Of a stretch of 64,000 nucleotides of DNA, positions 1-64,000 are shown in pieces. The position numbers and the translations under genes were made by a program. The first letter of the stretch is position 1. Every line of letters starts with the position of its first letter. The DNA is taken from IMG/VR virus record IMGVR_UViG_3300045999_007288, positions 1 through 64,000 of that record. One strand, given 5' to 3'. This DNA comes from a virus. Below the pieces are notes generated by a model. The model saw only the letters and a list, made by a program, of their open reading frames with translations. It did no database searches and was not told the DNA's origin.

Positions 1-1
1 C

Positions 2-520
2 AATCAGTATAACGGTGTAGCAGATGAGTTGCATACGCTGCAAGGTATCTTTGACAAAAAAGGCAAGATGGTTATTGATAAAAAAACCAAAGAGCCTAAG
101 GTTATTCCTAATCCCGAATGGATCTTATTTGAAAAATGTATGCGCGGTGACCCCACCGACAATGTGTTCAGTGCCTTTCCTGGTGTTCGTAAAACTAAAC
201 TAGAAGAAGCATACAACGATCGTGCCAACCGGGGGTTTGCGTGGAACAATCTCATGTTGCAATCTTGGACTGACCATAACGGTGTAGATCATAAAGTACT
301 CGACGACTATAATAGGAATCGTGTTCTAGTAGATTTAGCTGCTCAGCCCGACGATATTAAAATTAAGATTGCTGAAACCATTGCCAATGGCAGTGTGCGA
401 TTAAATCGACCAATGGTAGGAGCTCAGTTTCTAAAGTTCTGCGGTAAGTATGAACTTAATCGTTTAAGCGACAATGCCACAGCAATCAGCGATGTGTTGA
501 GTGCCAGCTATCCAGAATGA
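2..520 (+). CDS. rnh: RNase H / 5'-3' flap exonuclease (T4 rnh-like), C-terminal part; 5' end lies outside the window
   Basis: Frame is open from base 2. The H3TH motif KCMRGDPTDNVFSAFPGV and YNRNRVLVDL are typical of the T4 RNase H/FEN family. Confidence 0.8.
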   Translation, partial: NQYNGVADELHTLQGIFDKKGKMVIDKKTKEPKVIPNPEWILFEKCMRGDPTDNVFSAFPGVRKTKLEEAYNDRANRGFAWNNLMLQSWTDHNGVDHKVLDDYNRNRVLVDLAAQPDDIKIKIAETIANGSVRLNRPMVGAQFLKFCGKYELNRLSDNATAISDVLSASYPE

Positions 521-732
521 TTAATATACAAGAATTATTAGATCAAGAAGCCGACTTAGCCAATACAGGACAAGCAGATAGTGAAGAAAGAAAAAAGATT
601 CATACGCTAATAAGACTTGCAAGAAATGAAGAAGTTCGCCCTCATTGTTTCGGTGACGATGACTGTTCTACTAGAATTTTATCCATGTGCCCATGGCGAA
701 TAGATTGCGGAGAAAATCAAAATTATGAATAA
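517..732 (+). CDS. hypothetical protein with Cys-rich C-terminus
   Basis: ATGA overlap with the upstream gene; C-terminus CFGDDDC..CPWRIDC. Confidence 0.6.
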   Translation: MINIQELLDQEADLANTGQADSEERKKIHTLIRLARNEEVRPHCFGDDDCSTRILSMCPWRIDCGENQNYE

Positions 733-949
733 AGAACTATTAAAGAACCTACAACTACAAGCGGGCGGTAGTCACTACCCCAGCATCAATCCAGAAATGC
801 AATTAGCGTTTGCTCGGCTAGTTGTAAACGAATGTATCGAAGCTGTTCGCAAAACAGATACGACTCATGCTTACACTACGTTTGACAAATCATTAATAGA
901 TGCTACAATTGAAAGATCTATTAAGTCAATTAAAGAAAAATTCAATTAA
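725..949 (+). CDS. hypothetical phage protein
   Basis: GGAG RBS upstream, overlaps previous ORF, FARLVVNECI motif seen in small phage proteins. Confidence 0.65.
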   Translation: MNKELLKNLQLQAGGSHYPSINPEMQLAFARLVVNECIEAVRKTDTTHAYTTFDKSLIDATIERSIKSIKEKFN

Positions 950-950
950 A

Positions 951-1187
951 ATGGCATTTAAAAATCATCAAAGCCCGTTTCGTACTTTGCGATCAAAAGA
1001 TCCCAATTTCACGCTGACAGATGGACTACTAGTTACTCCAAGGGCTGGATTTGAAATCTCGTCCGGGTGCCCTTACAATTATCGAGAAATTATTCAGGAA
1101 TGCGTTCGCCATGGTTGGCTTAAACCTGTAGCGAATGTTTACGATCACGAATTAACTTTTGACGTATTAAAGGGAGTGACACAATGA
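951..1187 (+). CDS. hypothetical protein
   Basis: In-frame ATG at 951 directly after the stop at 949 is a better start than 900. Confidence 0.65.
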   Translation: MAFKNHQSPFRTLRSKDPNFTLTDGLLVTPRAGFEISSGCPYNYREIIQECVRHGWLKPVANVYDHELTFDVLKGVTQ

Positions 1188-1570
1188 AACTTATTGATGT
1201 AATTTTAGCCGCAGAAGGACGAGTCAGTGGGGGCAGCGAATATTGCTGGCACTGCTGGGGACAGAATGCAAGGTTCATGGAATTTGCCGATATCAATGGA
1301 CAAGAATTTTGTACTGCGGTATTTGACTGTAAGACTTACGATGTCTACGATATTCAAGTCTTTGTTCCGGGATCTGACCAATGTTTTATTTGGTGGAATC
1401 CTGAATTTAAAGAAGCTCATCACAACGAATCCAAAGTTCGCAACATTGACCCTTTAAGGGCCTATAGCAATATATTTTTTACCGAAGTAGACGAAAAAAC
1501 TATTATAGAATATCTTAAAGATATAACTGCCACAGTCTACGAACATTTGCCTCTATTAGAAACTGTATGA
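1184..1570 (+). CDS. hypothetical protein
   Basis: AAGGGAG RBS and ATGA overlap. Confidence 0.7.
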   Translation: MKLIDVILAAEGRVSGGSEYCWHCWGQNARFMEFADINGQEFCTAVFDCKTYDVYDIQVFVPGSDQCFIWWNPEFKEAHHNESKVRNIDPLRAYSNIFFTEVDEKTIIEYLKDITATVYEHLPLLETV

Positions 1571-1725
1571 AGTCATTTAGGAATTGGCTTAAAGATTTAT
1601 GGTATGAAAATCGAGAAGAACGTGCTTCTTGGGGAAACCCGGCTTTATCTTTAAAAGAATATTTTAATCAGTATAAATGGTGGCTGCGTCGAGAATATAG
1701 ATTCCAACAAAGGAATAACAAATGA
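1567..1725 (+). CDS. small hypothetical protein, 52 aa (MKSFRNWLKDLWYENREE...YKWWLRREYRFQQRNNK), absent from the ORF track
   Basis: Manually translated; fills the gap exactly with ATGA overlaps at both ends. Confidence 0.7.
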   Translation: MKSFRNWLKDLWYENREERASWGNPALSLKEYFNQYKWWLRREYRFQQRNNK

Positions 1726-2090
1726 TTGAAACTTTTATTTTTATTCTTGTTTTGTTACAAATCAAACACTGGTACATAGATTTTGTAAACCAAAATGATG
1801 AAGAAGTAAAACACAAAGGCATTTATCTCGACTGGCGAGGAGTTAAGCACAGTCTTAAGCACGGCATTGGGACTTTTGCTTGTTTATGGGCAGTAACCGG
1901 TTGGAGAACTATCGAGTTTGCATTTTTTATCGGCGTGCTAGATTTTATCTTGCATTATCATATCGACTGGGCAAAGATGAACTATGGTAATCGAGATATT
2001 ACCACTCCTCAGTTTTGGAATCATCTGGGACTAGATCAAATGGCACATCAACTTTGCTATATCGCATTCGCGGGACTTACAGTATTATGA
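1722..2090 (+). CDS. DUF3307-like membrane protein
   Basis: Hydrophobic segments with HW.IDF..Q, HS..H, HY.ID..K and DQ.AH motifs; AAGGA RBS. Confidence 0.7.
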   Translation: MIETFIFILVLLQIKHWYIDFVNQNDEEVKHKGIYLDWRGVKHSLKHGIGTFACLWAVTGWRTIEFAFFIGVLDFILHYHIDWAKMNYGNRDITTPQFWNHLGLDQMAHQLCYIAFAGLTVL

Positions 2091-2557
2091 ATGAATTAAT
2101 TGCTCGACCTATTATTAAAAACAAATATTGGATTGTAGAGTCAGAAGGCAATAAAGTTGCCACTATACAAGCTGTTGAAGACGGTGGTTTTGTGTATGTT
2201 TACAACAACGCACGTGAACGTTTTACTACAATTAAACTACTAAGCAAAGCTCGCAATGTGATCTTTGACAGTGCTGTAAAAAAAGAAAAACTTACACCAG
2301 AATATCATGAAGTATACGGTTACCCCGTAAGTAATAAACCATGGAATCTACTTTGGGACGTTAAGCACCAGTTTCCCATTTATACAAAAACCAACAAAAG
2401 TAAAAGTTATTATTGCGCTGGTTATTATATTATTAAATTTAATAATGGGTGGGTCAAAAGTTATTGTCCAAAATTTATTACATTAAACCGCTACGATTTT
2501 CAAGGTCCGTTTAAAACTAAAACAGACATGCAGGATGCACTAAAGGCGGTAAAATAA
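2087..2557 (+). CDS. hypothetical phage protein
   Basis: In-frame ATG at 2087 overlaps the upstream stop (ATGA). Confidence 0.7.
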   Translation: MNELIARPIIKNKYWIVESEGNKVATIQAVEDGGFVYVYNNARERFTTIKLLSKARNVIFDSAVKKEKLTPEYHEVYGYPVSNKPWNLLWDVKHQFPIYTKTNKSKSYYCAGYYIIKFNNGWVKSYCPKFITLNRYDFQGPFKTKTDMQDALKAVK

Positions 2558-2787
2558 TGAATGACACTAATTTAAGTCTGCATTTAAAAAATTTCAACGA
2601 CAAAGTTAAATTAATGAATCAGACCGGTGGAAGAAATCTTATGCTAACTGCTAACGAAGCAAGAAGTCTTCATTCCGATTTGTTTGATTTGCTAAATCAT
2701 TGTTCCACATTAAGCAAACAACTTGCAGCAGCAAAATCAGGGGATTCAGTAATCAGTATTGCTGTAGATGGGGGTGGATTTAAATAA
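2557..2787 (+). CDS. hypothetical protein
   Basis: TAATG coupling; ends in VDGGGF. Confidence 0.65.
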   Translation: MNDTNLSLHLKNFNDKVKLMNQTGGRNLMLTANEARSLHSDLFDLLNHCSTLSKQLAAAKSGDSVISIAVDGGGFK

Positions 2788-2829
2788 TCTACGTACATTA
2801 AGAGATAAATATTATTAGTTGATAAATCT

Positions 2830-3117
2830 ATGAGCAGACCTAAACCAAATGTATTAATCGAACATGTAAATAAATCTACCTACAAGAGTGAGCAAATTCT
2901 CAGTAGCGAAGGCATTTGGGCAGTATTTTATGATAATCAACCAATCAATTTGAAAAGCGGTAATATGCTAGTCAATTATCCAGGTCCTAAATATAAAAAG
3001 ACTTCGTTCTCAAATAAGGGACATGCCATTAATCTTTGCAAAAAACTAAACACTTTATTCAAAACAGATTTATTCTCTGTGGTATTAATGAAAAGTGGTA
3101 ACAAAATCTACCCTTAA
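2830..3117 (+). CDS. hypothetical phage protein
   Basis: Follows a GATAAATA late-promoter-like motif at 2804-2811. Confidence 0.7.
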   Translation: MSRPKPNVLIEHVNKSTYKSEQILSSEGIWAVFYDNQPINLKSGNMLVNYPGPKYKKTSFSNKGHAINLCKKLNTLFKTDLFSVVLMKSGNKIYP

Positions 3118-3469
3118 ACGATTTACACAAACTCAGCTGACTCAGATGTTTGCTGAAATGTCAAAGCAACATCCCAGTAAGTTAAGTTACATTATTTGGA
3201 ATAATCCCAAAGATCCCGCTAGTCTAAGATTAAGCCTTGCAGGATTTAAATTTCTCTCCACAGATCTCAAATTAAAATCCTATAAGTTTGAATTTGATCA
3301 ACCGTTGGCCAATAAACATTTACTTCAACTTGAGCGATTCTTTCAAGGTATGTATTACCTTATCGGTGCCCATAAAATTGTAGTTTTCGACGAGCAAGAA
3401 GCTGCCATGTTAAGCCTTATGGACGGCGATCTCAAAAAATACCTAGCTAATCTAGAAAATAATACTTAA
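3095..3469 (+). CDS. hypothetical protein (start uncertain)
   Basis: Open frame tiling with neighbours. Confidence 0.6.
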   Translation: MVTKSTLKRFTQTQLTQMFAEMSKQHPSKLSYIIWNNPKDPASLRLSLAGFKFLSTDLKLKSYKFEFDQPLANKHLLQLERFFQGMYYLIGAHKIVVFDEQEAAMLSLMDGDLKKYLANLENNT

Positions 3470-3482
3470 TTAGTACTACAAT

Positions 3483-3540
3483 TGTTGTAAAAATACAACA
3501 AAAATTTTGGTTGCTCGAAAATCTCAATTTTGCTATAATA
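3483..3540 (+). promoter_or_regulatory. early sigma70-type promoter cassette 1 with upstream palindrome
   Basis: TGTTGTA-AAAA-TACAACA (3483-3500); -35 TTGCTC 3511-3516; 17-nt spacer; extended -10 TGcTATAAT (TATAAT 3534-3539). Confidence 0.75.
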
Positions 3541-3569
3541 TTGATATTGTAGTTAACAAGGAGTTCAAG

Positions 3570-3854
3570 TTGAACCAATTGACCCAGATTCAGCAAGTTA
3601 ATCAAGCTATTATGTTTGGCGATTTTACCGACACCGAACTGACCAGCATTCTTAGTGCCGTACAATTTGCCAAGTCTCAACTTCGTAAAGATAAAATTCG
3701 TTCTATCAAGTTGGGCGATAATGTTCGTTTTACTAGTACTAAACGCGGTATGACTATCACTGGCACTGTAGACAAGATTGCTATTAAATTTGTAACAGTT
3801 CGTAGTCCGCAGGGCCTGTGGAAAGTGCCTGCTAACATGCTGGAAGTTGTTTAA
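3570..3854 (+). CDS. early hypothetical protein with possible SH3/KOW-like C-terminus
   Basis: AAGGAG RBS at 3558-3563 before an in-frame TTG at 3570; IKLGDNVRF..GTV..I..K.V.V...W.VP pattern. Confidence 0.65.
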   Translation: MNQLTQIQQVNQAIMFGDFTDTELTSILSAVQFAKSQLRKDKIRSIKLGDNVRFTSTKRGMTITGTVDKIAIKFVTVRSPQGLWKVPANMLEVV

Positions 3855-3902
3855 AAACAACACATTTTTTGGTTGTCCAAAAATCCCAATTTTGCTATAA
3901 TA
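3845..3902 (+). promoter_or_regulatory. early sigma70-type promoter cassette 2 (imperfect repeat of cassette 1)
   Basis: GTTGTT-TAAA-AACAAC (3846-3861); -35 TTGTCC 3873-3878; 17 nt; TATAAT 3896-3901. Confidence 0.75.
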
Positions 3903-3934
3903 GTGGCATACAGTAACAAAACGGAGTAAACGAA

Positions 3935-4360
3935 ATGGCTTATGTTTCTCAAGAACGTAAACAATCCCTGGCCCCTGCTATCAAGGCTGTCTTGAAAAAG
4001 TATGGCGTCAAAGGCTCTTTGTCAATTCGGACTCATTCGTCTTTGGTTCTGACTATCAAGTCAGGAAAGATTGATTTCATCGAAAATTTCATTGATACTG
4101 ATGCGACCAAACCCTACGCTAAACATATGTCCGGGGATGAAATTGAGCGTCTTCGTAAGAATAAATGCGTGGATGTAAACCCTTATTGGTATCATGAGCA
4201 CTTTTCAGGTAAGGCTAAAAACTTTCTGAAAGAGGTACTGGCTGCTATGAACAAAGGCAACCACGATAATTCAGACGCCATGACTGACTACTTCGATGTG
4301 GGGTGGTACGTGGACGTGAACATCGGTCGCTGGAATCAGCCCTATGTCTATGTTGCATAA
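3935..4360 (+). CDS. early hypothetical phage protein
   Basis: GGAG RBS; ends in HDNSDAMTDYFDVGWYVDVNIGRW. Confidence 0.8.
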   Translation: MAYVSQERKQSLAPAIKAVLKKYGVKGSLSIRTHSSLVLTIKSGKIDFIENFIDTDATKPYAKHMSGDEIERLRKNKCVDVNPYWYHEHFSGKAKNFLKEVLAAMNKGNHDNSDAMTDYFDVGWYVDVNIGRWNQPYVYVA

Positions 4361-4366
4361 TAACAA

Positions 4367-4395
4367 CAGACAATAATTCAAGTTTCAGATATAAT
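4367..4395 (+). promoter_or_regulatory. sigma70-type promoter for the AAA ATPase
   Basis: CAGACA-17 nt-TATAAT, followed by an AAAGGAG RBS. Confidence 0.65.
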
Positions 4396-4424
4396 ATACT
4401 TTTACATCACAAAGGAGTTTTTAA

Positions 4425-5534
4425 ATGGCTAAAGAGACTGTAACCGAAAGCCGCACTGTTACCAGCGATGGTGCTCGTCGTGCTATTCTTAAATGTTTCA
4501 AGAAAAAGCGTCCGGCTTTTCTTTGGGGCCCTCCAGGCATTGGCAAGTCTGAGGTAATCGAAGGTATTGCTCGAGATTTGGGCGGTGCGTACATCGACCT
4601 GCGTCTTGCACAGATGGAACCCACTGACCTACGCGGTATTCCATACTTCAACAAAGAGCTGGGTAAAATGGATTGGGCGCCTCCCATCGATTTGCCTGAC
4701 GAAGAGTTCGCTAAACAGTATCCCTACGTGGTCCTGTTTATGGACGAAATGAACAGCGCCGCTCCTAGCATTCAGGCAGCAGCCTATCAGCTGATTCTTA
4801 ATCGCCGAATCGGCAAATATATTTTGCCCGACAATGTTGTTATGGTTGCCGCAGGTAACCGTGAAAGCGACAAGGGTGTTACCTTCCGCATGCCTGCTCC
4901 GTTGGCAAATCGTTTCATGCATTTTGAAATGCGTGTCGACCATGGCTCATGGGAGACTTGGGCAGTTAACAACAAAATCCACAAAGACGTGGTGGGTTAC
5001 ATCGGTTTTGCTAAACAAGACCTCTACGACTTTGATCCTCGTTCTAGCTCGCGTTCGTTTGCTACTCCACGTAGCTGGACCTTCGTCAGCGAAATTCTTG
5101 AAGATGAGGACACTTCAGATTCTGAATTGATCGATTTGGTTGCAGGTGCAGTTGGCGAAGGTGTTGCAGTTAAGTTTATGGCCCATCGCAAAGTTGCAGG
5201 ACAACTGCCTAAGCCTGCAGACATTTTGTCTGGCAAGGTTACTGAACTCAAAGTAAAAGAGATCAGTGCCATGTATTCGCTGACTATTGCTATGTGCTAC
5301 GAGCTCCAAGATGTTGCCAAGAAAGAAGGCGGCAAACCTTCCGCAGAATGGCATTCAATGAGTGACAACTTCTTTAAGTTCATGATGGATAATTTTACCA
5401 CTGAGCTTACTGTTATGGGTGCTCGTGTTGCGTTGACTACTTACAACCTGCCCTTTGTTCCTGGCAAGTTGAAGAACTTTGACGAGTTCCATAAGCGTTT
5501 TGGTAAGTACATCGTGGCAGCTAGCCAGAAATAA
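4425..5534 (+). CDS. MoxR-family AAA+ ATPase
   Basis: Walker A GPPGIGKS, Walker B VLFMDEMN, sensor-1 AAGN, arginine finger PLANRF, TPRSW. Confidence 0.9.
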   Translation: MAKETVTESRTVTSDGARRAILKCFKKKRPAFLWGPPGIGKSEVIEGIARDLGGAYIDLRLAQMEPTDLRGIPYFNKELGKMDWAPPIDLPDEEFAKQYPYVVLFMDEMNSAAPSIQAAAYQLILNRRIGKYILPDNVVMVAAGNRESDKGVTFRMPAPLANRFMHFEMRVDHGSWETWAVNNKIHKDVVGYIGFAKQDLYDFDPRSSSRSFATPRSWTFVSEILEDEDTSDSELIDLVAGAVGEGVAVKFMAHRKVAGQLPKPADILSGKVTELKVKEISAMYSLTIAMCYELQDVAKKEGGKPSAEWHSMSDNFFKFMMDNFTTELTVMGARVALTTYNLPFVPGKLKNFDEFHKRFGKYIVAASQK

Positions 5535-5541
5535 AGTTAAA

Positions 5542-5580
5542 GGGAGGCAGGGTTTTACTCCTTTCACCGTAAGTCCTCCC
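5542..5580 (+). other. GC-rich stem-loop downstream of the AAA ATPase (terminator or structured RNA)
   Basis: GGGAGG (5542-5547) pairs with CCTCCC (5575-5580) and encloses TTTACTCCTTTC. Confidence 0.5.
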
Positions 5581-5588
5581 GAATTATT

Positions 5589-5888
5589 ATGAAATTTAGA
5601 CTCGACAAATTAGATGGTCGCCATAAAGGTAGTAGCCTATTTACTCATAGGGTCTTTGTGCAAGGGCCTAAATTAGAAAAATGTAAAGATTTTTTAAAAC
5701 TTAGGCAATGGTGTTGGGAAACTTGGGGCCCGAGTTGTGAGCGAGAAATTTATCTATCTCTTGCACTTAATAATATCGATGACCGACCACGTGGGTGGGC
5801 TTGGCACTACGAAGATAATTATACAGAATGTTACATCTATCTGACAGGCTCGCAGCAGTTGGAATTTTTCACACTTAAATGGTTATAA
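5589..5888 (+). CDS. small hypothetical protein, 'F.LKW' C-terminal family
   Basis: WCWETWGP motif; ends LEFFTLKWL. Confidence 0.7.
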   Translation: MKFRLDKLDGRHKGSSLFTHRVFVQGPKLEKCKDFLKLRQWCWETWGPSCEREIYLSLALNNIDDRPRGWAWHYEDNYTECYIYLTGSQQLEFFTLKWL

Positions 5889-5897
5889 AAATTACTT

Positions 5898-5926
5898 TTG
5901 ACAATAAATCCAATTTCAAATATAAT
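5898..5926 (+). promoter_or_regulatory. perfect sigma70 consensus promoter
   Basis: TTGACA 5898-5903, 17 nt, TATAAT 5921-5926; AAGGAG RBS before 5951. Confidence 0.85.
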
Positions 5927-5950
5927 ATAAGAATAAACAAGGAGTACTAA

Positions 5951-7249
5951 ATGGCTACTACATCAAGCGAAAAGAAAAGCGAACATAAACTTGCAGGTCA
6001 ATTGACTGAGAATACAGACCCTCGCCTAGACGCCACAGTGCGTGAAAAACTTGTTACTGCCCGAATTGGTCTCCTTCTTCGTGCGCCCTTTTTTGGCAAT
6101 CTTGCTACTCGCCTAAAATTGGTTAATGCAGATAGTTGGCTGGGCACTGCGGCCACCGATGGTCGTAACTTTTATTACAATACTGAATTTGTAAACAAAC
6201 TCAAACCCAAGGAAGTCGAGTTCCTTTTTGGACACGAAGTCCTACATAACGTATATGACCATATCGGCCGTACTGGCGACTTCCGTGACCGTCGCTTGTT
6301 TAACTGCGCCGCAGATTTTTGTGTAAACAGTGACCTTATCGAACAAAAGATTGGTGATAAGATTACTCCTTGCCTCTACGATCCAAAATACAAAGGTTGG
6401 AGTGCTGAAGAAGTCTACGACGACCTTTACGAAAAAGCAGAAAAAATCGACATCAGTGACCTTCTTCAGCAAGTGTTGGACGAGCACATGGACGGAGACG
6501 AGCAGTCCGACGGAGACGGTGAAGGCGAAGACGGCGATAAAAAAGGCAAAGGTCGTCCTCGCTTGAGCGAAGAAGAAAAGCGTCAGATCAAAGACGAAAT
6601 TCGTGAAGCACTGTTGCAGGCTGCTCAGGCTGTGGGCACAGGAAACTTGCCAGGTGGTGTTAAGCGTCTTATTAAAGATCTCACTAAACCCGTGGTGAAC
6701 TGGCGTGAACTGTTGCAACAACAAATTCAAAGCACCGTAAAAGATGACTTTAGCTGGATGCGTCCTAACCGTCGTGGCTGGCACATGGATGCAGTTATGC
6801 CAGGCATGAAGCCAGGCACCCAAATTGATGTCTGTGTTGCTATCGACACTTCAGGTTCTATCAGCGAAAAAGATCTTAAAGACTTCTTGAGCGAAGTTAA
6901 AGGTATCATGGAGTCCTACGACGAGTATAAGATTCGTGTTATTACATGGGATACCTCAGTGTATAACCCTGAAGAATTTACCAGTGACAACATGTCAGAT
7001 ATTACCAGCTATACTCCCGGTGGCGGCGGTGGCACTGATCCACATTGTGTTTGGGAATGGCTCAAAGACAACGACATCGAGCCTAAGAAGTTGATTATGT
7101 TTACTGACTTTTGCTTCTTCGGCTGGGATCCTGCCAGTGTTCAAGACTACTGTGACACTGTTTGGGTTATCAAAGGCAACAGAGATGCAGAGCCTGAGTT
7201 TGGTGTTTGGGCTCATTACGAAGAGGCAAAAAAACATGCTCATGCATAA
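5951..7249 (+). CDS. DUF2201-like metallopeptidase + VWA domain protein (MoxR partner)
   Basis: TAATDG, HEXXH motif HEVLH, acidic Gly linker, MIDAS DTSGS, GGGGTD, FTD. Confidence 0.85.
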   Translation: MATTSSEKKSEHKLAGQLTENTDPRLDATVREKLVTARIGLLLRAPFFGNLATRLKLVNADSWLGTAATDGRNFYYNTEFVNKLKPKEVEFLFGHEVLHNVYDHIGRTGDFRDRRLFNCAADFCVNSDLIEQKIGDKITPCLYDPKYKGWSAEEVYDDLYEKAEKIDISDLLQQVLDEHMDGDEQSDGDGEGEDGDKKGKGRPRLSEEEKRQIKDEIREALLQAAQAVGTGNLPGGVKRLIKDLTKPVVNWRELLQQQIQSTVKDDFSWMRPNRRGWHMDAVMPGMKPGTQIDVCVAIDTSGSISEKDLKDFLSEVKGIMESYDEYKIRVITWDTSVYNPEEFTSDNMSDITSYTPGGGGGTDPHCVWEWLKDNDIEPKKLIMFTDFCFFGWDPASVQDYCDTVWVIKGNRDAEPEFGVWAHYEEAKKHAHA

Positions 7250-7526
7250 AAATATTACCACCATTGACAAAGATATTGTCAATGATATTTTGGATACCAT
7301 GGCAAATGATGTATCAAAAGAAATTGATTTTGATTGTCTAGTAGAATGTCTGTCTAGTTGCGGATGGGCTATGGTAGATCTTCCGCCATTTGATAGTCGA
7401 TATAAAGTTAACGATATTGTAGATTGGGCATATCATCACTGCGGCGGCGAATTTGAAAATTTTGGTGTACGTTTTATTTTTGAAGATAAAAAGGATGCTA
7501 CGCTATTTGCGTTAAAATGGTTATAA
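7242..7526 (+). CDS. small hypothetical protein, 'F.LKW' C-terminal family (start approximate)
   Basis: Ends FIFEDKKDATLFALKWL; GAGG RBS upstream. Confidence 0.65.
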   Translation: MHKNITTIDKDIVNDILDTMANDVSKEIDFDCLVECLSSCGWAMVDLPPFDSRYKVNDIVDWAYHHCGGEFENFGVRFIFEDKKDATLFALKWL

Positions 7527-7570
7527 CATCTTACTAAGACTTAAATATTGTTAGTGTATCGAAGGTATAT

Positions 7571-7867
7571 ATGAGTCACGAACAAGACAAGCTTAAGAAC
7601 AGTAAACGTAGGTTTGAAGATGACAATGCTGTAAAAAAACAGACTAGGATTGCTAAAGAGCATGGTGCTCCAGTTACAGAGCCACACCGATTGCATAAAA
7701 AACATGCTATGGATTGTGGTAACTCAGAATGTTATCTTTGCGGCAATCCTCGAAAAATACATAAAGATAAATTAACAATACAAGAAAAAAGATTTTATCA
7801 GGACACAGACAAAGTCACCGATAGGCATAGTAACGGAATTTCCCCAAATGAAACGAATGAAAATTGA
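7571..7867 (+). CDS. hypothetical protein with a putative metal-binding H/C cluster
   Basis: HAMDCGNSECYLCGNPR; GAAGG RBS. Confidence 0.7.
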   Translation: MSHEQDKLKNSKRRFEDDNAVKKQTRIAKEHGAPVTEPHRLHKKHAMDCGNSECYLCGNPRKIHKDKLTIQEKRFYQDTDKVTDRHSNGISPNETNEN

Positions 7868-8027
7868 TCTTCGAGATGCAATGGACGAAGATGAGTTTTA
7901 CAGTAAAAATCATCGAGAAACAGACGACGACTTTTATAAGAAGTCAAATAAAAATCTGAACAACAAGAAATCGAATAAAAATCGTCATTCTCAATATCGA
8001 GACGAAGACGACAAAGAGTTTCTATAA
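7848..8027 (+). CDS. small highly charged protein, 59 aa (MKRMKIDLRDAMDEDEFY...DEDDKEFL), absent from the ORF track
   Basis: Manually translated; fills the + strand gap. Confidence 0.55.
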   Translation: MKRMKIDLRDAMDEDEFYSKNHRETDDDFYKKSNKNLNNKKSNKNRHSQYRDEDDKEFL

Positions 8028-8047
8028 AATATATTAGTGAATAAACT

Positions 8048-8275
8048 ATGAGCAAAAGAGTTGGACCTATTACCCTAGACAGTGACGCCGCGGATCGTAT
8101 CACTTTGTTAAACTTAAAAGAGTATCGCGGCTTTCTTAGAAAAGAACTTAGAGATTGGAGGAAAAATCCTTTGACAGATGATAATCCCATGGGACATTGG
8201 TTGCACCCCGAAGATGTCGCACTCAACATCCGTGTAATTGACGCACTAACTACAGTTATTAAGCAATTCGAATGA
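8048..8275 (+). CDS. hypothetical protein
   Basis: ITLDSDAADRIT...WLHPEDV; tiles with neighbours. Confidence 0.7.
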   Translation: MSKRVGPITLDSDAADRITLLNLKEYRGFLRKELRDWRKNPLTDDNPMGHWLHPEDVALNIRVIDALTTVIKQFE

Positions 8276-8745
8276 AGAAGATTTTCTACGAAAAAGTCGG
8301 CCGCAGGTATGTTCCTGTCAATGAATACGACAACGAACTCTTAGACAGTTTCCCTAAAGGTAATCATATTGTTATGTGCTACCCAGGTGGTCAGAGTCGT
8401 CGTTTTAATGTCGATCCCAACTATGCGGCCATGATTGCCGCTGGTCGTGTGGCCGAAGATGCAATGTGTACAGCAATTCGGAAGGCCAGTGAATTGCGGC
8501 CACAACGCCAACCATTAACTCCAGGTCAATTAAAGGCTTGGAAAAAACTTGCAAAAGAGTTCGGTGACGACTTAGCCACCTTGAGTATAGCCTGTTCTCG
8601 AGACATTGCAGAAGCAGGGCTTACTGCATTGCAAGAAGAAGCCGATAAACTGATGAAAAACGCAAGTGTGCGAGAAGCATATAATCAGTTCATTATGATG
8701 TGTGAACTTTGTAAAGAGCACGATGCTGAAGTACGGCGAAATTAA
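8272..8745 (+). CDS. hypothetical phage protein
   Basis: ATGA coupling; 157-aa open frame. Confidence 0.75.
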   Translation: MKKIFYEKVGRRYVPVNEYDNELLDSFPKGNHIVMCYPGGQSRRFNVDPNYAAMIAAGRVAEDAMCTAIRKASELRPQRQPLTPGQLKAWKKLAKEFGDDLATLSIACSRDIAEAGLTALQEEADKLMKNASVREAYNQFIMMCELCKEHDAEVRRN

Positions 8746-8995
8746 TCCGTTGAATGTGTTCGGACTGCGAAGGGTAGACCATTGTCCCCCGCATTTTGAA
8801 AAAGTATATTTTGATTTACGTACCAGTGAAAAACATATCACTGATTGGATATATGAGCATCTGATTGGAAGATTTTGGTTTGGTGATTTTTACGACGATA
8901 AAAATACTTTGTGTAAATGTGCTGCTTTTGAAACAAAAAGCGAAGCCAGTTATTTTATGCTGATGATAGACTCCTTTAATGTTTATCAATCATAA
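8723..8995 (+). CDS. small hypothetical protein related to the 'F.LKW' family
   Basis: Likely start MLKYGEINPLN; DWIYEHL.GRF...AFE.KSEASYFML. Confidence 0.65.
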   Translation: MLKYGEINPLNVFGLRRVDHCPPHFEKVYFDLRTSEKHITDWIYEHLIGRFWFGDFYDDKNTLCKCAAFETKSEASYFMLMIDSFNVYQS

Positions 8996-9024
8996 GCATA
9001 TTCCTACTTAGATCTAAAAATTTT

Positions 9025-9066
9025 CTCCGATGATATAACAGGTTAAATAACTTTATATCATCGGAG
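9025..9066 (+). promoter_or_regulatory. RBS-sequestering hairpin with a late promoter (TAAATA) in its loop
   Basis: Perfect 14-bp inverted repeat CTCCGATGATATAA (9025-9038) / TTATATCATCGGAG (9053-9066); TAAATA at 9044-9049; the right arm includes the GGAG RBS of 9072. Confidence 0.75.
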
Positions 9067-9071
9067 TAGTA

Positions 9072-9278
9072 ATGAGCACTGAATCTAAACAAGTTCAAGT
9101 TCCTTCTAAGGAACTTCTTACAATCTTATCTAGTATGCAATTGGCCAGCAGCCGTGGTGCATTTAGGCCTGAAGAATTTACAGAAATTGGATCCGCATAT
9201 CAAGCATTATATGCGTTTTTAGCTGATCTGAATGTTATTGCACCAGCGCCAGCCGCTACAGAAACCCCCAATCAATAA
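9072..9278 (+). CDS. small hypothetical (probably late) protein
   Basis: GGAG RBS; ASSRGAFRPEEF..IG..Y motif. Confidence 0.75.
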   Translation: MSTESKQVQVPSKELLTILSSMQLASSRGAFRPEEFTEIGSAYQALYAFLADLNVIAPAPAATETPNQ

Positions 9279-9287
9279 GGATTTATT

Positions 9288-9974
9288 ATGATTAAACATG
9301 TAGGTAAACACAGCAACAAAAGATGTGTTATTTTATTTAAAACCGTACCAGGAGAAGAGCATATGTGTTTAGTCATATATCCTGATACATTACCCCGCCA
9401 TATTCATGACGATGTAATGACTGCGCTGGAAAGCGATTCTGGACAACAAGCTAAAGAGTTCAGTGATTATCTATTCAGATACACACTACAGGATGGCAAT
9501 AACGCATTAGAAACTTTACACAAAGAAGGCATGATTAAAAAAGTGCCGACTAATCAAGTTATCGTTACACCAAATGCTAAAAGCACTGTAAGATTAGACG
9601 AACTTAATTCAATTTTATCAAAGTTGTCACAAGGTGAAGAAGCTGTCAAAGCATTAGCCGACTTAGACAAAAACTCGGGTATGATAAACAAACGCCGAGT
9701 GCGCGAAGGTTTAGAACCTGGCGAAGTGAGGGCCCCGCGCGAATCTCGCAGTACCCCTGCTCAGATTACAAATAACATAAGTATTAATGATGTGCTGTCA
9801 GACGAAGACCTTGCCACACAACGTCTAGCTCAAGCACAGAAGCTGCAATCGGACGCCAAAGCATTGTTAGCAGAAGCAGCTCGTTTGCAAGAAGAAGCAT
9901 TAAAACTTAACGGTCCCGCAGCAAAAAATGGCACAACAAAATCCAAAAAAACAGTCAAAGCCAAAGAAGCTTAA
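9288..9974 (+). CDS. hypothetical protein with C-terminal coiled coil
   Basis: AAGGA RBS; 228-aa ORF with an Ala/Gln-rich helix. Confidence 0.75.
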   Translation: MIKHVGKHSNKRCVILFKTVPGEEHMCLVIYPDTLPRHIHDDVMTALESDSGQQAKEFSDYLFRYTLQDGNNALETLHKEGMIKKVPTNQVIVTPNAKSTVRLDELNSILSKLSQGEEAVKALADLDKNSGMINKRRVREGLEPGEVRAPRESRSTPAQITNNISINDVLSDEDLATQRLAQAQKLQSDAKALLAEAARLQEEALKLNGPAAKNGTTKSKKTVKAKEA

Positions 9975-10266
9975 TTTAAATACAAAAACTGCTTGGAGAA
10001 ATATACTAAAAGAAGTCGAGAAAAAAGAAGTACCTATACATGTTTTAGAAAAACTTATGGTATATCTTAAAGATGGCACTATGGTCACCGTGGATATTAA
10101 AAGACTGCTGGCTGAAGGTGCAGATCCTGACGAAATAGAACAACATGTTTCCAACAGACTCGATGAATTAGATTTATATATAGACAACGTAGATTTTTTT
10201 GTAGACATCGATCTAGTAGAAAAAACAGTACAACCAGAAACAGACAGGCTATTATCTAAACTATGA
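9928..10266 (+). CDS. hypothetical protein
   Basis: 112-aa ORF with ATGA coupling to DHFR. Confidence 0.7.
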   Translation: MAQQNPKKQSKPKKLNLNTKTAWRNILKEVEKKEVPIHVLEKLMVYLKDGTMVTVDIKRLLAEGADPDEIEQHVSNRLDELDLYIDNVDFFVDIDLVEKTVQPETDRLLSKL

Positions 10267-10766
10267 TCAAGGCAATTTTTGCTGTAGATCACTGGGGAGG
10301 AATGGGGTTTAATGGATCATTGCCGTGGCCCCACCATCTCGAAGATTTACAATATTTCAAAGAACAAACCATGGGAGACATTGTCGTCATGGGAAGAAAA
10401 ACTTGGGACGACCCTAAGATGCCTAAGCCGTTGCCTGGCAGGATAAATTATGTAGCAACAAACAAACCTATTTTTGGTTACGGTATTACTACTATTCGCG
10501 GGGACCTTCAGGAAAACATTCGTAAAATTCAAAACGCATATCCAACAAAAACAGTTTGGATTATCGGCGGGCCTGATATTTTAATGGAAACACGAGATCT
10601 AGTAGATCAAGTTCATATTACCCATTTCAAAGGTCAATTTAAAACTGATCGACAAATTGATTTACGAAAATATTTGAGTTTATTCAGAGCTACCAGTGCT
10701 GCCACTAGTTTAGATAAAAAATGCAGTTGGATGACTTATAAAAACATTGACATATTTCGTCAATAA
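10263..10766 (+). CDS. folA: dihydrofolate reductase
   Basis: MG.NG.LPW, EDLQYFK..T, VVMGRKTW, PLPGR.N.V, IIGG. Confidence 0.92.
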   Translation: MIKAIFAVDHWGGMGFNGSLPWPHHLEDLQYFKEQTMGDIVVMGRKTWDDPKMPKPLPGRINYVATNKPIFGYGITTIRGDLQENIRKIQNAYPTKTVWIIGGPDILMETRDLVDQVHITHFKGQFKTDRQIDLRKYLSLFRATSAATSLDKKCSWMTYKNIDIFRQ

Positions 10767-10775
10767 AATTATACT
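10747..10775 (+). promoter_or_regulatory. sigma70-type promoter for thyA (leaderless geometry)
   Basis: TTGACA 10747-10752, 17 nt, TATACT 10770-10775; ATG at 10782. Confidence 0.7.
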
Positions 10776-10781
10776 TAATGC

Positions 10782-11687
10782 ATGGAACAACAATACTTAG
10801 ATGCATTAAAATATGTGCTAGAAAATGGCACTAACAAATCCGATCGCACCGGTACCGGCACTATTAGCGTATTTGGTATGCAACAACGCTACAACTTACA
10901 ACACGGATTCCCTGCCGTAACAACTAAGAAGCTCGCATGGAAATCTGTGGTATCAGAATTGCTGTGGTTCATTGAAGGGTCGGGGGACGAAAATCGTTTG
11001 CGAGAGATTCTACATGGTAGCAAACACACAGAAAAAACAACCATCTGGTCTGCCAATGCCACAGCACCTTATTGGACTAATAGATATAAAAAGTTTCCCC
11101 TGCGAGGGCCGCAATTTGAAGGCGACTTAGGTCGTGTATATGGCGTACAGTGGCGACATTGGCGCACCAGTGAAAAAAAATTAAATGATAATAACAACGA
11201 TATTGTTAACGTTGAAGTAGATCAACTTTCAGAATTAATTAAGGGAATAAAAGCAGACCCTCACGGACGAAGACATATATTATCTGCATGGAATCCAGGT
11301 GAATTACAAGACATGGCCTTGCCACCGTGCCACTGCTTTGCTCAATTTTATGTAGCAGATGGTAAACTAAGTTGCCAGATGTATCAAAGAAGTTGTGACA
11401 TGTTTTTAGGTGTTCCCTTCAACATCGCGAGCTACAGTTTGTTAACACATCTAGTGGCTCAAGTGTGCAATTTGGATGTTGGAGAGTTTGTTCACGTGCT
11501 GGGAGATGCACACATATATCTAAATCATGTAGAGCAGGTAAAAGAACAATTATCACGTGAACCATTGCCTGCCCCACAATTGTGGTTAAATCCAGACATC
11601 AATGATATCGATAAATTTACCATGGCCGATATTCAATTAGACAACTATCAAAGTCATGGTGCTATCAAAGCAGATATGGCTGTATGA
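10782..11687 (+). CDS. thyA: thymidylate synthase
   Basis: DRTGTGT, ELLWF, YG.QWR, MALPPCH, YQRSCDMFLGVPFNIASY, GDAHIY.NH. Confidence 0.97.
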   Translation: MEQQYLDALKYVLENGTNKSDRTGTGTISVFGMQQRYNLQHGFPAVTTKKLAWKSVVSELLWFIEGSGDENRLREILHGSKHTEKTTIWSANATAPYWTNRYKKFPLRGPQFEGDLGRVYGVQWRHWRTSEKKLNDNNNDIVNVEVDQLSELIKGIKADPHGRRHILSAWNPGELQDMALPPCHCFAQFYVADGKLSCQMYQRSCDMFLGVPFNIASYSLLTHLVAQVCNLDVGEFVHVLGDAHIYLNHVEQVKEQLSREPLPAPQLWLNPDINDIDKFTMADIQLDNYQSHGAIKADMAV

Positions 11688-11926
11688 AAGTAAAAGTACA
11701 CGAGTTTACTATGAGTGACGTAGATGATTTTGCAATCTACGTTGCTGAACCTTTGTACAATTGGGAAAAGAGTGAACAAGGACAGTGGGTCATGGCCAAT
11801 GCCGCGGATAAACCTTCATGGCATTCAGGTTGGGACCATGTCACTTTTCAAAACAAAGTAACTATAATTGCAGATTTGGAAGAAAAAGATCTAACATATT
11901 TTACATTGAAATGGGGTATTAAATGA
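11684..11926 (+). CDS. small hypothetical protein, 'F.LKW' C-terminal family
   Basis: ATGA coupling at both ends; ends EKDLTYFTLKWGIK. Confidence 0.7.
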   Translation: MKVKVHEFTMSDVDDFAIYVAEPLYNWEKSEQGQWVMANAADKPSWHSGWDHVTFQNKVTIIADLEEKDLTYFTLKWGIK

Positions 11927-12891
11927 GATTCATAGTAACCGGCGGTGCAGGATTTATCGGACATAATGTAGTAAGACAATTAGAACAGTTGGGCCACGAA
12001 TGTTTTATCATTGACAGTGCCACCGATTATGGGTTTGTGCCTAAAGACGAACTGGCTTATTTGTTTAAGGCTCGACGAAATAGAATTCGTAGTTCTATTC
12101 ATCATTTAGACATCAGAGATCATTCTAGCTTAGAAACATTTTTTAAAACTTTTGGACATACCTGCGATGCTGTTATTCATTTGGCAAGTTTTCCTAGACA
12201 AAAAGTAGTCAATCAAAATCCAATTTGGGGCAGTGAAGTAATGAGTACTTCTTTAGTAAAACTACTAGAACTAACAAAAATTAGCCGAATCCCAAAATTT
12301 GTTTATATCAGCAGCAGTATGGTGTATGGAGACTTCACTGATCAGGTAACAGAGGACTTTAACTGTAAACCCCAAGGGCAGTATGGTATTATGAAATTAA
12401 TGGGCGAATGGTTGGTTAAAGATTATTCGAGAAGAAAATGTTTTGATCATGTCATTATTCGACCTAGTGCCGTATACGGCGAATATGATGTCGAAGATCG
12501 TGTGGTGTCTAAGTTTATGTTATCCGCGATGAGAGGACAAACCCTTAAAGTCAATGGAGCTGGAGAAACATTAGATTTCACTTACGTCGAAGATGCTGCA
12601 AGGGGTATAGTACAGGCTGTATTGAGTAGTAATGCTATTAATAAGACATACAATATCACAAAAAGTCATAGTCATAGTCTACTAGATGCTGCAAATTTAG
12701 CAGTAAAAATTGCGGGCCGCGGGTCGATCGAATGTAAAGACAAAGATGCTGACTTTCCCTCTAGAGGTGCATTAAACATAGATGCAGCTCGCAATGATTT
12801 TGGATTTGATCCCAAGATAGATGTCGAAGAAGGATTTCGTCGATATCATAATTGGTTTTCTGAAAGTAAATTTTGGAAGTCAAAACTATAA
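11923..12891 (+). CDS. NAD-dependent NDP-sugar epimerase/dehydratase (extended SDR)
   Basis: TGGAGFIG, HLAS, ISSSMVYG, YxxxK (YGIMK), DFTYVED. Confidence 0.9.
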   Translation: MRFIVTGGAGFIGHNVVRQLEQLGHECFIIDSATDYGFVPKDELAYLFKARRNRIRSSIHHLDIRDHSSLETFFKTFGHTCDAVIHLASFPRQKVVNQNPIWGSEVMSTSLVKLLELTKISRIPKFVYISSSMVYGDFTDQVTEDFNCKPQGQYGIMKLMGEWLVKDYSRRKCFDHVIIRPSAVYGEYDVEDRVVSKFMLSAMRGQTLKVNGAGETLDFTYVEDAARGIVQAVLSSNAINKTYNITKSHSHSLLDAANLAVKIAGRGSIECKDKDADFPSRGALNIDAARNDFGFDPKIDVEEGFRRYHNWFSESKFWKSKL

Positions 12892-13982
12892 TTCCGTTTT
12901 TCGGAGTAAAAAGGCAATATGCCAATCTCCGAGATGAAATACTAAATGCTGTAGACGTTGTATACAGCACAGGTCAAGTATTGGACGGACATTACACTAA
13001 GGAGTTTGAAAATCAAATTGCAAAAAAATGCCATCGCCGATATGCTGTAGCGGTTAACAGTTGTAGCCAAGGTTTAATATTTGCTCAACAAGTTTTGTTC
13101 TCAGAGAATACAAAAATTCTCATTCCCACTATTAGCTTTGTATCTACAATCAATAGTGTATTACTAAATGGCAATGAACCAGTGTTGTGTGACACGGATG
13201 ATCAAGCGTTAATAAATTTAGAAAGCTTAGACTACGCTATTAAAGGGGCCGGTGTTCAAGGTATTATGTATGTTAACTTGTTTGGCAACACAGTTGACTG
13301 GGATAGGTTTAAGATGACCACAGAATTCTTTAATCAAGACTTGAAAATTATTGAAGATGCAGCACAGAGTTTTGGCGCTAGCTATAAAGGAACACCCAGC
13401 GGAGCATTAGGTGATATCAGTGTATTAAGTTTCGACCCTACAAAAAATTTACCCAATTACGGTAGTGGCGGTATGATACTAACAGATGATTTAGAAATAG
13501 CTACTTTTCTGAGAGACTTACGGGACAATGGTAAATCCAAAGGCCACGAAAACCCGGGCACTAACAGTAAAATGAGCGAAGCAGATTGTGCCCAAATGTT
13601 AGTTAAACTTGAATATTTTAATTCTTGGCAATCTCGTCGAACACAAATTGCAGAATATTATAACGCCGAACTAAACGATTACGTTGACACACCTAAGACC
13701 ACAGAAGGCACTATTCATGCTTGGCACAAGTATGTAATTAAGCTAAATGATCGAAATGGATTAAAACATCATTTAGCAATTAAAGGAGTAGAAACTAAAG
13801 TACACTACGAAGCTCCACTATACGAGCATCCAGTGGGATATCCTTATATTAACTATGCGTCAGAATTATATAGGGAAGCCAGTGCATTTTGCCAAGAGTG
13901 TTTGAGTTTACCTATATATCCAGAACTAACAGATTCTGAAGTTGAACACATAACTGAATCAGTTAAAGAGTTCTTTAACTAG
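12873..13982 (+). CDS. DegT/DnrJ/EryC1/StrS PLP-dependent sugar aminotransferase
   Basis: IPFF, IIEDAAQSFGA, catalytic Lys in SFDPTKNL...GSGG, G.NS, LSLPIYP. Confidence 0.92.
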   Translation: MEVKTIIPFFGVKRQYANLRDEILNAVDVVYSTGQVLDGHYTKEFENQIAKKCHRRYAVAVNSCSQGLIFAQQVLFSENTKILIPTISFVSTINSVLLNGNEPVLCDTDDQALINLESLDYAIKGAGVQGIMYVNLFGNTVDWDRFKMTTEFFNQDLKIIEDAAQSFGASYKGTPSGALGDISVLSFDPTKNLPNYGSGGMILTDDLEIATFLRDLRDNGKSKGHENPGTNSKMSEADCAQMLVKLEYFNSWQSRRTQIAEYYNAELNDYVDTPKTTEGTIHAWHKYVIKLNDRNGLKHHLAIKGVETKVHYEAPLYEHPVGYPYINYASELYREASAFCQECLSLPIYPELTDSEVEHITESVKEFFN

Positions 13983-14844
13983 AATTTGAATTCTTCCATT
14001 TAGCCGCTAATGCAGAGACTAAGTCTCCCACAGTGGTAAATCCATTTTGTTGCATAAACTTGATAATTTTAACTGCATTGGCTCTGTCGGCACCGCTGTT
14101 AGGTTTACGTGCATTGCTTAAATCAGTATTTAGACCGCGAGTAGCTTCTTCTTTATCATAGGTATACTGTAAACCGTAACGTAAATTATCTGCTTTTTTA
14201 CTTAATTGTGATTTGTTTTTTGCTTGTATTAACTCAATCCAGGGCATTAAGTAACCTTTGTGCATACTAACATATCCGCCGGTACGTTCTTGTCCCGTGA
14301 GTATCGAGATATCACCTTGTTTGCGTGTATCAAAATTACGCCATGCTGCAATGTCTGTGTAAAAATATGTAGATATATCACGACGTTTAGCTGTAATTAA
14401 TGCTTGTCTTGTCCATGCTTTAACTTCTGGATCTGCGTCCGACGCACAATACATGTGAACAGCAGTTACTCCATCGATGGATATTGTAGGGTCTTTACTG
14501 AATATCCGATCTTCTGCTTCATGGGACCTATGATGTGACTTTGATGGATCTCTATTTTCCCAATAATCAATAGGGCGAGAAATATAATGCTTATTGAACC
14601 AGTTGCCATCTAATACAAATAAGGTTGCCTGTTGTCCTATAATATCATGATAACCGCCGCGGCGTGATCTTGTGGTACTTAAAAAGTAAGGATAACCTTT
14701 GGGCGCATATTGTTGTTCAACGCTGCCTAATGCACTACTAAGTTGAAATGTGCCAGAACTTAAAATGGATAAAGCTGTTTTATTATTAGTATAGTGAAAT
14801 GCTATACGGCTTAAGCTTTCTGTAATAATCTCATTAATCTGCAT
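13975..14844 (-). CDS. putative ADP-ribosyltransferase-fold protein, possibly virion-packaged
   Basis: FHYT, FLSTTRS and HEAEDR in ART motif order; N-terminal MQINEIITE; TAAATA 4 nt before the ATG. Confidence 0.5.
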   Translation of the reverse strand: MQINEIITESLSRIAFHYTNNKTALSILSSGTFQLSSALGSVEQQYAPKGYPYFLSTTRSRRGGYHDIIGQQATLFVLDGNWFNKHYISRPIDYWENRDPSKSHHRSHEAEDRIFSKDPTISIDGVTAVHMYCASDADPEVKAWTRQALITAKRRDISTYFYTDIAAWRNFDTRKQGDISILTGQERTGGYVSMHKGYLMPWIELIQAKNKSQLSKKADNLRYGLQYTYDKEEATRGLNTDLSNARKPNSGADRANAVKIIKFMQQNGFTTVGDLVSALAAKWKNSNSS

Positions 14845-16515
14845 TCAGTATTTAGTGTCATAATACTGTCTGAGCCATGCCCACTCGTAGGATAACATTA
14901 GCTTATCATACTCGCCGTTTACTGTGTCGTAGTACTCTATAGCATCTTGAGCTCCAAGAATACTCCATTCACCGTAATGCCCGTTGCCCACAGTTAACCA
15001 TTTTTTAAGTCTGAACTCAGTTTCAATACTGGGTTGCGTAATACTAAAATGTTTTAACTTAATAACTTCGCGAAATGCTGTACGCCATGTGGTCCAAGCA
15101 TCTTGGTCATAATGGGCAATGCCACTTAAAATGGGTACTACTTCGTGAGCTTTACTTAAAGTAAAATCTAATCCACTGTTCACAGTTTCCAGTACCAAAC
15201 GTTTATTGTAAGCAATCATTGCTTGATGTCCGTAGACCAATCCATTTACTGGATTTCGAGCATGAAAAATGTAGTGTTTTGGTTCTTGAAAGTAATCGGG
15301 TTGCCAAGACCAATCAAAATTTAGATCAATTTCTAATTTAGCAAACACTGCAAAAAACCACGGCGTATCACTACGTTCAGCTGCGGCTTTGTATGCGGCC
15401 ATACGGCCGTTTACATTTTGGACACGTTTGATTGTATTACTGAACTTTAGTACAGGAAATCCAGAGTCTTCCTGGTCCAAAACTTTACACAAATGATCAT
15501 ACCAACGTTCTGCTTCTGGCTCGCCATTACTAATATAGATGATGTCTAAACAGTCTTCTGTGCGTATAGATTCGCCCCTTTTTTCGACGTTTACGTAAGG
15601 ATAATCGTAGATTTGCGTGCGTAAATGTGTCTTAATGTCTCGGGGTACTACACAAATACTGTTGCTGTCTGTAAAACTTTCCACAGTCCTGTCTTTTTCA
15701 GTCCATAAGCAAATTTCACTGTTAAGTAAAATACTGGGCCGATTTGAAAATGCAGCGTAGGGGAATTTGAAGTCGTAATTACGAATCTCATCTACTAGAT
15801 TATCATGATCATAGTACACTTTTGGACAGGCATATCTATAGACCTTTTGATCTTCGCAGTAGTTTATAACATTAAACCAATCTAATAATTCCAAATCAAC
15901 CATTTGCTTTTTGAATGATTCCACATGAATATAAAAAGTGTCTCCGCGTTTTTGATTACCACTGGGGAAGCAATGAATCATTTCTTCTTGCCATTGAGCA
16001 GGGTGCCAAGTAAAGTCGAAATCTTTATAGTCACAGACACTGCTAATAACCCATACATATTCGGTGGTAGCTAAATTTACTATACGTTTTAGTACGTTTA
16101 AATGGTCTGATACGTATCTAGTAGATTTAATCGAAGGATGTGTTTCTTTAAGAGCAGCAAATTGTGGTTGACTTTCGGGATTCATGAAATCCATATAGAA
16201 AATATCAGTGCTACCGGTGCGAGGAACACAGTAATCATTTATAGGACAATGCCAGTGCCACTGATGCTCTTTTGTATTTTTTGGTATTAAATATGTGCCG
16301 CCGTTTTGTTGCCATTGGCTAGGCCAAACGTGTGTATGTTCCGCTTCATAACTGATAGGTCTCCAATAAAAGTCAAAGTTGCTATAGTTATTATGCCCGT
16401 CTATGTACCAAAAATATTCAGTTCGGCATAGCGCATCAGCTTCTTCAAGAGATGTCGCAGGTCGTTCAAAGGCAAACAAGTTAGGCTTAGGGCCTTTGTA
16501 AAATACATCAAACAT
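14845..16515 (-). CDS. multi-repeat glycosyltransferase-like protein
   Basis: Three T.(Y/W).W...FDF/W.W.P repeats; C-terminus (ARNPVNGLVYG, WRTAFREVIKL) is paralogous to 30081-31007. Confidence 0.6.
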   Translation of the reverse strand: MFDVFYKGPKPNLFAFERPATSLEEADALCRTEYFWYIDGHNNYSNFDFYWRPISYEAEHTHVWPSQWQQNGGTYLIPKNTKEHQWHWHCPINDYCVPRTGSTDIFYMDFMNPESQPQFAALKETHPSIKSTRYVSDHLNVLKRIVNLATTEYVWVISSVCDYKDFDFTWHPAQWQEEMIHCFPSGNQKRGDTFYIHVESFKKQMVDLELLDWFNVINYCEDQKVYRYACPKVYYDHDNLVDEIRNYDFKFPYAAFSNRPSILLNSEICLWTEKDRTVESFTDSNSICVVPRDIKTHLRTQIYDYPYVNVEKRGESIRTEDCLDIIYISNGEPEAERWYDHLCKVLDQEDSGFPVLKFSNTIKRVQNVNGRMAAYKAAAERSDTPWFFAVFAKLEIDLNFDWSWQPDYFQEPKHYIFHARNPVNGLVYGHQAMIAYNKRLVLETVNSGLDFTLSKAHEVVPILSGIAHYDQDAWTTWRTAFREVIKLKHFSITQPSIETEFRLKKWLTVGNGHYGEWSILGAQDAIEYYDTVNGEYDKLMLSYEWAWLRQYYDTKY

Positions 16516-16942
16516 CGAGTTGTTCTACTATAACTTTACATTTGTTTAAAAATTCAACACCAGATGTATCACGATAAGCTTGCCCAAAATAAACTTTTTT
16601 TATTCCGCTTTGATAAATCAGTTTAGAGCATTCTATGCATGGTGCATGAGTAATAAACATTGTTGCTCCGTCTCCGCTTTCGCTACTTCGTGCTAATTTA
16701 CTGATGGCATTCGATTCGGCGTGGAGCACTTCTGGTTTTGTTTTTAATTCGTAGTCGCCTGTTTTATCCCAAACTTTATCTTCACAGTTGTTATCCCAAC
16801 CTGCAGGCATGCCGTTATAGCCAATGCTGATAATTCTATCATCTTTAACTACAATAGCACCAACATGCAGTCGTCGAGCATGACTGAGTTCAGCAAATAT
16901 TTTTGCAGTCTGCATGTATGCTTGGATTAATTTTTTCTTCAT
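16508..16942 (-). CDS. dCMP deaminase
   Basis: VGAIVV, IISIGYNG.P.G, HAESNAI, THAPCIEC Zn motif; ATG at 16942 is coupled to the upstream gene. Confidence 0.92.
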   Translation of the reverse strand: MKKKLIQAYMQTAKIFAELSHARRLHVGAIVVKDDRIISIGYNGMPAGWDNNCEDKVWDKTGDYELKTKPEVLHAESNAISKLARSSESGDGATMFITHAPCIECSKLIYQSGIKKVYFGQAYRDTSGVEFLNKCKVIVEQLDV

Positions 16943-17634
16943 TTTCTTAACCAAGAAATATTATCCCAAATATCGCCATTGGGATTAAATCTATTAGAAA
17001 CTCTATTATATAAATCGATATCAGGTAACAAATATTCCATTATTTTTTCATTGGGAGAAGAATTAAATTTTTCTTTTATATCTGCTTCGAGTCTCTTTTT
17101 TAAACTAGAGGAAATATTTGACTCCTGATCAGTTGCCCAATAACTATCTATATAAATTTTATATTTTTCTAAGAGTTTTGCAATTGCCCATTTAACCCCG
17201 TCATGATTTTTTACAGGTTCCAGTGGAATCCAATCAATTTGATTACAAAATTCTTCGTAATAGTTATAAACATATCCGTATGAATGTATATCTAAGATAG
17301 GGGTACTCAAAACAAAATTTTGCAATTCAACATTTTTATAATATTCAGTTATTAGATTTTTTTGAAATAACCATTCTGCTATTGCTTTATACCGTCTAGT
17401 CAAAGGATCCGACATCAAAGTAAAAACACGACTGTTGTCCCAATTAATTTCTGAAAACGGTATTTGTCTCCATCGACAGTTTTGATTAAAAGTGGCCGTC
17501 AAAAAACTGGATCCACATTTTAAAGTTGCAATACATGTCAATACCTCGCAGGTATACACTGCTGCTGTAGCCCCAGGCCTTCTTTCAAATTTATTGAATT
17601 CTTCAACTTCTAGAATATAAGGAGTTATGTCCAT
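16939..17634 (-). CDS. sulfotransferase-family-like protein (AT-rich)
   Basis: 5'-PSB-like LKCGSSFL, degenerate 3'-PB SDPLTR, LD.HS, C-terminal YL.PDI.LY. Confidence 0.5.
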   Translation of the reverse strand: MDITPYILEVEEFNKFERRPGATAAVYTCEVLTCIATLKCGSSFLTATFNQNCRWRQIPFSEINWDNSRVFTLMSDPLTRRYKAIAEWLFQKNLITEYYKNVELQNFVLSTPILDIHSYGYVYNYYEEFCNQIDWIPLEPVKNHDGVKWAIAKLLEKYKIYIDSYWATDQESNISSSLKKRLEADIKEKFNSSPNEKIMEYLLPDIDLYNRVSNRFNPNGDIWDNISWLRK

Positions 17635-17643
17635 GATTTACAA

Positions 17644-17675
17644 ATTATAATTAATTGACATCAAATTGTCAATTA
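17644..17675 (-). promoter_or_regulatory. perfect sigma70 promoter overlapped by a 9-bp palindrome
   Basis: Minus strand TTGACA (17672-17667), 17 nt, TATAAT (17649-17644); inverted repeat TAATTGACA-6-TGTCAATTA 17652-17675. Confidence 0.75.
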
Positions 17676-17699
17676 TTAATTAATTGATAATAAAATATT

Positions 17700-17924
17700 T
17701 CAGTCTTTGTCTGTTACTATAACTGCAACTCGATCAACCCAGATCATTCTACCACGGCATGCTATATTCCATTTGGTTTCGCCGTGTTCGTGTGTACATT
17801 CTGTAAAAGTTTCCCCAACAATTCGAACATCTTTAGCTAAGTGTTCTACTCCGTTTTCAAATACACGCCAGACCAATTCACTGCCATTATGTTTAGTATT
17901 AAATCTGACGTGATATTTGTTCAT
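17700..17924 (-). CDS. small hypothetical protein
   Basis: ATGA-coupled; Y.VRFN...WRVFENG.E.L...WNIAC.G. Confidence 0.7.
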   Translation of the reverse strand: MNKYHVRFNTKHNGSELVWRVFENGVEHLAKDVRIVGETFTECTHEHGETKWNIACRGRMIWVDRVAVIVTDKD

Positions 17925-18712
17925 TTAAGTCCTAGTTCTTTTCTGATTTTAGTAGCAGAAATATCAGTGATAGATTCATCAAATGTTTCTTCACCAGCAG
18001 AATATCCCACACCACGACCCCATCCAATATGCACTATGTTAGGAACTACTTGTATTTCATATTGTCCTTGATACAATGGGTCTAAATCTCGACGGATAAA
18101 TGATTTCACTTTTTCTACTTCGAAGGGATTGGACCCTTGCCAGCCTTGTACATCACGGACTTGAATTATAACTTGGCCAGTGCGCTGTAGCAGTCTTTCA
18201 AATAATGCCCTGTGACCATCGTGCCAAGGTTGCCAACGCCCTAACATTTGTACCGTTTCTTTTTTCCAATCAAATACAGGCCGTCGACGATTGTCAATAA
18301 TGTGTTCAGCGATAAAATCTGCCCACTTAGCGGCATTCTGTTCATTAATTCGAAAATCATAAACTTCGGGCTCTACAAACATTTTATTAGTATCAGCGTA
18401 ACGACCTTCGCGTATAGTATCCACCCATACAGTCCAATCTGCTTTAAAATTGTTACGCATTTCTACTAATGGTGCAACAAAATCACATAGTGCATAATCT
18501 GTATGACATGACATCGACAAATCAAACATACGTTTACTTTGGCGAATTCTGCCAGCTTCGCTGAAATCCCAATCGTCAAATTGTTTTCTTACTTCGTCTG
18601 CGTTAAACCAAGTAACTGTTTTGCCATTGTCTTCCAATAACTTTTTTAATTCTGTTGCTAAGTAGGTTTTTCCTGCTCCAGGCAAGCCCATAATTAAAAT
18701 TCGTTGTGTCAT
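17921..18712 (-). CDS. adenylylsulfate-kinase-like P-loop domain fused to an HxGH nucleotidyltransferase domain
   Basis: GLPGAGKT, NADEVR, DFS..GR.RQ; C-terminal GRWQPWHDGH and ISATKIR. Confidence 0.8.
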   Translation of the reverse strand: MTQRILIMGLPGAGKTYLATELKKLLEDNGKTVTWFNADEVRKQFDDWDFSEAGRIRQSKRMFDLSMSCHTDYALCDFVAPLVEMRNNFKADWTVWVDTIREGRYADTNKMFVEPEVYDFRINEQNAAKWADFIAEHIIDNRRRPVFDWKKETVQMLGRWQPWHDGHRALFERLLQRTGQVIIQVRDVQGWQGSNPFEVEKVKSFIRRDLDPLYQGQYEIQVVPNIVHIGWGRGVGYSAGEETFDESITDISATKIRKELGLK

Positions 18713-20190
18713 GATAGTACCTTTACTCCATATAATTTTTCAAATCTATCAGCGTCCTTACGATCATTGACCATAGGTTCGCCTCGAATGTTCAGACTAG
18801 TATTTAATAGCATAGGGCAGCCTGTGACAATAAACCATTTCTCTAATAGTTCTCGTATACCTGACCCGTCCTTTGGTACAGTCTGAACACGACTAGTTCC
18901 GTCATGATGCACAATAGCAGGAAATAAGTCAGGATGCCTGCAAAGAGCGACTGATTGCATATACCTACTGCTACTGAAGCCACTGGGCATGCCAAAATAC
19001 TCGTTGGCAAACTCTTCCAAAATAACTGGTGCGAAGGGTCTGAATTTTTGTCTACGTTTAATTTCATTTACTCGATCTTTTATATCTGGTCCCCGGGGAT
19101 CGGCCAACAAGCTACGATTACCTAATGCTCTGGGGCCGAATTCAGCACGGCCACTGGCAATGCCAACAATACGATTAGCAATAAGCTCATCTAACGCAGC
19201 ATTAGTAGGGTAAGGTCCGGGAATATTGTGACCTAAGAAAGCATCGCGCCAATTAATCCTACCACCATAAGCCAGTGCAGCAGCACCCAAACTAGAACCT
19301 GCATCGCCAGGATTGGGCATTATCCATATATTATCAAAATAAGGACCTATTCTGCCGTTGGCCACACAATTAAGAGCAACCCCGCCCATATAAACTAAAT
19401 TTTTGCTCCAGTTAAAGTCTTTTGCTCTACGCATAACATTTAGTACAAGATCTTCTGTTAAGTCTTGTGCGCTGGCTGCAATATCCATATCTCCAACATA
19501 AGACAAATACTTTTCTTCTATGCCAGTATGAAGATTTTCTTTAAATTTAATTTCCCACTCATTATGTAAAAATTTAGACTTAAACAAATCAGTGAACGCA
19601 GGCGCACCATATGCTGCCATACCCATTAAAATGTATTCTTCTTCATTGGGTTTAAGTCCAACACGTTCTGTCATTGCACTGTAAAACAATCCTATACTAT
19701 GCGGATATTTTTGGCGCCATAATCTTTTATAAACGGCTTTTCCTTGAACATATTCTGCTGCCCAAATACTTATTGTGTCCCATTCCCCAATGGCGTCTAT
19801 CACAACCACTGTGGCTTTATTAAATGAGCTTGTTTGAAACCCTGCGGCTGCATGACATAGGTGATGATTATGGGTTGAAATCTTACCTGGAAATTTAGAA
19901 AATTCTTTGCCTATTTGCCTAGTAAGAATCTGTCGGGCAGTAAGTTTATTCCATTCAAGGCCCTGACCACTGTACAGTTGTCTTAACTGTTTATTCCATG
20001 GTCGTTCATAGTAAGCAACATGATCAATCCTATAATCAATTATTTCTTTGATTATACCAGGACTTAAATTTGGATCATTCTTAATTTTACTATAGCGTTC
20101 GCTGTGGCCCGCATATAATATATTTCCATAATTACCAATGACACTTATTGCAGCGTCATGAAATCCTGCAGATATTCCTAAAATATTCAT
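18709..20190 (-). CDS. carbamoyltransferase, NodU/CmcH/TobZ family
   Basis: ILGIS..HDAA, HH..HAA, DAIGE, E...MGMA.YG, GGVALN, GDAG, EFGPRALGNRS, KRRQ.FRPFAP, DGTSRVQTV, LLNTSLN. Confidence 0.93.
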   Translation of the reverse strand: MNILGISAGFHDAAISVIGNYGNILYAGHSERYSKIKNDPNLSPGIIKEIIDYRIDHVAYYERPWNKQLRQLYSGQGLEWNKLTARQILTRQIGKEFSKFPGKISTHNHHLCHAAAGFQTSSFNKATVVVIDAIGEWDTISIWAAEYVQGKAVYKRLWRQKYPHSIGLFYSAMTERVGLKPNEEEYILMGMAAYGAPAFTDLFKSKFLHNEWEIKFKENLHTGIEEKYLSYVGDMDIAASAQDLTEDLVLNVMRRAKDFNWSKNLVYMGGVALNCVANGRIGPYFDNIWIMPNPGDAGSSLGAAALAYGGRINWRDAFLGHNIPGPYPTNAALDELIANRIVGIASGRAEFGPRALGNRSLLADPRGPDIKDRVNEIKRRQKFRPFAPVILEEFANEYFGMPSGFSSSRYMQSVALCRHPDLFPAIVHHDGTSRVQTVPKDGSGIRELLEKWFIVTGCPMLLNTSLNIRGEPMVNDRKDADRFEKLYGVKVLS

Positions 20191-20288
20191 TTGTATATAA
20201 AAGGATCTTGCTTTCGTAATTCTTTGAGTCTGCGACGATAAGTGATTTCTAATTTAATTCTGTAGTATAAATTTTTAAGCCATGTCAT
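20187..20288 (-). CDS. 33-aa basic peptide MTWLKNLYYRIKLEITYRRRLKELRKQDPFIYK, absent from the ORF track
   Basis: Manually translated; its stop overlaps the carbamoyltransferase ATG (ATGA); TAAATA lies 5 nt upstream of its ATG. Confidence 0.7.
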   Translation of the reverse strand: MTWLKNLYYRIKLEITYRRRLKELRKQDPFIYK

Positions 20289-20292
20289 GATA

Positions 20293-21393
20293 TTATTTAT
20301 TGAGCAAACTACTGCTGTAATCGTAACCAGGTTTTAATCTTTCAATTTGTTGATCATAGTAGTCCTTATCTGACCAAGTATAAGAATATACAGAGCTCAA
20401 AATGTTTCCTGACCCATCATCGCATTGAATCGAATATATGTCTAAATAACACGATAGTATCGGCCAAACTTCACTGTATTTGATCGTCCCAAAACTTCTT
20501 TGTAGATCAACTTGACCCACTGAATGGTATCCGAAGTTGTATTGATTGTCTTCGGGGTCGAATCCGTTTCGTTCGAGCCATGATTTAAACCCAGACATTT
20601 CTTTGGTGTACCAAGGATGCGGCCCATTATAACATACATCCTGTGCCCATTCGATGTCAAATTCCCCGCTATAGTAACGTAGATGTGTAATAGCATCACA
20701 GGTAGCCTTGTCAATGTCAATGCCTTTTTCGTCTCGATACACTTCATATAACGTTTTACCGATTTGTGTCCAATGCAGATATACTTCCCCAAATTTTCGA
20801 TCATATCTGGATTCGTCAAAAGTAGTTTTATGTATTGCTGGAAATTCGTATCGTGCGGCGTTCAAAAATGTAGTAATTTGACTAGGTCTGACCCATTCTG
20901 GTAATGTTACTTTTTTACGTTGACTTAACATTAAACTCTCTGCTTCATGACATAAATTATTCAATTGTCTAATAGCAAATTTAGTTGTATAATCTGCCCG
21001 TTTATAATAATCACTGAGTCCCCATACAGTTCCTTGTAAAATCTCAAAATGATTGTGCAATTTGTTCATTAAATCCTGATTAGGATTTAATGTTTTAGGA
21101 TCCCGTAGAGTAAAAGGGTAAAAGTTTTCTTCTATTTTATATTCATCCCGAAAGAAATCATTTATTACATTCTTAACCCAATATAGTTCTTTACAAATAT
21201 ATTCTAAATCTCTTTGACTGTCGGGGAATCCTAAAAAGCAAAAGTTCTTTTCTAGATATTTGTGTTGCTGTACGATTTCTTGTAGTGCTGTAAACCATTG
21301 CTGAGCCATTTCGTGCTCGTAGACATCGATAATATAATCTAATGTTTTTGTTTTATCTAACGGATTGCGTAGTGTTACTATTACTTTATTCAA
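20293..21393 (-). CDS. hypothetical protein in the radical SAM cluster
   Basis: 366-aa ORF coupled to neighbours; NKLHNHFE..., QLNNLCHEAE, HW.QIGKT motifs. Confidence 0.7.
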   Translation of the reverse strand: MNKVIVTLRNPLDKTKTLDYIIDVYEHEMAQQWFTALQEIVQQHKYLEKNFCFLGFPDSQRDLEYICKELYWVKNVINDFFRDEYKIEENFYPFTLRDPKTLNPNQDLMNKLHNHFEILQGTVWGLSDYYKRADYTTKFAIRQLNNLCHEAESLMLSQRKKVTLPEWVRPSQITTFLNAARYEFPAIHKTTFDESRYDRKFGEVYLHWTQIGKTLYEVYRDEKGIDIDKATCDAITHLRYYSGEFDIEWAQDVCYNGPHPWYTKEMSGFKSWLERNGFDPEDNQYNFGYHSVGQVDLQRSFGTIKYSEVWPILSCYLDIYSIQCDDGSGNILSSVYSYTWSDKDYYDQQIERLKPGYDYSSSLLNK

Positions 21394-22675
21394 TTGAATT
21401 CCACCATTTTAATACTTCGGGTCTAGCTGAAAATATATCATGCATAGTATAGCTATCATTTCGAATTTGTTCAAGTTTTTCGATTCTTGCTTTTCCTTTA
21501 CGCAAGCCAAATTGATATCCATCGGGCCACTGTTCTTGAAATGTAGGTCTAGTTTTTAGCTGTACAAGTATATCCTTTAAGGCGCCGCCTACAGTGGGTA
21601 TAATTTCATCTATCCAAGGTTCTAATAGATCCCTGGGCAGTGATAAAGGTGACATAACTATGTCCGGGCTAAAACTAAAAATTACTTTCGCGAGAATATC
21701 GACTTTTTCTTCTTCTGCAAGTCGCTGGATACTAGCAACTTCGAACATGCCGGGCAAAGTGAGCGTAAAGTCAATTCGCATTTGACGTCGGTGACTAGCA
21801 ATTTTAGTTCCTTGACGGAAGTTCTCAAGCCATTCATTGTAGTTAAGGCCTGTTCTAATGTATTCGCCAATCGAGCCCGTGCCGTCGATGCTTGCACAAA
21901 TCTGCCAATCACGAAGCCTGCTGAGAATATCACTATAAAGATTGACACCTTTATAATTAATTCTTGATAAATTTGTATTATATCTAGCATAAACATTTGG
22001 CCCGTCTCCTAATTCTATAATCCTCTGCATGTAGCGCCAATGCTGTTCATACATAAGAGGTTCACCGCCAACCCAATATACTTCCTCTACGCGGTGTTCT
22101 TCGACGGCTTGACTAAACTCTGCCTCAATCTGTGTGTCTTGAAATTGTTCGATTTGTTTTTTGATTTCGGCTTGCATCCAATTATTCTTAGGATCATGCC
22201 AATTAACCATATTGTATTGACGTTGCTCGCTTTCCCATGCACTACTTAACATGTCTCCACACATGCGACATTTAAAATTACAAAGATTACTAAATCTGTA
22301 ATCCCAACTTACAGGCTTCATATCTGTCGAGCCGTCGGGCCGAGTCTTTTCCATCGCCTCATTGTACTTATTCCCAAACAAACTATTAAAATAACTACGG
22401 TAAACAGATGTGTTCAACAACTTATCATTACATACTTCACACTCGGGCAAAGTTTCTCCTGCTATCATACGGCGACGAACAGACTTCATATGTTCGCTGT
22501 TCCAATGTTCGTCCAACGTAACAGGTATATATTCTCCTGTGCCGTTAGTTGTGTCGATGTACTGTTTAAAATTCTGTGCGGGTTCGCGACTAGCGCAGCA
22601 TAATCTGCGTTCGGTCTGCGGACTTAAATATGTATGTGTCCAAGGGGCCATGCACAAAGTATCAGGTTTAATCAT
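21386..22675 (-). CDS. radical SAM enzyme with N-terminal twitch/SPASM domain (subtype A)
   Basis: CMAPW...LCC...CEVC; CNFKCRMC; GGEP; YNTNL. Confidence 0.9.
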   Translation of the reverse strand: MIKPDTLCMAPWTHTYLSPQTERRLCCASREPAQNFKQYIDTTNGTGEYIPVTLDEHWNSEHMKSVRRRMIAGETLPECEVCNDKLLNTSVYRSYFNSLFGNKYNEAMEKTRPDGSTDMKPVSWDYRFSNLCNFKCRMCGDMLSSAWESEQRQYNMVNWHDPKNNWMQAEIKKQIEQFQDTQIEAEFSQAVEEHRVEEVYWVGGEPLMYEQHWRYMQRIIELGDGPNVYARYNTNLSRINYKGVNLYSDILSRLRDWQICASIDGTGSIGEYIRTGLNYNEWLENFRQGTKIASHRRQMRIDFTLTLPGMFEVASIQRLAEEEKVDILAKVIFSFSPDIVMSPLSLPRDLLEPWIDEIIPTVGGALKDILVQLKTRPTFQEQWPDGYQFGLRKGKARIEKLEQIRNDSYTMHDIFSARPEVLKWWNSIE

Positions 22676-23873
22676 ATCCCATAGCCTTGGCTATTTCAGA
22701 GTGTGTATCCATAAAGTTCTGTTTTCTATATGTATCTGTGCGCTTCATATTGTTTATGAATACTTGCCCGTCACTGCCTGGGCCATTTTCGATAAATTTA
22801 ATTACATTCTCAATTTCTTGATGATGTTCTTTTGTATTCCAAAAAGTTGTTTTGAGTTTATTTAAAACTAATTCTCTGGCTGCGGGTGTTAATCGTTGAA
22901 TACTCATATGATCAGGGCTGTGTAACATATTAAAATAAATGCTGTCAAAAGGTTTGGTGCTTGCCCAAGCCAGTAACTCATCTAAGTAATATACATTTTG
23001 AATATTAATAGTGAAACAAAGTTGAGTAGTAATGTTAGGCGTGTCAACATCTCGTGCAAAATGAACTCCGTCGATTATTTCGTTGGCTTTATCCCAGTCT
23101 GCACCGTATCTTTCATATTCAAATCTCGCGCCAACATTGTCGATACTAAATGCAATATCTACACGACCGAAATGATTCCATAAATCTGATTTTTGTATGC
23201 CTAACCCGTTAATAGTTGCATTGGTATTATAATGAATATCAATATGTTTACTATGACCTGTAGCTACTGCATATCGCAGTAATTCCCAATGTTCTTCGAT
23301 TAACCAAGGTTCACCCCCAGTAAATTCAAAATACTTAATATTGGGCAGTAATGATTTTAAATTCTCCCAAAAATCAGGACTCTCTTCTGGCCACTTACCT
23401 TGTTTAAGCCAGGTATATGCAACATGTTTTTTCTTATCATGTCCTTGCGGCAAGTACTCTAATTCTTCTGCTGCCCACTTGCTACTGCTCCAGCTTCCAC
23501 ATATCCTGCACTTTAAATTACAAATGTTGCCTAGCTTTAAATCAATGAACCACAATTGATCAGGTACATCGTTTTGCCAATCAACCAATGGGTATAACTC
23601 CTTGAGTCTGACTTGGCTGTGAATACGTTTACTAGTCCTATTTGCTGCTTCCTCATCCCAGCATAATTTACAGGTATTTGGTTTTTCGCCGCGGCGGAAT
23701 TGTCTGCGTAAGTTTTGCATATACTCGCTGGTGTATGCATCTTGCAATGTATGTCTTCTAAGATCAATACCAGTAATATCTTCCCTTGCAAGACAACAAG
23801 GTCTTGCAGTACCCATGGGACTAGTCTCAATACTAATCCATGGCAGCATACAAATACTATTAGGTAGTGTCAT
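22668..23873 (-). CDS. radical SAM enzyme with N-terminal twitch/SPASM domain (subtype A)
   Basis: CMLPW...PCC...CKLC; CNLKCRIC; GGEP; YNTNA. Confidence 0.9.
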   Translation of the reverse strand: MTLPNSICMLPWISIETSPMGTARPCCLAREDITGIDLRRHTLQDAYTSEYMQNLRRQFRRGEKPNTCKLCWDEEAANRTSKRIHSQVRLKELYPLVDWQNDVPDQLWFIDLKLGNICNLKCRICGSWSSSKWAAEELEYLPQGHDKKKHVAYTWLKQGKWPEESPDFWENLKSLLPNIKYFEFTGGEPWLIEEHWELLRYAVATGHSKHIDIHYNTNATINGLGIQKSDLWNHFGRVDIAFSIDNVGARFEYERYGADWDKANEIIDGVHFARDVDTPNITTQLCFTINIQNVYYLDELLAWASTKPFDSIYFNMLHSPDHMSIQRLTPAARELVLNKLKTTFWNTKEHHQEIENVIKFIENGPGSDGQVFINNMKRTDTYRKQNFMDTHSEIAKAMGYD

Positions 23874-25207
23874 TTATTTTTTAACTCGCTTAATTCAGAA
23901 AATGTATTCCAAAAGTTTTCTCCCCTGAGATTATCAATTAAATTAATTTCTTGTTTAAATTTATCCCAGTGCTGTGAGCCGTTGGTGGCCATTAGAAAAT
24001 TAATAGCACTCTTAAATCCAGTTGTTGCACGTTTTAATGGGTCTTGTGGTTCTAACCATTCAATATGACGCTCGTATGCTGGTTTAATTACTTGCTCTTT
24101 AAATTCTTGAGAGAATATGTCAACTCTATACCATTCGGGACTTTGGCAAATATTAACGTTAAAGTCCTTGGGTTTAATAAATCCTAAATCAACCCACTCC
24201 TTATGAAAATCCAATACGTGAAGAACGTTCATTGCACTAATAGTAGATGCTATATAAAAATCTACGTGCGGCACTTCTTCTAACATGCGTTCACGATTAC
24301 GAACTGTTTGTTTCCAGTCTGTGCCTTTTCTCATTAATTCTGCTCTAGTCCCGCTGGCATCCAGACTAGCACCTACACCCACTGTTCTAAAGTGTTTCCA
24401 GTATTCAAATACGTGTTTGTCTTTGAATGCTAATTCGCTAAAGTTTGTATTGTACTGGATACATACGTCTGTTCGACCGGCTTCAATGAGTTTTTCTAAT
24501 AGATAATAGTGTTCCTTCATAATCAAAGGTTCGCCGCCTGCAAAATAGACTTGTTCCAAGTAGGGAATATGTTCTTCCATTTGTGCAATCATATAATCTT
24601 CGTCACCGGCAGCATATTCAATTCTGGCCAAATCTTTGCCGTTTACGTCAGGCACTCTATTGAATAATTTGACATGATCATTATACCAGTTACTGCTAAA
24701 AACAGGGCCGCACGTTCTGCAACGAAAATTACACAGATTACTAAATCTAACGTCCCAATATCTAATCTTAAATTCTGGATGAGTTCCATCTGGCAATGTT
24801 TTATCTACGTCTGCAATGTTATGTCCGTAACTACGATTAGCGTCATAGCGCATACTAAAGAATCCGTTTTCTTCTTGTTCATAACATTTGGTGCATTGTT
24901 TGACTGGCTGATCTGCCATCATTAAACGTCTGATCTCTTTATATCCTTCTTGATTCCAAACTTCTTGCATTGAATTCTTTTTTAAATTCCCAATTGGATG
25001 AAAATATTCTGCAAAACAACAAGGATACACACGACCATCCGGGTACGCATGTTGATGAACCCAGGGCAACATACAAAATGACTTACTATTAGTTAATCTA
25101 CTGATCTGTGTTTCTGTAAGGGAGTTTGAATCTATAAACAGTGGCTTTCGACTATTGTAGTCATAGCCACGTTTATAAAATCTATCAGTTTTTTTGTCTT
25201 CGCTCAT
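23870..25207 (-). CDS. radical SAM enzyme with N-terminal twitch/SPASM domain (subtype A)
   Basis: CMLPW..DGRVYPCC...CTKC; CNFRCRTC; GGEP; YNTNF. Confidence 0.92.
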   Translation of the reverse strand: MSEDKKTDRFYKRGYDYNSRKPLFIDSNSLTETQISRLTNSKSFCMLPWVHQHAYPDGRVYPCCFAEYFHPIGNLKKNSMQEVWNQEGYKEIRRLMMADQPVKQCTKCYEQEENGFFSMRYDANRSYGHNIADVDKTLPDGTHPEFKIRYWDVRFSNLCNFRCRTCGPVFSSNWYNDHVKLFNRVPDVNGKDLARIEYAAGDEDYMIAQMEEHIPYLEQVYFAGGEPLIMKEHYYLLEKLIEAGRTDVCIQYNTNFSELAFKDKHVFEYWKHFRTVGVGASLDASGTRAELMRKGTDWKQTVRNRERMLEEVPHVDFYIASTISAMNVLHVLDFHKEWVDLGFIKPKDFNVNICQSPEWYRVDIFSQEFKEQVIKPAYERHIEWLEPQDPLKRATTGFKSAINFLMATNGSQHWDKFKQEINLIDNLRGENFWNTFSELSELKNK

Positions 25208-26553
25208 AGTGTATTATACCAATCTGCTAATGCAGGAAATGTTTTGCAGAAGTCTTTTCCTCTGCGTTGATCGTATTGTGTGTAAAATTGTTTAAAATCG
25301 TTTTGTAATTTTGGCAATTCAAAAGAATCGCTGTGGGGTGTCTTAACAACATCCAAATAATCTATTAGACGCAGTACATGATTTATTTCGTGCTCGTGTA
25401 AGTAGTTATGCCCTTTATGGCGAACAACAAAATCAATTAGCCGATTACGATATTTTGTTTTAATGTCGTCTGGCAATATCAATGGACTTTGAAAACTAGG
25501 GAAACGTAAAATGTTTAATGTAAAATTAGGAAAGTCTCTTCCAAAGTCTTTCTTTAAATTAACCATTGTATCTAAGAAATCGGGTAATGTGTCTAAACAC
25601 AATGCATTGATCGTACACATCACATGCAATCTATAAAACTTTTTACTTTGTGTAAGTTTTATAACATGTTCTAACCATAGATTATAATTCAGTCCATCGC
25701 GAATATATTCTGCTTGATCATATTCGCTTTCGTTGCTAGTATATAAATCTATTTCAAGTCCATCTACACTGTCAATTAGTCTATCTATATCAACTTGATA
25801 TCCTAAATTACTGTTGATAGCAAGTCGAGTTTTACTACGGCCTTTATTTGCTTTAAACCAATCTAATAATTTCCAAGTTTCTGCACTCATCAGAGGTTCT
25901 CCACCAGTAATGCGTAATTCGTCTAATGTTTTATGGAGATCGCTTTCCCACCATTTATGGAATGCTTCAACGTATGGATTAGATTCGCCAAATTTATAAA
26001 GTTGTGAACTATCATGGGTGTGCGTAAAGTGATTTCTACCATCACTAACAAGATTATTATAGGGCCCGTTACGTTTAATATCGTTGACCCATGTACTACT
26101 AAAAGCAGGATTACAATAACTACAAGCAAACTGACAAGTTCTATCAAACGCGATTTCAAGAGTTTTAAGATCGAAATCTTCTCGAGCTGGTGTTCTATAT
26201 GCGCGGGCCAAGTCTTCATCATTGTAAATCACAGTTTTGTATACACGATCACTTACTGCATCTCGGCCCATGTCTTCAATCTTCCAGCAATACTCACAAC
26301 CAGATGGACGCTCACCTTTTTGCATTTGTTCGCGTTCCATCTTTTTCTTTTGAGTATTGTGTAATGCCTTAGGATTGTTGATCACATCATCTATTTCGAC
26401 TTTATGAGGCAATGGATGATGACAGCTAGTGGTCATACCGCTGCCTAACCATATAGTAGCATTATACCACTTAGCTCCGCAAAAAGATTTTGATTTAATA
26501 TCGATTACTCTACGTTTGTAATCTAAGTCTGTTTCATTGTTTAGTCTTGGCAT
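25204..26553 (-). CDS. radical SAM enzyme with N-terminal twitch-like domain (subtype B)
   Basis: CGAKW...SCHHP...CEYCW; CQFACSYC; TGGEP. Confidence 0.9.
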   Translation of the reverse strand: MPRLNNETDLDYKRRVIDIKSKSFCGAKWYNATIWLGSGMTTSCHHPLPHKVEIDDVINNPKALHNTQKKKMEREQMQKGERPSGCEYCWKIEDMGRDAVSDRVYKTVIYNDEDLARAYRTPAREDFDLKTLEIAFDRTCQFACSYCNPAFSSTWVNDIKRNGPYNNLVSDGRNHFTHTHDSSQLYKFGESNPYVEAFHKWWESDLHKTLDELRITGGEPLMSAETWKLLDWFKANKGRSKTRLAINSNLGYQVDIDRLIDSVDGLEIDLYTSNESEYDQAEYIRDGLNYNLWLEHVIKLTQSKKFYRLHVMCTINALCLDTLPDFLDTMVNLKKDFGRDFPNFTLNILRFPSFQSPLILPDDIKTKYRNRLIDFVVRHKGHNYLHEHEINHVLRLIDYLDVVKTPHSDSFELPKLQNDFKQFYTQYDQRRGKDFCKTFPALADWYNTL

Positions 26554-27574
26554 AGTTGTTAAATTTAGTTATAAAATCATTTATTAGTTGTTTATCCTCG
26601 CCGGGTGGTTGCGTGGATATCATTACATTCCTATTGTGTCTACAAATATCTTCGGCTTCATTTAAAAATTCTTCTAAATTAGAATTGCAAAGAAATTCTA
26701 TCACATCTACTATTCGATTTAATCGTTTATCGTTGTCGTCTATTAGATCAAACGATTCGTCTATTAGATGACCAAACGTTTTAAATCCTTGATTATGTAA
26801 ATCTTTATAGAATCCATAGTTTGCCGCTACTACAAATGGGTGTCCAATTTTAAGTGGCTTGTAAATTTTTTCTGTTCTGAAGCTATAGGGCAAATAAAAA
26901 TTTGTTTCTGTTACAACACTGAAATAAGAATCTTCAAAAATATTTGCAAATATTTGCCCGTCAGGCCAGTCGTTTAATTTATATTTTCCGTTTACTACAT
27001 TATCACTGTTGACTTGAAATTGGTAGTCTTTGGGCAAAAATTTATTGTCGTAGAGTGCAGACCATAAACTTCGTTCTAACAAATCTTTTTTATTTAATTT
27101 TTCTATCAGTAATGAACGATGAGATCTTTCTATCCCATTTAAAAAATTAAACAAAAAAGTTTTATTCCTTTTTAAAAAAATTTGATCAATTATCTTCGAA
27201 TCTCTTTGTTCGAGCTCAGTTGTTGTACGTCCTAAGATATACCTAAATATGTCTACTGTTATATGTGCTATATTCGAGGGCAAATCTCCCGACGACACGA
27301 TAAACGGTAGACGCACAAAATCATTCCATCCTAATGCGTTTAATGTATCTAATACTGTATTGGTACCTTCGTGTAGCATACTTAGTATAAACAAATTTTT
27401 GCTGTCCACAGAAATAATATTTTTTTTAATAATATTTCCTGTTAATAAAACAATACCATTGTCTGAAATTAAACTTTCTACTGTATCGTGCTCCACTACA
27501 TCAAAATAATCAGGATACCAATTAAAAAATTCTAAATTGTCGTTTTTTAACGAGTTAATTTTAATCTTTTGCAT
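26534..27574 (-). CDS. AT-rich hypothetical protein, possibly GT-B/GT10-like
   Basis: F.FLNG..R.HR and FSVVTET...RTEKIYKP...HPF...GFKTF...IDESFD, reminiscent of the E..TEK motif of GT10 enzymes. Confidence 0.45.
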   Translation of the reverse strand: MQKIKINSLKNDNLEFFNWYPDYFDVVEHDTVESLISDNGIVLLTGNIIKKNIISVDSKNLFILSMLHEGTNTVLDTLNALGWNDFVRLPFIVSSGDLPSNIAHITVDIFRYILGRTTTELEQRDSKIIDQIFLKRNKTFLFNFLNGIERSHRSLLIEKLNKKDLLERSLWSALYDNKFLPKDYQFQVNSDNVVNGKYKLNDWPDGQIFANIFEDSYFSVVTETNFYLPYSFRTEKIYKPLKIGHPFVVAANYGFYKDLHNQGFKTFGHLIDESFDLIDDNDKRLNRIVDVIEFLCNSNLEEFLNEAEDICRHNRNVMISTQPPGEDKQLINDFITKFNNYAKTKQ

Positions 27575-28706
27575 TTAAAAGATCCTTAACTTTGACAGGA
27601 AGAGTTATATTTTTTCTATCTTCCCATTGTTTTAAAAAATGTAAAAATTCTGAAAATAAAGTTTTATTAAATTTAGTTGAAGACAATATACTTAACACAA
27701 CATCAACATTCTTTATATTTTTATTATCTAACAACGTTAATAGCACAGTCTCTGCTTGTTTTTTAATGTTATCCGGAGTTGCTTCAATGCTTTGAATTCT
27801 GGGATGTTGACCATATGACAGTGCCCAATGAAAGTTATCTTTATATTTTTCTATTCTGGGCAGTATTACACCAGATGAAAAGTTTTCGATATCACAGAGA
27901 GTTAAATTAGTCATCAAACTCAATATATTAATTTTGATATTTTCTTCACTACGTTCTAATAGATAGTCCAAATTTTTCAAAAATAAATCATAATCAAGTC
28001 CATACCTAACAAATTCTGATATTTCCTTGCAAGAATCTAAACTGACATTTATTACAATGTATTTAAATTTATTTCTATTAGATAGTAGTTTATCAATTGA
28101 TGTTTTATCGACCATTAAATTTGAAGTTACATCTAAAATTCCTTTATGGTCTATTGTATCTAAGATATTAAAAAAATTTTTATTTATTAATGGCTCGCCA
28201 CCTATTATTCTCAAAGTTTCAAATTTTAGAGTGTTTAACAATTTTAAATTTTCGACCACTAATTGTTTATTTTTAATATCAACACTGTAGATATGTCGAT
28301 CTGTAAACAATTGATATTTTTGATTTTGTACGTCCTTTTCCCATTGACTGCTAAACTTTGGATTACAATATATGCATTGCATATTGCAAGCATTGCCAAC
28401 ATTAATTTCAATTACCTTAGGCGATTTATTATTTTTATATTCATCGAATGTTGATACTTCAAATTTTTCTAAAAACTGAGTTCTGAGGCTGGTGCCGTTT
28501 GTTTTTTCAGAATTCCAACAGTAAGAACAACTGGAATCTTGCACATTGTTTAATAAATTTTGTTTTTGATGATCGATAATTTTGTTGTAATCGTCGACAA
28601 ATTTTTCCGGTCTTGCTTTACAACAACCATACACATAATTATAACTAGTATTAATGACTAATTCGTCCCATTTAGCCGGACAAAAAGTGTTAGGTAGTTG
28701 TTGCAT
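27561..28706 (-). CDS. radical SAM enzyme (subtype B-like, AT-rich, divergent)
   Basis: CPAKW...GCC...CSYCW; CNMQCIYC; GGEP; TSNL. Confidence 0.88.
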   Translation of the reverse strand: MQQLPNTFCPAKWDELVINTSYNYVYGCCKARPEKFVDDYNKIIDHQKQNLLNNVQDSSCSYCWNSEKTNGTSLRTQFLEKFEVSTFDEYKNNKSPKVIEINVGNACNMQCIYCNPKFSSQWEKDVQNQKYQLFTDRHIYSVDIKNKQLVVENLKLLNTLKFETLRIIGGEPLINKNFFNILDTIDHKGILDVTSNLMVDKTSIDKLLSNRNKFKYIVINVSLDSCKEISEFVRYGLDYDLFLKNLDYLLERSEENIKINILSLMTNLTLCDIENFSSGVILPRIEKYKDNFHWALSYGQHPRIQSIEATPDNIKKQAETVLLTLLDNKNIKNVDVVLSILSSTKFNKTLFSEFLHFLKQWEDRKNITLPVKVKDLLNAKD

Positions 28707-30087
28707 AATATTTGCATTCCTTCCAAAAATCTACCATTTCTGGAAATGCCAAAATAAAGTTAGTGCCGCGGCGGCGATCATGTTCATTGAAAAATTTATA
28801 AAAATTTGCTTTTTGCATTTTAACATAATCAGGATCTAATTTGCTACCTTCTCTCATCCAATCAATGACTCTTTGTAAACGTTGAACTTCATAATCTTTG
28901 AAACCGTGAAACGGAGTCTCAGGTTGCTCCATTTTTGTAATCATAAAACTCCATGACATTTCTAAGTTATCTATATAACTTTCTGGTAATAGTTGTAAGC
29001 TTTGCCATTCTGGTTTACGAAGAATCGGAGTATCAAACCACACACGCTGATACGTTTTACTGTGTATTTGTCTGAGTCCTAATATACAACCTAGTAAATT
29101 TTGAAGGCCGGCCACATTTAAATTATTCATAGTAATTATAAATGTTAAACTACTACGATTGGGCACTTCATATAAAAATCTGTTGACGTTATCCCAAAAT
29201 CTTTCAAAATTTAATCCATGTCTGATATATTCGGCCTGTAGAAAAGTGGCATCTATACTAACATACTGCATGAAATGCTCAATTTTTTTATCTTCATTGC
29301 TGCACAATCGTTTCACATAATCTAAGTATTTTTCAAACAATGCAGGGTCAACGCTGAAATTAGAAGTCACATTTAAATGTAGTTTTGGATTAGGATTTTC
29401 CAATACATAATCAAATACACGATATGTATTCTTATCCATGAGAGGCTCTCCGCCAGTCATTCTGAAATGTTCCAATTCTGGATATAGCGTAGGCCACCAA
29501 GACCAGAACGCATCAACATAAGGATTATCTTCCCTTGCAGGAATAACTTTTCTTTCTCCAGTAAAATGACTGGGGTCGTTGTGCAGTGGGCTTGTGGGAA
29601 AAGCGCCATTACGTTCTACTTCACTGGCCCAACTACTAGAGTATTGGGGGCTGCAATAACTGCAAGATAAGTTGCAAGCATTATTGAAATTGACTTCTAC
29701 GTAGGAAGGAAGCACATCCTCGTCTCCAGTGGAATTAACTATTTTTTCAAAATCTTTTGTTGCCCACGGCTCTCCACTACGATAATGTCGATCGCTTAAA
29801 TTGCCCAAATCTTCTTGTGTCCAACAATAACTACATTCTTGTGGGCGCTCATTATGCAGCATAATCTTACGCTGTTCTTTTTTGTAAGGAGTGTTATGCA
29901 ATGCACCAGGATTATCTTTTAATAGTGTTGAATCTATTTTATGTAAAGGTGGGTGATAGCAACTGTTATTAAGTCCCGTCGGTAAATGTAAGCTAACTTG
30001 TTTCCATTTGGCCAAACAAAGTGCAGGACCTAATTTAGATTTTGCGTCTTCCGCAGAATTTAAAAATACGCTTTTAGACATTACCAA
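28690..30087 (-). CDS. radical SAM enzyme with N-terminal twitch-like domain (subtype B)
   Basis: CLAKW...SCYHP...CSYCW; CNLSCSYC; TGGEP; TSNF. The ATG at 30081 may be the true start. Confidence 0.9.
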   Translation of the reverse strand: MVMSKSVFLNSAEDAKSKLGPALCLAKWKQVSLHLPTGLNNSCYHPPLHKIDSTLLKDNPGALHNTPYKKEQRKIMLHNERPQECSYCWTQEDLGNLSDRHYRSGEPWATKDFEKIVNSTGDEDVLPSYVEVNFNNACNLSCSYCSPQYSSSWASEVERNGAFPTSPLHNDPSHFTGERKVIPAREDNPYVDAFWSWWPTLYPELEHFRMTGGEPLMDKNTYRVFDYVLENPNPKLHLNVTSNFSVDPALFEKYLDYVKRLCSNEDKKIEHFMQYVSIDATFLQAEYIRHGLNFERFWDNVNRFLYEVPNRSSLTFIITMNNLNVAGLQNLLGCILGLRQIHSKTYQRVWFDTPILRKPEWQSLQLLPESYIDNLEMSWSFMITKMEQPETPFHGFKDYEVQRLQRVIDWMREGSKLDPDYVKMQKANFYKFFNEHDRRRGTNFILAFPEMVDFWKECKYYATTT

Positions 30088-31007
30088 CCCTCAACTCGTC
30101 GAATAACATCTAGTTCAGTCATTGTTGTTCCCATGTTACGATGCACTGCTTTATAATGATGTTTAAAAAATGCACTCTGGTCTGGATTCATATCTACTAT
30201 CGGCAATCCCAATCGTGTACGCAATGTTTGTCCAATGTTTTCACAGGCAGGTTCTTCGTCTTTGCTAAAGCTGTTCCAAAGATATGCGAGATGGTCAAAA
30301 TCTTGCACTTGTTTATAATCCCAGTCCCTTAACATAGTCATGTACGTACCTAGCCGAGCACCGTATATAGCCCACCAACCATTTTCTACATCTTGCCCTA
30401 CGCTCTGCCAGATGCATAAATGATCGTAATTACGGGCATGAACTTTTTGTTCAAACTCTTGTAAGCTAGGTTTCTTACCACGATTCAAACACATTTTAAC
30501 GCCTTCACGAAAGCCTGCTCGCCAAGCTTGAAAAGGTGTTGCATTGGGAAAGGTAGTACTATAGCAATCATGCATGGGAATATACTTTGGATCAAAGCAA
30601 AACTCTACCACAGTCTCATCTCTGCCATCAGTGGCTTCGTGTGTTCGCATATTGTTGACGAACTCTTTGGTCCAGCAACTTATTCCGCCATTGCCGTACA
30701 TCAATCCATTGATATGATTACGAGCTTTCCACCTAAATACACAGTCGTGATTGTTATCATCAAATTTAAGTTGAAGATTAAAAAATTCAGCATCTGGTAT
30801 ATTGTCCCCATCTATTAGCACGAACCTATCAGTGTCACTGGCCGCAGCAGCGGCTTTGTGTGCAGCATCACTGCCTTTAATACCGTCCACATGTTTAGCC
30901 CACGGAATTAAATTTTGAATCTTAATCCAAAATTCTTCTTTTTTCGGTTCGTCGTAGGTTAAAAATATGCAATCGAGGTCAGCAATATCAACGATTTTTG
31001 TAGTCAT
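30081..31007 (-). CDS. GT-A fold glycosyltransferase-like protein
   Basis: IFLTYDEP, G.KGSDAAH.AAA, DXD motif (IDGDN), WRAGFREGVKM. Confidence 0.65.
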   Translation of the reverse strand: MTTKIVDIADLDCIFLTYDEPKKEEFWIKIQNLIPWAKHVDGIKGSDAAHKAAAAASDTDRFVLIDGDNIPDAEFFNLQLKFDDNNHDCVFRWKARNHINGLMYGNGGISCWTKEFVNNMRTHEATDGRDETVVEFCFDPKYIPMHDCYSTTFPNATPFQAWRAGFREGVKMCLNRGKKPSLQEFEQKVHARNYDHLCIWQSVGQDVENGWWAIYGARLGTYMTMLRDWDYKQVQDFDHLAYLWNSFSKDEEPACENIGQTLRTRLGLPIVDMNPDQSAFFKHHYKAVHRNMGTTMTELDVIRRVEGW

Positions 31008-31413
31008 AGTGTTCTACATCTTTATAAGTTTCACCATCTTCCAAAATTATGCCTGGAACATTTTTTACTGTTTTAAATCCTGTCTGACTTTTTTCAAGTT
31101 GCGGTGTTTGCGCGGCATTGTCTTTTTTAACTGCAATTTTATTATTATATACCGTATACTTGTGTAATTCTGCATATACACTCTTATAAGTATCCTCATC
31201 TACTATGATATAATCGCCGGTGAGGCCATACATTTCAGCATCTTTTACTGTAGGCGATGTTGCTATAATATTGCCAGACGCATCATAATAAATTCGATAT
31301 TCGTATTCAATTATCGAAGGTTTATCTATTAGACCCAACTCGTCTAATTGTCTAATTATTTCTTCAAGAGTGGTGTCTTCATTAACTGTTATGGTAGGTT
31401 CGTTCGTATTCAT
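30988..31413 (-). CDS. hypothetical protein
   Basis: 141-aa ORF overlapping both neighbours; EYRIYYD..G.I. Confidence 0.65.
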   Translation of the reverse strand: MNTNEPTITVNEDTTLEEIIRQLDELGLIDKPSIIEYEYRIYYDASGNIIATSPTVKDAEMYGLTGDYIIVDEDTYKSVYAELHKYTVYNNKIAVKKDNAAQTPQLEKSQTGFKTVKNVPGIILEDGETYKDVEHYDYKNR

Positions 31414-32230
31414 GTATTAATTCCTCTGTTACATATGATTTATCATAATAATGCACTGGGCTGTATTGATTCAGATTATGAATTTTAATCATATGGTTAT
31501 CTCTATCATGCAGCACTATGTCTTGCCAAGACTGATCTGTATTGCCCCAGCCGTTGATACCAGGTTTCAAATGTACGAAATTAATGAAATCCATGGTTGG
31601 TATGGTACACAATTCAACCCCTATAGTTTTTGCTGTTAAAGCATACAGTACATCAGTGCTAGGCGTGTCTTCTCGACAATTTTTTAGAACATTATCTCTA
31701 AAATATTCCCAATTTCTTAAAATTCGTTGGGCTGTTAAAAAGAAATCATTGGCTACTTTGCTATATCTAAAATACATTAAACCATTGTAAATGTCTGGTA
31801 ACTCGTTGTCATCAAAAAATTTTCTATAAAGTCTAGTTGTAGCTAGTTCTTGCCTATATGTTTTGCATCCTGTACTTAATACAACGTCCCGCAGTCTAAA
31901 CGCATTCCACCAATGATCGATATTTCTGGTGAATAACAAATCGCTTTCTAATTTAATAGTTTCTTTAAAAGGACTCAGTGAAAAAACTTGGTATTCATTG
32001 GATAGTTTCCATGTACTGTCTTTATCATTTTCGTCATAGGGTATTTCGATTATATGATTAAATACTTTTTTATGTTTATCTGTGATTTGCTCGATGGTAT
32101 TTTTATCGCAAATCACTGCATACTTGGCAGTTGGATGCAGGCTTTTTACATTCATTGCTTGGCAATACGCAAGGGATAGATAATCCACCTTATCTGTATT
32201 TTGTGCAAATGTTAGAAACCCTTTAGTCAT
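31382..32230 (-). CDS. GT-A (GT8/mannosyltransferase-like) glycosyltransferase paralogue
   Basis: KGFL.FA.N, LSPF.ETI.LESD, F..HLKP, HYYDK. Confidence 0.55.
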   Translation of the reverse strand: MTKGFLTFAQNTDKVDYLSLAYCQAMNVKSLHPTAKYAVICDKNTIEQITDKHKKVFNHIIEIPYDENDKDSTWKLSNEYQVFSLSPFKETIKLESDLLFTRNIDHWWNAFRLRDVVLSTGCKTYRQELATTRLYRKFFDDNELPDIYNGLMYFRYSKVANDFFLTAQRILRNWEYFRDNVLKNCREDTPSTDVLYALTAKTIGVELCTIPTMDFINFVHLKPGINGWGNTDQSWQDIVLHDRDNHMIKIHNLNQYSPVHYYDKSYVTEELIHEYERTYHNS

Positions 32231-33062
32231 TGCAGATCCTTTCTACAAAATTTTTGAATTGATCCGACAGTAGATAATTCTTATCCATGATATGTAAATT
32301 TTGTCTGCTTATCACATCTGCTCGGCTATCATACTTGACCGTTAAAAATTTATTTTTAAGATCAATTGCCTCGATGTTATCTTCTATAGTTAACATTGGC
32401 CATGGTATACTTTGTTCGGGAGTAAGGGTGTGCCCATTTAAAATAATATTGGCCATACTAAATGCAAAATCATTTCTATAGTTTGTTTCTCTAATAGAAA
32501 ATAAACTTCTATAATACCCATAGTTTCTTTGTATGCGTCCTACTAAATCAAAAAATAATTTGGCTCTTAGAGTTTTTCGAAATAACACAACTGTGGCCCA
32601 CACCATAGGCAAACTTGCAGGTCCCATTTCATCTATGTTAAGTGCTTGAGGAGTCTGCATGTTATACATTAACCTATAATCAAAAGGTTGATCTAACAAT
32701 TTTAACAAGCTAGTGTCCAGCATCAAATAATCTGTGTCTATTAGAATAGTTTCATCATAGGGGCTGAAGTCGAATGCTCGATATCTGTCAAAATTTTTCC
32801 ATTCGTATACTTGTTGATCCTTAGAAAATCTAACATTGCCAGTTTTACTGTCAACACGAATTACTTGATCATAATCAAATTTTAATTCAGCATCTACGTC
32901 AGTGACCAGAGTCACAGGAAGTCCCAATGTACGATTGATCAATCTGCTGGTTTGGTCTGCTATTTCGGTATACTTAACTTTTTGACTATTAAAAGCAAAT
33001 ACCAGTACACCTTTAGATTTTTCTAATTCGCTTGAGCTCTTCATGTTGTTGATGCCATTCAT
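32223..33062 (-). CDS. GT-A (GT8/mannosyltransferase-like) glycosyltransferase paralogue
   Basis: KGVLVFAFN, SPYDETILIDTD (DXD), WATV..F.K, RNDFA, H.M.K. Confidence 0.6.
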   Translation of the reverse strand: MNGINNMKSSSELEKSKGVLVFAFNSQKVKYTEIADQTSRLINRTLGLPVTLVTDVDAELKFDYDQVIRVDSKTGNVRFSKDQQVYEWKNFDRYRAFDFSPYDETILIDTDYLMLDTSLLKLLDQPFDYRLMYNMQTPQALNIDEMGPASLPMVWATVVLFRKTLRAKLFFDLVGRIQRNYGYYRSLFSIRETNYRNDFAFSMANIILNGHTLTPEQSIPWPMLTIEDNIEAIDLKNKFLTVKYDSRADVISRQNLHIMDKNYLLSDQFKNFVERICND

Positions 33063-33339
33063 TCATTACACTTTGATAATGTTGTCGAGCCTTTGTTAAA
33101 AACGATTGTTTATCTAATTTAATCGGATTCAAATAGATATCTTCTATGTACAAGATATCATCGGGCCACGTTGCTACAAATGCCAATAATTCCGGATTTA
33201 TTTTGAACAATCCGTTTTCATAGGGCATATGCAATTCTGTTAAAATACGCTCGCGCAAGACTCTTTTATTGATTTGATAATCTGTAGCCAGTTTTACCTG
33301 ATTGACTATTTCTTCGACAGTGCTGTTCATATTGGGCAT
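33013..33339 (-). CDS. hypothetical protein, first gene of the GT/rSAM operon
   Basis: 108-aa ORF directly after a promoter-like element. Confidence 0.65.
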   Translation of the reverse strand: MPNMNSTVEEIVNQVKLATDYQINKRVLRERILTELHMPYENGLFKINPELLAFVATWPDDILYIEDIYLNPIKLDKQSFLTKARQHYQSVMNEWHQQHEELKRIRKI

Positions 33340-33345
33340 AAAATA

Positions 33346-33388
33346 ATAGGTATATACTATTATAATATATACCTATCTCAGATGTCAA
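33346..33388 (-). promoter_or_regulatory. sigma70-like promoter overlapping an 11-bp hairpin (possible terminator of the tail transcript)
   Basis: Minus strand TTGACA (33388-33383), 18 nt, TATAAT (33364-33359); inverted repeat ATAGGTATATA 33346-33356 / TATATACCTAT 33366-33376, followed by TATTTT on the minus strand. Confidence 0.6.
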
Positions 33389-33399
33389 GTCTTGAAAAA

Positions 33400-34335
33400 T
33401 TAAGTTATGGTAGCTGTTCCCCAGGTATTTGTTAAGTTAGTAGTTTCTGGGTATCGTACTGTGCATGTTATTTGATCGGTAACATTAATCGAATCTGCTG
33501 GTTGAGTAGAGCCTGTGGTTGCAGAGAACAATGTAATAGTGATTGTAAGAACGTTGCCATTTGCACCATATGACCCAGCAGTGCCATTGGTAGAATAGTT
33601 AATAGACAAAAAATCACCCGTATAGTAACTGGTGCTGTTTACTCGAAACATTTGTGTAGGAGTAGTAGTTAAACCGTAATACCCGCCGGTGGTAGTATCT
33701 GTTACTAACGTTCCGCCTGAACCAGCCCTTGCTCCATACGATGCGGCATTTAATCTCTTAGAGGAAAAATTAGTCGAAGCAAGAGTACCGATACTGGCGC
33801 CACGACTTGTTCCGCCTGTATTAGTAAAAACTACCTGTTCTATTAGAATGGAGCCGCCAGCATTGAAAAAATATCGTGTGGCGTCAACACCGCTGCCAAA
33901 CGTGATTGTAAATGTAATAGTCCCAGTCGCAGACACTCCAGCTGCTGCATTCAAAGTTGTTGATTTAGTCGATGACGTTGTTGTGCCAGTAGTAGCGGCA
34001 CTGAGACGATTAGTGGCTGCTGTGGAAACTGCTGATGTCAGTGTCGATAAAAATGTAACAGTAGTTCCAGCAGTGGGCGCACTTATACCAGATCCGCTGC
34101 CGCTTTGGTGTATCCTTGCAGAATTTAATGTATTAACTAAACTTGCCCAGTTAGTTGCAGCTACTGTGCCGCTTACAGACACGTTACTGACTGCGGTTTG
34201 ACCGTATCCATAATTTCCTTGACCGGTGGACCAAACTGGATTAAGTTGGGTTCCACCACCTTGTGTGCCAGCAGATGCACCTACTATATTATTAAAGTCA
34301 CTTGCCTGTATTAATCCACCAGATGCGTATGTCAT
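33400..34335 (-). CDS. virion structural / tail-fibre-associated protein (Thr/Gly/Ser-rich)
   Basis: MTY..GG.I.A.D.N, GYGQ, R.FFNAGG; lies in the tail module; TAAATA upstream at 34353-34358. Confidence 0.65.
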   Translation of the reverse strand: MTYASGGLIQASDFNNIVGASAGTQGGGTQLNPVWSTGQGNYGYGQTAVSNVSVSGTVAATNWASLVNTLNSARIHQSGSGSGISAPTAGTTVTFLSTLTSAVSTAATNRLSAATTGTTTSSTKSTTLNAAAGVSATGTITFTITFGSGVDATRYFFNAGGSILIEQVVFTNTGGTSRGASIGTLASTNFSSKRLNAASYGARAGSGGTLVTDTTTGGYYGLTTTPTQMFRVNSTSYYTGDFLSINYSTNGTAGSYGANGNVLTITITLFSATTGSTQPADSINVTDQITCTVRYPETTNLTNTWGTATIT

Positions 34336-34347
34336 ATTTTGTTCCGT

Positions 34348-36000
34348 TTAACTATTTAATGTTACGATGGCGTATATTGTTCCTTCGCCGTCGTCAGACT
34401 TGTTTTCCAGTGCTCGGCCAATTACATTAAATGGTGTAATTTCATCCTTATTTGCGGCACGAGCCATTCCCCGACCAGCACTAACCAGCCTGTCTCCTTT
34501 ACGCACTGAGCCAATGACTTTAACAGGAACACGACCACTGACCGCAACAGGAGGATGAGTTTCATTGGATCCAGCTTGACTGTTCATCAAATAAGCTGCT
34601 CGTGTACTTACAACTCCGAATACATCATCGCTCAATTCTTCATCGGCTAATGTAACTTCTTTTTCGCCGCCCATGGTCAACACTGTGCCGGGCTGGTAAT
34701 ATGCGTCGGCTTCAAATCTTTCGGCCAAGTCAGCATATAATGCATTAATTGCAACACCGTTAAAGAATGCTCCATTCACATTTCCCTGTGCAAATATTGC
34801 TCCAGTTAAACTCATTCCGCCCGAAATTCGAACAGCGCCTGTTACGTTACTAGTAGCAGCTTCGCCCCCAGTTACCAATAGGTAAGCAGCAGTTGATACA
34901 TTGCCCGTGGCCTGAACACGCCCACCAGCAACTACATTTCCAGAAGTTATAACACTGTTAGATGTAAACAAGTTTCCGGTTAGACCAATACCGCCAGTTA
35001 CCCTAATGGCTCCAGTTACATTACTAGTAGCATTATCCCCTTGGGTAGTCTGAATAAAACCAGAAGTAACAAATGCGCCAGTTGTATTTAAATTTGCAAT
35101 GCTAGTAACGCCGTTTTGGCCATTTACTGTCAATACAGGAGTAGAAACACCTAGCACGTTGGCAACAACTTGTAGGTTTCCGCCATTCACGTTGTTTACT
35201 AGTTGAGTAGTATTACCGGTAATAGAAACTGTAAAATTATTACCTGTGCCGACTGTTAGTCCGCTGTTATTGTTTATATTAATTGTATTAGCAAACGTAG
35301 TAGCAATATCTGTTCTGGCATAGCTACTAGCAGGTTGACTGCCTAAATTATTAGAATTGGTTGCATTACCCACGAATGCAATATTTCCGACCACTGAAGT
35401 TGATGCTAAATTAAATCCAGGTTTAATAGTTGTAAATCCAGTTGGACTGTCTGCTGGTGTATATTCTTGATCTCTACTAATAATACCTATTAAGGTTGTA
35501 CCAACAAACACGTTAACTGCAACGTGATCTGCCACCAGTGGATTACTGTCTGCAATTTGTCCTACGCTAACTCCAGACTGGCCGACGTTACTTGTAAATG
35601 CAGGACCGATTAATACCCAACTTGAACCATTATAAATATTCAACTGTTGAGAATTTGTATCCCACCATGCATTTCCTGTCTTAGAACCAGTGGGCTGTGT
35701 GTTACTGGAAGTCATCGTTCCCATGGTGCGCCATGTCGATCCAGTGTAAACTTTTAAATTTCCAGCCAGATCCCACCATAACTGGCCTGTTAACGGGTTA
35801 GGAATAGCTGAACTATCGCCACCAGCAGTAGACACACTGGCGAAATTTTCCAACATGTGTACTAAGTCAGAATTCAAAAATGTTCCGTAGCCTGCATAGT
35901 TTTTACCTATCAGAGCTAAACTGGTACTAGTTTGATTAACAGTACCATCTTGAATTGTGGTTAAAAGTGTACCGTTACTTAAAGTTATTGTATAGGCCAT
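34348..36000 (-). CDS. tail fibre protein with C-terminal autoproteolytic chaperone-like domain
   Basis: GKNYAGYG..LENFA, GQLWWD repeats, beta-helix-like Gly/Asn/Thr repeats, C-terminal YADLAE...GRVPVKV.G...KGD.LV. Confidence 0.75.
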   Translation of the reverse strand: MAYTITLSNGTLLTTIQDGTVNQTSTSLALIGKNYAGYGTFLNSDLVHMLENFASVSTAGGDSSAIPNPLTGQLWWDLAGNLKVYTGSTWRTMGTMTSSNTQPTGSKTGNAWWDTNSQQLNIYNGSSWVLIGPAFTSNVGQSGVSVGQIADSNPLVADHVAVNVFVGTTLIGIISRDQEYTPADSPTGFTTIKPGFNLASTSVVGNIAFVGNATNSNNLGSQPASSYARTDIATTFANTININNNSGLTVGTGNNFTVSITGNTTQLVNNVNGGNLQVVANVLGVSTPVLTVNGQNGVTSIANLNTTGAFVTSGFIQTTQGDNATSNVTGAIRVTGGIGLTGNLFTSNSVITSGNVVAGGRVQATGNVSTAAYLLVTGGEAATSNVTGAVRISGGMSLTGAIFAQGNVNGAFFNGVAINALYADLAERFEADAYYQPGTVLTMGGEKEVTLADEELSDDVFGVVSTRAAYLMNSQAGSNETHPPVAVSGRVPVKVIGSVRKGDRLVSAGRGMARAANKDEITPFNVIGRALENKSDDGEGTIYAIVTLNS

Positions 36001-36040
36001 CGTTCATGTATCCGTTTAGTGTATTTATATTTCTTTTTAA

Positions 36041-36634
36041 TTACAAATTCGTACTCAAATTGGTCAAAGTTTGAATTCTGATAGTGTAATCAATTTGAAT
36101 AAGTCTGTTAAGTGCTTTTTGCACTGGGTGAAAAATTACGTGAGTCAGTAATTTTCCGCTTTCGCTGATTAATCCTAATTCGTCAAATACGTAGGTTCCG
36201 CTCATTGTTGCACTGTTGTCAAATGCTTGTTGTCCAGCTGGTTCTGTGTAATCTAATAGACAACTTACAAAAATATCAGTATAGATCAAACCTGGTGTAT
36301 GTCTTACTTCGATGTAATTTCTTGCTGGATCCGTGTTTAATGCACTGGTATTGTCGACTATTTTACTGTAAGTTTGGTTGTACAAACTAGCATTTTGTCC
36401 AAAAGTATTAGTAGGCAAATATGTAATAACACCAGTACTATCTACCGCAGTTGCTCCGTTTCCGAACGCCATGTTTTGTATATACCCAATACCTTTGTTC
36501 GCAATGCTTTGTGCTAACGCTTCACTCATATTTTCATAATGAATGGCGTTGGGTTTATCTCTGAAAATTTCGCCGGTTGCAGGATCCCAAATTTTAATGT
36601 GTCCTTGTATCATTGTATTTGTTTTATCTAGCAT
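36041..36634 (-). CDS. virion structural protein (tail/baseplate-associated)
   Basis: GHIKI.D, NAIH, FDELGL, HVIFHPVQK..NR.I.IDY; lies in the structural module. Confidence 0.65.
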   Translation of the reverse strand: MLDKTNTMIQGHIKIWDPATGEIFRDKPNAIHYENMSEALAQSIANKGIGYIQNMAFGNGATAVDSTGVITYLPTNTFGQNASLYNQTYSKIVDNTSALNTDPARNYIEVRHTPGLIYTDIFVSCLLDYTEPAGQQAFDNSATMSGTYVFDELGLISESGKLLTHVIFHPVQKALNRLIQIDYTIRIQTLTNLSTNL

Positions 36635-36644
36635 AAGTGATCCA

Positions 36645-36815
36645 TTAATTTCCAGTTTCTACTATTACATCACCAGATTCTGGATCTGTAATTTTTACAA
36701 AACCACGCATATAAATTCCTGTAGATTCGTTTGGTTTTTCTGGAACAGATTTTTCGAGTTTTTGTTCCAAATCAGTGTTTGTATGGTTATTTATCATGGT
36801 CTTCTGTGTGTTCAT
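36645..36815 (-). CDS. small protein, 56 aa (MNTQKTMINN...GIYMRGFVKITDPESGDVIVETGN), absent from the ORF track
   Basis: Manually translated; TAAATA 6 nt upstream; C-terminus resembles the N-terminus of 36041-36634. Confidence 0.65.
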   Translation of the reverse strand: MNTQKTMINNHTNTDLEQKLEKSVPEKPNESTGIYMRGFVKITDPESGDVIVETGN

Positions 36816-36836
36816 TGTTAATATTTATTTGCTTTT

Positions 36837-39800
36837 TTACCCTTGCAATCCTTGTTTTAAGAAACTAATTGGTAAAGTATTGGCGTTAAACAATCCTTGT
36901 CCATTTGTGGCTGTTGTATTTCCTAGCACTCCGGTAGCATTTGCCTGAGCAGAATTGCCCAAACTGTACCAACTATTGGTTTGTACATAAGCAACATTTG
37001 CCTCAAACGTATAGTATGTAGTGAATCTTTCGTTTGTTAGAGTTGCCGAAGAGTTACTGCTGATATAGGCAGAAGTATTACTTACTACATTACTAATAGT
37101 GCCTATTAAGTTTCCACCATTATCGTATAAATCATTGCCAACATTTAATTCGGCTAAGAATATTGTACCATTTCCGGTAACAATATTACTGCTGTTATTT
37201 GCTGTAATATTTCCCGTATATCGAACGGTGACATTAGATATGTTTGCAGCTACAAAATACGGTGTATTATTCGCAGAAATATATGCCCATTCAACCGGGA
37301 TTCCTTCTGGTGCATTTGGATTTCTCTTTGTAACTTGTAATAGTGCAACTGTATCACTTAATACACTGCTGATAGTACCTATTAACTGTTGACCAGTAAA
37401 AGTAGAACTTGTACTAGAATTTCCCAAAGTTGACTCTACTGCATTTTCTTCATTAGTACCGGCAAATATTTGTGTCCCTGGAGTTAACGTAGTGAATGTA
37501 GTGCCCACACCTTCTAATGTACTACTGTAAACATTTACATTAATTGTACCAGGTCCCTGCGATCTTGCATACCAAACATAATTTCCAGACTCAGGTATTA
37601 CTTGATTCTGACTTCCGTCAAGTACCACATTACCTGTAAAATGATTTTTAGCTCCGGTGCCGCCGGTTCCTCTGCGAATTCTTCCCAAAGTATTAGTTGA
37701 TAAGTCTTTAGAATAATAAGTAATTCTTTCACCGTTAATATATACAACCCCAGGTTGCCCTCCGTTGGGAGACGGAGTGGCTAACTTACTGGCATCTGTT
37801 ACTTGAATAGTAGTGTCCGTCAAACTTAAATTTGCGGCCAATGTAGTGGTACTTGCACCATCCTCTCTGAGATATGTAAAGTTATCATTCATATCTTTAA
37901 AGATTCGGTAAGACATCATCGGCCATGCATTTCCGTTTGGAGAAACGCTTAATTTCATTATCGCCGTAGCAATTATCGGAGATGTATTGGCTCCTGTTAT
38001 TATTACTTCGGGTGTAGTATCATATCCTCCACCATTATTAACTACTTGGAATGATACCGCAGATCCGTTTGAGTTCAATATTACCTGTGCTTGTGCTTGT
38101 GTAAAATATGAACCGCCTGTTAACGTTACACCGATGTCTGATGGAGAATATCCGCTTCCTGGATCAATAATTTGTATATAATCAAGTTGTATTCCCCCAG
38201 CTGTCGACCAGTTAGTATAATAACTAGCAGTAGGATCCGTTGCTATGGTAGTAACCGTCATATCTAAAGTATCATATACTCTTCCGGGAACCATTTCTTC
38301 GGGAGCATGACTTGCATATGGCCCTACATTATAAATGGTTAAATTGGCTGTAGAAAATACATTTCCTGTAGTAGTTGGTGTAACCACATACCATACTTTA
38401 TCGTTATAAGAAATTAAATCGCCTTTGTCATAATAACTATTAGCTTTCCACTCAGTGAAGTAACTATAAACAAAAGGTCCCCCATCAACAATAATGTCTT
38501 CGGGTTTTGTCCCTAAGGTGATATCATCGAAAGTGCTGGTTATTTTAGCATCTAAGATGGCATCACTTAAAATAGGAATTCCGTTTTCATCAAATTCCAA
38601 AGGATCGAATAGAGTAGCATCAAAACCATCAGCAGCACTAATGCCAGGTAGCGGGGGCTCAGGACCTGATCCGCCGAATCCTCCGTTATCGCTGAATGTT
38701 GGGCCTTCTACTTTTACCCCGGGATAATCGATGCCTGATTGCAATAATGACAAATCTTTTCCAGGCTGTCCTAATTCGGGCTGATAATACGCTTGAATTC
38801 TATCATTTGCATTGTTAATATTATCAATAGGATAAACTGTTAAAAAACTAAGAACATTCGAATTGAATGTTGTAGGCGAAGTAAATGTCTGATTTACGAT
38901 GTACGCAACACCGGCGTAATCAATTATTGTACCTTGTGTGAACGTAGTTTCTGGTTTCCAATCTACGATTGTAGTAGAATATGTATATCTGTCATACACC
39001 AGAGTAGTTTTAACATTTCGGACTAATCCATTAACTAAATTAGCTCTGGCGATAGCTCCTGTACCGTTACCGCCGTCTATAGTAACCACTGGCGTTGTAA
39101 CATAATCACTGCCGGGGTATAGTAATATTATTTTTGTTAGCACTCCGTCAGTTATTAGTGCCCGGGCAACTGCATTGTTTCCGTTCCTACTGCCTGTAAT
39201 TGTAATAATTGGAGGTAAGGTATAACCTGAGCCGCCATCTATTATATCTATAGAAGAGATACTGTAAGCATAATTAGATAACCAATTGGCATATTCAGGT
39301 TGTTGTAACAATCTTGCATCTTGAATAAATTCGCCGCTGGGACTTCTTGTAGTTTTTAATACACTATCGTAAGTCGGCGGAACATCAAAGTCAGACACAT
39401 AACTGTTATAGTTGTCATAACCCTGATAGTCTACTACATACTCTCGAAGAGTAGTTTTGTAAGGTTTAACTTCCTCTATGTATTGTTTATAGAATTCTTG
39501 ATTTTCTTTGATATAGATTGCAGGTTGATTTAATCCCTGTATCTTTTGCAATACATTAATAAAACTAGTTTTAAATAACCAATCCACATACTTTTGTTCA
39601 TCTAGTATATAATTAATGAATACAAAGAATAAATTTAAGAATTCAGAATCAAGTTGATCAATAAAAATATCATCTTTAAGAGTTTGAATAATCTGTCGAG
39701 TTTCGATTCCAGGGTTTTGGTCAAATCTTGTAGTGTCAAAATTATCTGCGTCAAAACCAAGCCCAAATTCTTCTAGTGCGTAAAGATTTTTCTTAAGTTC

Positions 39801-42800
39801 AATGGTACCATCTTGAATCCCGACCGTGACCACGGTGTTAGGATATACCTGAATTAAGAACCATTTGCCTTGACCATTGTTATTAATTTTAACAAGATCT
39901 TTTGATCTTAGAGTCAAATCATTTAATTGAGCACTAGTTTCAATGATATAAGTTGGTTTGACTGTTCTATCAAACCCTTGAGCATACCAATCTTTATATT
40001 GCCAGTATTCACTGGTTGCATAACTTTGTACTCTATTTAAATTCCATTCATTTTGTACTTGATAGTAAGTATAATCGTTTACATCAAATGTTGCACCAGT
40101 TGTAATAGTTTGATTTACAGTATACGTGATGCCGTTATAGTTGACGATTGTATTTGTTAAATATCGAGTGTTTGGTTGCCAATTGTCGACTACGCCATCT
40201 TTAATATAGATAGTCCATAAATTATCCACAGAACTATCACTCTGGACTAATACCTTGTAGCCCATTGGTAGAATTTCAATATTTACATAACTTAATTCTT
40301 CAAGGTTAGCTACTTTTAAATCATAAGCTCCAGAATTAGGAGTTGGTTCAGGCTCACCTTCGCTTAGTCTAGTTAAATCATAACCTTGACTAATAACATT
40401 TAAGTCAAAGATAGAATTAACATAGAGAACCATTTCTCGAATAGCTTCATTTCTATTAATGAACATACTTTGTCGAGGCCTGATATCAATGCCATATCTA
40501 TTTTGCACTGCAAGTGTTGGGTCTGGAACCGGATTACCAAATCTATCAATCCCGCTGGCACTATCTAATAATTTATTGTATATATTATTTGGAATATTTT
40601 CAGACTTGTTATTAGTGGCCGATAACAATGCATATTCATTATGAATGATGTTACTGTTTAACAATTTTGCATAATCTAAATGAAATATGATATCCCTGCC
40701 CACTGCTTCGTTGACCATATTATAAAGAGCAATCGAATCGTTTCTCACTGCGGCAAAATATTTCACTCCGCTATTTTTAGGAGACTCAATATAACTTGCA
40801 ACAGTCGTGGTAGGAATAGTTCTTCCAAATTGATTAGTGGACACAGTTGTTTTATTTTTTACCCAGAAATAATATTTCACTGTGGCAAAATTTGTAGCAG
40901 GATCTACGTAGGTTAGTGTTACGTATGCACCATTACCGTTGTATTTGGGTTCTCCATCCCCGCCGTTTGCAACATACTGACTAGGGGGGTATAAACTTTC
41001 TACCCATTCGTAGACGTCTATGCTACTGCCTGGAAATACTCGTCCCCAGTTTGTGGTTCTGTACTTAATACTACCTTGCTCATAATCAATATACCTAACG
41101 GTGCTTAAATCCCACCACAATTGTCCTACTTGTTGGTCAGTCCAATAAAGGTTATTGTTAACACTTACATTGTCGACACTAGCATTGTTGTAGATAGCAG
41201 GATCATAATCAATTTTATAAGTAAGTTCCTGCTCAGCTAGGCCAAGAATTTTACCTTTTGCTGGATCAATATAATCTAAGTTATATTGAACTGTTTGTGT
41301 TAGTGCATTATAGGTATATGACTTAATAATACCATTAATATCAACAGTAGGTTCTTGACTTCTAAGTACATCCCACCCTAATAGATTTGTTGGGTTAGCA
41401 AATTTATAAACTCTTCCACCATTGAATGCTAACTGTTTGTTATTCTTAGATCCAACAATCAACTCATATTTACTAATAGATATAGCACTACCAAATCTAT
41501 CATTTGTTTTTAATCCATCGTTTGTAGTGGTAGGAGTTAACTGCTGTATGAAAGTAAATATACCAGGAAATTCTATAGTAGATACATTATTTGGCAAATA
41601 TGAATAAATCCAAACTGCACCGCTGTCATCTACAGGTTCACTGAAGATCGTCAATTCTCCGTCAAACGTCGTAGGACTTGGTGTGTACGTCTTAGAGTTA
41701 TCAAAAACAGTAGATTGCAATGTTGCTGCAATGTCACTGGCCACCACTAGTATATCACTGTTGTTGTTTACTTTGACAAGTTTTCCAAAGTAATCATATG
41801 ATTTAGTTGAATTATTATAAATGATATCCACTTCGGGGAAAATATCTAGTCCTAAATCTGAAATTGCCGTTCCTACGCCGGGCAATATATTCAATTTGTC
41901 AAATGTAACTTCCGAATCACTGACTAATTTTAATTTATTATTTTCAATACTTGCGGTAACACCTGGAATCTTAGGACCAATAGGTTCACCGAGTGCATTT
42001 ACATTGTTAATAGCATTAACTACACTTGACAATGATGTGTCGGTGAATTGTACGGCGTAATTATTAATTCTAATAGAATCTCCACTATTTACTATAGCGT
42101 TAGCTTTAGTTCCTACTATTTCACCGTATACCTTTCCCTGATTCAGGAATCGATATACTGCCCCGTTATATAAATTGACCTGAGATTGATAAGGAGCCCC
42201 TGTATATAAACTACAACTGTTTGTGCATATATCAACACTATAACCAAATTGTTGATCAGTGTATGGCTGCTTTGGTACTATAGTTTGAATTGGATGAAAT
42301 ACATTTGTTTCTATAGTTAATATTTTACTTTGTCCAGGTGGGCTGTAAAATGTTATTAAATTCAGTGTACTGTTACTGACATACCAGTCTATCCCGACAA
42401 ATTTTTCTATGTTATCAATATATACTCTTGTATAATTGGTAATAGGTGCAATGGCGTCGAATGTAACAGTAAACTCATCTTGAACAATAAAATTATTAAT
42501 TGATCTGTTCCATAAATGTATTGCACCAGAACCTGTATATGTGGTAATATTACCACTGATATTGGCTGTTACATCTTCTAAAGGGGCACCAATCATGATT
42601 TGCGACCCGTCGACGGTAGCACTTAAACTATAACCAAATTGGCTACCTGCATTGCCTGAAATTGTTCCTACTAGATTATAACCTGGCCCTTGGGAAATAA
42701 TTATTGTTCCTGCAGGCGGCGGTGACGTAAATGTAATAGTCGACGAACTTACAGTATAATCCCTGTGGGGAACATATGTTGCCGACGATCCTTGAACATA

Positions 42801-45800
42801 AATGGTTTCTGCACTCACTGGGACATATGGCAGAGTAAACGAACTAACTGATCCGTTTGGAGTTAATGTTACTACGTCTTGATCAGGCACAGTGTTATCA
42901 TACCCATATATGTAAACAATATCGTCATCTGGGGCGCCAATATATAACCAGTTATCATCTGCGCTAATAGCAATACTAGTTCCAAAACTCCCAATGTTAC
43001 TGCTGGCCGGCGACAGTATTTGTACGTCAGACAATGTTCCGATGTTTTCTCTTTCGTATATAAAAACATAACCGATACCATTACCGCTGGATGGTGCTCC
43101 TGTTATTACCTTAGCATTTCCACTTTCGATAACAGACCCCAATCCAACTGTAGCATTTGCGCTGGAAGTAAGAGTCACATCTTCTACTAGAATTCCGTTA
43201 AAGTTAATTACATAGTTAGTAATAGCACCAACATTACCATTGTATCCAGGTTGACCGATTACTGCAAAATTATCGTCGCTTGCAAGATTTACTGCTGCAC
43301 CAAATTGAAAATTATTTTCTAATGTTCCTTTTTGTAATGCTGTAGTTAATTTCCATGGATTTGTTTTATTATAAACTGCCCAATCACTATTAGAATTATA
43401 AGAATTTACCCATACTTTATTGTTAACACTCCATCCCAGTCTCGGAGTTAATTCGGTAATACCGAGAGGATTTTCAGTTTTCATACTGATTAATTTATAC
43501 AACTGGCCAGTCTGGTTAAATGTGCTAAATCCTCTGAGATCACCCGTAAATTCAATTATAAAACTAGTTAATCCAACAATACTTTGAACTTTATAAAATC
43601 CAGTAAATTTGTCTACTCCAGTTAATAAAATGGTATCGTTTTTTACTAACCCGTGTGATTTGTTAGTAGTTACCTGAACTCTTGTATTCAGTGCATTGCT
43701 TAAACTTATAACATTGGATTCAGAATCTGATACTCTGTACACATTCCAATTTTGTTCATAATCTTTTGCTATCCAGATTGTCGATCCAGCAGTTATATTA
43801 GATATGTCTACATTTAATGTAGAAACATTGGTTAAATCAAATAGTGTAAAGTCGATGTCGTCGACGCTAACATAACCCGCAGTTTGAATGTCATCGCTGT
43901 AATCGCTATCAATTGTCCTGTTTATTAAAAATGGTGGCGACCATGGAACTACACTAGTTTTATACAGTCCTTGACTATCATTGTAAAGAGAGCTAAACAA
44001 TACAGAATTATTCGATCGAACTTCTAAGCTAGTGGGATTGCTTAATACGTATCTTTCGTCAAGGACCAATTCTATAGATTGATTTGTTCCAGTACTGCCA
44101 TAAGATCCAACTCTAAATGCCCAATCTTCGCTGATAGTCACATCGCTTGGACGACCGCTGAAGCTAACTTTACCTAAGGCATTAATAGCATTTAACGTGC
44201 CTTTTTCTTTAATGAATCCTTGATAGAATTTAACTTGGCTAGTATCATCTAGACCTAAATCATTTAAATAATTTCTATTTCTATAACCAATTAGCCCCAA
44301 AGCGTACTGATCGAATTCGCTTTCCAAATTGACTCTATCAACATTATAAAATGTTTCCCCAATGCCTGCATTTCGAGCAAAGTTGTTTAATAATCCTGTT
44401 CTAATTTTATTCTTATCTACAGGCAACCAATCACTGAATTTAAACTCAGTTGACCCTGGCAGATTTTTACTAGCAGTATAATAAAAACTCTTGTATTCAA
44501 CTAAGTCGCCTTGTAAATAATCTTTATTTTGTCTCCAAGCAGCTACACCTGGTTGGTTGTAAATAAATCCTGATGCAGATAATGTTCCAGTCCACTCCCC
44601 TGTTTTAGAACCGATAAGTTTTAAACGATACTGGCGTTGTCCCATTATAGGATCGTATATAATGTCATTGAACTGTGTCTTATTATCAAAAATTAAAACA
44701 TGTTCGTATTGTACCAAATTAAGGTCCACATATCCTATTAGGTCTGTGGTACTAGTTAATGATAGAGCAAATGTGTTATTATCTCTGGTTACAGTATAAT
44801 TGTCTGTATTCAAAACTTTATAGTTTTGATTTAACACTTTCGTGCCGTAGAATGTATTATTGATTCCATCCACTACAGCGGTGTTATTGAATAATTTTAA
44901 ATTATTAGACGCAGGACTTAATACAATAACACTGTTATTTGTCCATCCTTGCTGTACCCAGAATAAAAATTCTTTAGTGCTTAATTGCCAATTTTTAATT
45001 TGGGCCAGTGTTTCGTCATAGTACTCAAATTTAAAACCTTGCAATTGCAAATACTGTTCGTATCCACTTATAAAGTTTGCAACTTGTTGTAAGGTAGTTA
45101 GTTCAGTACCGTATGGTATATTAATTTTAAAATTCGTAAATTCATTGAAGTACTTTACAGTTTGCCCTTCTGATGTAACTAGTAGATAATCGCCAGTCTG
45201 CGAAGGTGGAACAATTGTAAAATACGGCCTTGCGCTATCATATCCAGAAATAGTAAAGCCGTTGCCAGTTTTTTCTATGATCACAGCACTATACCTAGAA
45301 TTAAAAACAGGAGTAGACTTGTTTAATATTAACGCATAGTTATCATCTGGAATAATAATAGTTTCATTAGTGCTGTTTGGACTATTTTGTTCAGCTAATA
45401 TTTTTAAATAATTTTTGCCGCTGAACCCTGCCATTCTATAAGACAATTGAATAGAATAGTCTCTAACAAAATTTAACAATGGAGTTTTGTTTGTTGCTCC
45501 ACGAGTTACTTGATAATCACTGATCCAATTTAAATACCCTGAAGATCTGGATATATCCCCTGAAGAGTTCACATACCCATTAACGTCGATATCTTCCTGT
45601 GTAATTCTGTTATTTGTCCCTGTTATCAAATATTGATCTAAATCAGGGTTGTATCGATATTTGTTTGTTGTAATACCGTATGCAAAATATTTTCCAGGAT
45701 TAATTATTGCAGCAGTATATTGCACTGCAAACGGATATTCACTGCTATTTCTCCAAGCAGTTTCAACTGGACTGAACTGTCCCATATTCCAATTGTCATT

Positions 45801-48800
45801 GAACTGAGTGGAATCATACTTATTAGTTAAAAGACCGATAGGTGGCAACAATTGTCCGTTTTCATTTACTGGAATAAATTTACTTAGGCCTGGTCTCGCA
45901 AATTTTTGGTCGGTACCAACCCTAGGCCCGGCCGCAATATATCCGGCTTCTAAATCGTCCCATAAAATTTTATTACCCGAGGTATAAGGAGCAGGACCGT
46001 AAGTAGATCTCCACCAGTCTGGTTCTTCACTGAATCCCAGCATTTCCCAAGGTGAAGTATTGGGGCGTTGAGTATCATAAAAATACTGAAAACATGCACG
46101 CCAAGAACCAGGTAGAATTTGACCATCAACAATGTCTAACGCAGTACTGTAATTATAACTAAAAGGTGCATCATTTTGATACGTAGTATTCTCTACATAA
46201 TTTAAATTATTAACACTGGCCCATTGCAGATAAAAGCGAGATAATAAATTATTATACTGGGATATCGTAAATCCAGTATCTCTAAATTTGCCCGGAATAG
46301 AATCGTAAGGAGATACTAATTTATTGCTATATTGAACTTTAATATTGTTGTATATACGCTTTTCTAATTCTAAAACAATGTTATCTCTAAAATCACCGAA
46401 GCTAGGCGTTAGACTACCGTCATGACCTCTGATCATAAGTTGAGGTTCTGTATATGTTATGTCAGTATAAATTGCTGGTGTAAATTTTGGATAAAGTCCT
46501 AATTTTGAAGGTGTTTCAGGAATCCAATTACCGTCTGTGTCTTGATATTCAACAATAGTAAGAGTGTTACCAACTGCTAATGTTATATTGTTTTTAATAC
46601 CGACACCAGGGCCTGTTACTAAAAATTCATAATCACGTCCGTATAATAGTTGACTGCCGTTCAAATAAATTAAAATAGACTTGTTGCTTAATGTTTCATT
46701 TGAAAAGATAGTTGTAATTTCATAATTACGTTGTTGCGGATTAAAAATGTTGTATGTGATTACATTTTTATTATCTCCGTACGGTACCATGTCACTGTAG
46801 TACCATGGAAAAGTTTTATCTTTAACTGAATTTATTTGTTTAATAATGTAGTCTACTGCTCCAACAGGATCACTAGGGTTAATCTGATTGCTGTTACTAG
46901 CAATGTTTATAAACTTATTTTTAAATCTTGTATATTCTTGTTGAGCATTAATTAATCCAGATGCAAAATTATACTTTTCATCGCTTAAGAACATGGCAGC
47001 AAAGCTAACTGGTGCGCTTTGCTGCAACATAGTACCAGACTGATTTTCGATGTACAAATCTCTAAGATTACTCACCCCAGGATAATTTCCAACAAAATAT
47101 AAACTATTTCTACTCAATGAACCTATGTGGTTACGTAGTTCTCCCAATGTTGGACTTGCTAGCGTCCTATTCTGTGCATTTAAATTTAAATTATCGGGTA
47201 TTTGATAAAATCCAAGATTGCTGGTATTTTTACTGTAGACAAGAATATCAATTCTATCATTTATTTGTAGTTTATTTCTTTTTATAACAATTAAAATGCC
47301 ATCTGGTACAGTATATGCCAAATAATCGTTAATTGATATTTCTTTAAAATTGACATAGACCAACAAGTTAGGTTTAACAGTTGCCACTTCTGGAGTGACG
47401 TCGATTTTGAATGTGTTATCTATACCATCATACGTAAATGGTATATCTTGCATTTGTCTAGTGTTAGTATTAACATTAGTCCATACATTAAGTTTGGTAA
47501 TACTAGCATCTGCATTGTTTTTATACAGCAAACCTGAATCTATTTTTTTAGTATACACAACTTTGTCGATTCCGTAACTGAACGACTCGACATCGAAATT
47601 ATTTTCGAACTGTATATCACCAATATTATTAAAATTTTTATAGCTTAAAGGAAACCCAAGCACCGGGTCAGGTGTACCGGTACCAAGTTTATAACTAAAA
47701 ATCTTTGTGCCCAAAAATTGAGTAGCCGAGTTAATAACTGGATATTTTATTTGATTAGAAAAACTAATTCCGTCAGTGTCAAATACATCAAATAACGGTG
47801 GTTGATTTATGCTAGTTTTACTCTGACCTTCGACCCAACTGTCACCTAGAAAGTAAAAACTTTTACCGTTATTAACTACACCATTAAAAACACTGACCGT
47901 ATTAAATTCTTCTATTACGTCCACTTGAATTAAATGAATTATGTCTGAGCCTAACGGGTTACCAGATACATTTTCCAGCGTCACTTCCCAAATTTTATTT
48001 CTTACAAATGGATCTTGATCAGCAGCAAAGATTACACGCATTCCTTGCACTAGATTAATACCGTCCACGAAAATAGAAGTTTTACCTTCAATTGATAAAA
48101 ATGCATTTGTGTAGACTGTATCAAATATATCAACCGGCGGCTTGGCTGTTTTTCCAAAATTAATTAACTGTAAATCTGCATCAAATTCAATTATGGGCCT
48201 TTTCGCTCGCTGTTCTGAATCAAAAATTTGCGGAGTATTATTGTATAAACTAGTTAATTCAATAATGTCTTTATGAAACCAACGATTTCTTCTGGTCCAC
48301 GGATTAAGATCCCTACTAGCTCTACTGATTACAATATAGTCAGGCGTAGACAAACTGGTATTGGTGTCTATGCTTGTACTTCCATAAAATGCTCTGCCAA
48401 TTATATAAGGATAAATTGGAGATCCGTTGCTGGCCTGTGTTGTAAAATATGCATAAGTTCCATTTGGAAATTCTGGTGTTACACAAAAGCGGCCATTATA
48501 CTGATCCAATGTGCCACTGCCTTCTACATAAGAATAATCTTCGATGAAGGCTCCTGCTAAAAATTCAAATGTTAAAGTTGTACCAGCTGTTAATGTAACA
48601 TTGCTGCTTAATTGCACTTGGCTGGCTGTGCCCGAGAACGGCGACAATCCTGTTGCTGTTTTTAGACCGTTATTGATAATCCATACACTGCCAGACTCAA
48701 GCCCACCAGAGTTAACTGTTACTCTCATGCCAGGATTTAATCCATTCGTACTAGATACAGTAATTAAATTATTGTTGATTACATCAGCAGTGATAGTTAC

Positions 48801-50858
48801 AGTTTGTGGCACGGGCCGAAATAGACCGTCATTGGTAGATTCGTATGAACTCACCATGCGAATAATAGAACTGCCGGCGTTTATTGGATTTGAATACCCA
48901 AACGGTCCGTAAATAGGATATCCGTCTGCCGCGAATCCTATAAGTTTACTATGATTTGTTGTAGGATCTAAATACCCATTAGTAAAGCCCGATACATTTC
49001 CCCATGCATTGGCTGTAATAAAATTAGAATTTGTATAAACATAGCGACCATTTTCCAATGGATAACCGCCGTAGCTGTCTTGCCCATTTATTAGCACCTG
49101 AGTAGTATCATAATTCCATTTACTGCCGTCTAATCCAGGAACCGAAGCACCATTGCTTACACCATTGATAAGAATTCCTGGTAATGTGACCCCGATTACG
49201 TCAGACGAGTATGTAAGATTGTCGTGTTCTCCAGGATCATTCAGTCCGGGTCTATACGGATATTTCAATTTGAGATCTTGAGCGACGATATAATTTGTAT
49301 TAACACTGTTAGGAAAAGTGCCAACTTTTACGTTCACACCGTCAGGGAAATTAGTTGTGGTTATAGTAAGTTGATCTTCTGCCAAATTAAGATTAGCAGT
49401 TGCATACAATACAAATTTGTTGCCAGGGTCATAATTCGATTTTGCTTGTGCTTGGTTAACTACTAAATCTGACACTGGAATTAATCGAATTCCTGTTCCT
49501 ACTCCGTCAACATAATATTCTTTATTTTGATAAGATGCAGGCGTAACGCTGTTGTCGAAATTAATTTTTAGTCCGTTGGTAAAAACAATACCATTGGGGC
49601 TAATATAATTTGTTTTACCAATTACTTCTTCATCTATGTTAATGATATTATTATTAGAATCTATAAGCCTGATCGTACCAACTTGATTTGCATCCGATCC
49701 ATCTTGATAATACAATGTATTCAAAGGAGCAGTAATTACTGGTATCTGTTCTAATTTATTTTCAGAATTTGTATACCATTCCGTATTACCATAACTAATG
49801 CCTGACAGGACTAACACTTTATTTTCATTAGGTATAGGTAAGTAATAAACTAGATTAATTACGAAATCTGCTCCTGCAGGTGTTAATACAATCTCCCAAA
49901 TTCCATATCGTTGCCCGATTGGTACTGCGGTTGAGTTAGCGACCCAATCAGAGTCTGAATTAAATGTAGGAAAAATTAAATATTTTCCGTTTAAATTTGC
50001 AACTTGGCCGTCAATGCCGCTGTAATTATTTTTAATGTCAGACAACAGTTTGCCTTGTAAATTAGCATAGCTTATTGTGCTTACTAAATCTACTGTTTGC
50101 ACTGTTGGCATAGTAATATAGAAATCTTGTGCTGTTGGGTCTGGAACAAAGAAAGTTATAGTGCCAACATCTGTTCCGTTATTTTGTACACCCAACACTT
50201 GCCTTGTACTTAAATTAGTTTGAGGACTTAGTCCGCTTAATCCTGGATTTGTTTGGATCCAAAAAGGCTTGCCAGGTTGATTAACTTTAAATGTGTAATT
50301 TCCTCCGCGGGCCAATACAATATCGGGATTAGGCGCAGTGTTATATCCACTTACATTATAGACTTGTAGACCATTTTCGGCATAGATATTAAATGTACGT
50401 AACATATCTGCTTCGCCTGCAAATACATCAACTGATTCTGGACCATTTGGTAGCCAATAGTATTGACTAAAGTTAATAAATGCATCAGCATTTATTCTTG
50501 GATTATAACTGTAAAAATCACTTTCCCACAGATTGTCTTGATTACTAATCTTTCCGCCGTAAAAATCTATTTTTTGTAAAACTTCAGGATAGGTAGTATG
50601 AAAATCCACTTCCCCTGTTTCTTTATTTTTTACGACTATACTGGGCTCAAGTTGATAGTCTGCACGAAGTGCAGTAGGCTCTTTAACATACGTGTTGATT
50701 CCTTTGAACCCGGGCGCAAATTTTCTTCCAACATAACCATTAATGGGAACCAAATTTGGTTCTGTCATTAGTTGGTCAAGAGTAGCGTTTAAAAACCGCT
50801 TGTTGGTATCAGACTGGAATACCGCTGGAAGAAAATTTATTGTTTTAGTAATTGGCAT
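36837..50858 (-). CDS. giant (4673 aa) baseplate/tail multidomain protein with YHYH-like domain, FG-GAP propeller and CBM5/12-like repeats
   Basis: Follows the gp6-like wedge gene; HS.LIGFA.DGYPIYGP and LD.YNGRFCVTPEFP.G.YAYF; repeated FG....S.D....IGAP; W.....Y..GD.V.Y repeats; GSGY...P...I.G Gly-rich repeats. Confidence 0.8.
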   Translation of the reverse strand: MPITKTINFLPAVFQSDTNKRFLNATLDQLMTEPNLVPINGYVGRKFAPGFKGINTYVKEPTALRADYQLEPSIVVKNKETGEVDFHTTYPEVLQKIDFYGGKISNQDNLWESDFYSYNPRINADAFINFSQYYWLPNGPESVDVFAGEADMLRTFNIYAENGLQVYNVSGYNTAPNPDIVLARGGNYTFKVNQPGKPFWIQTNPGLSGLSPQTNLSTRQVLGVQNNGTDVGTITFFVPDPTAQDFYITMPTVQTVDLVSTISYANLQGKLLSDIKNNYSGIDGQVANLNGKYLIFPTFNSDSDWVANSTAVPIGQRYGIWEIVLTPAGADFVINLVYYLPIPNENKVLVLSGISYGNTEWYTNSENKLEQIPVITAPLNTLYYQDGSDANQVGTIRLIDSNNNIINIDEEVIGKTNYISPNGIVFTNGLKINFDNSVTPASYQNKEYYVDGVGTGIRLIPVSDLVVNQAQAKSNYDPGNKFVLYATANLNLAEDQLTITTTNFPDGVNVKVGTFPNSVNTNYIVAQDLKLKYPYRPGLNDPGEHDNLTYSSDVIGVTLPGILINGVSNGASVPGLDGSKWNYDTTQVLINGQDSYGGYPLENGRYVYTNSNFITANAWGNVSGFTNGYLDPTTNHSKLIGFAADGYPIYGPFGYSNPINAGSSIIRMVSSYESTNDGLFRPVPQTVTITADVINNNLITVSSTNGLNPGMRVTVNSGGLESGSVWIINNGLKTATGLSPFSGTASQVQLSSNVTLTAGTTLTFEFLAGAFIEDYSYVEGSGTLDQYNGRFCVTPEFPNGTYAYFTTQASNGSPIYPYIIGRAFYGSTSIDTNTSLSTPDYIVISRASRDLNPWTRRNRWFHKDIIELTSLYNNTPQIFDSEQRAKRPIIEFDADLQLINFGKTAKPPVDIFDTVYTNAFLSIEGKTSIFVDGINLVQGMRVIFAADQDPFVRNKIWEVTLENVSGNPLGSDIIHLIQVDVIEEFNTVSVFNGVVNNGKSFYFLGDSWVEGQSKTSINQPPLFDVFDTDGISFSNQIKYPVINSATQFLGTKIFSYKLGTGTPDPVLGFPLSYKNFNNIGDIQFENNFDVESFSYGIDKVVYTKKIDSGLLYKNNADASITKLNVWTNVNTNTRQMQDIPFTYDGIDNTFKIDVTPEVATVKPNLLVYVNFKEISINDYLAYTVPDGILIVIKRNKLQINDRIDILVYSKNTSNLGFYQIPDNLNLNAQNRTLASPTLGELRNHIGSLSRNSLYFVGNYPGVSNLRDLYIENQSGTMLQQSAPVSFAAMFLSDEKYNFASGLINAQQEYTRFKNKFINIASNSNQINPSDPVGAVDYIIKQINSVKDKTFPWYYSDMVPYGDNKNVITYNIFNPQQRNYEITTIFSNETLSNKSILIYLNGSQLLYGRDYEFLVTGPGVGIKNNITLAVGNTLTIVEYQDTDGNWIPETPSKLGLYPKFTPAIYTDITYTEPQLMIRGHDGSLTPSFGDFRDNIVLELEKRIYNNIKVQYSNKLVSPYDSIPGKFRDTGFTISQYNNLLSRFYLQWASVNNLNYVENTTYQNDAPFSYNYSTALDIVDGQILPGSWRACFQYFYDTQRPNTSPWEMLGFSEEPDWWRSTYGPAPYTSGNKILWDDLEAGYIAAGPRVGTDQKFARPGLSKFIPVNENGQLLPPIGLLTNKYDSTQFNDNWNMGQFSPVETAWRNSSEYPFAVQYTAAIINPGKYFAYGITTNKYRYNPDLDQYLITGTNNRITQEDIDVNGYVNSSGDISRSSGYLNWISDYQVTRGATNKTPLLNFVRDYSIQLSYRMAGFSGKNYLKILAEQNSPNSTNETIIIPDDNYALILNKSTPVFNSRYSAVIIEKTGNGFTISGYDSARPYFTIVPPSQTGDYLLVTSEGQTVKYFNEFTNFKINIPYGTELTTLQQVANFISGYEQYLQLQGFKFEYYDETLAQIKNWQLSTKEFLFWVQQGWTNNSVIVLSPASNNLKLFNNTAVVDGINNTFYGTKVLNQNYKVLNTDNYTVTRDNNTFALSLTSTTDLIGYVDLNLVQYEHVLIFDNKTQFNDIIYDPIMGQRQYRLKLIGSKTGEWTGTLSASGFIYNQPGVAAWRQNKDYLQGDLVEYKSFYYTASKNLPGSTEFKFSDWLPVDKNKIRTGLLNNFARNAGIGETFYNVDRVNLESEFDQYALGLIGYRNRNYLNDLGLDDTSQVKFYQGFIKEKGTLNAINALGKVSFSGRPSDVTISEDWAFRVGSYGSTGTNQSIELVLDERYVLSNPTSLEVRSNNSVLFSSLYNDSQGLYKTSVVPWSPPFLINRTIDSDYSDDIQTAGYVSVDDIDFTLFDLTNVSTLNVDISNITAGSTIWIAKDYEQNWNVYRVSDSESNVISLSNALNTRVQVTTNKSHGLVKNDTILLTGVDKFTGFYKVQSIVGLTSFIIEFTGDLRGFSTFNQTGQLYKLISMKTENPLGITELTPRLGWSVNNKVWVNSYNSNSDWAVYNKTNPWKLTTALQKGTLENNFQFGAAVNLASDDNFAVIGQPGYNGNVGAITNYVINFNGILVEDVTLTSSANATVGLGSVIESGNAKVITGAPSSGNGIGYVFIYERENIGTLSDVQILSPASSNIGSFGTSIAISADDNWLYIGAPDDDIVYIYGYDNTVPDQDVVTLTPNGSVSSFTLPYVPVSAETIYVQGSSATYVPHRDYTVSSSTITFTSPPPAGTIIISQGPGYNLVGTISGNAGSQFGYSLSATVDGSQIMIGAPLEDVTANISGNITTYTGSGAIHLWNRSINNFIVQDEFTVTFDAIAPITNYTRVYIDNIEKFVGIDWYVSNSTLNLITFYSPPGQSKILTIETNVFHPIQTIVPKQPYTDQQFGYSVDICTNSCSLYTGAPYQSQVNLYNGAVYRFLNQGKVYGEIVGTKANAIVNSGDSIRINNYAVQFTDTSLSSVVNAINNVNALGEPIGPKIPGVTASIENNKLKLVSDSEVTFDKLNILPGVGTAISDLGLDIFPEVDIIYNNSTKSYDYFGKLVKVNNNSDILVVASDIAATLQSTVFDNSKTYTPSPTTFDGELTIFSEPVDDSGAVWIYSYLPNNVSTIEFPGIFTFIQQLTPTTTNDGLKTNDRFGSAISISKYELIVGSKNNKQLAFNGGRVYKFANPTNLLGWDVLRSQEPTVDINGIIKSYTYNALTQTVQYNLDYIDPAKGKILGLAEQELTYKIDYDPAIYNNASVDNVSVNNNLYWTDQQVGQLWWDLSTVRYIDYEQGSIKYRTTNWGRVFPGSSIDVYEWVESLYPPSQYVANGGDGEPKYNGNGAYVTLTYVDPATNFATVKYYFWVKNKTTVSTNQFGRTIPTTTVASYIESPKNSGVKYFAAVRNDSIALYNMVNEAVGRDIIFHLDYAKLLNSNIIHNEYALLSATNNKSENIPNNIYNKLLDSASGIDRFGNPVPDPTLAVQNRYGIDIRPRQSMFINRNEAIREMVLYVNSIFDLNVISQGYDLTRLSEGEPEPTPNSGAYDLKVANLEELSYVNIEILPMGYKVLVQSDSSVDNLWTIYIKDGVVDNWQPNTRYLTNTIVNYNGITYTVNQTITTGATFDVNDYTYYQVQNEWNLNRVQSYATSEYWQYKDWYAQGFDRTVKPTYIIETSAQLNDLTLRSKDLVKINNNGQGKWFLIQVYPNTVVTVGIQDGTIELKKNLYALEEFGLGFDADNFDTTRFDQNPGIETRQIIQTLKDDIFIDQLDSEFLNLFFVFINYILDEQKYVDWLFKTSFINVLQKIQGLNQPAIYIKENQEFYKQYIEEVKPYKTTLREYVVDYQGYDNYNSYVSDFDVPPTYDSVLKTTRSPSGEFIQDARLLQQPEYANWLSNYAYSISSIDIIDGGSGYTLPPIITITGSRNGNNAVARALITDGVLTKIILLYPGSDYVTTPVVTIDGGNGTGAIARANLVNGLVRNVKTTLVYDRYTYSTTIVDWKPETTFTQGTIIDYAGVAYIVNQTFTSPTTFNSNVLSFLTVYPIDNINNANDRIQAYYQPELGQPGKDLSLLQSGIDYPGVKVEGPTFSDNGGFGGSGPEPPLPGISAADGFDATLFDPLEFDENGIPILSDAILDAKITSTFDDITLGTKPEDIIVDGGPFVYSYFTEWKANSYYDKGDLISYNDKVWYVVTPTTTGNVFSTANLTIYNVGPYASHAPEEMVPGRVYDTLDMTVTTIATDPTASYYTNWSTAGGIQLDYIQIIDPGSGYSPSDIGVTLTGGSYFTQAQAQVILNSNGSAVSFQVVNNGGGYDTTPEVIITGANTSPIIATAIMKLSVSPNGNAWPMMSYRIFKDMNDNFTYLREDGASTTTLAANLSLTDTTIQVTDASKLATPSPNGGQPGVVYINGERITYYSKDLSTNTLGRIRRGTGGTGAKNHFTGNVVLDGSQNQVIPESGNYVWYARSQGPGTINVNVYSSTLEGVGTTFTTLTPGTQIFAGTNEENAVESTLGNSSTSSTFTGQQLIGTISSVLSDTVALLQVTKRNPNAPEGIPVEWAYISANNTPYFVAANISNVTVRYTGNITANNSSNIVTGNGTIFLAELNVGNDLYDNGGNLIGTISNVVSNTSAYISSNSSATLTNERFTTYYTFEANVAYVQTNSWYSLGNSAQANATGVLGNTTATNGQGLFNANTLPISFLKQGLQG

Positions 50859-50866
50859 CTTTAAGA

Positions 50867-53800
50867 TTAATTAATTATAGTATTTACCGTTAAATTTTGT
50901 ATGTTTAATTGTGCTGCGGTAATAGCACTAATAATTTCAATATTTTCTACTGTGGCACAGCTTATTAAAATTTCGTTAGGTTCGCTGTTGATCTGTTGTA
51001 ATGATCCATATGTTTGACTAGTACTGTTGGGCACAATAATAATACTACTGATGTTTGGCGCTAGACCTTGTTGGATATATGTTGCCAATTCAGTGAAATA
51101 AAATGTTTCTCCAAAATCCCAGTTACCCACTGCAAAAAATGCATTGATATACGCAAGTACTTGGCTTCGGATTTCGCTGTCAGTTAAGTTAATATTTGAA
51201 TTTTTAATAATTTTAAATGTAGCTTGAAGTTCAGGTCTGGCTTTATTGCCAAACAAAGGTTTAAACTCTGCTGCATTATAAATGATAGCATCGCTGACCG
51301 ATTTATAATTTTCTAAATCTCCGAATGCTAATTTTAGGCTTTCTCCTGTTTCTTTTTCAGGTTCCTGAACTGTTCCAGTAGTATCCAATACCCATGCTCG
51401 ATATTCTGTTTCATATTCTTTAGTTAGCACATACAAATCTATTAGATTACTTGGGCTTGGATCTATTCTTCTACTGCCAGGTGCATTATGTTTATATTGA
51501 AAATACAATGATGATCGACCAACTCTTGCAATATAATCATTGCTTTCAGTTAACGATCTTGTAGTAAGATCGATGGTTAAAACATAAAAAGTTTCTTCTT
51601 CGTATGCATAAAAAATCTGTCCTTCGATATAATTGTTAATATTTGGAATAACCTCAAGTCGATTTCCAACAATCACAACTGCGGACGAAGGAATAGGTGT
51701 GAACGTTACAAAGCTATTATACCCATAAGTTTTTTCAAAGAAAACAAACTTAGTAGGAGGATCATTGTTTACATCCGGCTGCACTACGGTATTGAAAATA
51801 TCCGGATCATCTGGAACTCCGTCATTGTTTATATCACTATACGTAACCAACACTTTACTAGCATCCACATACCCATCTGATTCTGCAATCTGATCGTATA
51901 TATACCAGAGTACATTTTCTGTTAGTGGTTGACCAGTGTCGGGATCTCCATTAACTTTTAAAATATTTACACTATCGTTAACTGTAAACCCAGTTATTGG
52001 ATCAAAAATCTTTATTCTATTATCAAAATAAAATTTTGTTTCTTGTGTGCTTTCAAAAATATAACTTAATCCCCTAATTTGCACTGTATAAATCGAATTT
52101 GAAACAGTGAAGCTCAATAGCCAACTTGCATCCAAATTTTGACCGCTAGTTGAACCTTGATAGATTTGACTAAACGGATCAGTCAAATTTAAATCTTGGG
52201 CACTAATAGTTTGCCAAGTTTGAGTGTTTTGATCATATCTGATACCAAATTCACTGTAGTTACTAATTAATCCTATAAGTTTAGAAACAAACTCTGTTGT
52301 AAAAGTATTACTAAATGTAGGTATTACAGTAATAGCTTGGGCATTGGACGGTAAATTTAAACTTAATTTAACTGGGCCTTCGCCATTACTTAAATTGCCT
52401 TGATTACCGTTGCCCACTAAATTTGTAATAGAAACATAAAGTAAAGGTTGTCCGTTTTGCGGTACTTGACCACTAGAAGGTAATGCTACTATTTCGTTGG
52501 CAGAGTTAAAATAATTGCCAGGACCAGGACTGAATACAATAATACAGCCTTCGGTCAAATATCTATTATTTCCCACCACACCTGTCCCTACAGCAACTTT
52601 ATTTCCTGAAGACGGAAAATCTAAGAAATATCCAGTACTACTGCCAGATCCTGCGGTGCTTCTATTCCAATATAAGTTAGTCAGAGAGAATCTATTAAAA
52701 TATTCATAATAAAAATGTTGCAGTGACTTACTTCTTATGCTAGGCAAAATTTGATTTTCGATGATTCTATTAATATCTGCTGTTGTTCCAAATGTAAAAC
52801 TAAAACTAGAATCAGCATCTTCTTTATATAAAATTCCGTCTTCTGAGAAAATATTAGTGCTGCTGTACCTGCCACTGGTATCAAATATATCTAAGTATCT
52901 ACTAATTCCGCTGCTAGTTCGATTAACAGCTTTTACTTTACTGATTGTGCTATAGTTTGCATAAGGGAAAGTATTATAATCTTCCCCAGTGACCATACGA
53001 TTTTGTGTATAGTATAATTGTGGTGCTTTGGTTTTAATTTCAGTGATGCTTTCCCTAGGAATAGCATTGGCCACTGTATATTTTAGACTGGCAACAATGG
53101 TTAATGTTTCCAATCTACCTGCACGACTAATATAAGGTATAGTCAGACGAATATTTGTCATTTCGTCTGGTGTAATTTTATAACTTAATCCAGTACTAGT
53201 TCTAAAATAAGTTATGAAACTGCCCACAGGGATAGCAGCAAAAGTTCCATCGCCGAATACTAAATCAATTTGATCTCCTGCCCTGGTGTTAACTTGATAA
53301 CTTTTTTGTGCTGCATTATTATTATAGATAATATTGACCCCGTTAACACTGGGAATTTGATTCCATGCTTGCCCTATGTTACCCAAACTGCCAATTTCGT
53401 ATAACCACACATCTGAATTATTAATGTTATCAAAATTGATACTGGCTAAATTATTAGGTAAGCTTTCAGGAAACCGGAATGTCTGTGTTTGCAAGTTTCC
53501 TTGTTTAAAATAAAAGAAAAATCCTGTGTTGTTGCTGGCATTACCTAAATTATCATTTTTGTAAATTACGTTAAGCGGGCGGCCTGGAGCCGGGGCTGCT
53601 TCATAAATGTAACTCTCGTCTACACTGGTGCCGCTGACTACTTCAAAATTTAAAGCTGCATTTTCAATTTGAGTGTTATATCCAAAAACTGGTAATGTTC
53701 CAGGTGGTAAGTTTATATTGTACTCTGCGTTTAATACTCCAGCAATAGTCTTGCTATTACTGGGTTTACCAACTTGCTGATTGGTTGGCAAGGCTGCGTT

Positions 53801-54280
53801 AATTATTGTAATAAATTGTTCGTACCAATTAACGTTTCCGTTATCGTTCCAATTTACAATAAGATTAGTAAGGTCGATGCCGTTGCTGTCTTGTAATCTT
53901 TCAGTGGTTTGTACACTATCGAATTTTATAAAACCATTGGCCGTTTGGTTACGTTTAGGTACATAGCTAATTAATTTAGCTAGTTTTAAAACACTGTCTC
54001 TACGTTCTGCTGTATCAATAAAATTTTCACGGGCATTTAAATCTGTGCGAAATGCAAGACTTTGCCCTAAAAATGCGATAAGGTCAATTAATGCTATGTA
54101 TTCACTGGATTCGATAAAATCGTTAAAATTTTCTGGATAGTATATGCGTAGATAATCCAACATTGTTTTACGCAAAGTTTGAAAATCATAACTCTGGAAA
54201 TCCGCGTTTCTGAAAGTTTCGTAAAGAATAGTCCAGTCTTGATTGACTAAAAGACTACTTTGTCTGGTTGTAAGTGCCAT
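50867..54280 (-). CDS. gp6: baseplate wedge subunit (T4 gp6-like)
   Basis: YDF..LR, ENFIDTAERRDSV..LA..I.Y.P, FGDG.F, ES...IK..AP..Y.TQNRMVT.EDY. Confidence 0.85.
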   Translation of the reverse strand: MALTTRQSSLLVNQDWTILYETFRNADFQSYDFQTLRKTMLDYLRIYYPENFNDFIESSEYIALIDLIAFLGQSLAFRTDLNARENFIDTAERRDSVLKLAKLISYVPKRNQTANGFIKFDSVQTTERLQDSNGIDLTNLIVNWNDNGNVNWYEQFITIINAALPTNQQVGKPSNSKTIAGVLNAEYNINLPPGTLPVFGYNTQIENAALNFEVVSGTSVDESYIYEAAPAPGRPLNVIYKNDNLGNASNNTGFFFYFKQGNLQTQTFRFPESLPNNLASINFDNINNSDVWLYEIGSLGNIGQAWNQIPSVNGVNIIYNNNAAQKSYQVNTRAGDQIDLVFGDGTFAAIPVGSFITYFRTSTGLSYKITPDEMTNIRLTIPYISRAGRLETLTIVASLKYTVANAIPRESITEIKTKAPQLYYTQNRMVTGEDYNTFPYANYSTISKVKAVNRTSSGISRYLDIFDTSGRYSSTNIFSEDGILYKEDADSSFSFTFGTTADINRIIENQILPSIRSKSLQHFYYEYFNRFSLTNLYWNRSTAGSGSSTGYFLDFPSSGNKVAVGTGVVGNNRYLTEGCIIVFSPGPGNYFNSANEIVALPSSGQVPQNGQPLLYVSITNLVGNGNQGNLSNGEGPVKLSLNLPSNAQAITVIPTFSNTFTTEFVSKLIGLISNYSEFGIRYDQNTQTWQTISAQDLNLTDPFSQIYQGSTSGQNLDASWLLSFTVSNSIYTVQIRGLSYIFESTQETKFYFDNRIKIFDPITGFTVNDSVNILKVNGDPDTGQPLTENVLWYIYDQIAESDGYVDASKVLVTYSDINNDGVPDDPDIFNTVVQPDVNNDPPTKFVFFEKTYGYNSFVTFTPIPSSAVVIVGNRLEVIPNINNYIEGQIFYAYEEETFYVLTIDLTTRSLTESNDYIARVGRSSLYFQYKHNAPGSRRIDPSPSNLIDLYVLTKEYETEYRAWVLDTTGTVQEPEKETGESLKLAFGDLENYKSVSDAIIYNAAEFKPLFGNKARPELQATFKIIKNSNINLTDSEIRSQVLAYINAFFAVGNWDFGETFYFTELATYIQQGLAPNISSIIIVPNSTSQTYGSLQQINSEPNEILISCATVENIEIISAITAAQLNIQNLTVNTIIN

Positions 54281-54325
54281 GCCTGTCCTCGTTTTATGTA
54301 TTTATTGAGAACAAAATATGGTATT

Positions 54326-54703
54326 TTAAAGCATTGAATTATTTTGAATCATTTGCTGATCAAACTGCACAGCCAATTTAGCAGTCTGATTTGTTTGGAT
54401 ATAAATCAGATCTAATTCTATTTGTAATCCTCTGTCATACTGAGTTACAATCACATTCTGGGCTGCAATCCTTGGATCGTTTGCAACAATACGTTTTATG
54501 TCCTGTATTATTGTAGTTTTACTTTCTTCATTTAGGGGTTCGAATAGCATATCCCATATTATAGTACCAAATTCGGGATTCATTAACTTTTCGCCTTTGC
54601 GAATGTTAAAATGATTTTGTAGATCTCGTTTGACTAATTCAAAATCAGTCAATCGAAATCTCTTGTTACTTTCTAATGTGCTGAATCCGTTGTATAATAC
54701 CAT
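54326..54703 (-). CDS. gp25: baseplate wedge subunit (gp25-like)
   Basis: DF.LVK.DL.N.F.IRKGE..MNP.FG..I...LFEP, DPR. Confidence 0.9.
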   Translation of the reverse strand: MVLYNGFSTLESNKRFRLTDFELVKRDLQNHFNIRKGEKLMNPEFGTIIWDMLFEPLNEESKTTIIQDIKRIVANDPRIAAQNVIVTQYDRGLQIELDLIYIQTNQTAKLAVQFDQQMIQNNSML

Positions 54704-54711
54704 AACTATAT

Positions 54712-56868
54712 TTACCCTGTGCTAGTTATATTAGAGCTTTCAACACTAGCTTGTATAACGGGAACCTGTGTTTGACTGTATTTTCCTTGATTATAAAAAG
54801 CAGAAGCAGTTCTGCCATTATCGTCGGCTGTAGGTTGCCCTGTTTTATACCAGTTAGTTGCAGCAGCAGATCCGACTAAATGGGCAGCACTAACAATGCC
54901 TGCAACATCGTCTACGGAGCTGTTTGCTGCGATAATACCATTTTTTTGTAATCTTGCATAGTTCTCTTTAGTATAGTTATACATTGCCTTTTCTTGAATG
55001 GTTCCATTTTCTCTGAATGAATCCGAGCTCGAAATACCATCTTTTCCAGTCCAATTGTTGGGATTATTCAATGCTTCTGCTGTCTGCGGCGTTCCGGCCT
55101 TAATATATCCTAACTCTTGCAGTGCAAGAGACCCCAATTGATACTTGCCTTGATACCCTGCGTCATTTTGTGCTTGATAAGACCCGCCGCTTTCACTGTG
55201 TCCAATTTGTGCCATAACAGCTCTGAGTTGATTTTTATCTAATACGCCCATACTATCAATGGGCTCGGGCTGAGCAATAAAAATTCCAGCTGGTGCTGCT
55301 CCTGTTAAGTTTTCAGTAGCTGCTTGAGTTGGCCCTACATCAGTGATGTCGGTTGGAGGATTAATAGGATCTCCCAAAACATCTTTTGGCAAGCTAGCCA
55401 CTGTTTCTCTTTGACTCTGAAATACTGCTGCTGCATCACCTCTGATGTATGGTTCGTGAGTTGGTACTTTATAATTTGTAGAAATTAAAGAATTTTGTTG
55501 CGCGAACCAAATACCTGGATTAGCAACTTTAGCATCGGGTAATTGATATAAGTTTATCCTACTGGGCGGATTTATTTCTGCGCCACCACCACCACCATTT
55601 AATGCTATCGCAGCACCGTTGACTGCAATAGAGCCACCTGCTCGTATACCCATAGATTGTTGGGCAACTAAAGACAATCCAGAGCCGCTTCTTAGTTGTG
55701 CTTGTTTACCATAAAGATTTAATGCAGTTTCTGCACTAGCTTGGACTAATTGTCCTGCCATTTTAACACTGCCCACTGCTTGCATATTAATATTACGACC
55801 TGCAAAGAAGCTAATATTACTATCACTGTGCATCATAATATTACCCTGAGTACGTAAAGCAAAATCTTTTGCACCGTAGACTAAAATGTCTCCTTCTTTG
55901 GTAAGTTCTATCCATGCAGTTCCGTTAGAATTTGCAACATATATAAAACCTTCAGTGTCGTTTAACATTATCTGATGGCCCATTGCTGTTTTTAATCTTA
56001 CCAAATTATCTTTACCTAATAGATCCCCGTCGTCCATGACAAGACTATGGCCGCCCACTCTTGTTGTAACATTGTATGTCGCGGGATTAAATTCCCCTGA
56101 CACCAATTTTTGTGCGATATTAGGATCTGTTGCTGGATCTTGATTGCCAAAAGGTCTGCCAGGTGTACTAAATCCAAATACTGTACTCACTGGATCGCGT
56201 TGACTACTGCTACTAATAGCTCCACGAACATTATCACTATCTAGTCCCTGTACAATCAATCTAATTGTTTGCGGAATATGTAGTGGTTTTTGTAAGTTAG
56301 GAAGAAAACTTGATTTGCCGTAAACATCTGCACTTTCCACTGTTTCTGCTACAGGATAAAATTTTCCCGGTAATAAGTAAGGGCCTAGTCCTGATTCAGA
56401 AATGCTTTCTTGAGAAATATAACTAAGTTCTACTGAACCAATTGCCGGAGTCATATTTCTTGTAATCGAAGAATTCACGCACGCAAACCAATACCCTTCT
56501 TGGCTTCCTGGAACAAAACAACACAAGACTTCTGTTCCAATATCCGGCGGACTCATATAAAATCCGTAACTCTGGGTCGAATCTGCAAAAGTATTTTGAT
56601 TTGACTTAGGTTGTGTGTATTCTCCTAATCTACTAGATGTGCTGCCCAAAAAAGGGCTGGCATATGATACTAGTTTCCACGCCGACGCAAGATCGGGATT
56701 TGCGCCGCCAAACTGTGGTATAAACACTTGCAGTCTCCCTGACCTGGTGTTAGTGTCGATGGCTTTTACTTTTCCGATATATATTCCGCTGGGTTGCGGA
56801 ATATCAATTTTTGTAGTATCGATGAATGTAGGGTGTTTTGTACCTAAGTATGGTTGATTGTATGACAT
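54712..56868 (-). CDS. baseplate hub/spike protein (gp5/VgrG-like) with C-terminal lysozyme-like domain
   Basis: OB-fold GRLQV.IP...W...PPD.G..V; GH...MDD, RL.T..GH beta-helix repeats; C-terminal ESGG.Y...GKYQ.G muramidase-like motif. Confidence 0.75.
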   Translation of the reverse strand: MSYNQPYLGTKHPTFIDTTKIDIPQPSGIYIGKVKAIDTNTRSGRLQVFIPQFGGANPDLASAWKLVSYASPFLGSTSSRLGEYTQPKSNQNTFADSTQSYGFYMSPPDIGTEVLCCFVPGSQEGYWFACVNSSITRNMTPAIGSVELSYISQESISESGLGPYLLPGKFYPVAETVESADVYGKSSFLPNLQKPLHIPQTIRLIVQGLDSDNVRGAISSSSQRDPVSTVFGFSTPGRPFGNQDPATDPNIAQKLVSGEFNPATYNVTTRVGGHSLVMDDGDLLGKDNLVRLKTAMGHQIMLNDTEGFIYVANSNGTAWIELTKEGDILVYGAKDFALRTQGNIMMHSDSNISFFAGRNINMQAVGSVKMAGQLVQASAETALNLYGKQAQLRSGSGLSLVAQQSMGIRAGGSIAVNGAAIALNGGGGGAEINPPSRINLYQLPDAKVANPGIWFAQQNSLISTNYKVPTHEPYIRGDAAAVFQSQRETVASLPKDVLGDPINPPTDITDVGPTQAATENLTGAAPAGIFIAQPEPIDSMGVLDKNQLRAVMAQIGHSESGGSYQAQNDAGYQGKYQLGSLALQELGYIKAGTPQTAEALNNPNNWTGKDGISSSDSFRENGTIQEKAMYNYTKENYARLQKNGIIAANSSVDDVAGIVSAAHLVGSAAATNWYKTGQPTADDNGRTASAFYNQGKYSQTQVPVIQASVESSNITSTG

Positions 56869-56871
56869 AAT

Positions 56872-59661
56872 TTAAATGAAATTAGTAAAGTCGCCGAATT
56901 CTAAATCGCCCAAACTTGCAAATGCTGCGGTCACATCAACATCTGTCACTCCAACATCCAAACTAATAAAATCGTTGATTGCAATTTGTTCCGCTGCGCT
57001 GGCCAATCCTGCGTATTGAAAATCTCCAATGGAATCAAAACTAGTATTGTAGTCTGTGCCTAATGCGCCTAAAGCCGTCGGACTCTTAAGCGCATCACTA
57101 ATTCCAGTTGTTATTTTATCTACTGCAATATTTAATCCTCGGCCAACAACGTTATTAATTAAAGATCCTGCTACTTGTGCGCCCAGTGCTTGAAGGAAGC
57201 TTCCACCTTGACCGTTAGCCAAAGCAGCAGCTCCTGCTACTGCAAGATTTACTGCTGCTGAAGAATTAATAGCTGGAATTAAAGAAGAAATATTAGTTCT
57301 CGGACCTGCAAATCTGATTGCTGTGTTCACTGTCGGAGTTAGCGCATTTGACAATGCAGTTTCTGTTCTTTGTGCAGCGGAAGAAGGAACCAATGGCTTT
57401 CCTTCTTGATCATACAATAGTTTTGCTAAAGTTAGTGATTGTTCAAATTTTCCATTAGAAAAAGAATTGTCAACAGTAATTATTTTATAAACTCCGCTAA
57501 ATTCGCTGTATCTATATCTACTAGATGCTACGTCTGCTATACCTTTAATTTCGTCATAGTCCACTGGACTTTGAAAATTTACAAATACATATAGCTCTCC
57601 GCCGTCCATGTATAAACTACTACCCGAACTGTTATTTAAAAATTGACCTGATGGAGCCCCCAATCCTTGTCCCATGAATAAATCATCTTGTTTAATAAAT
57701 TGCGGATCTCCTACAATTTTTAAATTTAATGTTATCATGTCTCCTTTGGCCCCTAGCATCAAAGATCTCTGCAGATCTCCTGCGTCTGCAGATGCCTGTG
57801 GTAGTCCACCAGCTCTCATAGTTGTCGCAACATTGTCGCTGACTAGTGCTATAGAAGTTGGTGCAACATTCTCTTGTGGTCTTTCTTCAGTATTGGGATT
57901 AGGATAAGCATCAGCATTGGGTCTAATGGGAGTTCCTGTTTGTGATTGTGTGCTTTTTGTACGATTTGTGGACATCTCTACTAGATATAAAGTGTTAAAA
58001 TCTATTTGTAAATCGATTACGTCTTTATTTTTTCCTGTAAAAATATAATCATATTTTTTTACAAATCCAGGCACACGACCTTTGGGATAAAATGGGTGTT
58101 TAGCAGATAAGTTATATGGCTTTACATAAAATACAATGTCCATACCATATCTGTTTTGTGTTGGATCATACTCTCTAATAGAGATACTAGGAATAATTCT
58201 AAACCATTTTAGCCACGTGATGGTATTAGGGTTTCCACCTGACAGAATACTGTCCCGTTGTTGTTGTGTTATTGTTGGGTCTTTTAACTGTTCACTTATA
58301 TATGCACTGTTTCTAACTGCCCAATCAATCATTCTGTCAATGGTAGTACCTGCAGGAATATTTACGGTTGCCCCATCAAATCGAAGCCCCCCTTTGGCAG
58401 CGCCCGATGCTGCCTGAATTTGTGATCTTTGTGCAGCAGTTGACGTTCCGCTGGCTGGAGCTCCAGCTGCATTAACAGGACCTGTATATAATTTACTGTT
58501 GCCTATTTTTGCATCAAATACAACCCTAACAGTGTTGACTATAGATATTTGTTTTTGTGCTTTTAATGAACTAAAATAACTATTGATAGCGGCGCAGAAT
58601 CCAGTTATTCCAAAACTTGAATATTCATTGTTTAATTGACTGGTCAAATCGCCTATTCGGGCCCGGGTGTCAGCCACAATGCTGGCATCAAATGGATCGC
58701 TGGACGCGGATGCTGCAAATGGTCTAAGTTCTGTATTAAGGCTTGTAATTTGTCTTTCAAGATTTGCTCTACTGGCAAGTTTTGCAGAAAATTCGTTGTC
58801 GCTGGCTGATACTTCAGCCGGACCACCAAATACTTGACTGACTGTGGTGGCTGTAACTGTGGTGCTAACAGGTAAGCTTACATGTGTTTGATTAAATGCC
58901 TGATGATTAAATGGCACTGCATCAATTTGATATTCTGTGCCTTTTGATGTTAATTTAGACTTGATATTAGTTATCCTAATAGGAATAAATTTTGAATGTT
59001 CTTTGAGCGGCCCGGGTAGATCTCCGTCGACACTGCCAAAGAAATCAATTTGTAACATGTAAGGCATTTGCAAATAACTTCCTACTCCTTGATTAACTCT
59101 GTTTGCAGCATCCAACATTCTATTAATTAGTGTAAACCCCAATGGCTCGATAATTGTAAAACTACATTCAATTAAGTTACTGTTTCTATTTCTGGAAGTA
59201 GTATTAACTATGGTCTTTACTTTTAAGTTTTCGAAATAAAAATCTTCTTCAAATGCTGGATCTCGTCTGAAAGTTGCACCGTATCTTCCTGCACTACTGA
59301 TTAAAACATTTTGCGGTACATACTTTTTTTGTAATGAACTGTCTCTGCTGACCAAATTATTGTAGTTTTGTATTCCCATTAAATGCAGACTCAGACAATA
59401 AGTGTAAGAATCATATTCTAACAATGGGTTATCAACTACACCTTGTCTGGTATTAGAACCTATAAAAGCAGTAGTGCCAAATATTGCACGGCCTTCTGCA
59501 TTACGTATTTGCGCCAACTCATTTTCGTTGGCTGCATCTATTGCTTCATCACCCACAGCTGGAATTAGATCTATTGCAGGAGTGGCAATATTTTGTCTTT
59601 CATTTAAGGAAATAGCAACAGCCGATGCATTGATGACCGTAGAATCTAAAGGATTTATCAT
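56872..59661 (-). CDS. putative baseplate hub protein
   Basis: Lies between the gp53-like and gp5-like genes; F.I.EP.G, L.I.GDP, SG.Y.I..V...F..G.F.Q.L hub-like C-terminal motif. Confidence 0.6.
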   Translation of the reverse strand: MINPLDSTVINASAVAISLNERQNIATPAIDLIPAVGDEAIDAANENELAQIRNAEGRAIFGTTAFIGSNTRQGVVDNPLLEYDSYTYCLSLHLMGIQNYNNLVSRDSSLQKKYVPQNVLISSAGRYGATFRRDPAFEEDFYFENLKVKTIVNTTSRNRNSNLIECSFTIIEPLGFTLINRMLDAANRVNQGVGSYLQMPYMLQIDFFGSVDGDLPGPLKEHSKFIPIRITNIKSKLTSKGTEYQIDAVPFNHQAFNQTHVSLPVSTTVTATTVSQVFGGPAEVSASDNEFSAKLASRANLERQITSLNTELRPFAASASSDPFDASIVADTRARIGDLTSQLNNEYSSFGITGFCAAINSYFSSLKAQKQISIVNTVRVVFDAKIGNSKLYTGPVNAAGAPASGTSTAAQRSQIQAASGAAKGGLRFDGATVNIPAGTTIDRMIDWAVRNSAYISEQLKDPTITQQQRDSILSGGNPNTITWLKWFRIIPSISIREYDPTQNRYGMDIVFYVKPYNLSAKHPFYPKGRVPGFVKKYDYIFTGKNKDVIDLQIDFNTLYLVEMSTNRTKSTQSQTGTPIRPNADAYPNPNTEERPQENVAPTSIALVSDNVATTMRAGGLPQASADAGDLQRSLMLGAKGDMITLNLKIVGDPQFIKQDDLFMGQGLGAPSGQFLNNSSGSSLYMDGGELYVFVNFQSPVDYDEIKGIADVASSRYRYSEFSGVYKIITVDNSFSNGKFEQSLTLAKLLYDQEGKPLVPSSAAQRTETALSNALTPTVNTAIRFAGPRTNISSLIPAINSSAAVNLAVAGAAALANGQGGSFLQALGAQVAGSLINNVVGRGLNIAVDKITTGISDALKSPTALGALGTDYNTSFDSIGDFQYAGLASAAEQIAINDFISLDVGVTDVDVTAAFASLGDLEFGDFTNFI

Positions 59662-59665
59662 CTTA

Positions 59666-59968
59666 TTATCCTATTGCGCTGGTTATTGCAGCTTTCTTAG
59701 GCAAAAATATTCTATTGCCTATTTTCATATCGAAGATAGGATCTTTAATAGTGTTAGGATTGCGTAGTGCAAACACCCACCAAAGTCCAGTATCTTGATA
59801 AAGGTCGTATGCTAATAAATCTGGCCTATACTGATATGTTCTGTTTATTGCAAACAACACATCGTCGGGATTCTTGGGTATTACTGGAAAATTAGCAAGA
59901 TCTAAAAAGTCTCCGTAAAAAGGTGTTTTAGAATATAAGCTATTTTGAGCATATTGAATTTCAGCCAT
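59666..59968 (-). CDS. baseplate wedge protein (gp53-like, LysM-like)
   Basis: YRPDLLAYDLY....LWWVF..RN. Confidence 0.75.
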   Translation of the reverse strand: MAEIQYAQNSLYSKTPFYGDFLDLANFPVIPKNPDDVLFAINRTYQYRPDLLAYDLYQDTGLWWVFALRNPNTIKDPIFDMKIGNRIFLPKKAAITSAIG

Positions 59969-60855
59969 TATAGGAAACCTCCGATAGGTGAATTACCATT
60001 TTGTATTAGAGCACCTCGCGAGAATCTATCTAGTGTAAAGTTTCTAGAAATATTTTGTTTGCTGTATACAGGTTGTAAAGTAATGTTCACCGTGCTACTT
60101 GTTGGCAGTCGGACTGGGCCTCCTATATTTTGTGTAGGCGAACCTATCACCGTGCCTGACATAGATGCGCCAACTGGAATGGCAACATAATCCACTTCCC
60201 CTGGCATAGTATGACTGAATGCCGTTACCACACAAGGAACATGAGGAAGATATGCTGCCCCAAATCCATCTAAAAATACCAGCGGAGGAGGACTACCTGC
60301 ATTTTGATCTGCACCAAAAAACATCTTAGTAACAGTTCTAAAAAAATGTATTACAGCCATTAGATACAAACCTTCTTTGATATTCTGCACTGTAAATTCT
60401 CCGGCTATATTAATAGCAGCAACTTCGCTGCCTTCATAAGAATAACTGGAGTAATTGCTATGCGTCAATGAAGTAGAGCCATATCTTGCATTGTGGGTCA
60501 CAGTTAAGGTTGGGGTATATGGAAAAATTACCCCGCTGGTTTCTGCTAGTGGACGTAGAATGACACTATCTGCCCTGTTGTAAAATAAATCAGCAGTGGG
60601 TCTTGCCATACTAATTCGCACTCGCCAATCATCTTCTGGTTTTATAGGCGACCCGTCTGTACCATTAAAATTGATGTTAAATACACTGCCGGCGGCGTCT
60701 GCTAGTAATCCAGTGGCCCCAGGTGTTAAGCCAGAATTTGATAATCGGGCACCGCTGGTAGATGCTGCTCCAGTGGAACCTAACGGTGGATTACTTCCGT
60801 ACAATGAATTCTGGTTAGAACCGTCCCCTGCAAAATTAGAAGTGTTATATGACAT
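59968..60855 (-). CDS. baseplate/tail-tube initiator (gp48/gp54-like)
   Basis: GVIFPYTP, HSNY, F.R..TKMF.G, G.PPP...L..FG, F....P..VDY; first gene of the late module. Confidence 0.6.
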   Translation of the reverse strand: MSYNTSNFAGDGSNQNSLYGSNPPLGSTGAASTSGARLSNSGLTPGATGLLADAAGSVFNINFNGTDGSPIKPEDDWRVRISMARPTADLFYNRADSVILRPLAETSGVIFPYTPTLTVTHNARYGSTSLTHSNYSSYSYEGSEVAAINIAGEFTVQNIKEGLYLMAVIHFFRTVTKMFFGADQNAGSPPPLVFLDGFGAAYLPHVPCVVTAFSHTMPGEVDYVAIPVGASMSGTVIGSPTQNIGGPVRLPTSSTVNITLQPVYSKQNISRNFTLDRFSRGALIQNGNSPIGGFL

Positions 60856-60872
60856 TTTTTACCTGTTTTAGA

Positions 60873-60880
60873 TATTTATC
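60873..60880 (-). promoter_or_regulatory. late promoter GATAAATA of the baseplate operon
   Basis: T4-like TATAAATA variant in the divergent intergenic region. The TAAATA core recurs at 54709, 54299, 50881, 36822, 36022, 34353, 20294, 14849 (-) and 2806, 7542, 9044 (+). Confidence 0.65.
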
Positions 60881-60910
60881 GAACCAAAAATAGTAGCTTA
60901 TTATTAAAAG

Positions 60911-60939
60911 TTGACATTGCTTGCTTAACATGTTAGTAT
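60911..60939 (+). promoter_or_regulatory. sigma70-type promoter for the late sigma factor gene
   Basis: TTGACA 60911-60916, 17 nt, TG.TAGTAT (60934-60939). Confidence 0.6.
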
Positions 60940-60966
60940 GCGCTAACCGTGAATTTAAAGGACAAA

Positions 60967-61848
60967 ATGAAATCAAACTACTTAAATAATAAAGATATTC
61001 TTAAAGAGATACACAAAAGCAAAAATTCATACTGCTCATTTATTAGCCCAGACGTTGCAGATTATGATATGATTCTGCCAGACGTTAAGAAAATTAACAA
61101 AAAAAATATCTTAGATGCTCGTAAGTTAAGAGCAGAAAGATTAAGTAAATTGGCACACGAAGCTGCCGTGGCAGCCACTGGAGAAAAGCAAAAAGCTGAT
61201 CAATTTGAAATCAAATATACTAAAATTCCCCAAACTGAAGTAGTCTTTCGAATTATGACATGGGAACACATACCACTAGATGACGTTAAAACTAAAAAAG
61301 CCAAAGACGCAGCCAAAGAATTATTCGACGACGAAGACGAAACTTCTCATACTGAATACGATGAAGATGATCCTAAACACAACAAATACGTTAAAGTTAA
61401 CTTCCCGCCGTTTTTTCATTACAAAGTAGATGAAGAAGGCAACCCTATTCTAGTAGGCAAAAGTCATTGGTCGGGAGAATTAGATACTGGTTCGTTTAAT
61501 AGAGATCACGGAGCAATGACTAACAAACTAGCTCACATGTTTATGAAACTGTGTGAACGTTATGCAACTAGAAGTAATTGGAGAGGTTATACTTATAACG
61601 ACGAAATGAGAAGTCAAGCCTTGCTACAGCTCAGCCAAATTGGACTTCAATTCGACGAATCGAAATCACAGAACCCTTTTGCTTATTATACTGCCGCTAT
61701 CACTAATAGCTTCACTCGTGTGCTAAACATCGAAAAACGCAATCAAAACTTACGTGACGACATTTTAGAAATGAACAATCTCAATCCAAGCTACACTAGA
61801 CAAGGATTGAGTTCTGGTGGAGGAGGCTCTAACTTTTACGATGAGTAA
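60967..61848 (+). CDS. gp55: late-transcription sigma factor (T4 gp55-like)
   Basis: NYLNNKD.L, NWRGYTY.DEM, F.....NPFAYYT....NSF.R....EK; directly upstream of gp47/gp46 as in T4-like phages; AAAGGA RBS before ATG 60967. Confidence 0.8.
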   Translation: MKSNYLNNKDILKEIHKSKNSYCSFISPDVADYDMILPDVKKINKKNILDARKLRAERLSKLAHEAAVAATGEKQKADQFEIKYTKIPQTEVVFRIMTWEHIPLDDVKTKKAKDAAKELFDDEDETSHTEYDEDDPKHNKYVKVNFPPFFHYKVDEEGNPILVGKSHWSGELDTGSFNRDHGAMTNKLAHMFMKLCERYATRSNWRGYTYNDEMRSQALLQLSQIGLQFDESKSQNPFAYYTAAITNSFTRVLNIEKRNQNLRDDILEMNNLNPSYTRQGLSSGGGGSNFYDE

Positions 61849-62740
61849 CAAAATGGCAGTTTTAAATATAACCGAATCGACATTTGACTTCAATAATGTT
61901 GACCCGTACAGTAAATTATTAATTTCCGGAGACAAAATCATTGACAATAACTATAACTATCATACTTCAATGGCAGATATGACTTCTGAAGAAATTTTAA
62001 ATATTGCCAATCAATTTGAATCTATAAATTTTGTCTCGCAAGGGTTTGACACAACATCAGATGCCTACAAAGAATCGTTAATGTTGATAAGTGTATTGTG
62101 TCACAAAAAACTTGTTACAGGGTATGAGCCACCGCCTATTACTCAATTTTTATCAATAGACGTTACCGATCGCCCAGATACTCCGGTACTCTGGGTATTT
62201 GGATGTAGTCATAGTCACGGCGTTGGGCTAAAATCTGACGAGAAAAATTTTGGCCAGATAGTTGCAGATGTATTAAAAATTCCGTTGTTAAACATTACTC
62301 AGCCAGGTTCTAGTCTAAATTGGAGTTTTAGACATTTAATTAATGCCGACATTAGGCCCGGCGATCGTGTTATATGGCAAATCACTACTCCACATCGATT
62401 GAGTGTATTTACCAACGGTCGTGTAACAGAAGTTGTATTAAACAACACATTAAATAGGTGTTTGCTCGATGTTAATAATGATGATCAAGTATTTTTCAAT
62501 CATGTCAATCTGTTAACTTCTGGAGTTAGATATCTAAGGGCAATAAAGAATCAATTTTTGTTAACTGACCTTACTAGCCGCACTTGTTGTAATTTTTACA
62601 AATATAAATTGGAATATTCAAAATATCCCGAATATGTGTATCATCCAACCCTATATCTTGATTACGGGTCAGATAGAGTACATGCTGGTCCTTTGAGCCA
62701 CAAGGCTCTTGCTCAACGTATACTAGATTGTGTATACTAA
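61841..62740 (+). CDS. SGNH-hydrolase-like protein
   Basis: Block I-like FGCSHSHG, PGSS, C-terminal D..HAG..SH; inserted between gp55 and gp47. Confidence 0.55.
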   Translation: MSNKMAVLNITESTFDFNNVDPYSKLLISGDKIIDNNYNYHTSMADMTSEEILNIANQFESINFVSQGFDTTSDAYKESLMLISVLCHKKLVTGYEPPPITQFLSIDVTDRPDTPVLWVFGCSHSHGVGLKSDEKNFGQIVADVLKIPLLNITQPGSSLNWSFRHLINADIRPGDRVIWQITTPHRLSVFTNGRVTEVVLNNTLNRCLLDVNNDDQVFFNHVNLLTSGVRYLRAIKNQFLLTDLTSRTCCNFYKYKLEYSKYPEYVYHPTLYLDYGSDRVHAGPLSHKALAQRILDCVY

Positions 62741-62744
62741 ATAG

Positions 62745-63761
62745 ATGAGTAATTTATTTAAAAAAGCTGCGATATTTACTGACATCCACTTCGGATTAAA
62801 ATCAAATAGTCAGTTACACAACGAAGATTGTTTAAATTTTGTTAAGTGGGCAACTAACAAAGCAAAACAAGAAGGCTGCGAAACCGCCATGTTTCTTGGC
62901 GATTGGCACAACAATCGAGCCAGTATTAATATTGTTACTCTCAATTACAGTTTAAAAGCACTGGAGTACTTGAATGATAATTTTGAACGTGTTTATTTTA
63001 TTCCTGGTAATCATGATTTGTATTATCGGGATAAACGTGATATTCAATCGGTTGAATGGGCTCGTCATCTCCCGAACGTTCAAATTGTTAACGATTGGTT
63101 TACTAGCGGCGATGTGGTTATTGCTCCTTGGCTTGTCGGAGACGACCACAAACGAATTTCCAAACTCAGAGGAAAATACATGTTTGGACACTTCGAGCTG
63201 CCCCACTTCTATATGAACGCCATGGTGCAGATGCCTGATCACGGCGAAATTAAAAATGAACATTTTGGAAATTTTGATCAAGTATTCACTGGACATTTTC
63301 ATAAAAGACAGCAACGTCAGAATATTACATATATTGGAAATTGTTTCCCTCACAACTACGCCGATGCCGGCGATGATGAACGGGGATTAACTATTTTAGA
63401 ATGGGGCAAACCCCCAGAACATCATGCATGGCCCGACCAACCCCGTTATCGTGTATTAGGATTAGGCGCTATTTTGAATAACGCAGATTCGGTTTTAGGA
63501 CAAGGTATGCATGTTCGTGTTAACATCGACATCGACATTAGTTACGAAGAAGCAACGTTTATTAAAGAAACGTTTATGCAAAGTCACAAATTACGTGAAA
63601 TTACATTAATTCCACAAAAAAATGTAGACTTAAATGAATTTGCAATTCAAGGCAATGTTAATTTTGAAAGTGTAGATCAAATTGTTACAAATCAGTTAAC
63701 CGCTATTACTAGCGACCACTACGACAACAATTTGTTGCTGGATATTTACAGAAATTTATAA
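62745..63761 (+). CDS. gp47: recombination endonuclease subunit (gp47/SbcD/Mre11)
   Basis: Metallophosphoesterase motifs TDIHFG, LGDW, GNHD, GHFE, GHFH. Confidence 0.92.
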   Translation: MSNLFKKAAIFTDIHFGLKSNSQLHNEDCLNFVKWATNKAKQEGCETAMFLGDWHNNRASINIVTLNYSLKALEYLNDNFERVYFIPGNHDLYYRDKRDIQSVEWARHLPNVQIVNDWFTSGDVVIAPWLVGDDHKRISKLRGKYMFGHFELPHFYMNAMVQMPDHGEIKNEHFGNFDQVFTGHFHKRQQRQNITYIGNCFPHNYADAGDDERGLTILEWGKPPEHHAWPDQPRYRVLGLGAILNNADSVLGQGMHVRVNIDIDISYEEATFIKETFMQSHKLREITLIPQKNVDLNEFAIQGNVNFESVDQIVTNQLTAITSDHYDNNLLLDIYRNL

Positions 63762-63763
63762 TC

Positions 63764-64000
63764 ATGTTTAAGATTAAATCACTGTCAGTTAAAAACTTTA
63801 TGAGTGTAGGCAATGCCACTCAGGGCATCGATTTCGATCGCAATGACTTAACATTGGTATTGGGTGAAAATTTGGACTTAGGCGGCGATGACAGTGGTGC
63901 TCGAAATGGAACTGGTAAAACTACTATCATTAACGCATTAAGCTATAGTCTGTTCGGCCAGGCACTAACTAATATTAAAAAAGACAATTTGATTAATAAA
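63764..64000 (+). CDS. gp46: recombination ATPase subunit (gp46/SbcC/Rad50), N-terminal part, truncated by the window end
   Basis: Manual translation MFKIKSLSVKNFMSVGN...LVLGEN...NGTGKTTIINALSY.LFG (Walker A). Confidence 0.9.
   Translation, partial: MFKIKSLSVKNFMSVGNATQGIDFDRNDLTLVLGENLDLGGDDSGARNGTGKTTIINALSYSLFGQALTNIKKDNLINK

What the first reader, a model, noticed from the sequence alone, without database searches (positions are those of the whole stretch)
20187..20299. Hidden 33-aa peptide gene coupled to the carbamoyltransferase under its own late promoter
MTWLKNLYYRIKLEITYRRRLKELRKQDPFIYK starts 5 nt after a TAAATA motif and its stop overlaps the carbamoyltransferase ATG. It is amphipathic and basic with a DPFIY tail, which recalls the small FIY-ending peptides found beside bacterial NodU-type carbamoyltransferases. 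It could be an accessory or membrane-tethering subunit, a translational coupler, or a RiPP-like substrate for the adjacent SPASM/twitch rSAMs. The late promoter points to carbamoylation during assembly.
Basis: partly seen in the sequence, partly recalled or inferred. Interest (0 to 1): 0.7.

Follow-up and report, generated by a model that had tools for sequence, protein, structure and literature searches.

The report
Tyrosine-tailed microprotein partner of phage carbamoyltransferase
The 33-codon gene is real and belongs to a very large, uncatalogued family of tiny basic phage proteins ending in ...DPFIY(K) that travel with carbamoyl-adding enzymes. It probably works with that enzyme through its invariant tail tyrosine, but it has no promoter of its own and is unlikely to be a radical-SAM peptide substrate.

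Summary
The ORF exists as described, on the minus strand at 20187-20288. Its TGA overlaps the carbamoyltransferase (CT) ATG.

**Real gene.** 74 of 80 related phage CT loci carry it. A peptide-first scan found it in 117 of 120 further viral contigs. A profile search found 280 clusters (50% identity) among 1.84 billion proteins. Invariant residues are written with 2-5 synonymous codons. Pfam, NCBIfam and PHROGs have no model for it, and no searchable paper contains "DPFIY".

**Anatomy.** AF2 predicts one helix (residues 2-27, net charge +7) followed by a free tail, D-P-F-I-Y-K. Tyr32 is the only invariant residue family-wide.

**Partner.** A CT lies within 2.5 kb in 85% of peptide-first loci, against 30% for rSAMs and 23% for SGNH-like (DUF6071) genes. 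In this lineage, SGNH-like genes flank the peptide in 52 of 80 loci, and one natural SGNH-peptide fusion exists.

**Closest known.** Bacterial DUF5989/SxtK proteins (tail APFIYTLF) sit beside CTs, but only the PFIY tail aligns. FIY(xxF) matches the DltX/PatA acyl-shuttle motif.

**Best reading (inferred).** A CT partner whose tail tyrosine accepts or relays the carbamoyl group.

**Not supported.** An own late promoter, significant amphipathicity, and the RiPP reading.

The scan has flagged this family before in other genomes.

The parts
20187..20288 (-). 33-aa microprotein gene (stop codon included)
   Evidence: Searches show the ORF. It is conserved in 74 of 80 CT-first loci and 117 of 120 peptide-first viral loci. 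Purifying selection at codon level. 280 cluster representatives at E<=1e-3.
20208..20285 (-). Residues 2-27: a single basic alpha-helix. The family-wide conserved core is (I/L)KxExxYRK+LKEL+K+.
   Evidence: AF2 with an 81-sequence alignment gives helix 2-27 at mean pLDDT 90. Net charge of the whole peptide is +7. Y17 and L24 are invariant and R18, K20, L21, E23, K26 and R27 are at least 90% conserved, i.e. 8 of the 11 residues 17-27.
20190..20207 (-). Residues 28-33: free C-terminal tail D-P-F-I-Y-K with the invariant tyrosine (Tyr32)
   Evidence: No secondary structure in the AF2 model. Y32 is the only invariant column in the 81-sequence family alignment. This is the only segment that aligns with the DUF5989 profile.
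20187..20190 (-). ATGA overlap: the peptide's stop and the carbamoyltransferase's start (translational coupling)
   Evidence: The same A|TGA overlap with the next gene occurs in 109 of 173 distinct family genes, and a start lies within 12 nt in 42 more.
18709..20190 (-). NodU/CmcH-type carbamoyltransferase, 493 aa: the peptide's dominant genomic partner
   Evidence: Pfam Carbam_trans_N 1.3e-39 and Carbam_trans_C 1.7e-46. A CT lies within 2.5 kb of the peptide in 40 of 47 peptide-first loci. Peptide-linked CTs cluster in the CT tree.
20293..21393 (-). Upstream 366-aa gene of unknown family. Its last codons (…AAT AAA TAA) make up the 'TAAATA' motif.
   Evidence: No Pfam, NCBIfam or PHROG hit. 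Syntenic rSAM1-up366 pair across this lineage.
21386..30087 (-). Six N-terminal-twitch radical SAM paralogues with one 346-aa gene interposed. These are lineage-specific neighbours, not the peptide's core partner.
   Evidence: All six match NCBIfam NF033640 above its cut-off. An rSAM is present near only 30% of peptide-first loci.
61817..62740 (+). Distant SGNH-like ORF (FGCSHSHG…, …HAGPLSH). It is the only candidate relative in this record of the DUF6071-type genes that flank the peptide in other phages.
   Evidence: A custom HMM built from phage SGNH-like proteins gives E 3.6e-12. Sequence. No Pfam hit. This link is weak.

Best explanation
SHOWN. The ORF is a translated gene for a soluble 33-residue microprotein. 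It consists of one basic helix (residues 2-27) and a free six-residue tail, D-P-F-I-Y-K. It belongs to a very large phage-restricted family that is inherited together with one branch of NodU/CmcH-type carbamoyltransferases. It is usually co-translated with the next gene through an ATGA overlap.

INFERRED. The conserved helix docks the microprotein on the carbamoyltransferase. In most relatives it may also dock on a flanking SGNH-like (DUF6071) enzyme. The flexible tail delivers the invariant Tyr32 hydroxyl to the enzyme's active site. There Tyr32 is O-carbamoylated from the enzyme-bound carbamoyl-adenylate. The resulting aryl carbamate is an activated carbamoyl donor. It is handed either to the Ser nucleophile of an SGNH-type transferase or directly to the final acceptor, probably a sugar or glycan built by the surrounding operon.

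This would be a soluble, carbamoyl-carrying counterpart of the DltX/PatA 'acyl-shuttle' tyrosine. It would also parallel HypF carbamoylating the C-terminal residue of HypE.
For: **Real gene.**
- Found in 74 of 80 CT-first loci and 117 of 120 peptide-first loci.
- Invariant residues use 2-5 synonymous codons.
- 280 clusters among 1.84e9 proteins.
- Gene callers have called it, always as 'hypothetical protein'.

**CT partnership.**
- A CT lies within 2.5 kb in 40 of 47 loci chosen by the peptide alone.
- The peptide sits directly before the CT, or directly after it in the '...FIYNH' subfamily.
- On the CT tree the peptide label needs 5 changes, against 19.8 for shuffled labels (0 of 500 shuffles as low). 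Peptide-free cyanophage CTs fall outside the main clade.

**Tyrosine tail.**
- Y32 is the only invariant column of 81 diverse members.
- The tail is unstructured after a confident helix.
- Tyr is the penultimate or last residue in 161 (93%) of 173 genes.

**Motif.**
- The bacterial CT-linked DUF5989 tail is FIYTLF, which fits FxYxxF.
- A few phage members end in FIYKNF or FIYKSF.
- PMC12148441 shows that the Tyr of FxYxxF (FIYANF in N. gonorrhoeae PatA; also in DltX) carries the acyl group covalently to an SGNH enzyme.

**SGNH link.**
- DUF6071/SGNH-like genes flank the peptide in 52 of 80 lineage loci.
- Of 43 such proteins, 37 keep a G(D/C)S motif and 29 an HP-type motif.
- L102 is a natural fusion of an SGNH-like protein to the peptide tail.

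**Precedent in the CT superfamily.** HypF carbamoylates the C-terminal Cys of the PRIC motif of HypE (PMC12130793, abstract).

**Chemistry (own knowledge).** Aryl carbamates readily carbamoylate serine hydrolases.
Against: - There is no experimental or structural evidence for any contact or covalent adduct. A complex could not be modelled with the tools available.
- The window's tail is FIYK-stop, so it lacks the final 'xxF' of the shuttle hexapeptide.
- There is no membrane segment and no MBOAT partner, so the DltX/PatA setting is not reproduced.
- SGNH-like genes are absent within 2.5 kb in 77% of peptide-first loci. They are also absent beside the peptide in this window, where only a distant SGNH-like ORF lies 41 kb away.
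- 15% of peptide-first loci have no CT within 2.5 kb. In some the peptide precedes an rSAM or a 346-aa-type gene.
- Near-total conservation of residues 17-27 is explained equally well by a purely non-covalent subunit.
- hhalign finds no homology to DUF5989 beyond 5 columns (probability 43%).
Confidence: 0.4

Rival explanations
1. Non-covalent accessory subunit. The helix and tail bind the carbamoyltransferase as a small structural, activating or specificity subunit, or as an adaptor that bridges it to other pathway enzymes. The tyrosine is a binding residue and not a carrier.
For: The same CT linkage and co-translation apply. Eight of the 11 residues 17-27 are conserved, which suggests the helix is enclosed by a partner. 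Most loci have no SGNH gene nearby. The module is occasionally fused as a C-terminal tail to other enzymes, an SGNH-like protein and a GatZ/KbaZ-like protein, as a docking tag would be.
Against: It does not explain why Tyr alone is invariant while F30 can be Y or H and I31 can be L, V, N, D or E. It also does not explain why the tail matches the covalent acyl-shuttle motif and recurs beside SGNH-fold genes (PMC12148441).
Confidence: 0.3
2. RiPP-like or cofactor precursor. The peptide is the substrate of the adjacent twitch radical SAM enzymes, in the manner of PqqA or MftA with their C-terminal Tyr chemistry, with or without carbamoylation.
For: Six rSAM genes lie directly upstream in this window. 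The peptide is ultra-conserved with a near-C-terminal Tyr, as in PqqA and MftA (own knowledge).
Against: Only 14 of 47 peptide-first loci have any rSAM within 2.5 kb, whereas 40 of 47 have a CT. The rSAMs are NF033640 N_Twi_rSAM, not a known peptide-maturase family, and no RRE or peptidase partner was seen. The peptide also occurs fused to enzymes.
Confidence: 0.05
3. Purely cis-acting leader or coupler ORF. Translating it serves only to load ribosomes onto the downstream gene, or to stall them there, and the peptide has no function in trans.
For: ATGA overlap with the next gene in 63% of genes. No Shine-Dalgarno sequence in the window. The strongly conserved C-terminal residues are reminiscent of arrest peptides (own knowledge).
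Against: The family also lies after the CT, before unrelated genes, as tandem duplicates and as C-terminal fusions. Selection acts on the full 22-residue module across 280 clusters, which is far more than coupling needs.
Confidence: 0.05
4. Basic helix that targets a polyanion, either membrane phospholipid or nucleic acid, and so localises the CT. This includes the first reader's membrane-tether idea.
For: Net charge is +7. The bacterial analogue DUF5989 is a membrane protein with a hydrophobic helix. A few phage members carry an N-terminal hydrophobic stretch (L101 and L133).
Against: The hydrophobic moment is not above that of shuffled sequences. The window's peptide has no hydrophobic segment. 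Residue-specific conservation exceeds what simple electrostatic binding needs.
Confidence: 0.1

Closest known systems
DUF5989 (Pfam PF19451, the SxtK type) with SxtJ (PF19588) beside bacterial O-carbamoyltransferases (sxtI-sxtJ-sxtK)
   Same: Both are small proteins (about 50 aa against 33 aa) encoded directly beside a NodU/CmcH-type carbamoyltransferase. Both have a conserved C-terminal P-F-I-Y motif. Both are of unknown function (PMC2885083, PMC2679770).
   Different: There is no Pfam match even at E<=10, and hhalign aligns only 5 columns. DUF5989 has a hydrophobic transmembrane helix and the longer tail APFIYTLF, and an SxtJ membrane protein lay beside the one tested. The phage peptide is a charged soluble helix ending in DPFIYK with no SxtJ nearby. 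It is restricted to phage-type contigs: 11 hits in 185,579 species genomes, all on MAG contigs carrying the phage module.
DltX and the C-terminal FxYxxF 'acyl-shuttle' motif of bacterial MBOATs (PatA: FIYANF), which feed SGNH transferases (DltD, PatB)
   Same: Both have a microprotein or C-terminal tail with an invariant Tyr in an F-x-Y context. SGNH-fold genes recur next door (52 of 80 lineage loci). The first three residues, FIY, are identical to those of PatA (PMC12148441).
   Different: The group carried would be carbamoyl, not acyl. The donor enzyme would be a cytoplasmic ATP-dependent CT, not an MBOAT. There is no membrane span. The window's tail stops one residue after Tyr, so the full hexapeptide is absent. 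Covalent chemistry has not been tested.
HypF-HypE (carbamoylation of the C-terminal Cys of the HypE 'PRIC' tail)
   Same: By established knowledge of the family, HypF is related to these carbamoyltransferases (it has YrdC-like and Kae1-like domains) and carbamoylates the C-terminal residue of a partner protein (PMC12130793). The tail pattern P-x-I-(C/Y) is similar.
   Different: HypE is a 330-aa ATP-dependent enzyme, not a microprotein. Its acceptor is a Cys thiol. There is no sequence relationship, so this is an analogy only.
Peptide-derived cofactor precursors PqqA and MftA with rSAM-SPASM maturases
   Same: Both are short, highly conserved peptides with a functional Tyr near the C-terminus, and rSAM genes lie nearby in this window.
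   Different: The rSAM linkage is weak (30%). The rSAMs belong to another family (NF033640). The dominant partner is the CT.

Membership tests
DUF5989 / SxtK (Pfam PF19451) | Match to the Pfam model above its 27-bit cut-off | tested here: not met
   No Pfam family even at E<=10, whereas genuine members score 28-92 bits. hhalign between the two family profiles aligns only 5 columns at probability 43%.
DUF5989 / SxtK (Pfam PF19451) | Central hydrophobic transmembrane helix after a basic N-terminal segment | tested here: not met
   The window's peptide is a charged helix with no hydrophobic run. All 87 distinct sampled bacterial members have the run.
DUF5989 / SxtK (Pfam PF19451) | C-terminal P-F-I-Y motif | tested here: met
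   DPFIYK against APFIYTLF; these are the aligned columns.
DUF5989 / SxtK (Pfam PF19451) | Encoded beside a NodU/CmcH-type carbamoyltransferase, typically with SxtJ | tested here: inconclusive
   CT adjacency is met. No SxtJ (PF19588) was found among 20 neighbouring proteins scanned.
DltX / MBOAT acyl-shuttle motif (FxYxxF) | C-terminal hexapeptide F-x-Y-x-x-F | tested here: not met
   The window ends F-I-Y-K-stop. In the family, 142 of 173 genes end in K after Tyr, and the full hexapeptide (FIYKNF or FIYKSF) is seen in 2 of these 173 genes and a few other members.
DltX / MBOAT acyl-shuttle motif (FxYxxF) | Membrane microprotein or MBOAT C-terminus with an MBOAT donor | tested here: not met
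   No transmembrane segment. No MBOAT among the Pfam-scanned neighbours.
DltX / MBOAT acyl-shuttle motif (FxYxxF) | Partner SGNH-fold transferase | tested here: inconclusive
   SGNH-like DUF6071 genes flank the peptide in 52 of 80 lineage loci, and one is fused to it. None is adjacent in this window, where only a distant SGNH-like ORF lies at 61817-62740.
DltX / MBOAT acyl-shuttle motif (FxYxxF) | Covalent acyl-tyrosine (here carbamoyl-tyrosine) intermediate | not testable with these tools
   Needs mass spectrometry of the peptide co-expressed with the CT.
RiPP / peptide-cofactor precursor (PqqA and MftA type) | Obligate co-occurrence with a peptide-modifying rSAM maturase | tested here: not met
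   An rSAM lies within 2.5 kb in 14 of 47 peptide-first loci. The window's rSAMs are NF033640 N_Twi_rSAM and score far below the cut-offs of the peptide-maturase models.
T4-type late promoter | TATAAATA about 6-8 nt upstream of a transcription start, with the motif enriched before late genes | tested here: not met
   The site is AATAAATA and lies inside the upstream gene's last codons. TATAAATA occurs 2 times against 10.5 expected, and TAAATA 62 times against 117 expected. The motif is not conserved in relatives.
Phage '...YRK+LKEL+K+DPFIY' microprotein family (uncatalogued; defined here by profile A1/A2) | A 27-60 aa protein with the conserved basic helix module and a D-P-(F/Y/H)-x-Y tail within 4 residues of the C-terminus | tested here: met
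   The window's peptide is the first row of A1 and A2. It is 55-91% identical to 41 lineage members, and the profile finds 280 clusters.

The most novel reading that the evidence does not exclude
The microprotein is a soluble carbamoyl carrier. The carbamoyltransferase O-carbamoylates its tail tyrosine, and the aryl carbamate is passed to an SGNH-type transferase or straight to a glycan acceptor. This would be a new 'carbamoyl-tyrosine shuttle'. It would extend the DltX/PatA acyl-tyrosine principle from membrane MBOAT systems to cytoplasmic ATP-dependent carbamoyltransferases. By implication it would also explain the bacterial SxtK/DUF5989 (FIYTLF) and SxtJ companions, which have been unexplained since 2008.
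Probability: 0.3. Interest if true: 0.85.

Novelty: new variant of a known kind. Interest (0 to 1): 0.62.

Why it matters
Small proteins are systematically missed in phage annotation. This one is unannotated even in the complete genome of Ralstonia phage RsoM2USA. Yet it is among the most conserved genes of a widespread phage tailoring operon.

The family offers a short, soluble and easily synthesised handle on an old open question: what do the small SxtK/DUF5989-type companions of O-carbamoyltransferases do? They are still listed as 'unknown' in saxitoxin gene-cluster papers.

If the tail tyrosine carries the carbamoyl group, this would be a new covalent-carrier mechanism for carbamoylation. 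It would also show that the DltX/PatA tyrosine-shuttle principle is more general. If the peptide is only a docking subunit, it still marks which phage carbamoyltransferases work in a multi-enzyme complex. Its coupling to the CT also needs to be kept in mind when the enzyme is expressed heterologously.

Tried and rejected
- **Family libraries.** Pfam, NCBIfam and PHROGs scans of the peptide gave no credible hit.
- **tblastn against cultured phages.** The window's peptide recovered only RsoM2USA at E=1, and a 40-aa family member recovered nothing relevant. The low-complexity filter probably masks the basic region.
- **The look-up of encoding contigs.** Contexts were obtained instead by a degenerate DNA pattern scan.
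- **Cultured cyanophage and pelagiphage CT loci** (S-TIM4, P-SSM2, Mosig, C48C1). No such peptide lies near the CT.
- **ESM Atlas.** It returned only unnamed 33-aa clusters.
- **Homology to DUF5989.** Rejected as not detectable.
- **Late promoter.** Rejected.
- **Amphipathic membrane helix.** Not significant.
- **Expression.** No RNA holder was listed for the stretch.
- **Co-folding peptide and CT.** The idea was to read through a natural in-frame stop. Only 1-4-residue spacers exist (L056, L088, L152, L173). That tether is too short for an unbiased model, and the tool returns no contacts, so this was not run.
- **Second copy.** None was found in the 74-kb record.
- **Literature.** No paper contains 'DPFIY', 'DUF5989', or 'acyl shuttle' together with carbamoyltransferase.
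Full report
**1. Observation.**
The ORF is on the minus strand. Its ATG is at 20288-20286 and its TGA at 20189-20187. It encodes 33 aa, MTWLKNLYYRIKLEITYRRRLKELRKQDPFIYK. The stop shares the tetranucleotide ATGA with the start (20190-20188) of a 493-aa NodU/CmcH-type carbamoyltransferase (CT). The CT matches Pfam Carbam_trans_N at 1.3e-39 and Carbam_trans_C at 1.7e-46. The upstream 366-aa gene (20293-21393) ends 4 nt before the peptide's ATG. The window is part of a 74-kb IMG/VR virus record from lake water. Related contigs reach 374 kb, which is jumbo-phage size.

**2. Is it a gene?**
Yes, for four reasons.
- I fetched 80 viral loci through the CT alone (66-90% identical CTs). Of these, 74 carry the peptide. 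The consensus is MNWLKNLYNRIxLEIRYRKKLKELRKRDPFIYK.
- Among 55 distinct nucleotide versions of the 33-codon form, Y17, L24, D28, P29, F30, I31 and Y32 never change, although each is written with 2-5 synonymous codons. Identity by codon position is 0.77 / 0.87 / 0.57. That is selection on the protein.
- It is also present, unannotated, in the complete genome of Ralstonia phage RsoM2USA (…IRKQDPFIYK). In marine virus AG-345-D19 it appears as …LRKSDPYIYEE abutting the CT.
- A profile of the family found 280 cluster representatives (50% identity) at E<=1e-3 among 1.84 billion proteins. Nearly all are 27-60 aa. Gene callers have called it, always as 'hypothetical protein'.

No Pfam, NCBIfam or PHROG model covers it. 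No searchable paper contains 'DPFIY'.

**3. Anatomy.**
AF2 with an 81-sequence alignment gives one helix (residues 2-27) and an unstructured tail (residues 28-33), at mean pLDDT 90. Net charge is +7. The hydrophobic moment is not above that of shuffled sequences for the window's peptide, and is only marginal (p about 0.06) for the first 11-15 residues of the consensus. 'Basic' therefore holds and 'amphipathic' does not.

In the lineage alignment, eight of the 11 residues 17-27 are at least 90% conserved. That fits a helix held by a specific partner. In the broad family alignment the N-terminal half is free to vary. The module (I/L)KxExxYRK+LKEL+K+DPFIY is kept, and Tyr32 is the only invariant column. 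F30 may be Y or H, and I31 may be L, V, N, D or E. After the Tyr, 142 of 173 distinct genes have a single Lys, 4 have nothing, and a few have NH, KNH, KNF or KSF.

**4. What does it travel with?**
I sampled loci by the peptide alone, using a degenerate DNA pattern for E-L-x-K-x-D-P-F-I-Y on IMG/VR. This gave 120 loci, 117 of which contain the ORF. Among the 47 with at least 2.5 kb on both sides:

| Neighbour within 2.5 kb | Share of loci |
|---|---|
| Carbamoyltransferase | 85% |
| Radical SAM | 30% |
| SGNH-like protein | 23% |
| Homologue of the upstream 366-aa gene | 19% |

The peptide usually sits directly before the CT. In a subfamily ending '…FIYNH' it sits directly after it. Its stop overlaps the next gene's ATG in 109 of 173 genes, and a start follows within 12 nt in 42 more. 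It is therefore normally co-translated with whatever follows.

On a CT tree, the label 'peptide nearby' needs 5 changes, against 19.8 for shuffled labels (0 of 500 as low). The peptide-free CTs of S-TIM4, P-SSM2 and Mosig branch outside the main peptide-bearing clade.

In the window's own lineage the usual order is rSAM1 - 366-aa gene - SGNH-like - peptide - SGNH-like - CT. SGNH-like ORFs are present in 52 of 80 loci. They match Pfam DUF6071 above its cut-off and GDSL weakly. Of 43 such proteins, 37 keep a G(D/C)S motif and 29 an HP-type motif. The window and its closest relatives (L005, L006, L009) have lost those two genes, which brings the peptide against the CT. The record holds only a distant SGNH-like ORF at 61817-62740 (custom HMM E 3.6e-12).

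Two natural fusions exist among 202 occurrences. One is an SGNH-like protein carrying the module as its C-terminal tail (L102). The other is a GatZ/KbaZ-like domain carrying it directly before a CT (L189).

In 185,579 species genomes the peptide was found 11 times. All hits are on MAG contigs that carry the same phage module. The family is therefore phage-restricted as far as this scan can tell.

**5.
The recollection is correct. In 91 of these a CT lies beside the small ORF. The five small ORFs tested are Pfam DUF5989 (PF19451), and the one neighbouring gene tested is SxtJ (PF19588). That matches the sxtI-sxtJ-sxtK arrangement, whose small genes are still listed as 'unknown' (PMC2679770, PMC2885083).

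A profile-profile comparison of the two families aligns only the five columns (D/A)PFIY, at probability 43%. DUF5989 also has a transmembrane helix that the phage peptide lacks. The window's peptide is therefore not a member of DUF5989. It shares with DUF5989 a tail motif and a genomic partner.

**6. Mechanism.**
Two precedents make the invariant tail tyrosine more than a binding residue.
- The C-terminal hexapeptide FxYxxF of DltX and of bacterial MBOATs (FIYANF in N. gonorrhoeae PatA) carries the acyl group covalently on its Tyr and hands it to an SGNH enzyme (PMC12148441). The DUF5989 tail FIYTLF fits that motif exactly. The phage tail keeps F-I-Y, and a few members keep FIYKNF or FIYKSF.
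- By established knowledge of the family, HypF is related to these CTs, and it carbamoylates the C-terminal Cys of the PRIC tail of HypE (PMC12130793).

My best reading is that the helix docks on the CT and the tail presents Tyr32 for O-carbamoylation. The aryl carbamate then serves as donor to an SGNH-type transferase or to the final acceptor. This is inference, and I put it at about 0.4.

The main rival is a purely non-covalent subunit or adaptor (0.3). It explains the conserved helix and the many loci without an SGNH gene equally well. A polyanion- or membrane-targeting helix (0.1), an rSAM substrate (0.05) and a purely cis-acting coupler ORF (0.05) fit the distribution data poorly.

**7. 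Claims not supported.**
- *'Own late promoter'.* TATAAATA occurs twice in 64 kb against 10.5 expected, and TAAATA 62 times against 117 expected. The hexamer is coding sequence of the upstream gene. More distant relatives have a Shine-Dalgarno-like sequence at that place (72% of genes). The gene sits inside a tightly packed co-directional array. Nothing can therefore be said about timing, and 'carbamoylation during assembly' has no basis.
- *rSAM family.* The six neighbouring rSAMs are NF033640 N_Twi_rSAM, a family with no assigned reaction.

**8. Novelty.**
The family is absent from the libraries and literature that I could search. Earlier notes of this scan have flagged it in many other genomes, and several follow-ups reached similar conclusions. 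I re-derived the CT linkage, the DUF5989 comparison and the SGNH association independently here. I took the DltX/PatA lead from one of those notes and checked it against the paper and the tail statistics.

I class it as a new, soluble phage variant of the CT-companion microproteins. It is a good experimental handle on their unknown function.

**Limits.**
- No RNA run holds the stretch.
- No complex could be modelled.

Noticed in passing
window 17644-17672 (-): A perfect sigma-70 consensus promoter (TTGACA, 17 nt, TATAAT; 12 of 12 matches) lies in the 65-nt gap before the 231-aa gene at 16939-17634. It is the only full match in 17.5-23 kb and a more plausible internal promoter than the TAAATA motif.
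   Followed up: no
window 21386-30087 (-): All six radical SAM genes match NCBIfam NF033640 (N_Twi_rSAM, twitch domain N-terminal to the rSAM core) at 195-399 bits. No reaction is assigned to this family.
   Followed up: partly
window 17921-18712 (-): This 263-aa protein has an APS-kinase-like P-loop N-terminal half (residues 5-91) and a C-terminal half (153-224) with weak hits to NMN-adenylyltransferase-type nucleotidyltransferases. It is a conserved neighbour downstream of the CT in this lineage.
   Followed up: partly
window 14845-16515 (-): This 556-aa protein has no family hit, but it is the most frequent gene directly after the CT across distant phages (28-89% identity), so it is probably part of the same pathway.
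   Followed up: partly
L219-L338 (metagenome loci): The bacterial DUF5989 tail FIYTLF fits the FxYxxF acyl-shuttle hexapeptide of DltX/PatA exactly. In the one locus examined in detail (L290) the gene order is CT - SxtJ (multi-pass membrane protein) - DUF5989. This suggests a DltX-like tyrosine shuttle in bacterial carbamoylation systems. No searchable paper mentions 'acyl shuttle' together with carbamoyltransferase.
   Followed up: partly
L208-L218 (genome contigs): Eleven MAG contigs labelled Haliscomenobacter, Legionellales, Polynucleobacter, Pacearchaeota, Neomarinimicrobiota and others carry the phage rSAM / 366-aa gene / SGNH / peptide / CT module. Some are 148-335 kb long. They are probably jumbo-phage contigs binned with bacteria.
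   Followed up: partly
L002:5819-7211 (Marine virus AG-345-D19, MH319727.1): The CT reading frame is split (5819-5926 and 5871-7211). This is an apparent frameshift in the single-cell assembly.
   Followed up: no
P0002 (75 aa) and L189:5793-6869(-): Variant architectures of the module occur. One is two tandem copies in a single ORF. The other is a GatZ/KbaZ-like domain (Pfam PF08013, 4.2e-09) with the module as its C-terminal tail directly before a CT.
   Followed up: partly
window 36837-50858 (-): A single 4673-aa ORF, followed upstream by ORFs of 1137, 718 and 929 aa. These are presumably giant virion or tail-fibre proteins next to the tailoring operon.
   Followed up: no

Follow-up and report, generated by a model that had tools for sequence, protein, structure and literature searches.

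The window analysed here, a 64,000-nt stretch of viral DNA (IMGVR_UViG_3300045999_007288), comes from an uncultured lake-water giant (jumbo) T4-like phage. ORF calling placed six minus-strand N_Twi_rSAM genes (R1-R6) within positions 21386-30087, as part of a longer series of genes on the same strand (Table 1). In transcription order, this series comprises a tail fibre, a fibre-like protein, a 108-aa ORF, two paralogues with DxD-like motifs, a predicted GT-A-fold protein, R1, a variable slot (R2 and X346), R3, R4, R5, R6, u366 and a carbamoyltransferase. A run of twelve genes, each overlapping the next by 4-32 nt, constitutes a translationally coupled operon in the host-recognition region, directly behind the tail-fibre genes, whose own order is conserved in nearly all of the 80 related loci examined. 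The operon probably begins with the 108-aa ORF; the candidate promoter matches the sigma-70-type consensus at 12 of 12 positions. The initial annotation had described a tandem array of six radical SAM (rSAM) genes: six intact ORFs are indeed present, but they are not contiguous, as X346 stands between R2 and R3. This arrangement is no assembly artefact, since contigs from other lake-water runs span R6-R3, R3-X346-R2 and X346-R2-R1 with 0-1 differences.

Table 1. Features of the cassette and its flank, in transcription order.
Feature	Position	Strand	Description
Tail-fibre-like gene	34348-36000	-	With u311 immediately upstream of operon; PHROG tail-fibre and related matches
u311	33400-34335	-	Gly/Ser/Thr-rich, fibre-like; between tail-fibre-like gene and operon
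Candidate operon promoter	33359-33388	-	TTGACA, 18 nt, TATAAT; just upstream of 108-aa ORF
108-aa ORF	33013-33339	-	Between u311 and u279; found by tblastn in 74/80 loci
u279	32223-33062	-	Soluble protein, DxD-like motif, paralogue of u282
u282	31382-32230	-	Soluble protein, DxD-like motif, paralogue of u279
u141	30988-31413	-	Small accessory ORF; 14/80 loci
u308	30081-31007	-	Partner just upstream of R1; predicted GT-A-fold N-terminal domain, D66-G-D68 motif
R1, 465 aa	28690-30087	-	N_Twi_rSAM, CxAKW / NSCYHPP type, conserved core of five
R2, 381 aa	27561-28706	-	Accessory N_Twi_rSAM, CPAKW, GCC, in variable slot
X346, 346 aa	26534-27574	-	Non-rSAM protein interrupting array, variable slot
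R3, 449 aa	25204-26553	-	N_Twi_rSAM, CxAKW / TSCHHP type, core set
R4, 445 aa	23870-25207	-	N_Twi_rSAM, mainstream type (CMLPW, PCC, CNFRCRTC), core set, variable allele
R5, 401 aa	22668-23873	-	N_Twi_rSAM, mainstream type, core set, variable allele
R6, 429 aa	21386-22675	-	N_Twi_rSAM, own long-branch clade, core set
u366	20293-21393	-	Conserved protein following R6
Carbamoyltransferase	18709-20190	-	NodU/CmcH type; distal end of conserved cassette

Family membership and cysteine motifs

All six proteins exceed the curated 170-bit cut-off for membership of the NCBIfam family NF033640 (N_Twi_rSAM), with 318 (R1), 195 (R2), 290 (R3), 399 (R4), 333 (R5) and 302 bits (R6), and cover the model end to end (positions 1-3 to 384-398); none of 14 control genomes yielded a hit above this threshold. 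In a six-way alignment, W28 and seven cysteines are invariant: C24, C43, C85 and C88, which form a four-cysteine module, lie ahead of C138, C142 and C145 of the CxxxCxxC core. The SAM-binding GGE motif (G212-G213-E214) is likewise invariant. Conservation of these seven cysteines and of GGE is 98-100% in each orthologue clade; all 143 family members compared have GGE, N255, S281 and R293, and nearly all have R93 and R120. Pfam SPASM matches R4 at residues 45-109 (E 4e-14, 52.9 bits) and R5 at residues 8-72 (25.4 bits); it scores 20.1 bits on R6, just below the cut-off of 21.5, and was not detected in R1, R2 or R3. Whereas the auxiliary domain of canonical rSAM enzymes follows the barrel, a SPASM-like segment precedes the core in all six, and the C-terminal 80 residues form cysteine-poor helices. 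Both the N-terminal-twitch identity and the position of the auxiliary cysteines ahead of the core, as first annotated, are thus confirmed. Named rSAM equivalogs all scored below their cut-offs, the best being MoaA (39 bits against 284), viperin_w_prok (35 against 180) and QueE (26 against 260).

R4, R5 and R6 carry CM(L/A)PW, a CC pair and the cores CNFRCRTC, CNLKCRIC and CNFKCRMC, respectively; R1, R2 and R3 carry C(L/P/G)AKW, with SCYHP in R1 and SCHHP in R3. These motifs, and the transcription order of three CxAKW genes followed by three CxxPW genes, agree with the initial annotation. Its division into two subtypes holds for one of them: the CxAKW group forms a clade (SH-like support 98) and is a genuine derived lineage, but R4, R5 and R6 form no supported clade and their motifs are the mainstream of the whole family. 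The suggestion that histidine replaces a cysteine ligand is not supported. R1 and R3 retain all four conserved cysteines (C, G-x4-C and CxxC), and the tyrosine or histidine substitutes for an extra second cysteine of the CC pair. The auxiliary pattern, C...(G-x4-)C...CxxC with four ligands, is that of the BtrN structure.

Conservation and origin of the paralogues

Across the 80 loci from related phages that served as the comparison set, the gene order of the cassette is fixed. R1, R3, R4, R5 and R6 each occur once per locus, with one-to-one orthologues on 54-74 contigs of related phages, and all six proteins fall into separate clades with orthologues of their own. The R1 clade contains 75 sequences from 74 loci and the R3 clade 72 from 69, both with 100% conserved cysteines (all seven in R1); those of R5 and R6 comprise 61 sequences from 58 loci and 55 from 54 (support 100). 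Values of dN/dS for R1-R6 of about 0.03-0.12 (R1, 0.03-0.07; R3, 0.03-0.05; R5, 0.05-0.07; R6, 0.09-0.12; R2 compared with its L013 relative, 0.10) indicate strong purifying rather than relaxed selection. Consistent with the specialisation proposed at the outset, these comparisons support a non-redundant set rather than redundant copies.

The idea of six enzymes forming one set has to be narrowed to a conserved core of five, R2 being a rare accessory copy. Relatives of R2 are present in only 3 of the 80 loci (L013, 82%; L058, 39%; L074, 31%), and its GC content is 27.6%, against 35-41% in neighbouring genes. Relatives of X346 (GC 30.1%) at ~35% identity were found at 38-40 of the 80 loci; the gene is missing where R4 is of the window type, and searches of Pfam, NCBIfam, PHROG and PDB sequences gave no match to it. 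R2 and X346 occupy a variable slot, with R2 outside the conserved set. Identities of R4 and R5 co-vary across loci (rho 0.77); those of u279 and u282 co-vary with both, and u282 moves together with R4 and R5 while R1 does not.

The paralogue types are older than these phages, since a genuine Bacteriovoracaceae contig carries an array with basal members of the R3, R4, R5 and R6 clades. R1-R6 are anciently diverged rather than locally duplicated, contrary to the initial suggestion of duplication and stepwise specialisation within the phage. Genomes of Bdellovibrionota and Bacteroidota carry the cassette as well. The concern that so many Fe-S enzymes would burden a phage is softened by complete relatives, each of which encodes 7-16 N_Twi_rSAM copies together with two genes for A-type Fe-S carriers. 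These copy numbers, the fixed five-type paralogue sets, the variable slot and the linkage to GT-A-fold and carbamoyltransferase genes are new with respect to the NF033640 entry. The entry gives no function; its members and R1-R6 share the GGEP motif and the CxxxCxxC core as well as the four-cysteine module at the N-terminus and a helical C-terminal region. A literature and database look-up returned no member with a known reaction. To our knowledge, none of its ~9,800 clusters at 50% identity has been characterised.

Predicted folds and partner genes

Structure prediction, applied to R4, gave an AlphaFold2 model of an rSAM barrel (pLDDT 95.5, pTM 0.92) whose nearest solved folds are BlsE (Z 13.1), CteB (12.6), SkfB (12.3) and anSME (12.2), followed by SuiB (11.5), viperin (11.4), MoaA (11.2), DesII (11.1), EpeE (10.6) and AprD4 (7.8). 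These neighbours belong to the twitch/SPASM branch, including the sugar and nucleotide enzymes BlsE, viperin, MoaA and DesII; BtrN was not among the structure matches. With the twitch sugar enzymes (BtrN as prototype; BlsE, DesII, AprD4), R1-R6 have in common the partial TIM-barrel core and a sugar-tailoring gene context. In contrast to those enzymes, the twitch lies before the core rather than after it, sequence identity is 13-18%, and none of their family models comes near its cut-off. Moreover, characterised twitch sugar enzymes act singly, whereas N_Twi sets have five to eight members.

The SPASM/twitch maturases anSME, SkfB, CteB, SuiB and EpeE reach comparable Z scores, and their auxiliary-cluster domain is homologous to that of R4, as the SPASM match indicates. 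R1-R6 could accordingly be protein or peptide maturases, acting directly on amino acids of u311, the tail fibre or a small peptide and catalysing epimerisation, thioether or C-C cross-linking or Cα oxidation, as do anSME, SkfB, CteB, EpeE and PoyD. Such a role would agree with the fusion of some N_Twi members to TPR or Sel1 protein-binding repeats, with the two fibre genes that directly precede the operon in about 80 loci, and with the PhyH, WelO5-like oxygenase and B12-rSAM neighbours of bacterial arrays, which are also known from proteusin-type RiPP clusters. However, the domain order is reversed relative to these maturases, and there is one auxiliary cluster site rather than two. Pfam and NCBIfam searches of R1-R6 revealed no RRE, PqqD-like or leader-binding domain at E <= 0.01, although distant RREs can escape HMMs. 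No precursor peptide gene was identified, and the array contains no conserved precursor-like peptide. A sugar pathway accounts more simply for the sugar-nucleotide enzymes in the vicinity, for the carbamoyltransferase and for the GT-A-fold partner, and we consider maturation unlikely.

The GT-A-fold partner, u308, is kept in 75 of the 80 loci at a median identity of 64%, with D66-G-D68 invariant, and has no sequence-family match. The top Foldseek matches of its AlphaFold2 model (pLDDT 84.9) are all glycosyltransferases, with PBCV-1 A64R ahead of RmlT, SunS, WrtF and TarP (E 4e-4, probability 1.0). VIA-align gave Z 8.9-7 over residues 5-155, a moderate value even at Z ~9, and nucleotidyltransferases of the same fold scored 7-7.7. 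With moderate confidence, the model suggests for the N-terminal domain the nucleotide-sugar-binding GT-A fold, one common to nucleotidyltransferases. The best match recalls the glycosylation system of chlorovirus PBCV-1 (A64R and capsid glycans), in which the transferases are likewise virus-encoded and soluble. The paralogues u279 and u282 (hhalign probability 100%, E 2e-50) are unproven candidate sugar transferases. Neither they, X346 nor u366 belongs to a family detectable in Pfam or other searches; among 115 pooled orthologues of u279, u282, X346, u366 and u311 there was one weak Pfam Nucleotid_trans match, which could stem from any of these five, and the u279/u282 orthologues were otherwise blank. 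u366 itself occurs in 52 loci (median identity 39%) with no Pfam, PDB-sequence or Atlas match. The carbamoyltransferase is clearly assigned (Carbam_trans_N, E 1e-39; Carbam_trans_C, E 2e-46) and syntenic in all loci whose flank extends that far.

A putative radical sugar- or glycan-tailoring set

To the observed family membership, conservation, synteny, selection and fold we add inferred substrates, reactions and an acceptor. We propose, with a probability of roughly 55%, that R1-R6 are an active, non-redundant sugar- or glycan-tailoring set. By homology, the CxxxCxxC motif of each is predicted to coordinate a SAM-cleaving [4Fe-4S] cluster, and the N-terminally permuted twitch (half-SPASM) domain a second, four-cysteine-ligated cluster that, being fully ligated, would serve as an electron relay. 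Each enzyme would act at its own position or residue in a nucleotide sugar or transferred glycan, abstracting a hydrogen atom there, with distinct outcomes as in other twitch enzymes: oxidation, epimerisation, dehydration/deoxygenation or decarboxylation. The transferases would attach the sugars and the carbamoyltransferase would cap the product. The acceptor is most likely cytoplasmic, as every operon enzyme is soluble (no transmembrane segments were predicted in any operon protein), and the leading candidate would be a virion fibre protein.

Since no family member has a known reaction, it is the gene neighbourhood that points to a sugar: u308, the carbamoyltransferase, a 4,6-dehydratase-like SDR and a PseC/DegT-type aminotransferase in the window, and the sugar enzymes of bacterial arrays. 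The latter adjoin NAD-dependent sugar epimerase/dehydratases, PhyH dioxygenases and B12-rSAMs, as well as a carbamoyltransferase in 8 loci and, in Bacteriovoracaceae, an NTP-transferase. Against this, u308 is the only partner with fold evidence, itself moderate, as a transferase; the TPR/Sel1 fusions would suit a protein and a glycoprotein substrate equally; in the R4 comparison CteB, SkfB, anSME and SuiB stand at the same Z as the sugar enzymes; and adjacency to tail fibres may be no more than a consequence of the hypervariable island found in T4-like genomes.

The same chemistry could instead be directed at the host surface, with LPS O-chain or capsule sugars edited at the cytoplasmic face to block superinfection or change receptor display, a role suggested for the glycosyltransferases that pelagimyophages carry in their host recognition cluster (PMC7029224). 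The sugar-nucleotide enzymes nearby suit this target, and the perfect promoter would fit early expression by host RNA polymerase, but just 4 of the 67 related loci compared retain the exact consensus. The operon lacks a membrane protein, flippase, polymerase or priming transferase, and the cassette is kept across phages of probably different hosts, besides its bacterial occurrences. We regard surface remodelling, which differs from the tailoring proposal only in its target, as quite unlikely.

Very unlikely, in our estimation, is a soluble aminoglycoside-, aminocyclitol- or nucleoside-like product, or DNA base hypermodification, in place of a macromolecular glycan. The palette of twitch rSAMs, carbamoyltransferase, PhyH, B12-rSAM, aminotransferase and kinase does recall aminoglycoside and nucleoside antibiotics, and BlsE, the top structural neighbour, belongs to nucleoside antibiotic biosynthesis. 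The dCMP deaminase and kinase encoded downstream on the same strand, however, lie outside the conserved cassette, no scaffold-forming enzyme (cyclase or synthase) was recognised, and a free metabolite would leave the constant linkage to fibre genes unexplained. ThyA, which passes the equivalog cut-off for a true thymidylate synthase and adjoins DHFR, as in T4, gives no sign of hydroxymethyl-pyrimidine DNA.

Tailoring of fibre-linked sugars would accord with the genomic setting, in which the cassette lies beside a giant baseplate protein and tail fibres, as in the pelagi- and cyanomyophage host recognition cluster. In pelagimyophages, radical SAM cassettes and glycosyltransferases were reported next to VrlC and tail fibres, the rSAM cassettes being noted as present with no family, set structure or function given (PMC7029224). 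The heteromeric complex envisaged in the initial annotation gains indirect support from natural proteins in which two or three N_Twi modules are fused. A more far-reaching version of the tailoring proposal, which we regard as doubtful, is cassette-swappable editing: ordinary sugars would first be placed on the fibre protein, and at least five rSAM enzymes, possibly in complex, would then epimerise, oxidise, deoxygenate or branch them in place, each at a different C-H position. We know of no described virus glycosylation system that uses radical SAM enzymes, nor, in any organism, of a dedicated multi-paralogue set that edits a polymer by radical chemistry. If such editing does take place, it would amount to a combinatorial sugar code on the host-recognition apparatus of jumbo phages.

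Radical SAM proteins with an N-terminal cysteine module

Each of the six paralogues, R1–R6 in transcription order, gave a full-length match to the model NF033640 (N_Twi_rSAM, 'twitch domain-containing radical SAM protein'), with scores of 195–399 bits against a curated cut-off of 170 bits, and all other radical SAM models scored far under their own cut-offs. The initial annotation had described a tandem array of six. Six intact members are indeed present, but the array is broken by an ORF that had been missed, X346, for which Pfam, NCBIfam and other family searches returned no match.

Coordinates of the array, its surroundings and one cultured-phage locus, with the size of each orthologue clade (positions refer to the window, except in the last row)
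Feature	Position	Strand	Description	Clade sequences	Clade loci
R1	28690-30087	minus	NF033640	75	74
R2	27561-28706	minus	NF033640	4	3
X346	26534-27574	minus	346 aa; interrupts the radical SAM array between R2 and R3
R3	25204-26553	minus	NF033640	72	69
R4	23870-25207	minus	NF033640	76	67
R5	22668-23873	minus	NF033640	61	58
R6	21386-22675	minus	NF033640	55	54
u279 + u282	31382-33062	minus	mutual paralogues (hhalign E 2e-50); DxD-like motif
108-aa ORF	33013-33339	minus	fills the apparent 337-nt gap between u311 and u279; kept in 74/80 related loci
TTGACA-18-TATAAT	33359-33388	minus	perfect match, just upstream of the 108-aa ORF
u311	33400-34335	minus	just 5' of the operon
4673-aa ORF	36837-50858	minus	5' of the fibre genes
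231-aa ORF	16939-17634
TTGACA-17-TATAAT	17644-17672	minus	perfect match, in the 286-nt gap 5' of the 231-aa ORF
Vibrio phage K566 (L159)	161548-165950		three radical SAM genes, hypothetical genes interleaved

Pairwise identity among R1–R6 is only 19–31%. In the alignment the invariant positions are C24, C43, C85 and C88 (numbered as in R1), the CxxxCxxC core, GGEP and a handful of further residues, and every motif quoted in the initial annotation proved correct in this six-way comparison. The N-terminal cysteines follow the pattern C-x13/14-G-x4-C ... CxxC. The Pfam SPASM model aligned over its whole length to R4 residues 45–109 (E 4e-14) and to R5; R6 also aligned, with a score just under the cut-off. 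The same auxiliary cysteine pattern is present in the structure of BtrN, and the four cysteines are predicted to be enough for a fully ligated cluster in each of R1–R6. A histidine had been proposed to stand in for a cysteine ligand, and the motifs concerned are conserved, NSCYHPP in 72 of 72 R1-clade members and TSCHHP in 69 of 72 R3-clade members. However, Tyr in R1 and His in R3 replace only the second, extra cysteine of the CC pair, the G-x4-C cysteine is kept, and all seven cysteines are 98–100% conserved within each orthologue clade. Since R1 and R3 thus retain the four N-terminal cysteines, the histidine exists but would not be needed as a ligand.

R4 was modelled with AlphaFold2 from 143 family members with very high confidence (pLDDT 95.5, pTM 0.92); an N-terminal hairpin-plus-helices domain is followed by a partial TIM barrel and, at the C-terminus, a domain of helices. 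The nearest solved folds were BlsE (Z 13.1), CteB (12.6), SkfB (12.3) and anSME (12.2), followed by viperin (11.4), MoaA (11.2) and DesII (11.1). Foldseek TM-scores of the model against solved structures were 0.3–0.4, and a PDB sequence search with R4 returned no radical SAM match. Judged from this model, the nearest solved structures appear to be only generic relatives from the twitch/SPASM branch, with peptide maturases and sugar enzymes equally close.

A constrained paralogue set with a variable slot

A pattern search of viral contigs recovered more than 583 relatives, and we compared the best 80 loci, each carrying an R1 orthologue at 54–94% identity. Nearly all 80 share one gene order: a tail-fibre-like gene, the fibre-like u311, the 108-aa ORF, the paralogous pair u279 and u282, (the small accessory ORF u141), the GT-A-fold protein u308, R1, a variable slot, R3, R4, R5, R6, u366 and a carbamoyltransferase. 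A tree of the 359 radical SAM ORFs from these loci split into six clades, each containing one protein of the window. The variable slot is filled here by R2 and X346, whose GC (27.6% and 30.1%) is below that of every other operon gene; both look like recent additions. Gene junctions, including those of these two genes, were bridged by independent contigs, and at least 20 lake-water metagenome runs (2020–2025) contain the stretch almost verbatim, with no RNA data set among those listed. A deletion variant (25821-29492) was rejected; it was represented by one low-depth contig joint with 20 matching bases on the shorter side and is probably a cross-alignment of paralogues.

All six radical SAM genes gave dN/dS values of 0.03–0.12 against their closest orthologues, which, although rough because dS is high, argue against relaxed selection on any of the paralogues. 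The proposed division into two subtypes of three was upheld in part. In a family-wide tree, R1, R2 and R3 formed one clade (SH-like support 98), R6 stood apart on a long branch, with R4 and R5 at other places in the tree. The CxAKW trio is thus a derived clade, but the 'CxxPW...CC' motifs of the other trio are the consensus of the entire NF033640 family, so that the real division lies between this mainstream form and the CxAKW clade.

Duplication and stepwise specialisation within the phage, as first suggested, is not borne out by the bacterial relatives. A scan of one genome per species yielded 372 of these, mostly from Bdellovibrionota, Bacteroidota, Elusimicrobia, Acidobacteria and Polyangiaceae, and 41 of the 78 loci retrieved carry two to eight copies. 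One Bacteriovoracaceae contig, genuinely bacterial since Obg and ribosomal protein L21 adjoin the array, holds eight N_Twi_rSAM copies, including basal members of the R3, R4, R5 and R6 clades. Duplication and divergence thus did not take place in this phage, and the set travels as a cassette; the paralogue types are older than these phages. Five 'MAG' contigs labelled Legionellales, Haliscomenobacter, Polynucleobacter and Porticoccaceae (L081–L085) carry phage-type R1–R6 orthologues in the phage gene order and may be phage DNA mis-binned into MAGs, or prophage-like insertions.

Operon partners and candidate function

Twelve genes, from u279 to u366, overlap their neighbours by 4–32 nt, and no membrane segments were predicted in any operon protein. 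Of 67 relatives, only 4 keep the exact TTGACA-18-TATAAT consensus upstream of the 108-aa ORF. The T4 late-promoter word TATAAATA has only two copies in the window, below chance, and none within the array. A second perfect sigma-70 consensus, with 17-nt spacing, precedes the 231-aa ORF.

Among the partners, u308 is conserved as strongly as R1, R3 and R6. Modelling (pLDDT 84.9) gave it an N-terminal GT-A-fold domain in which a D-G-D motif is invariant, and its top Foldseek matches were glycosyltransferases, chlorovirus A64R first (VIA-align Z 8.9-7). From the Atlas, u308 received no more than a weak 'GT2-like' cluster name and u366 no match at all; profiles of u308, X346 and u366 found no PDB sequence matches. 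None of about 56 orthologues in the u279/u282 family had a Pfam match, and 115 orthologues of u279, u282, X346, u366 and u311 had essentially none. Kinship between u279 and u308 was rejected, hhalign finding no relation. A NodU-type carbamoyltransferase forms the distal end of the cassette, and genes for a 4,6-dehydratase-like SDR and an aminotransferase of the PseC/DegT type are likewise present in the window. The commonest neighbours of the bacterial arrays were NAD-dependent sugar epimerase/dehydratases, carbamoyltransferases, PhyH and WelO5-like oxygenases and B12-dependent radical SAM proteins, and an NTP-transferase adjoins the Bacteriovoracaceae array. Across loci, the identities of R4 and R5 co-varied (rho 0.77), as did both with u282 (0.54–0.60), whereas R1 did not co-vary with these, indicating that one part of the cassette varies as a unit while the rest stays constant. 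In pelagimyophages, the corresponding part of the genome, flanked by VrlC and the neck genes, has been called the 'host recognition cluster' (PMC7029224).

Taken together, the partner genes, the bacterial neighbours, the lack of membrane segments, the block co-variation and the host-recognition position make cytoplasmic tailoring of sugars or glycans, with a different radical step for each radical SAM protein, the best-supported reading of the operon. DNA hypermodification was rejected as the main reading, and such a role is unlikely because ThyA, which scores over the equivalog cut-off for thymidylate synthase, is a true enzyme of that kind and adjoins DHFR. The leading candidate for the acceptor is a fibre protein, the main alternative being host surface sugars. 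The u311 protein is Gly/Ser/Thr/Ala-rich and fibre-like, with runs such as TTGTTTSSTKSTT, and is a plausible candidate for O-glycosylation. The 4673-aa ORF probably encodes a VrlC-like giant baseplate protein of the kind described for pelagi- and cyanomyophages.

Fusion proteins bear on both the partners and the substrate. A profile of 143 NF033640 members matched 9,762 clusters (50% identity, E <= 1e-30) among 1.84 billion representatives, and many of the matched proteins are built with two or three N_Twi modules (metagenomic examples are P0121, P0126, P0142, P0147, P0165, P0174 and P0177). Their Pfam architectures include N_Twi-TPR-N_Twi (one protein has 1106 aa), N_Twi-TPR and Sel1-N_Twi. 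Such natural module fusions suggest that the paralogues cooperate physically, in line with the heteromeric complex proposed in the initial annotation, and from the fused TPR and Sel1 repeats one would expect a partner or substrate that is itself a protein. The repeats suit direct modification of a protein by the radical SAM enzymes as well as they suit a glycoprotein. Peptide maturases are structurally as close as sugar enzymes.

Iron–sulphur supply and family distribution

The source record is a 74-kb IMG/VR virus fragment, about 21% complete by CheckV; the window encodes T4-type baseplate wedge and hub proteins, the 4673-aa ORF, an SbcD-like nuclease, thymidylate synthase and DHFR. Three complete relatives with terminal repeats (G001–G003, 337–364 kb, reached through L006, L025 and L052) hold 7, 9 and 16 NF033640 genes over the cut-off, spread genome-wide. 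As only a fifth of the present phage is in hand, it probably has more than six copies as well. Six multi-cluster enzymes had been regarded as a large cost for a phage. Each of G001–G003 has, besides its 7–16 copies, two genes for A-type Fe-S carriers (PF01521). No Fer2 (ferredoxin) or flavodoxin matches were found in these three genomes; the absence of Fe-S assembly, ferredoxin and flavodoxin genes from the 74-kb fragment carries little weight, given how little of the genome it covers. This phage group thus appears to accept the cost of many predicted Fe-S enzymes and to meet part of it itself: phages that invest in 7–16 predicted double-cluster enzymes bring their own A-type Fe-S carrier genes.

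NF033640 is carried by abundant freshwater and marine jumbo phages and by Bdellovibrionota, Bacteroidota and Elusimicrobia. Literature searches on the family, by name, by accession and as 'N-terminal twitch', found no report and no characterised member, and the array DNA had no megablast match among cultured phage records. Distant members, at 22–23% identity, are present in cultured Vibrio phage K566 and Ralstonia phage RsoM2USA (L160), which could serve as experimental systems; Vibrio phage K567 is a further cultured carrier. The family itself was already catalogued. New here are the fixed set of five paralogues with its orthologue structure, the variable slot and the associated partners, together with the correction of the ligand question, the R4/R5/u282 co-variation, the fusions of modules to one another and to TPR repeats, the number of copies per complete genome and the Fe-S carrier genes. 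Because NF033640 proteins act in fixed sets of highly divergent paralogues under strong constraint, linked to genes for a GT-A-fold protein and a carbamoyltransferase beside tail fibres, their role becomes directly testable, with defined gene sets, a defined candidate acceptor and cultured carriers. If the sugar-tailoring reading is true, it would bring to light novel radical chemistry on carbohydrates and add a further layer to the biology of host recognition by phages.
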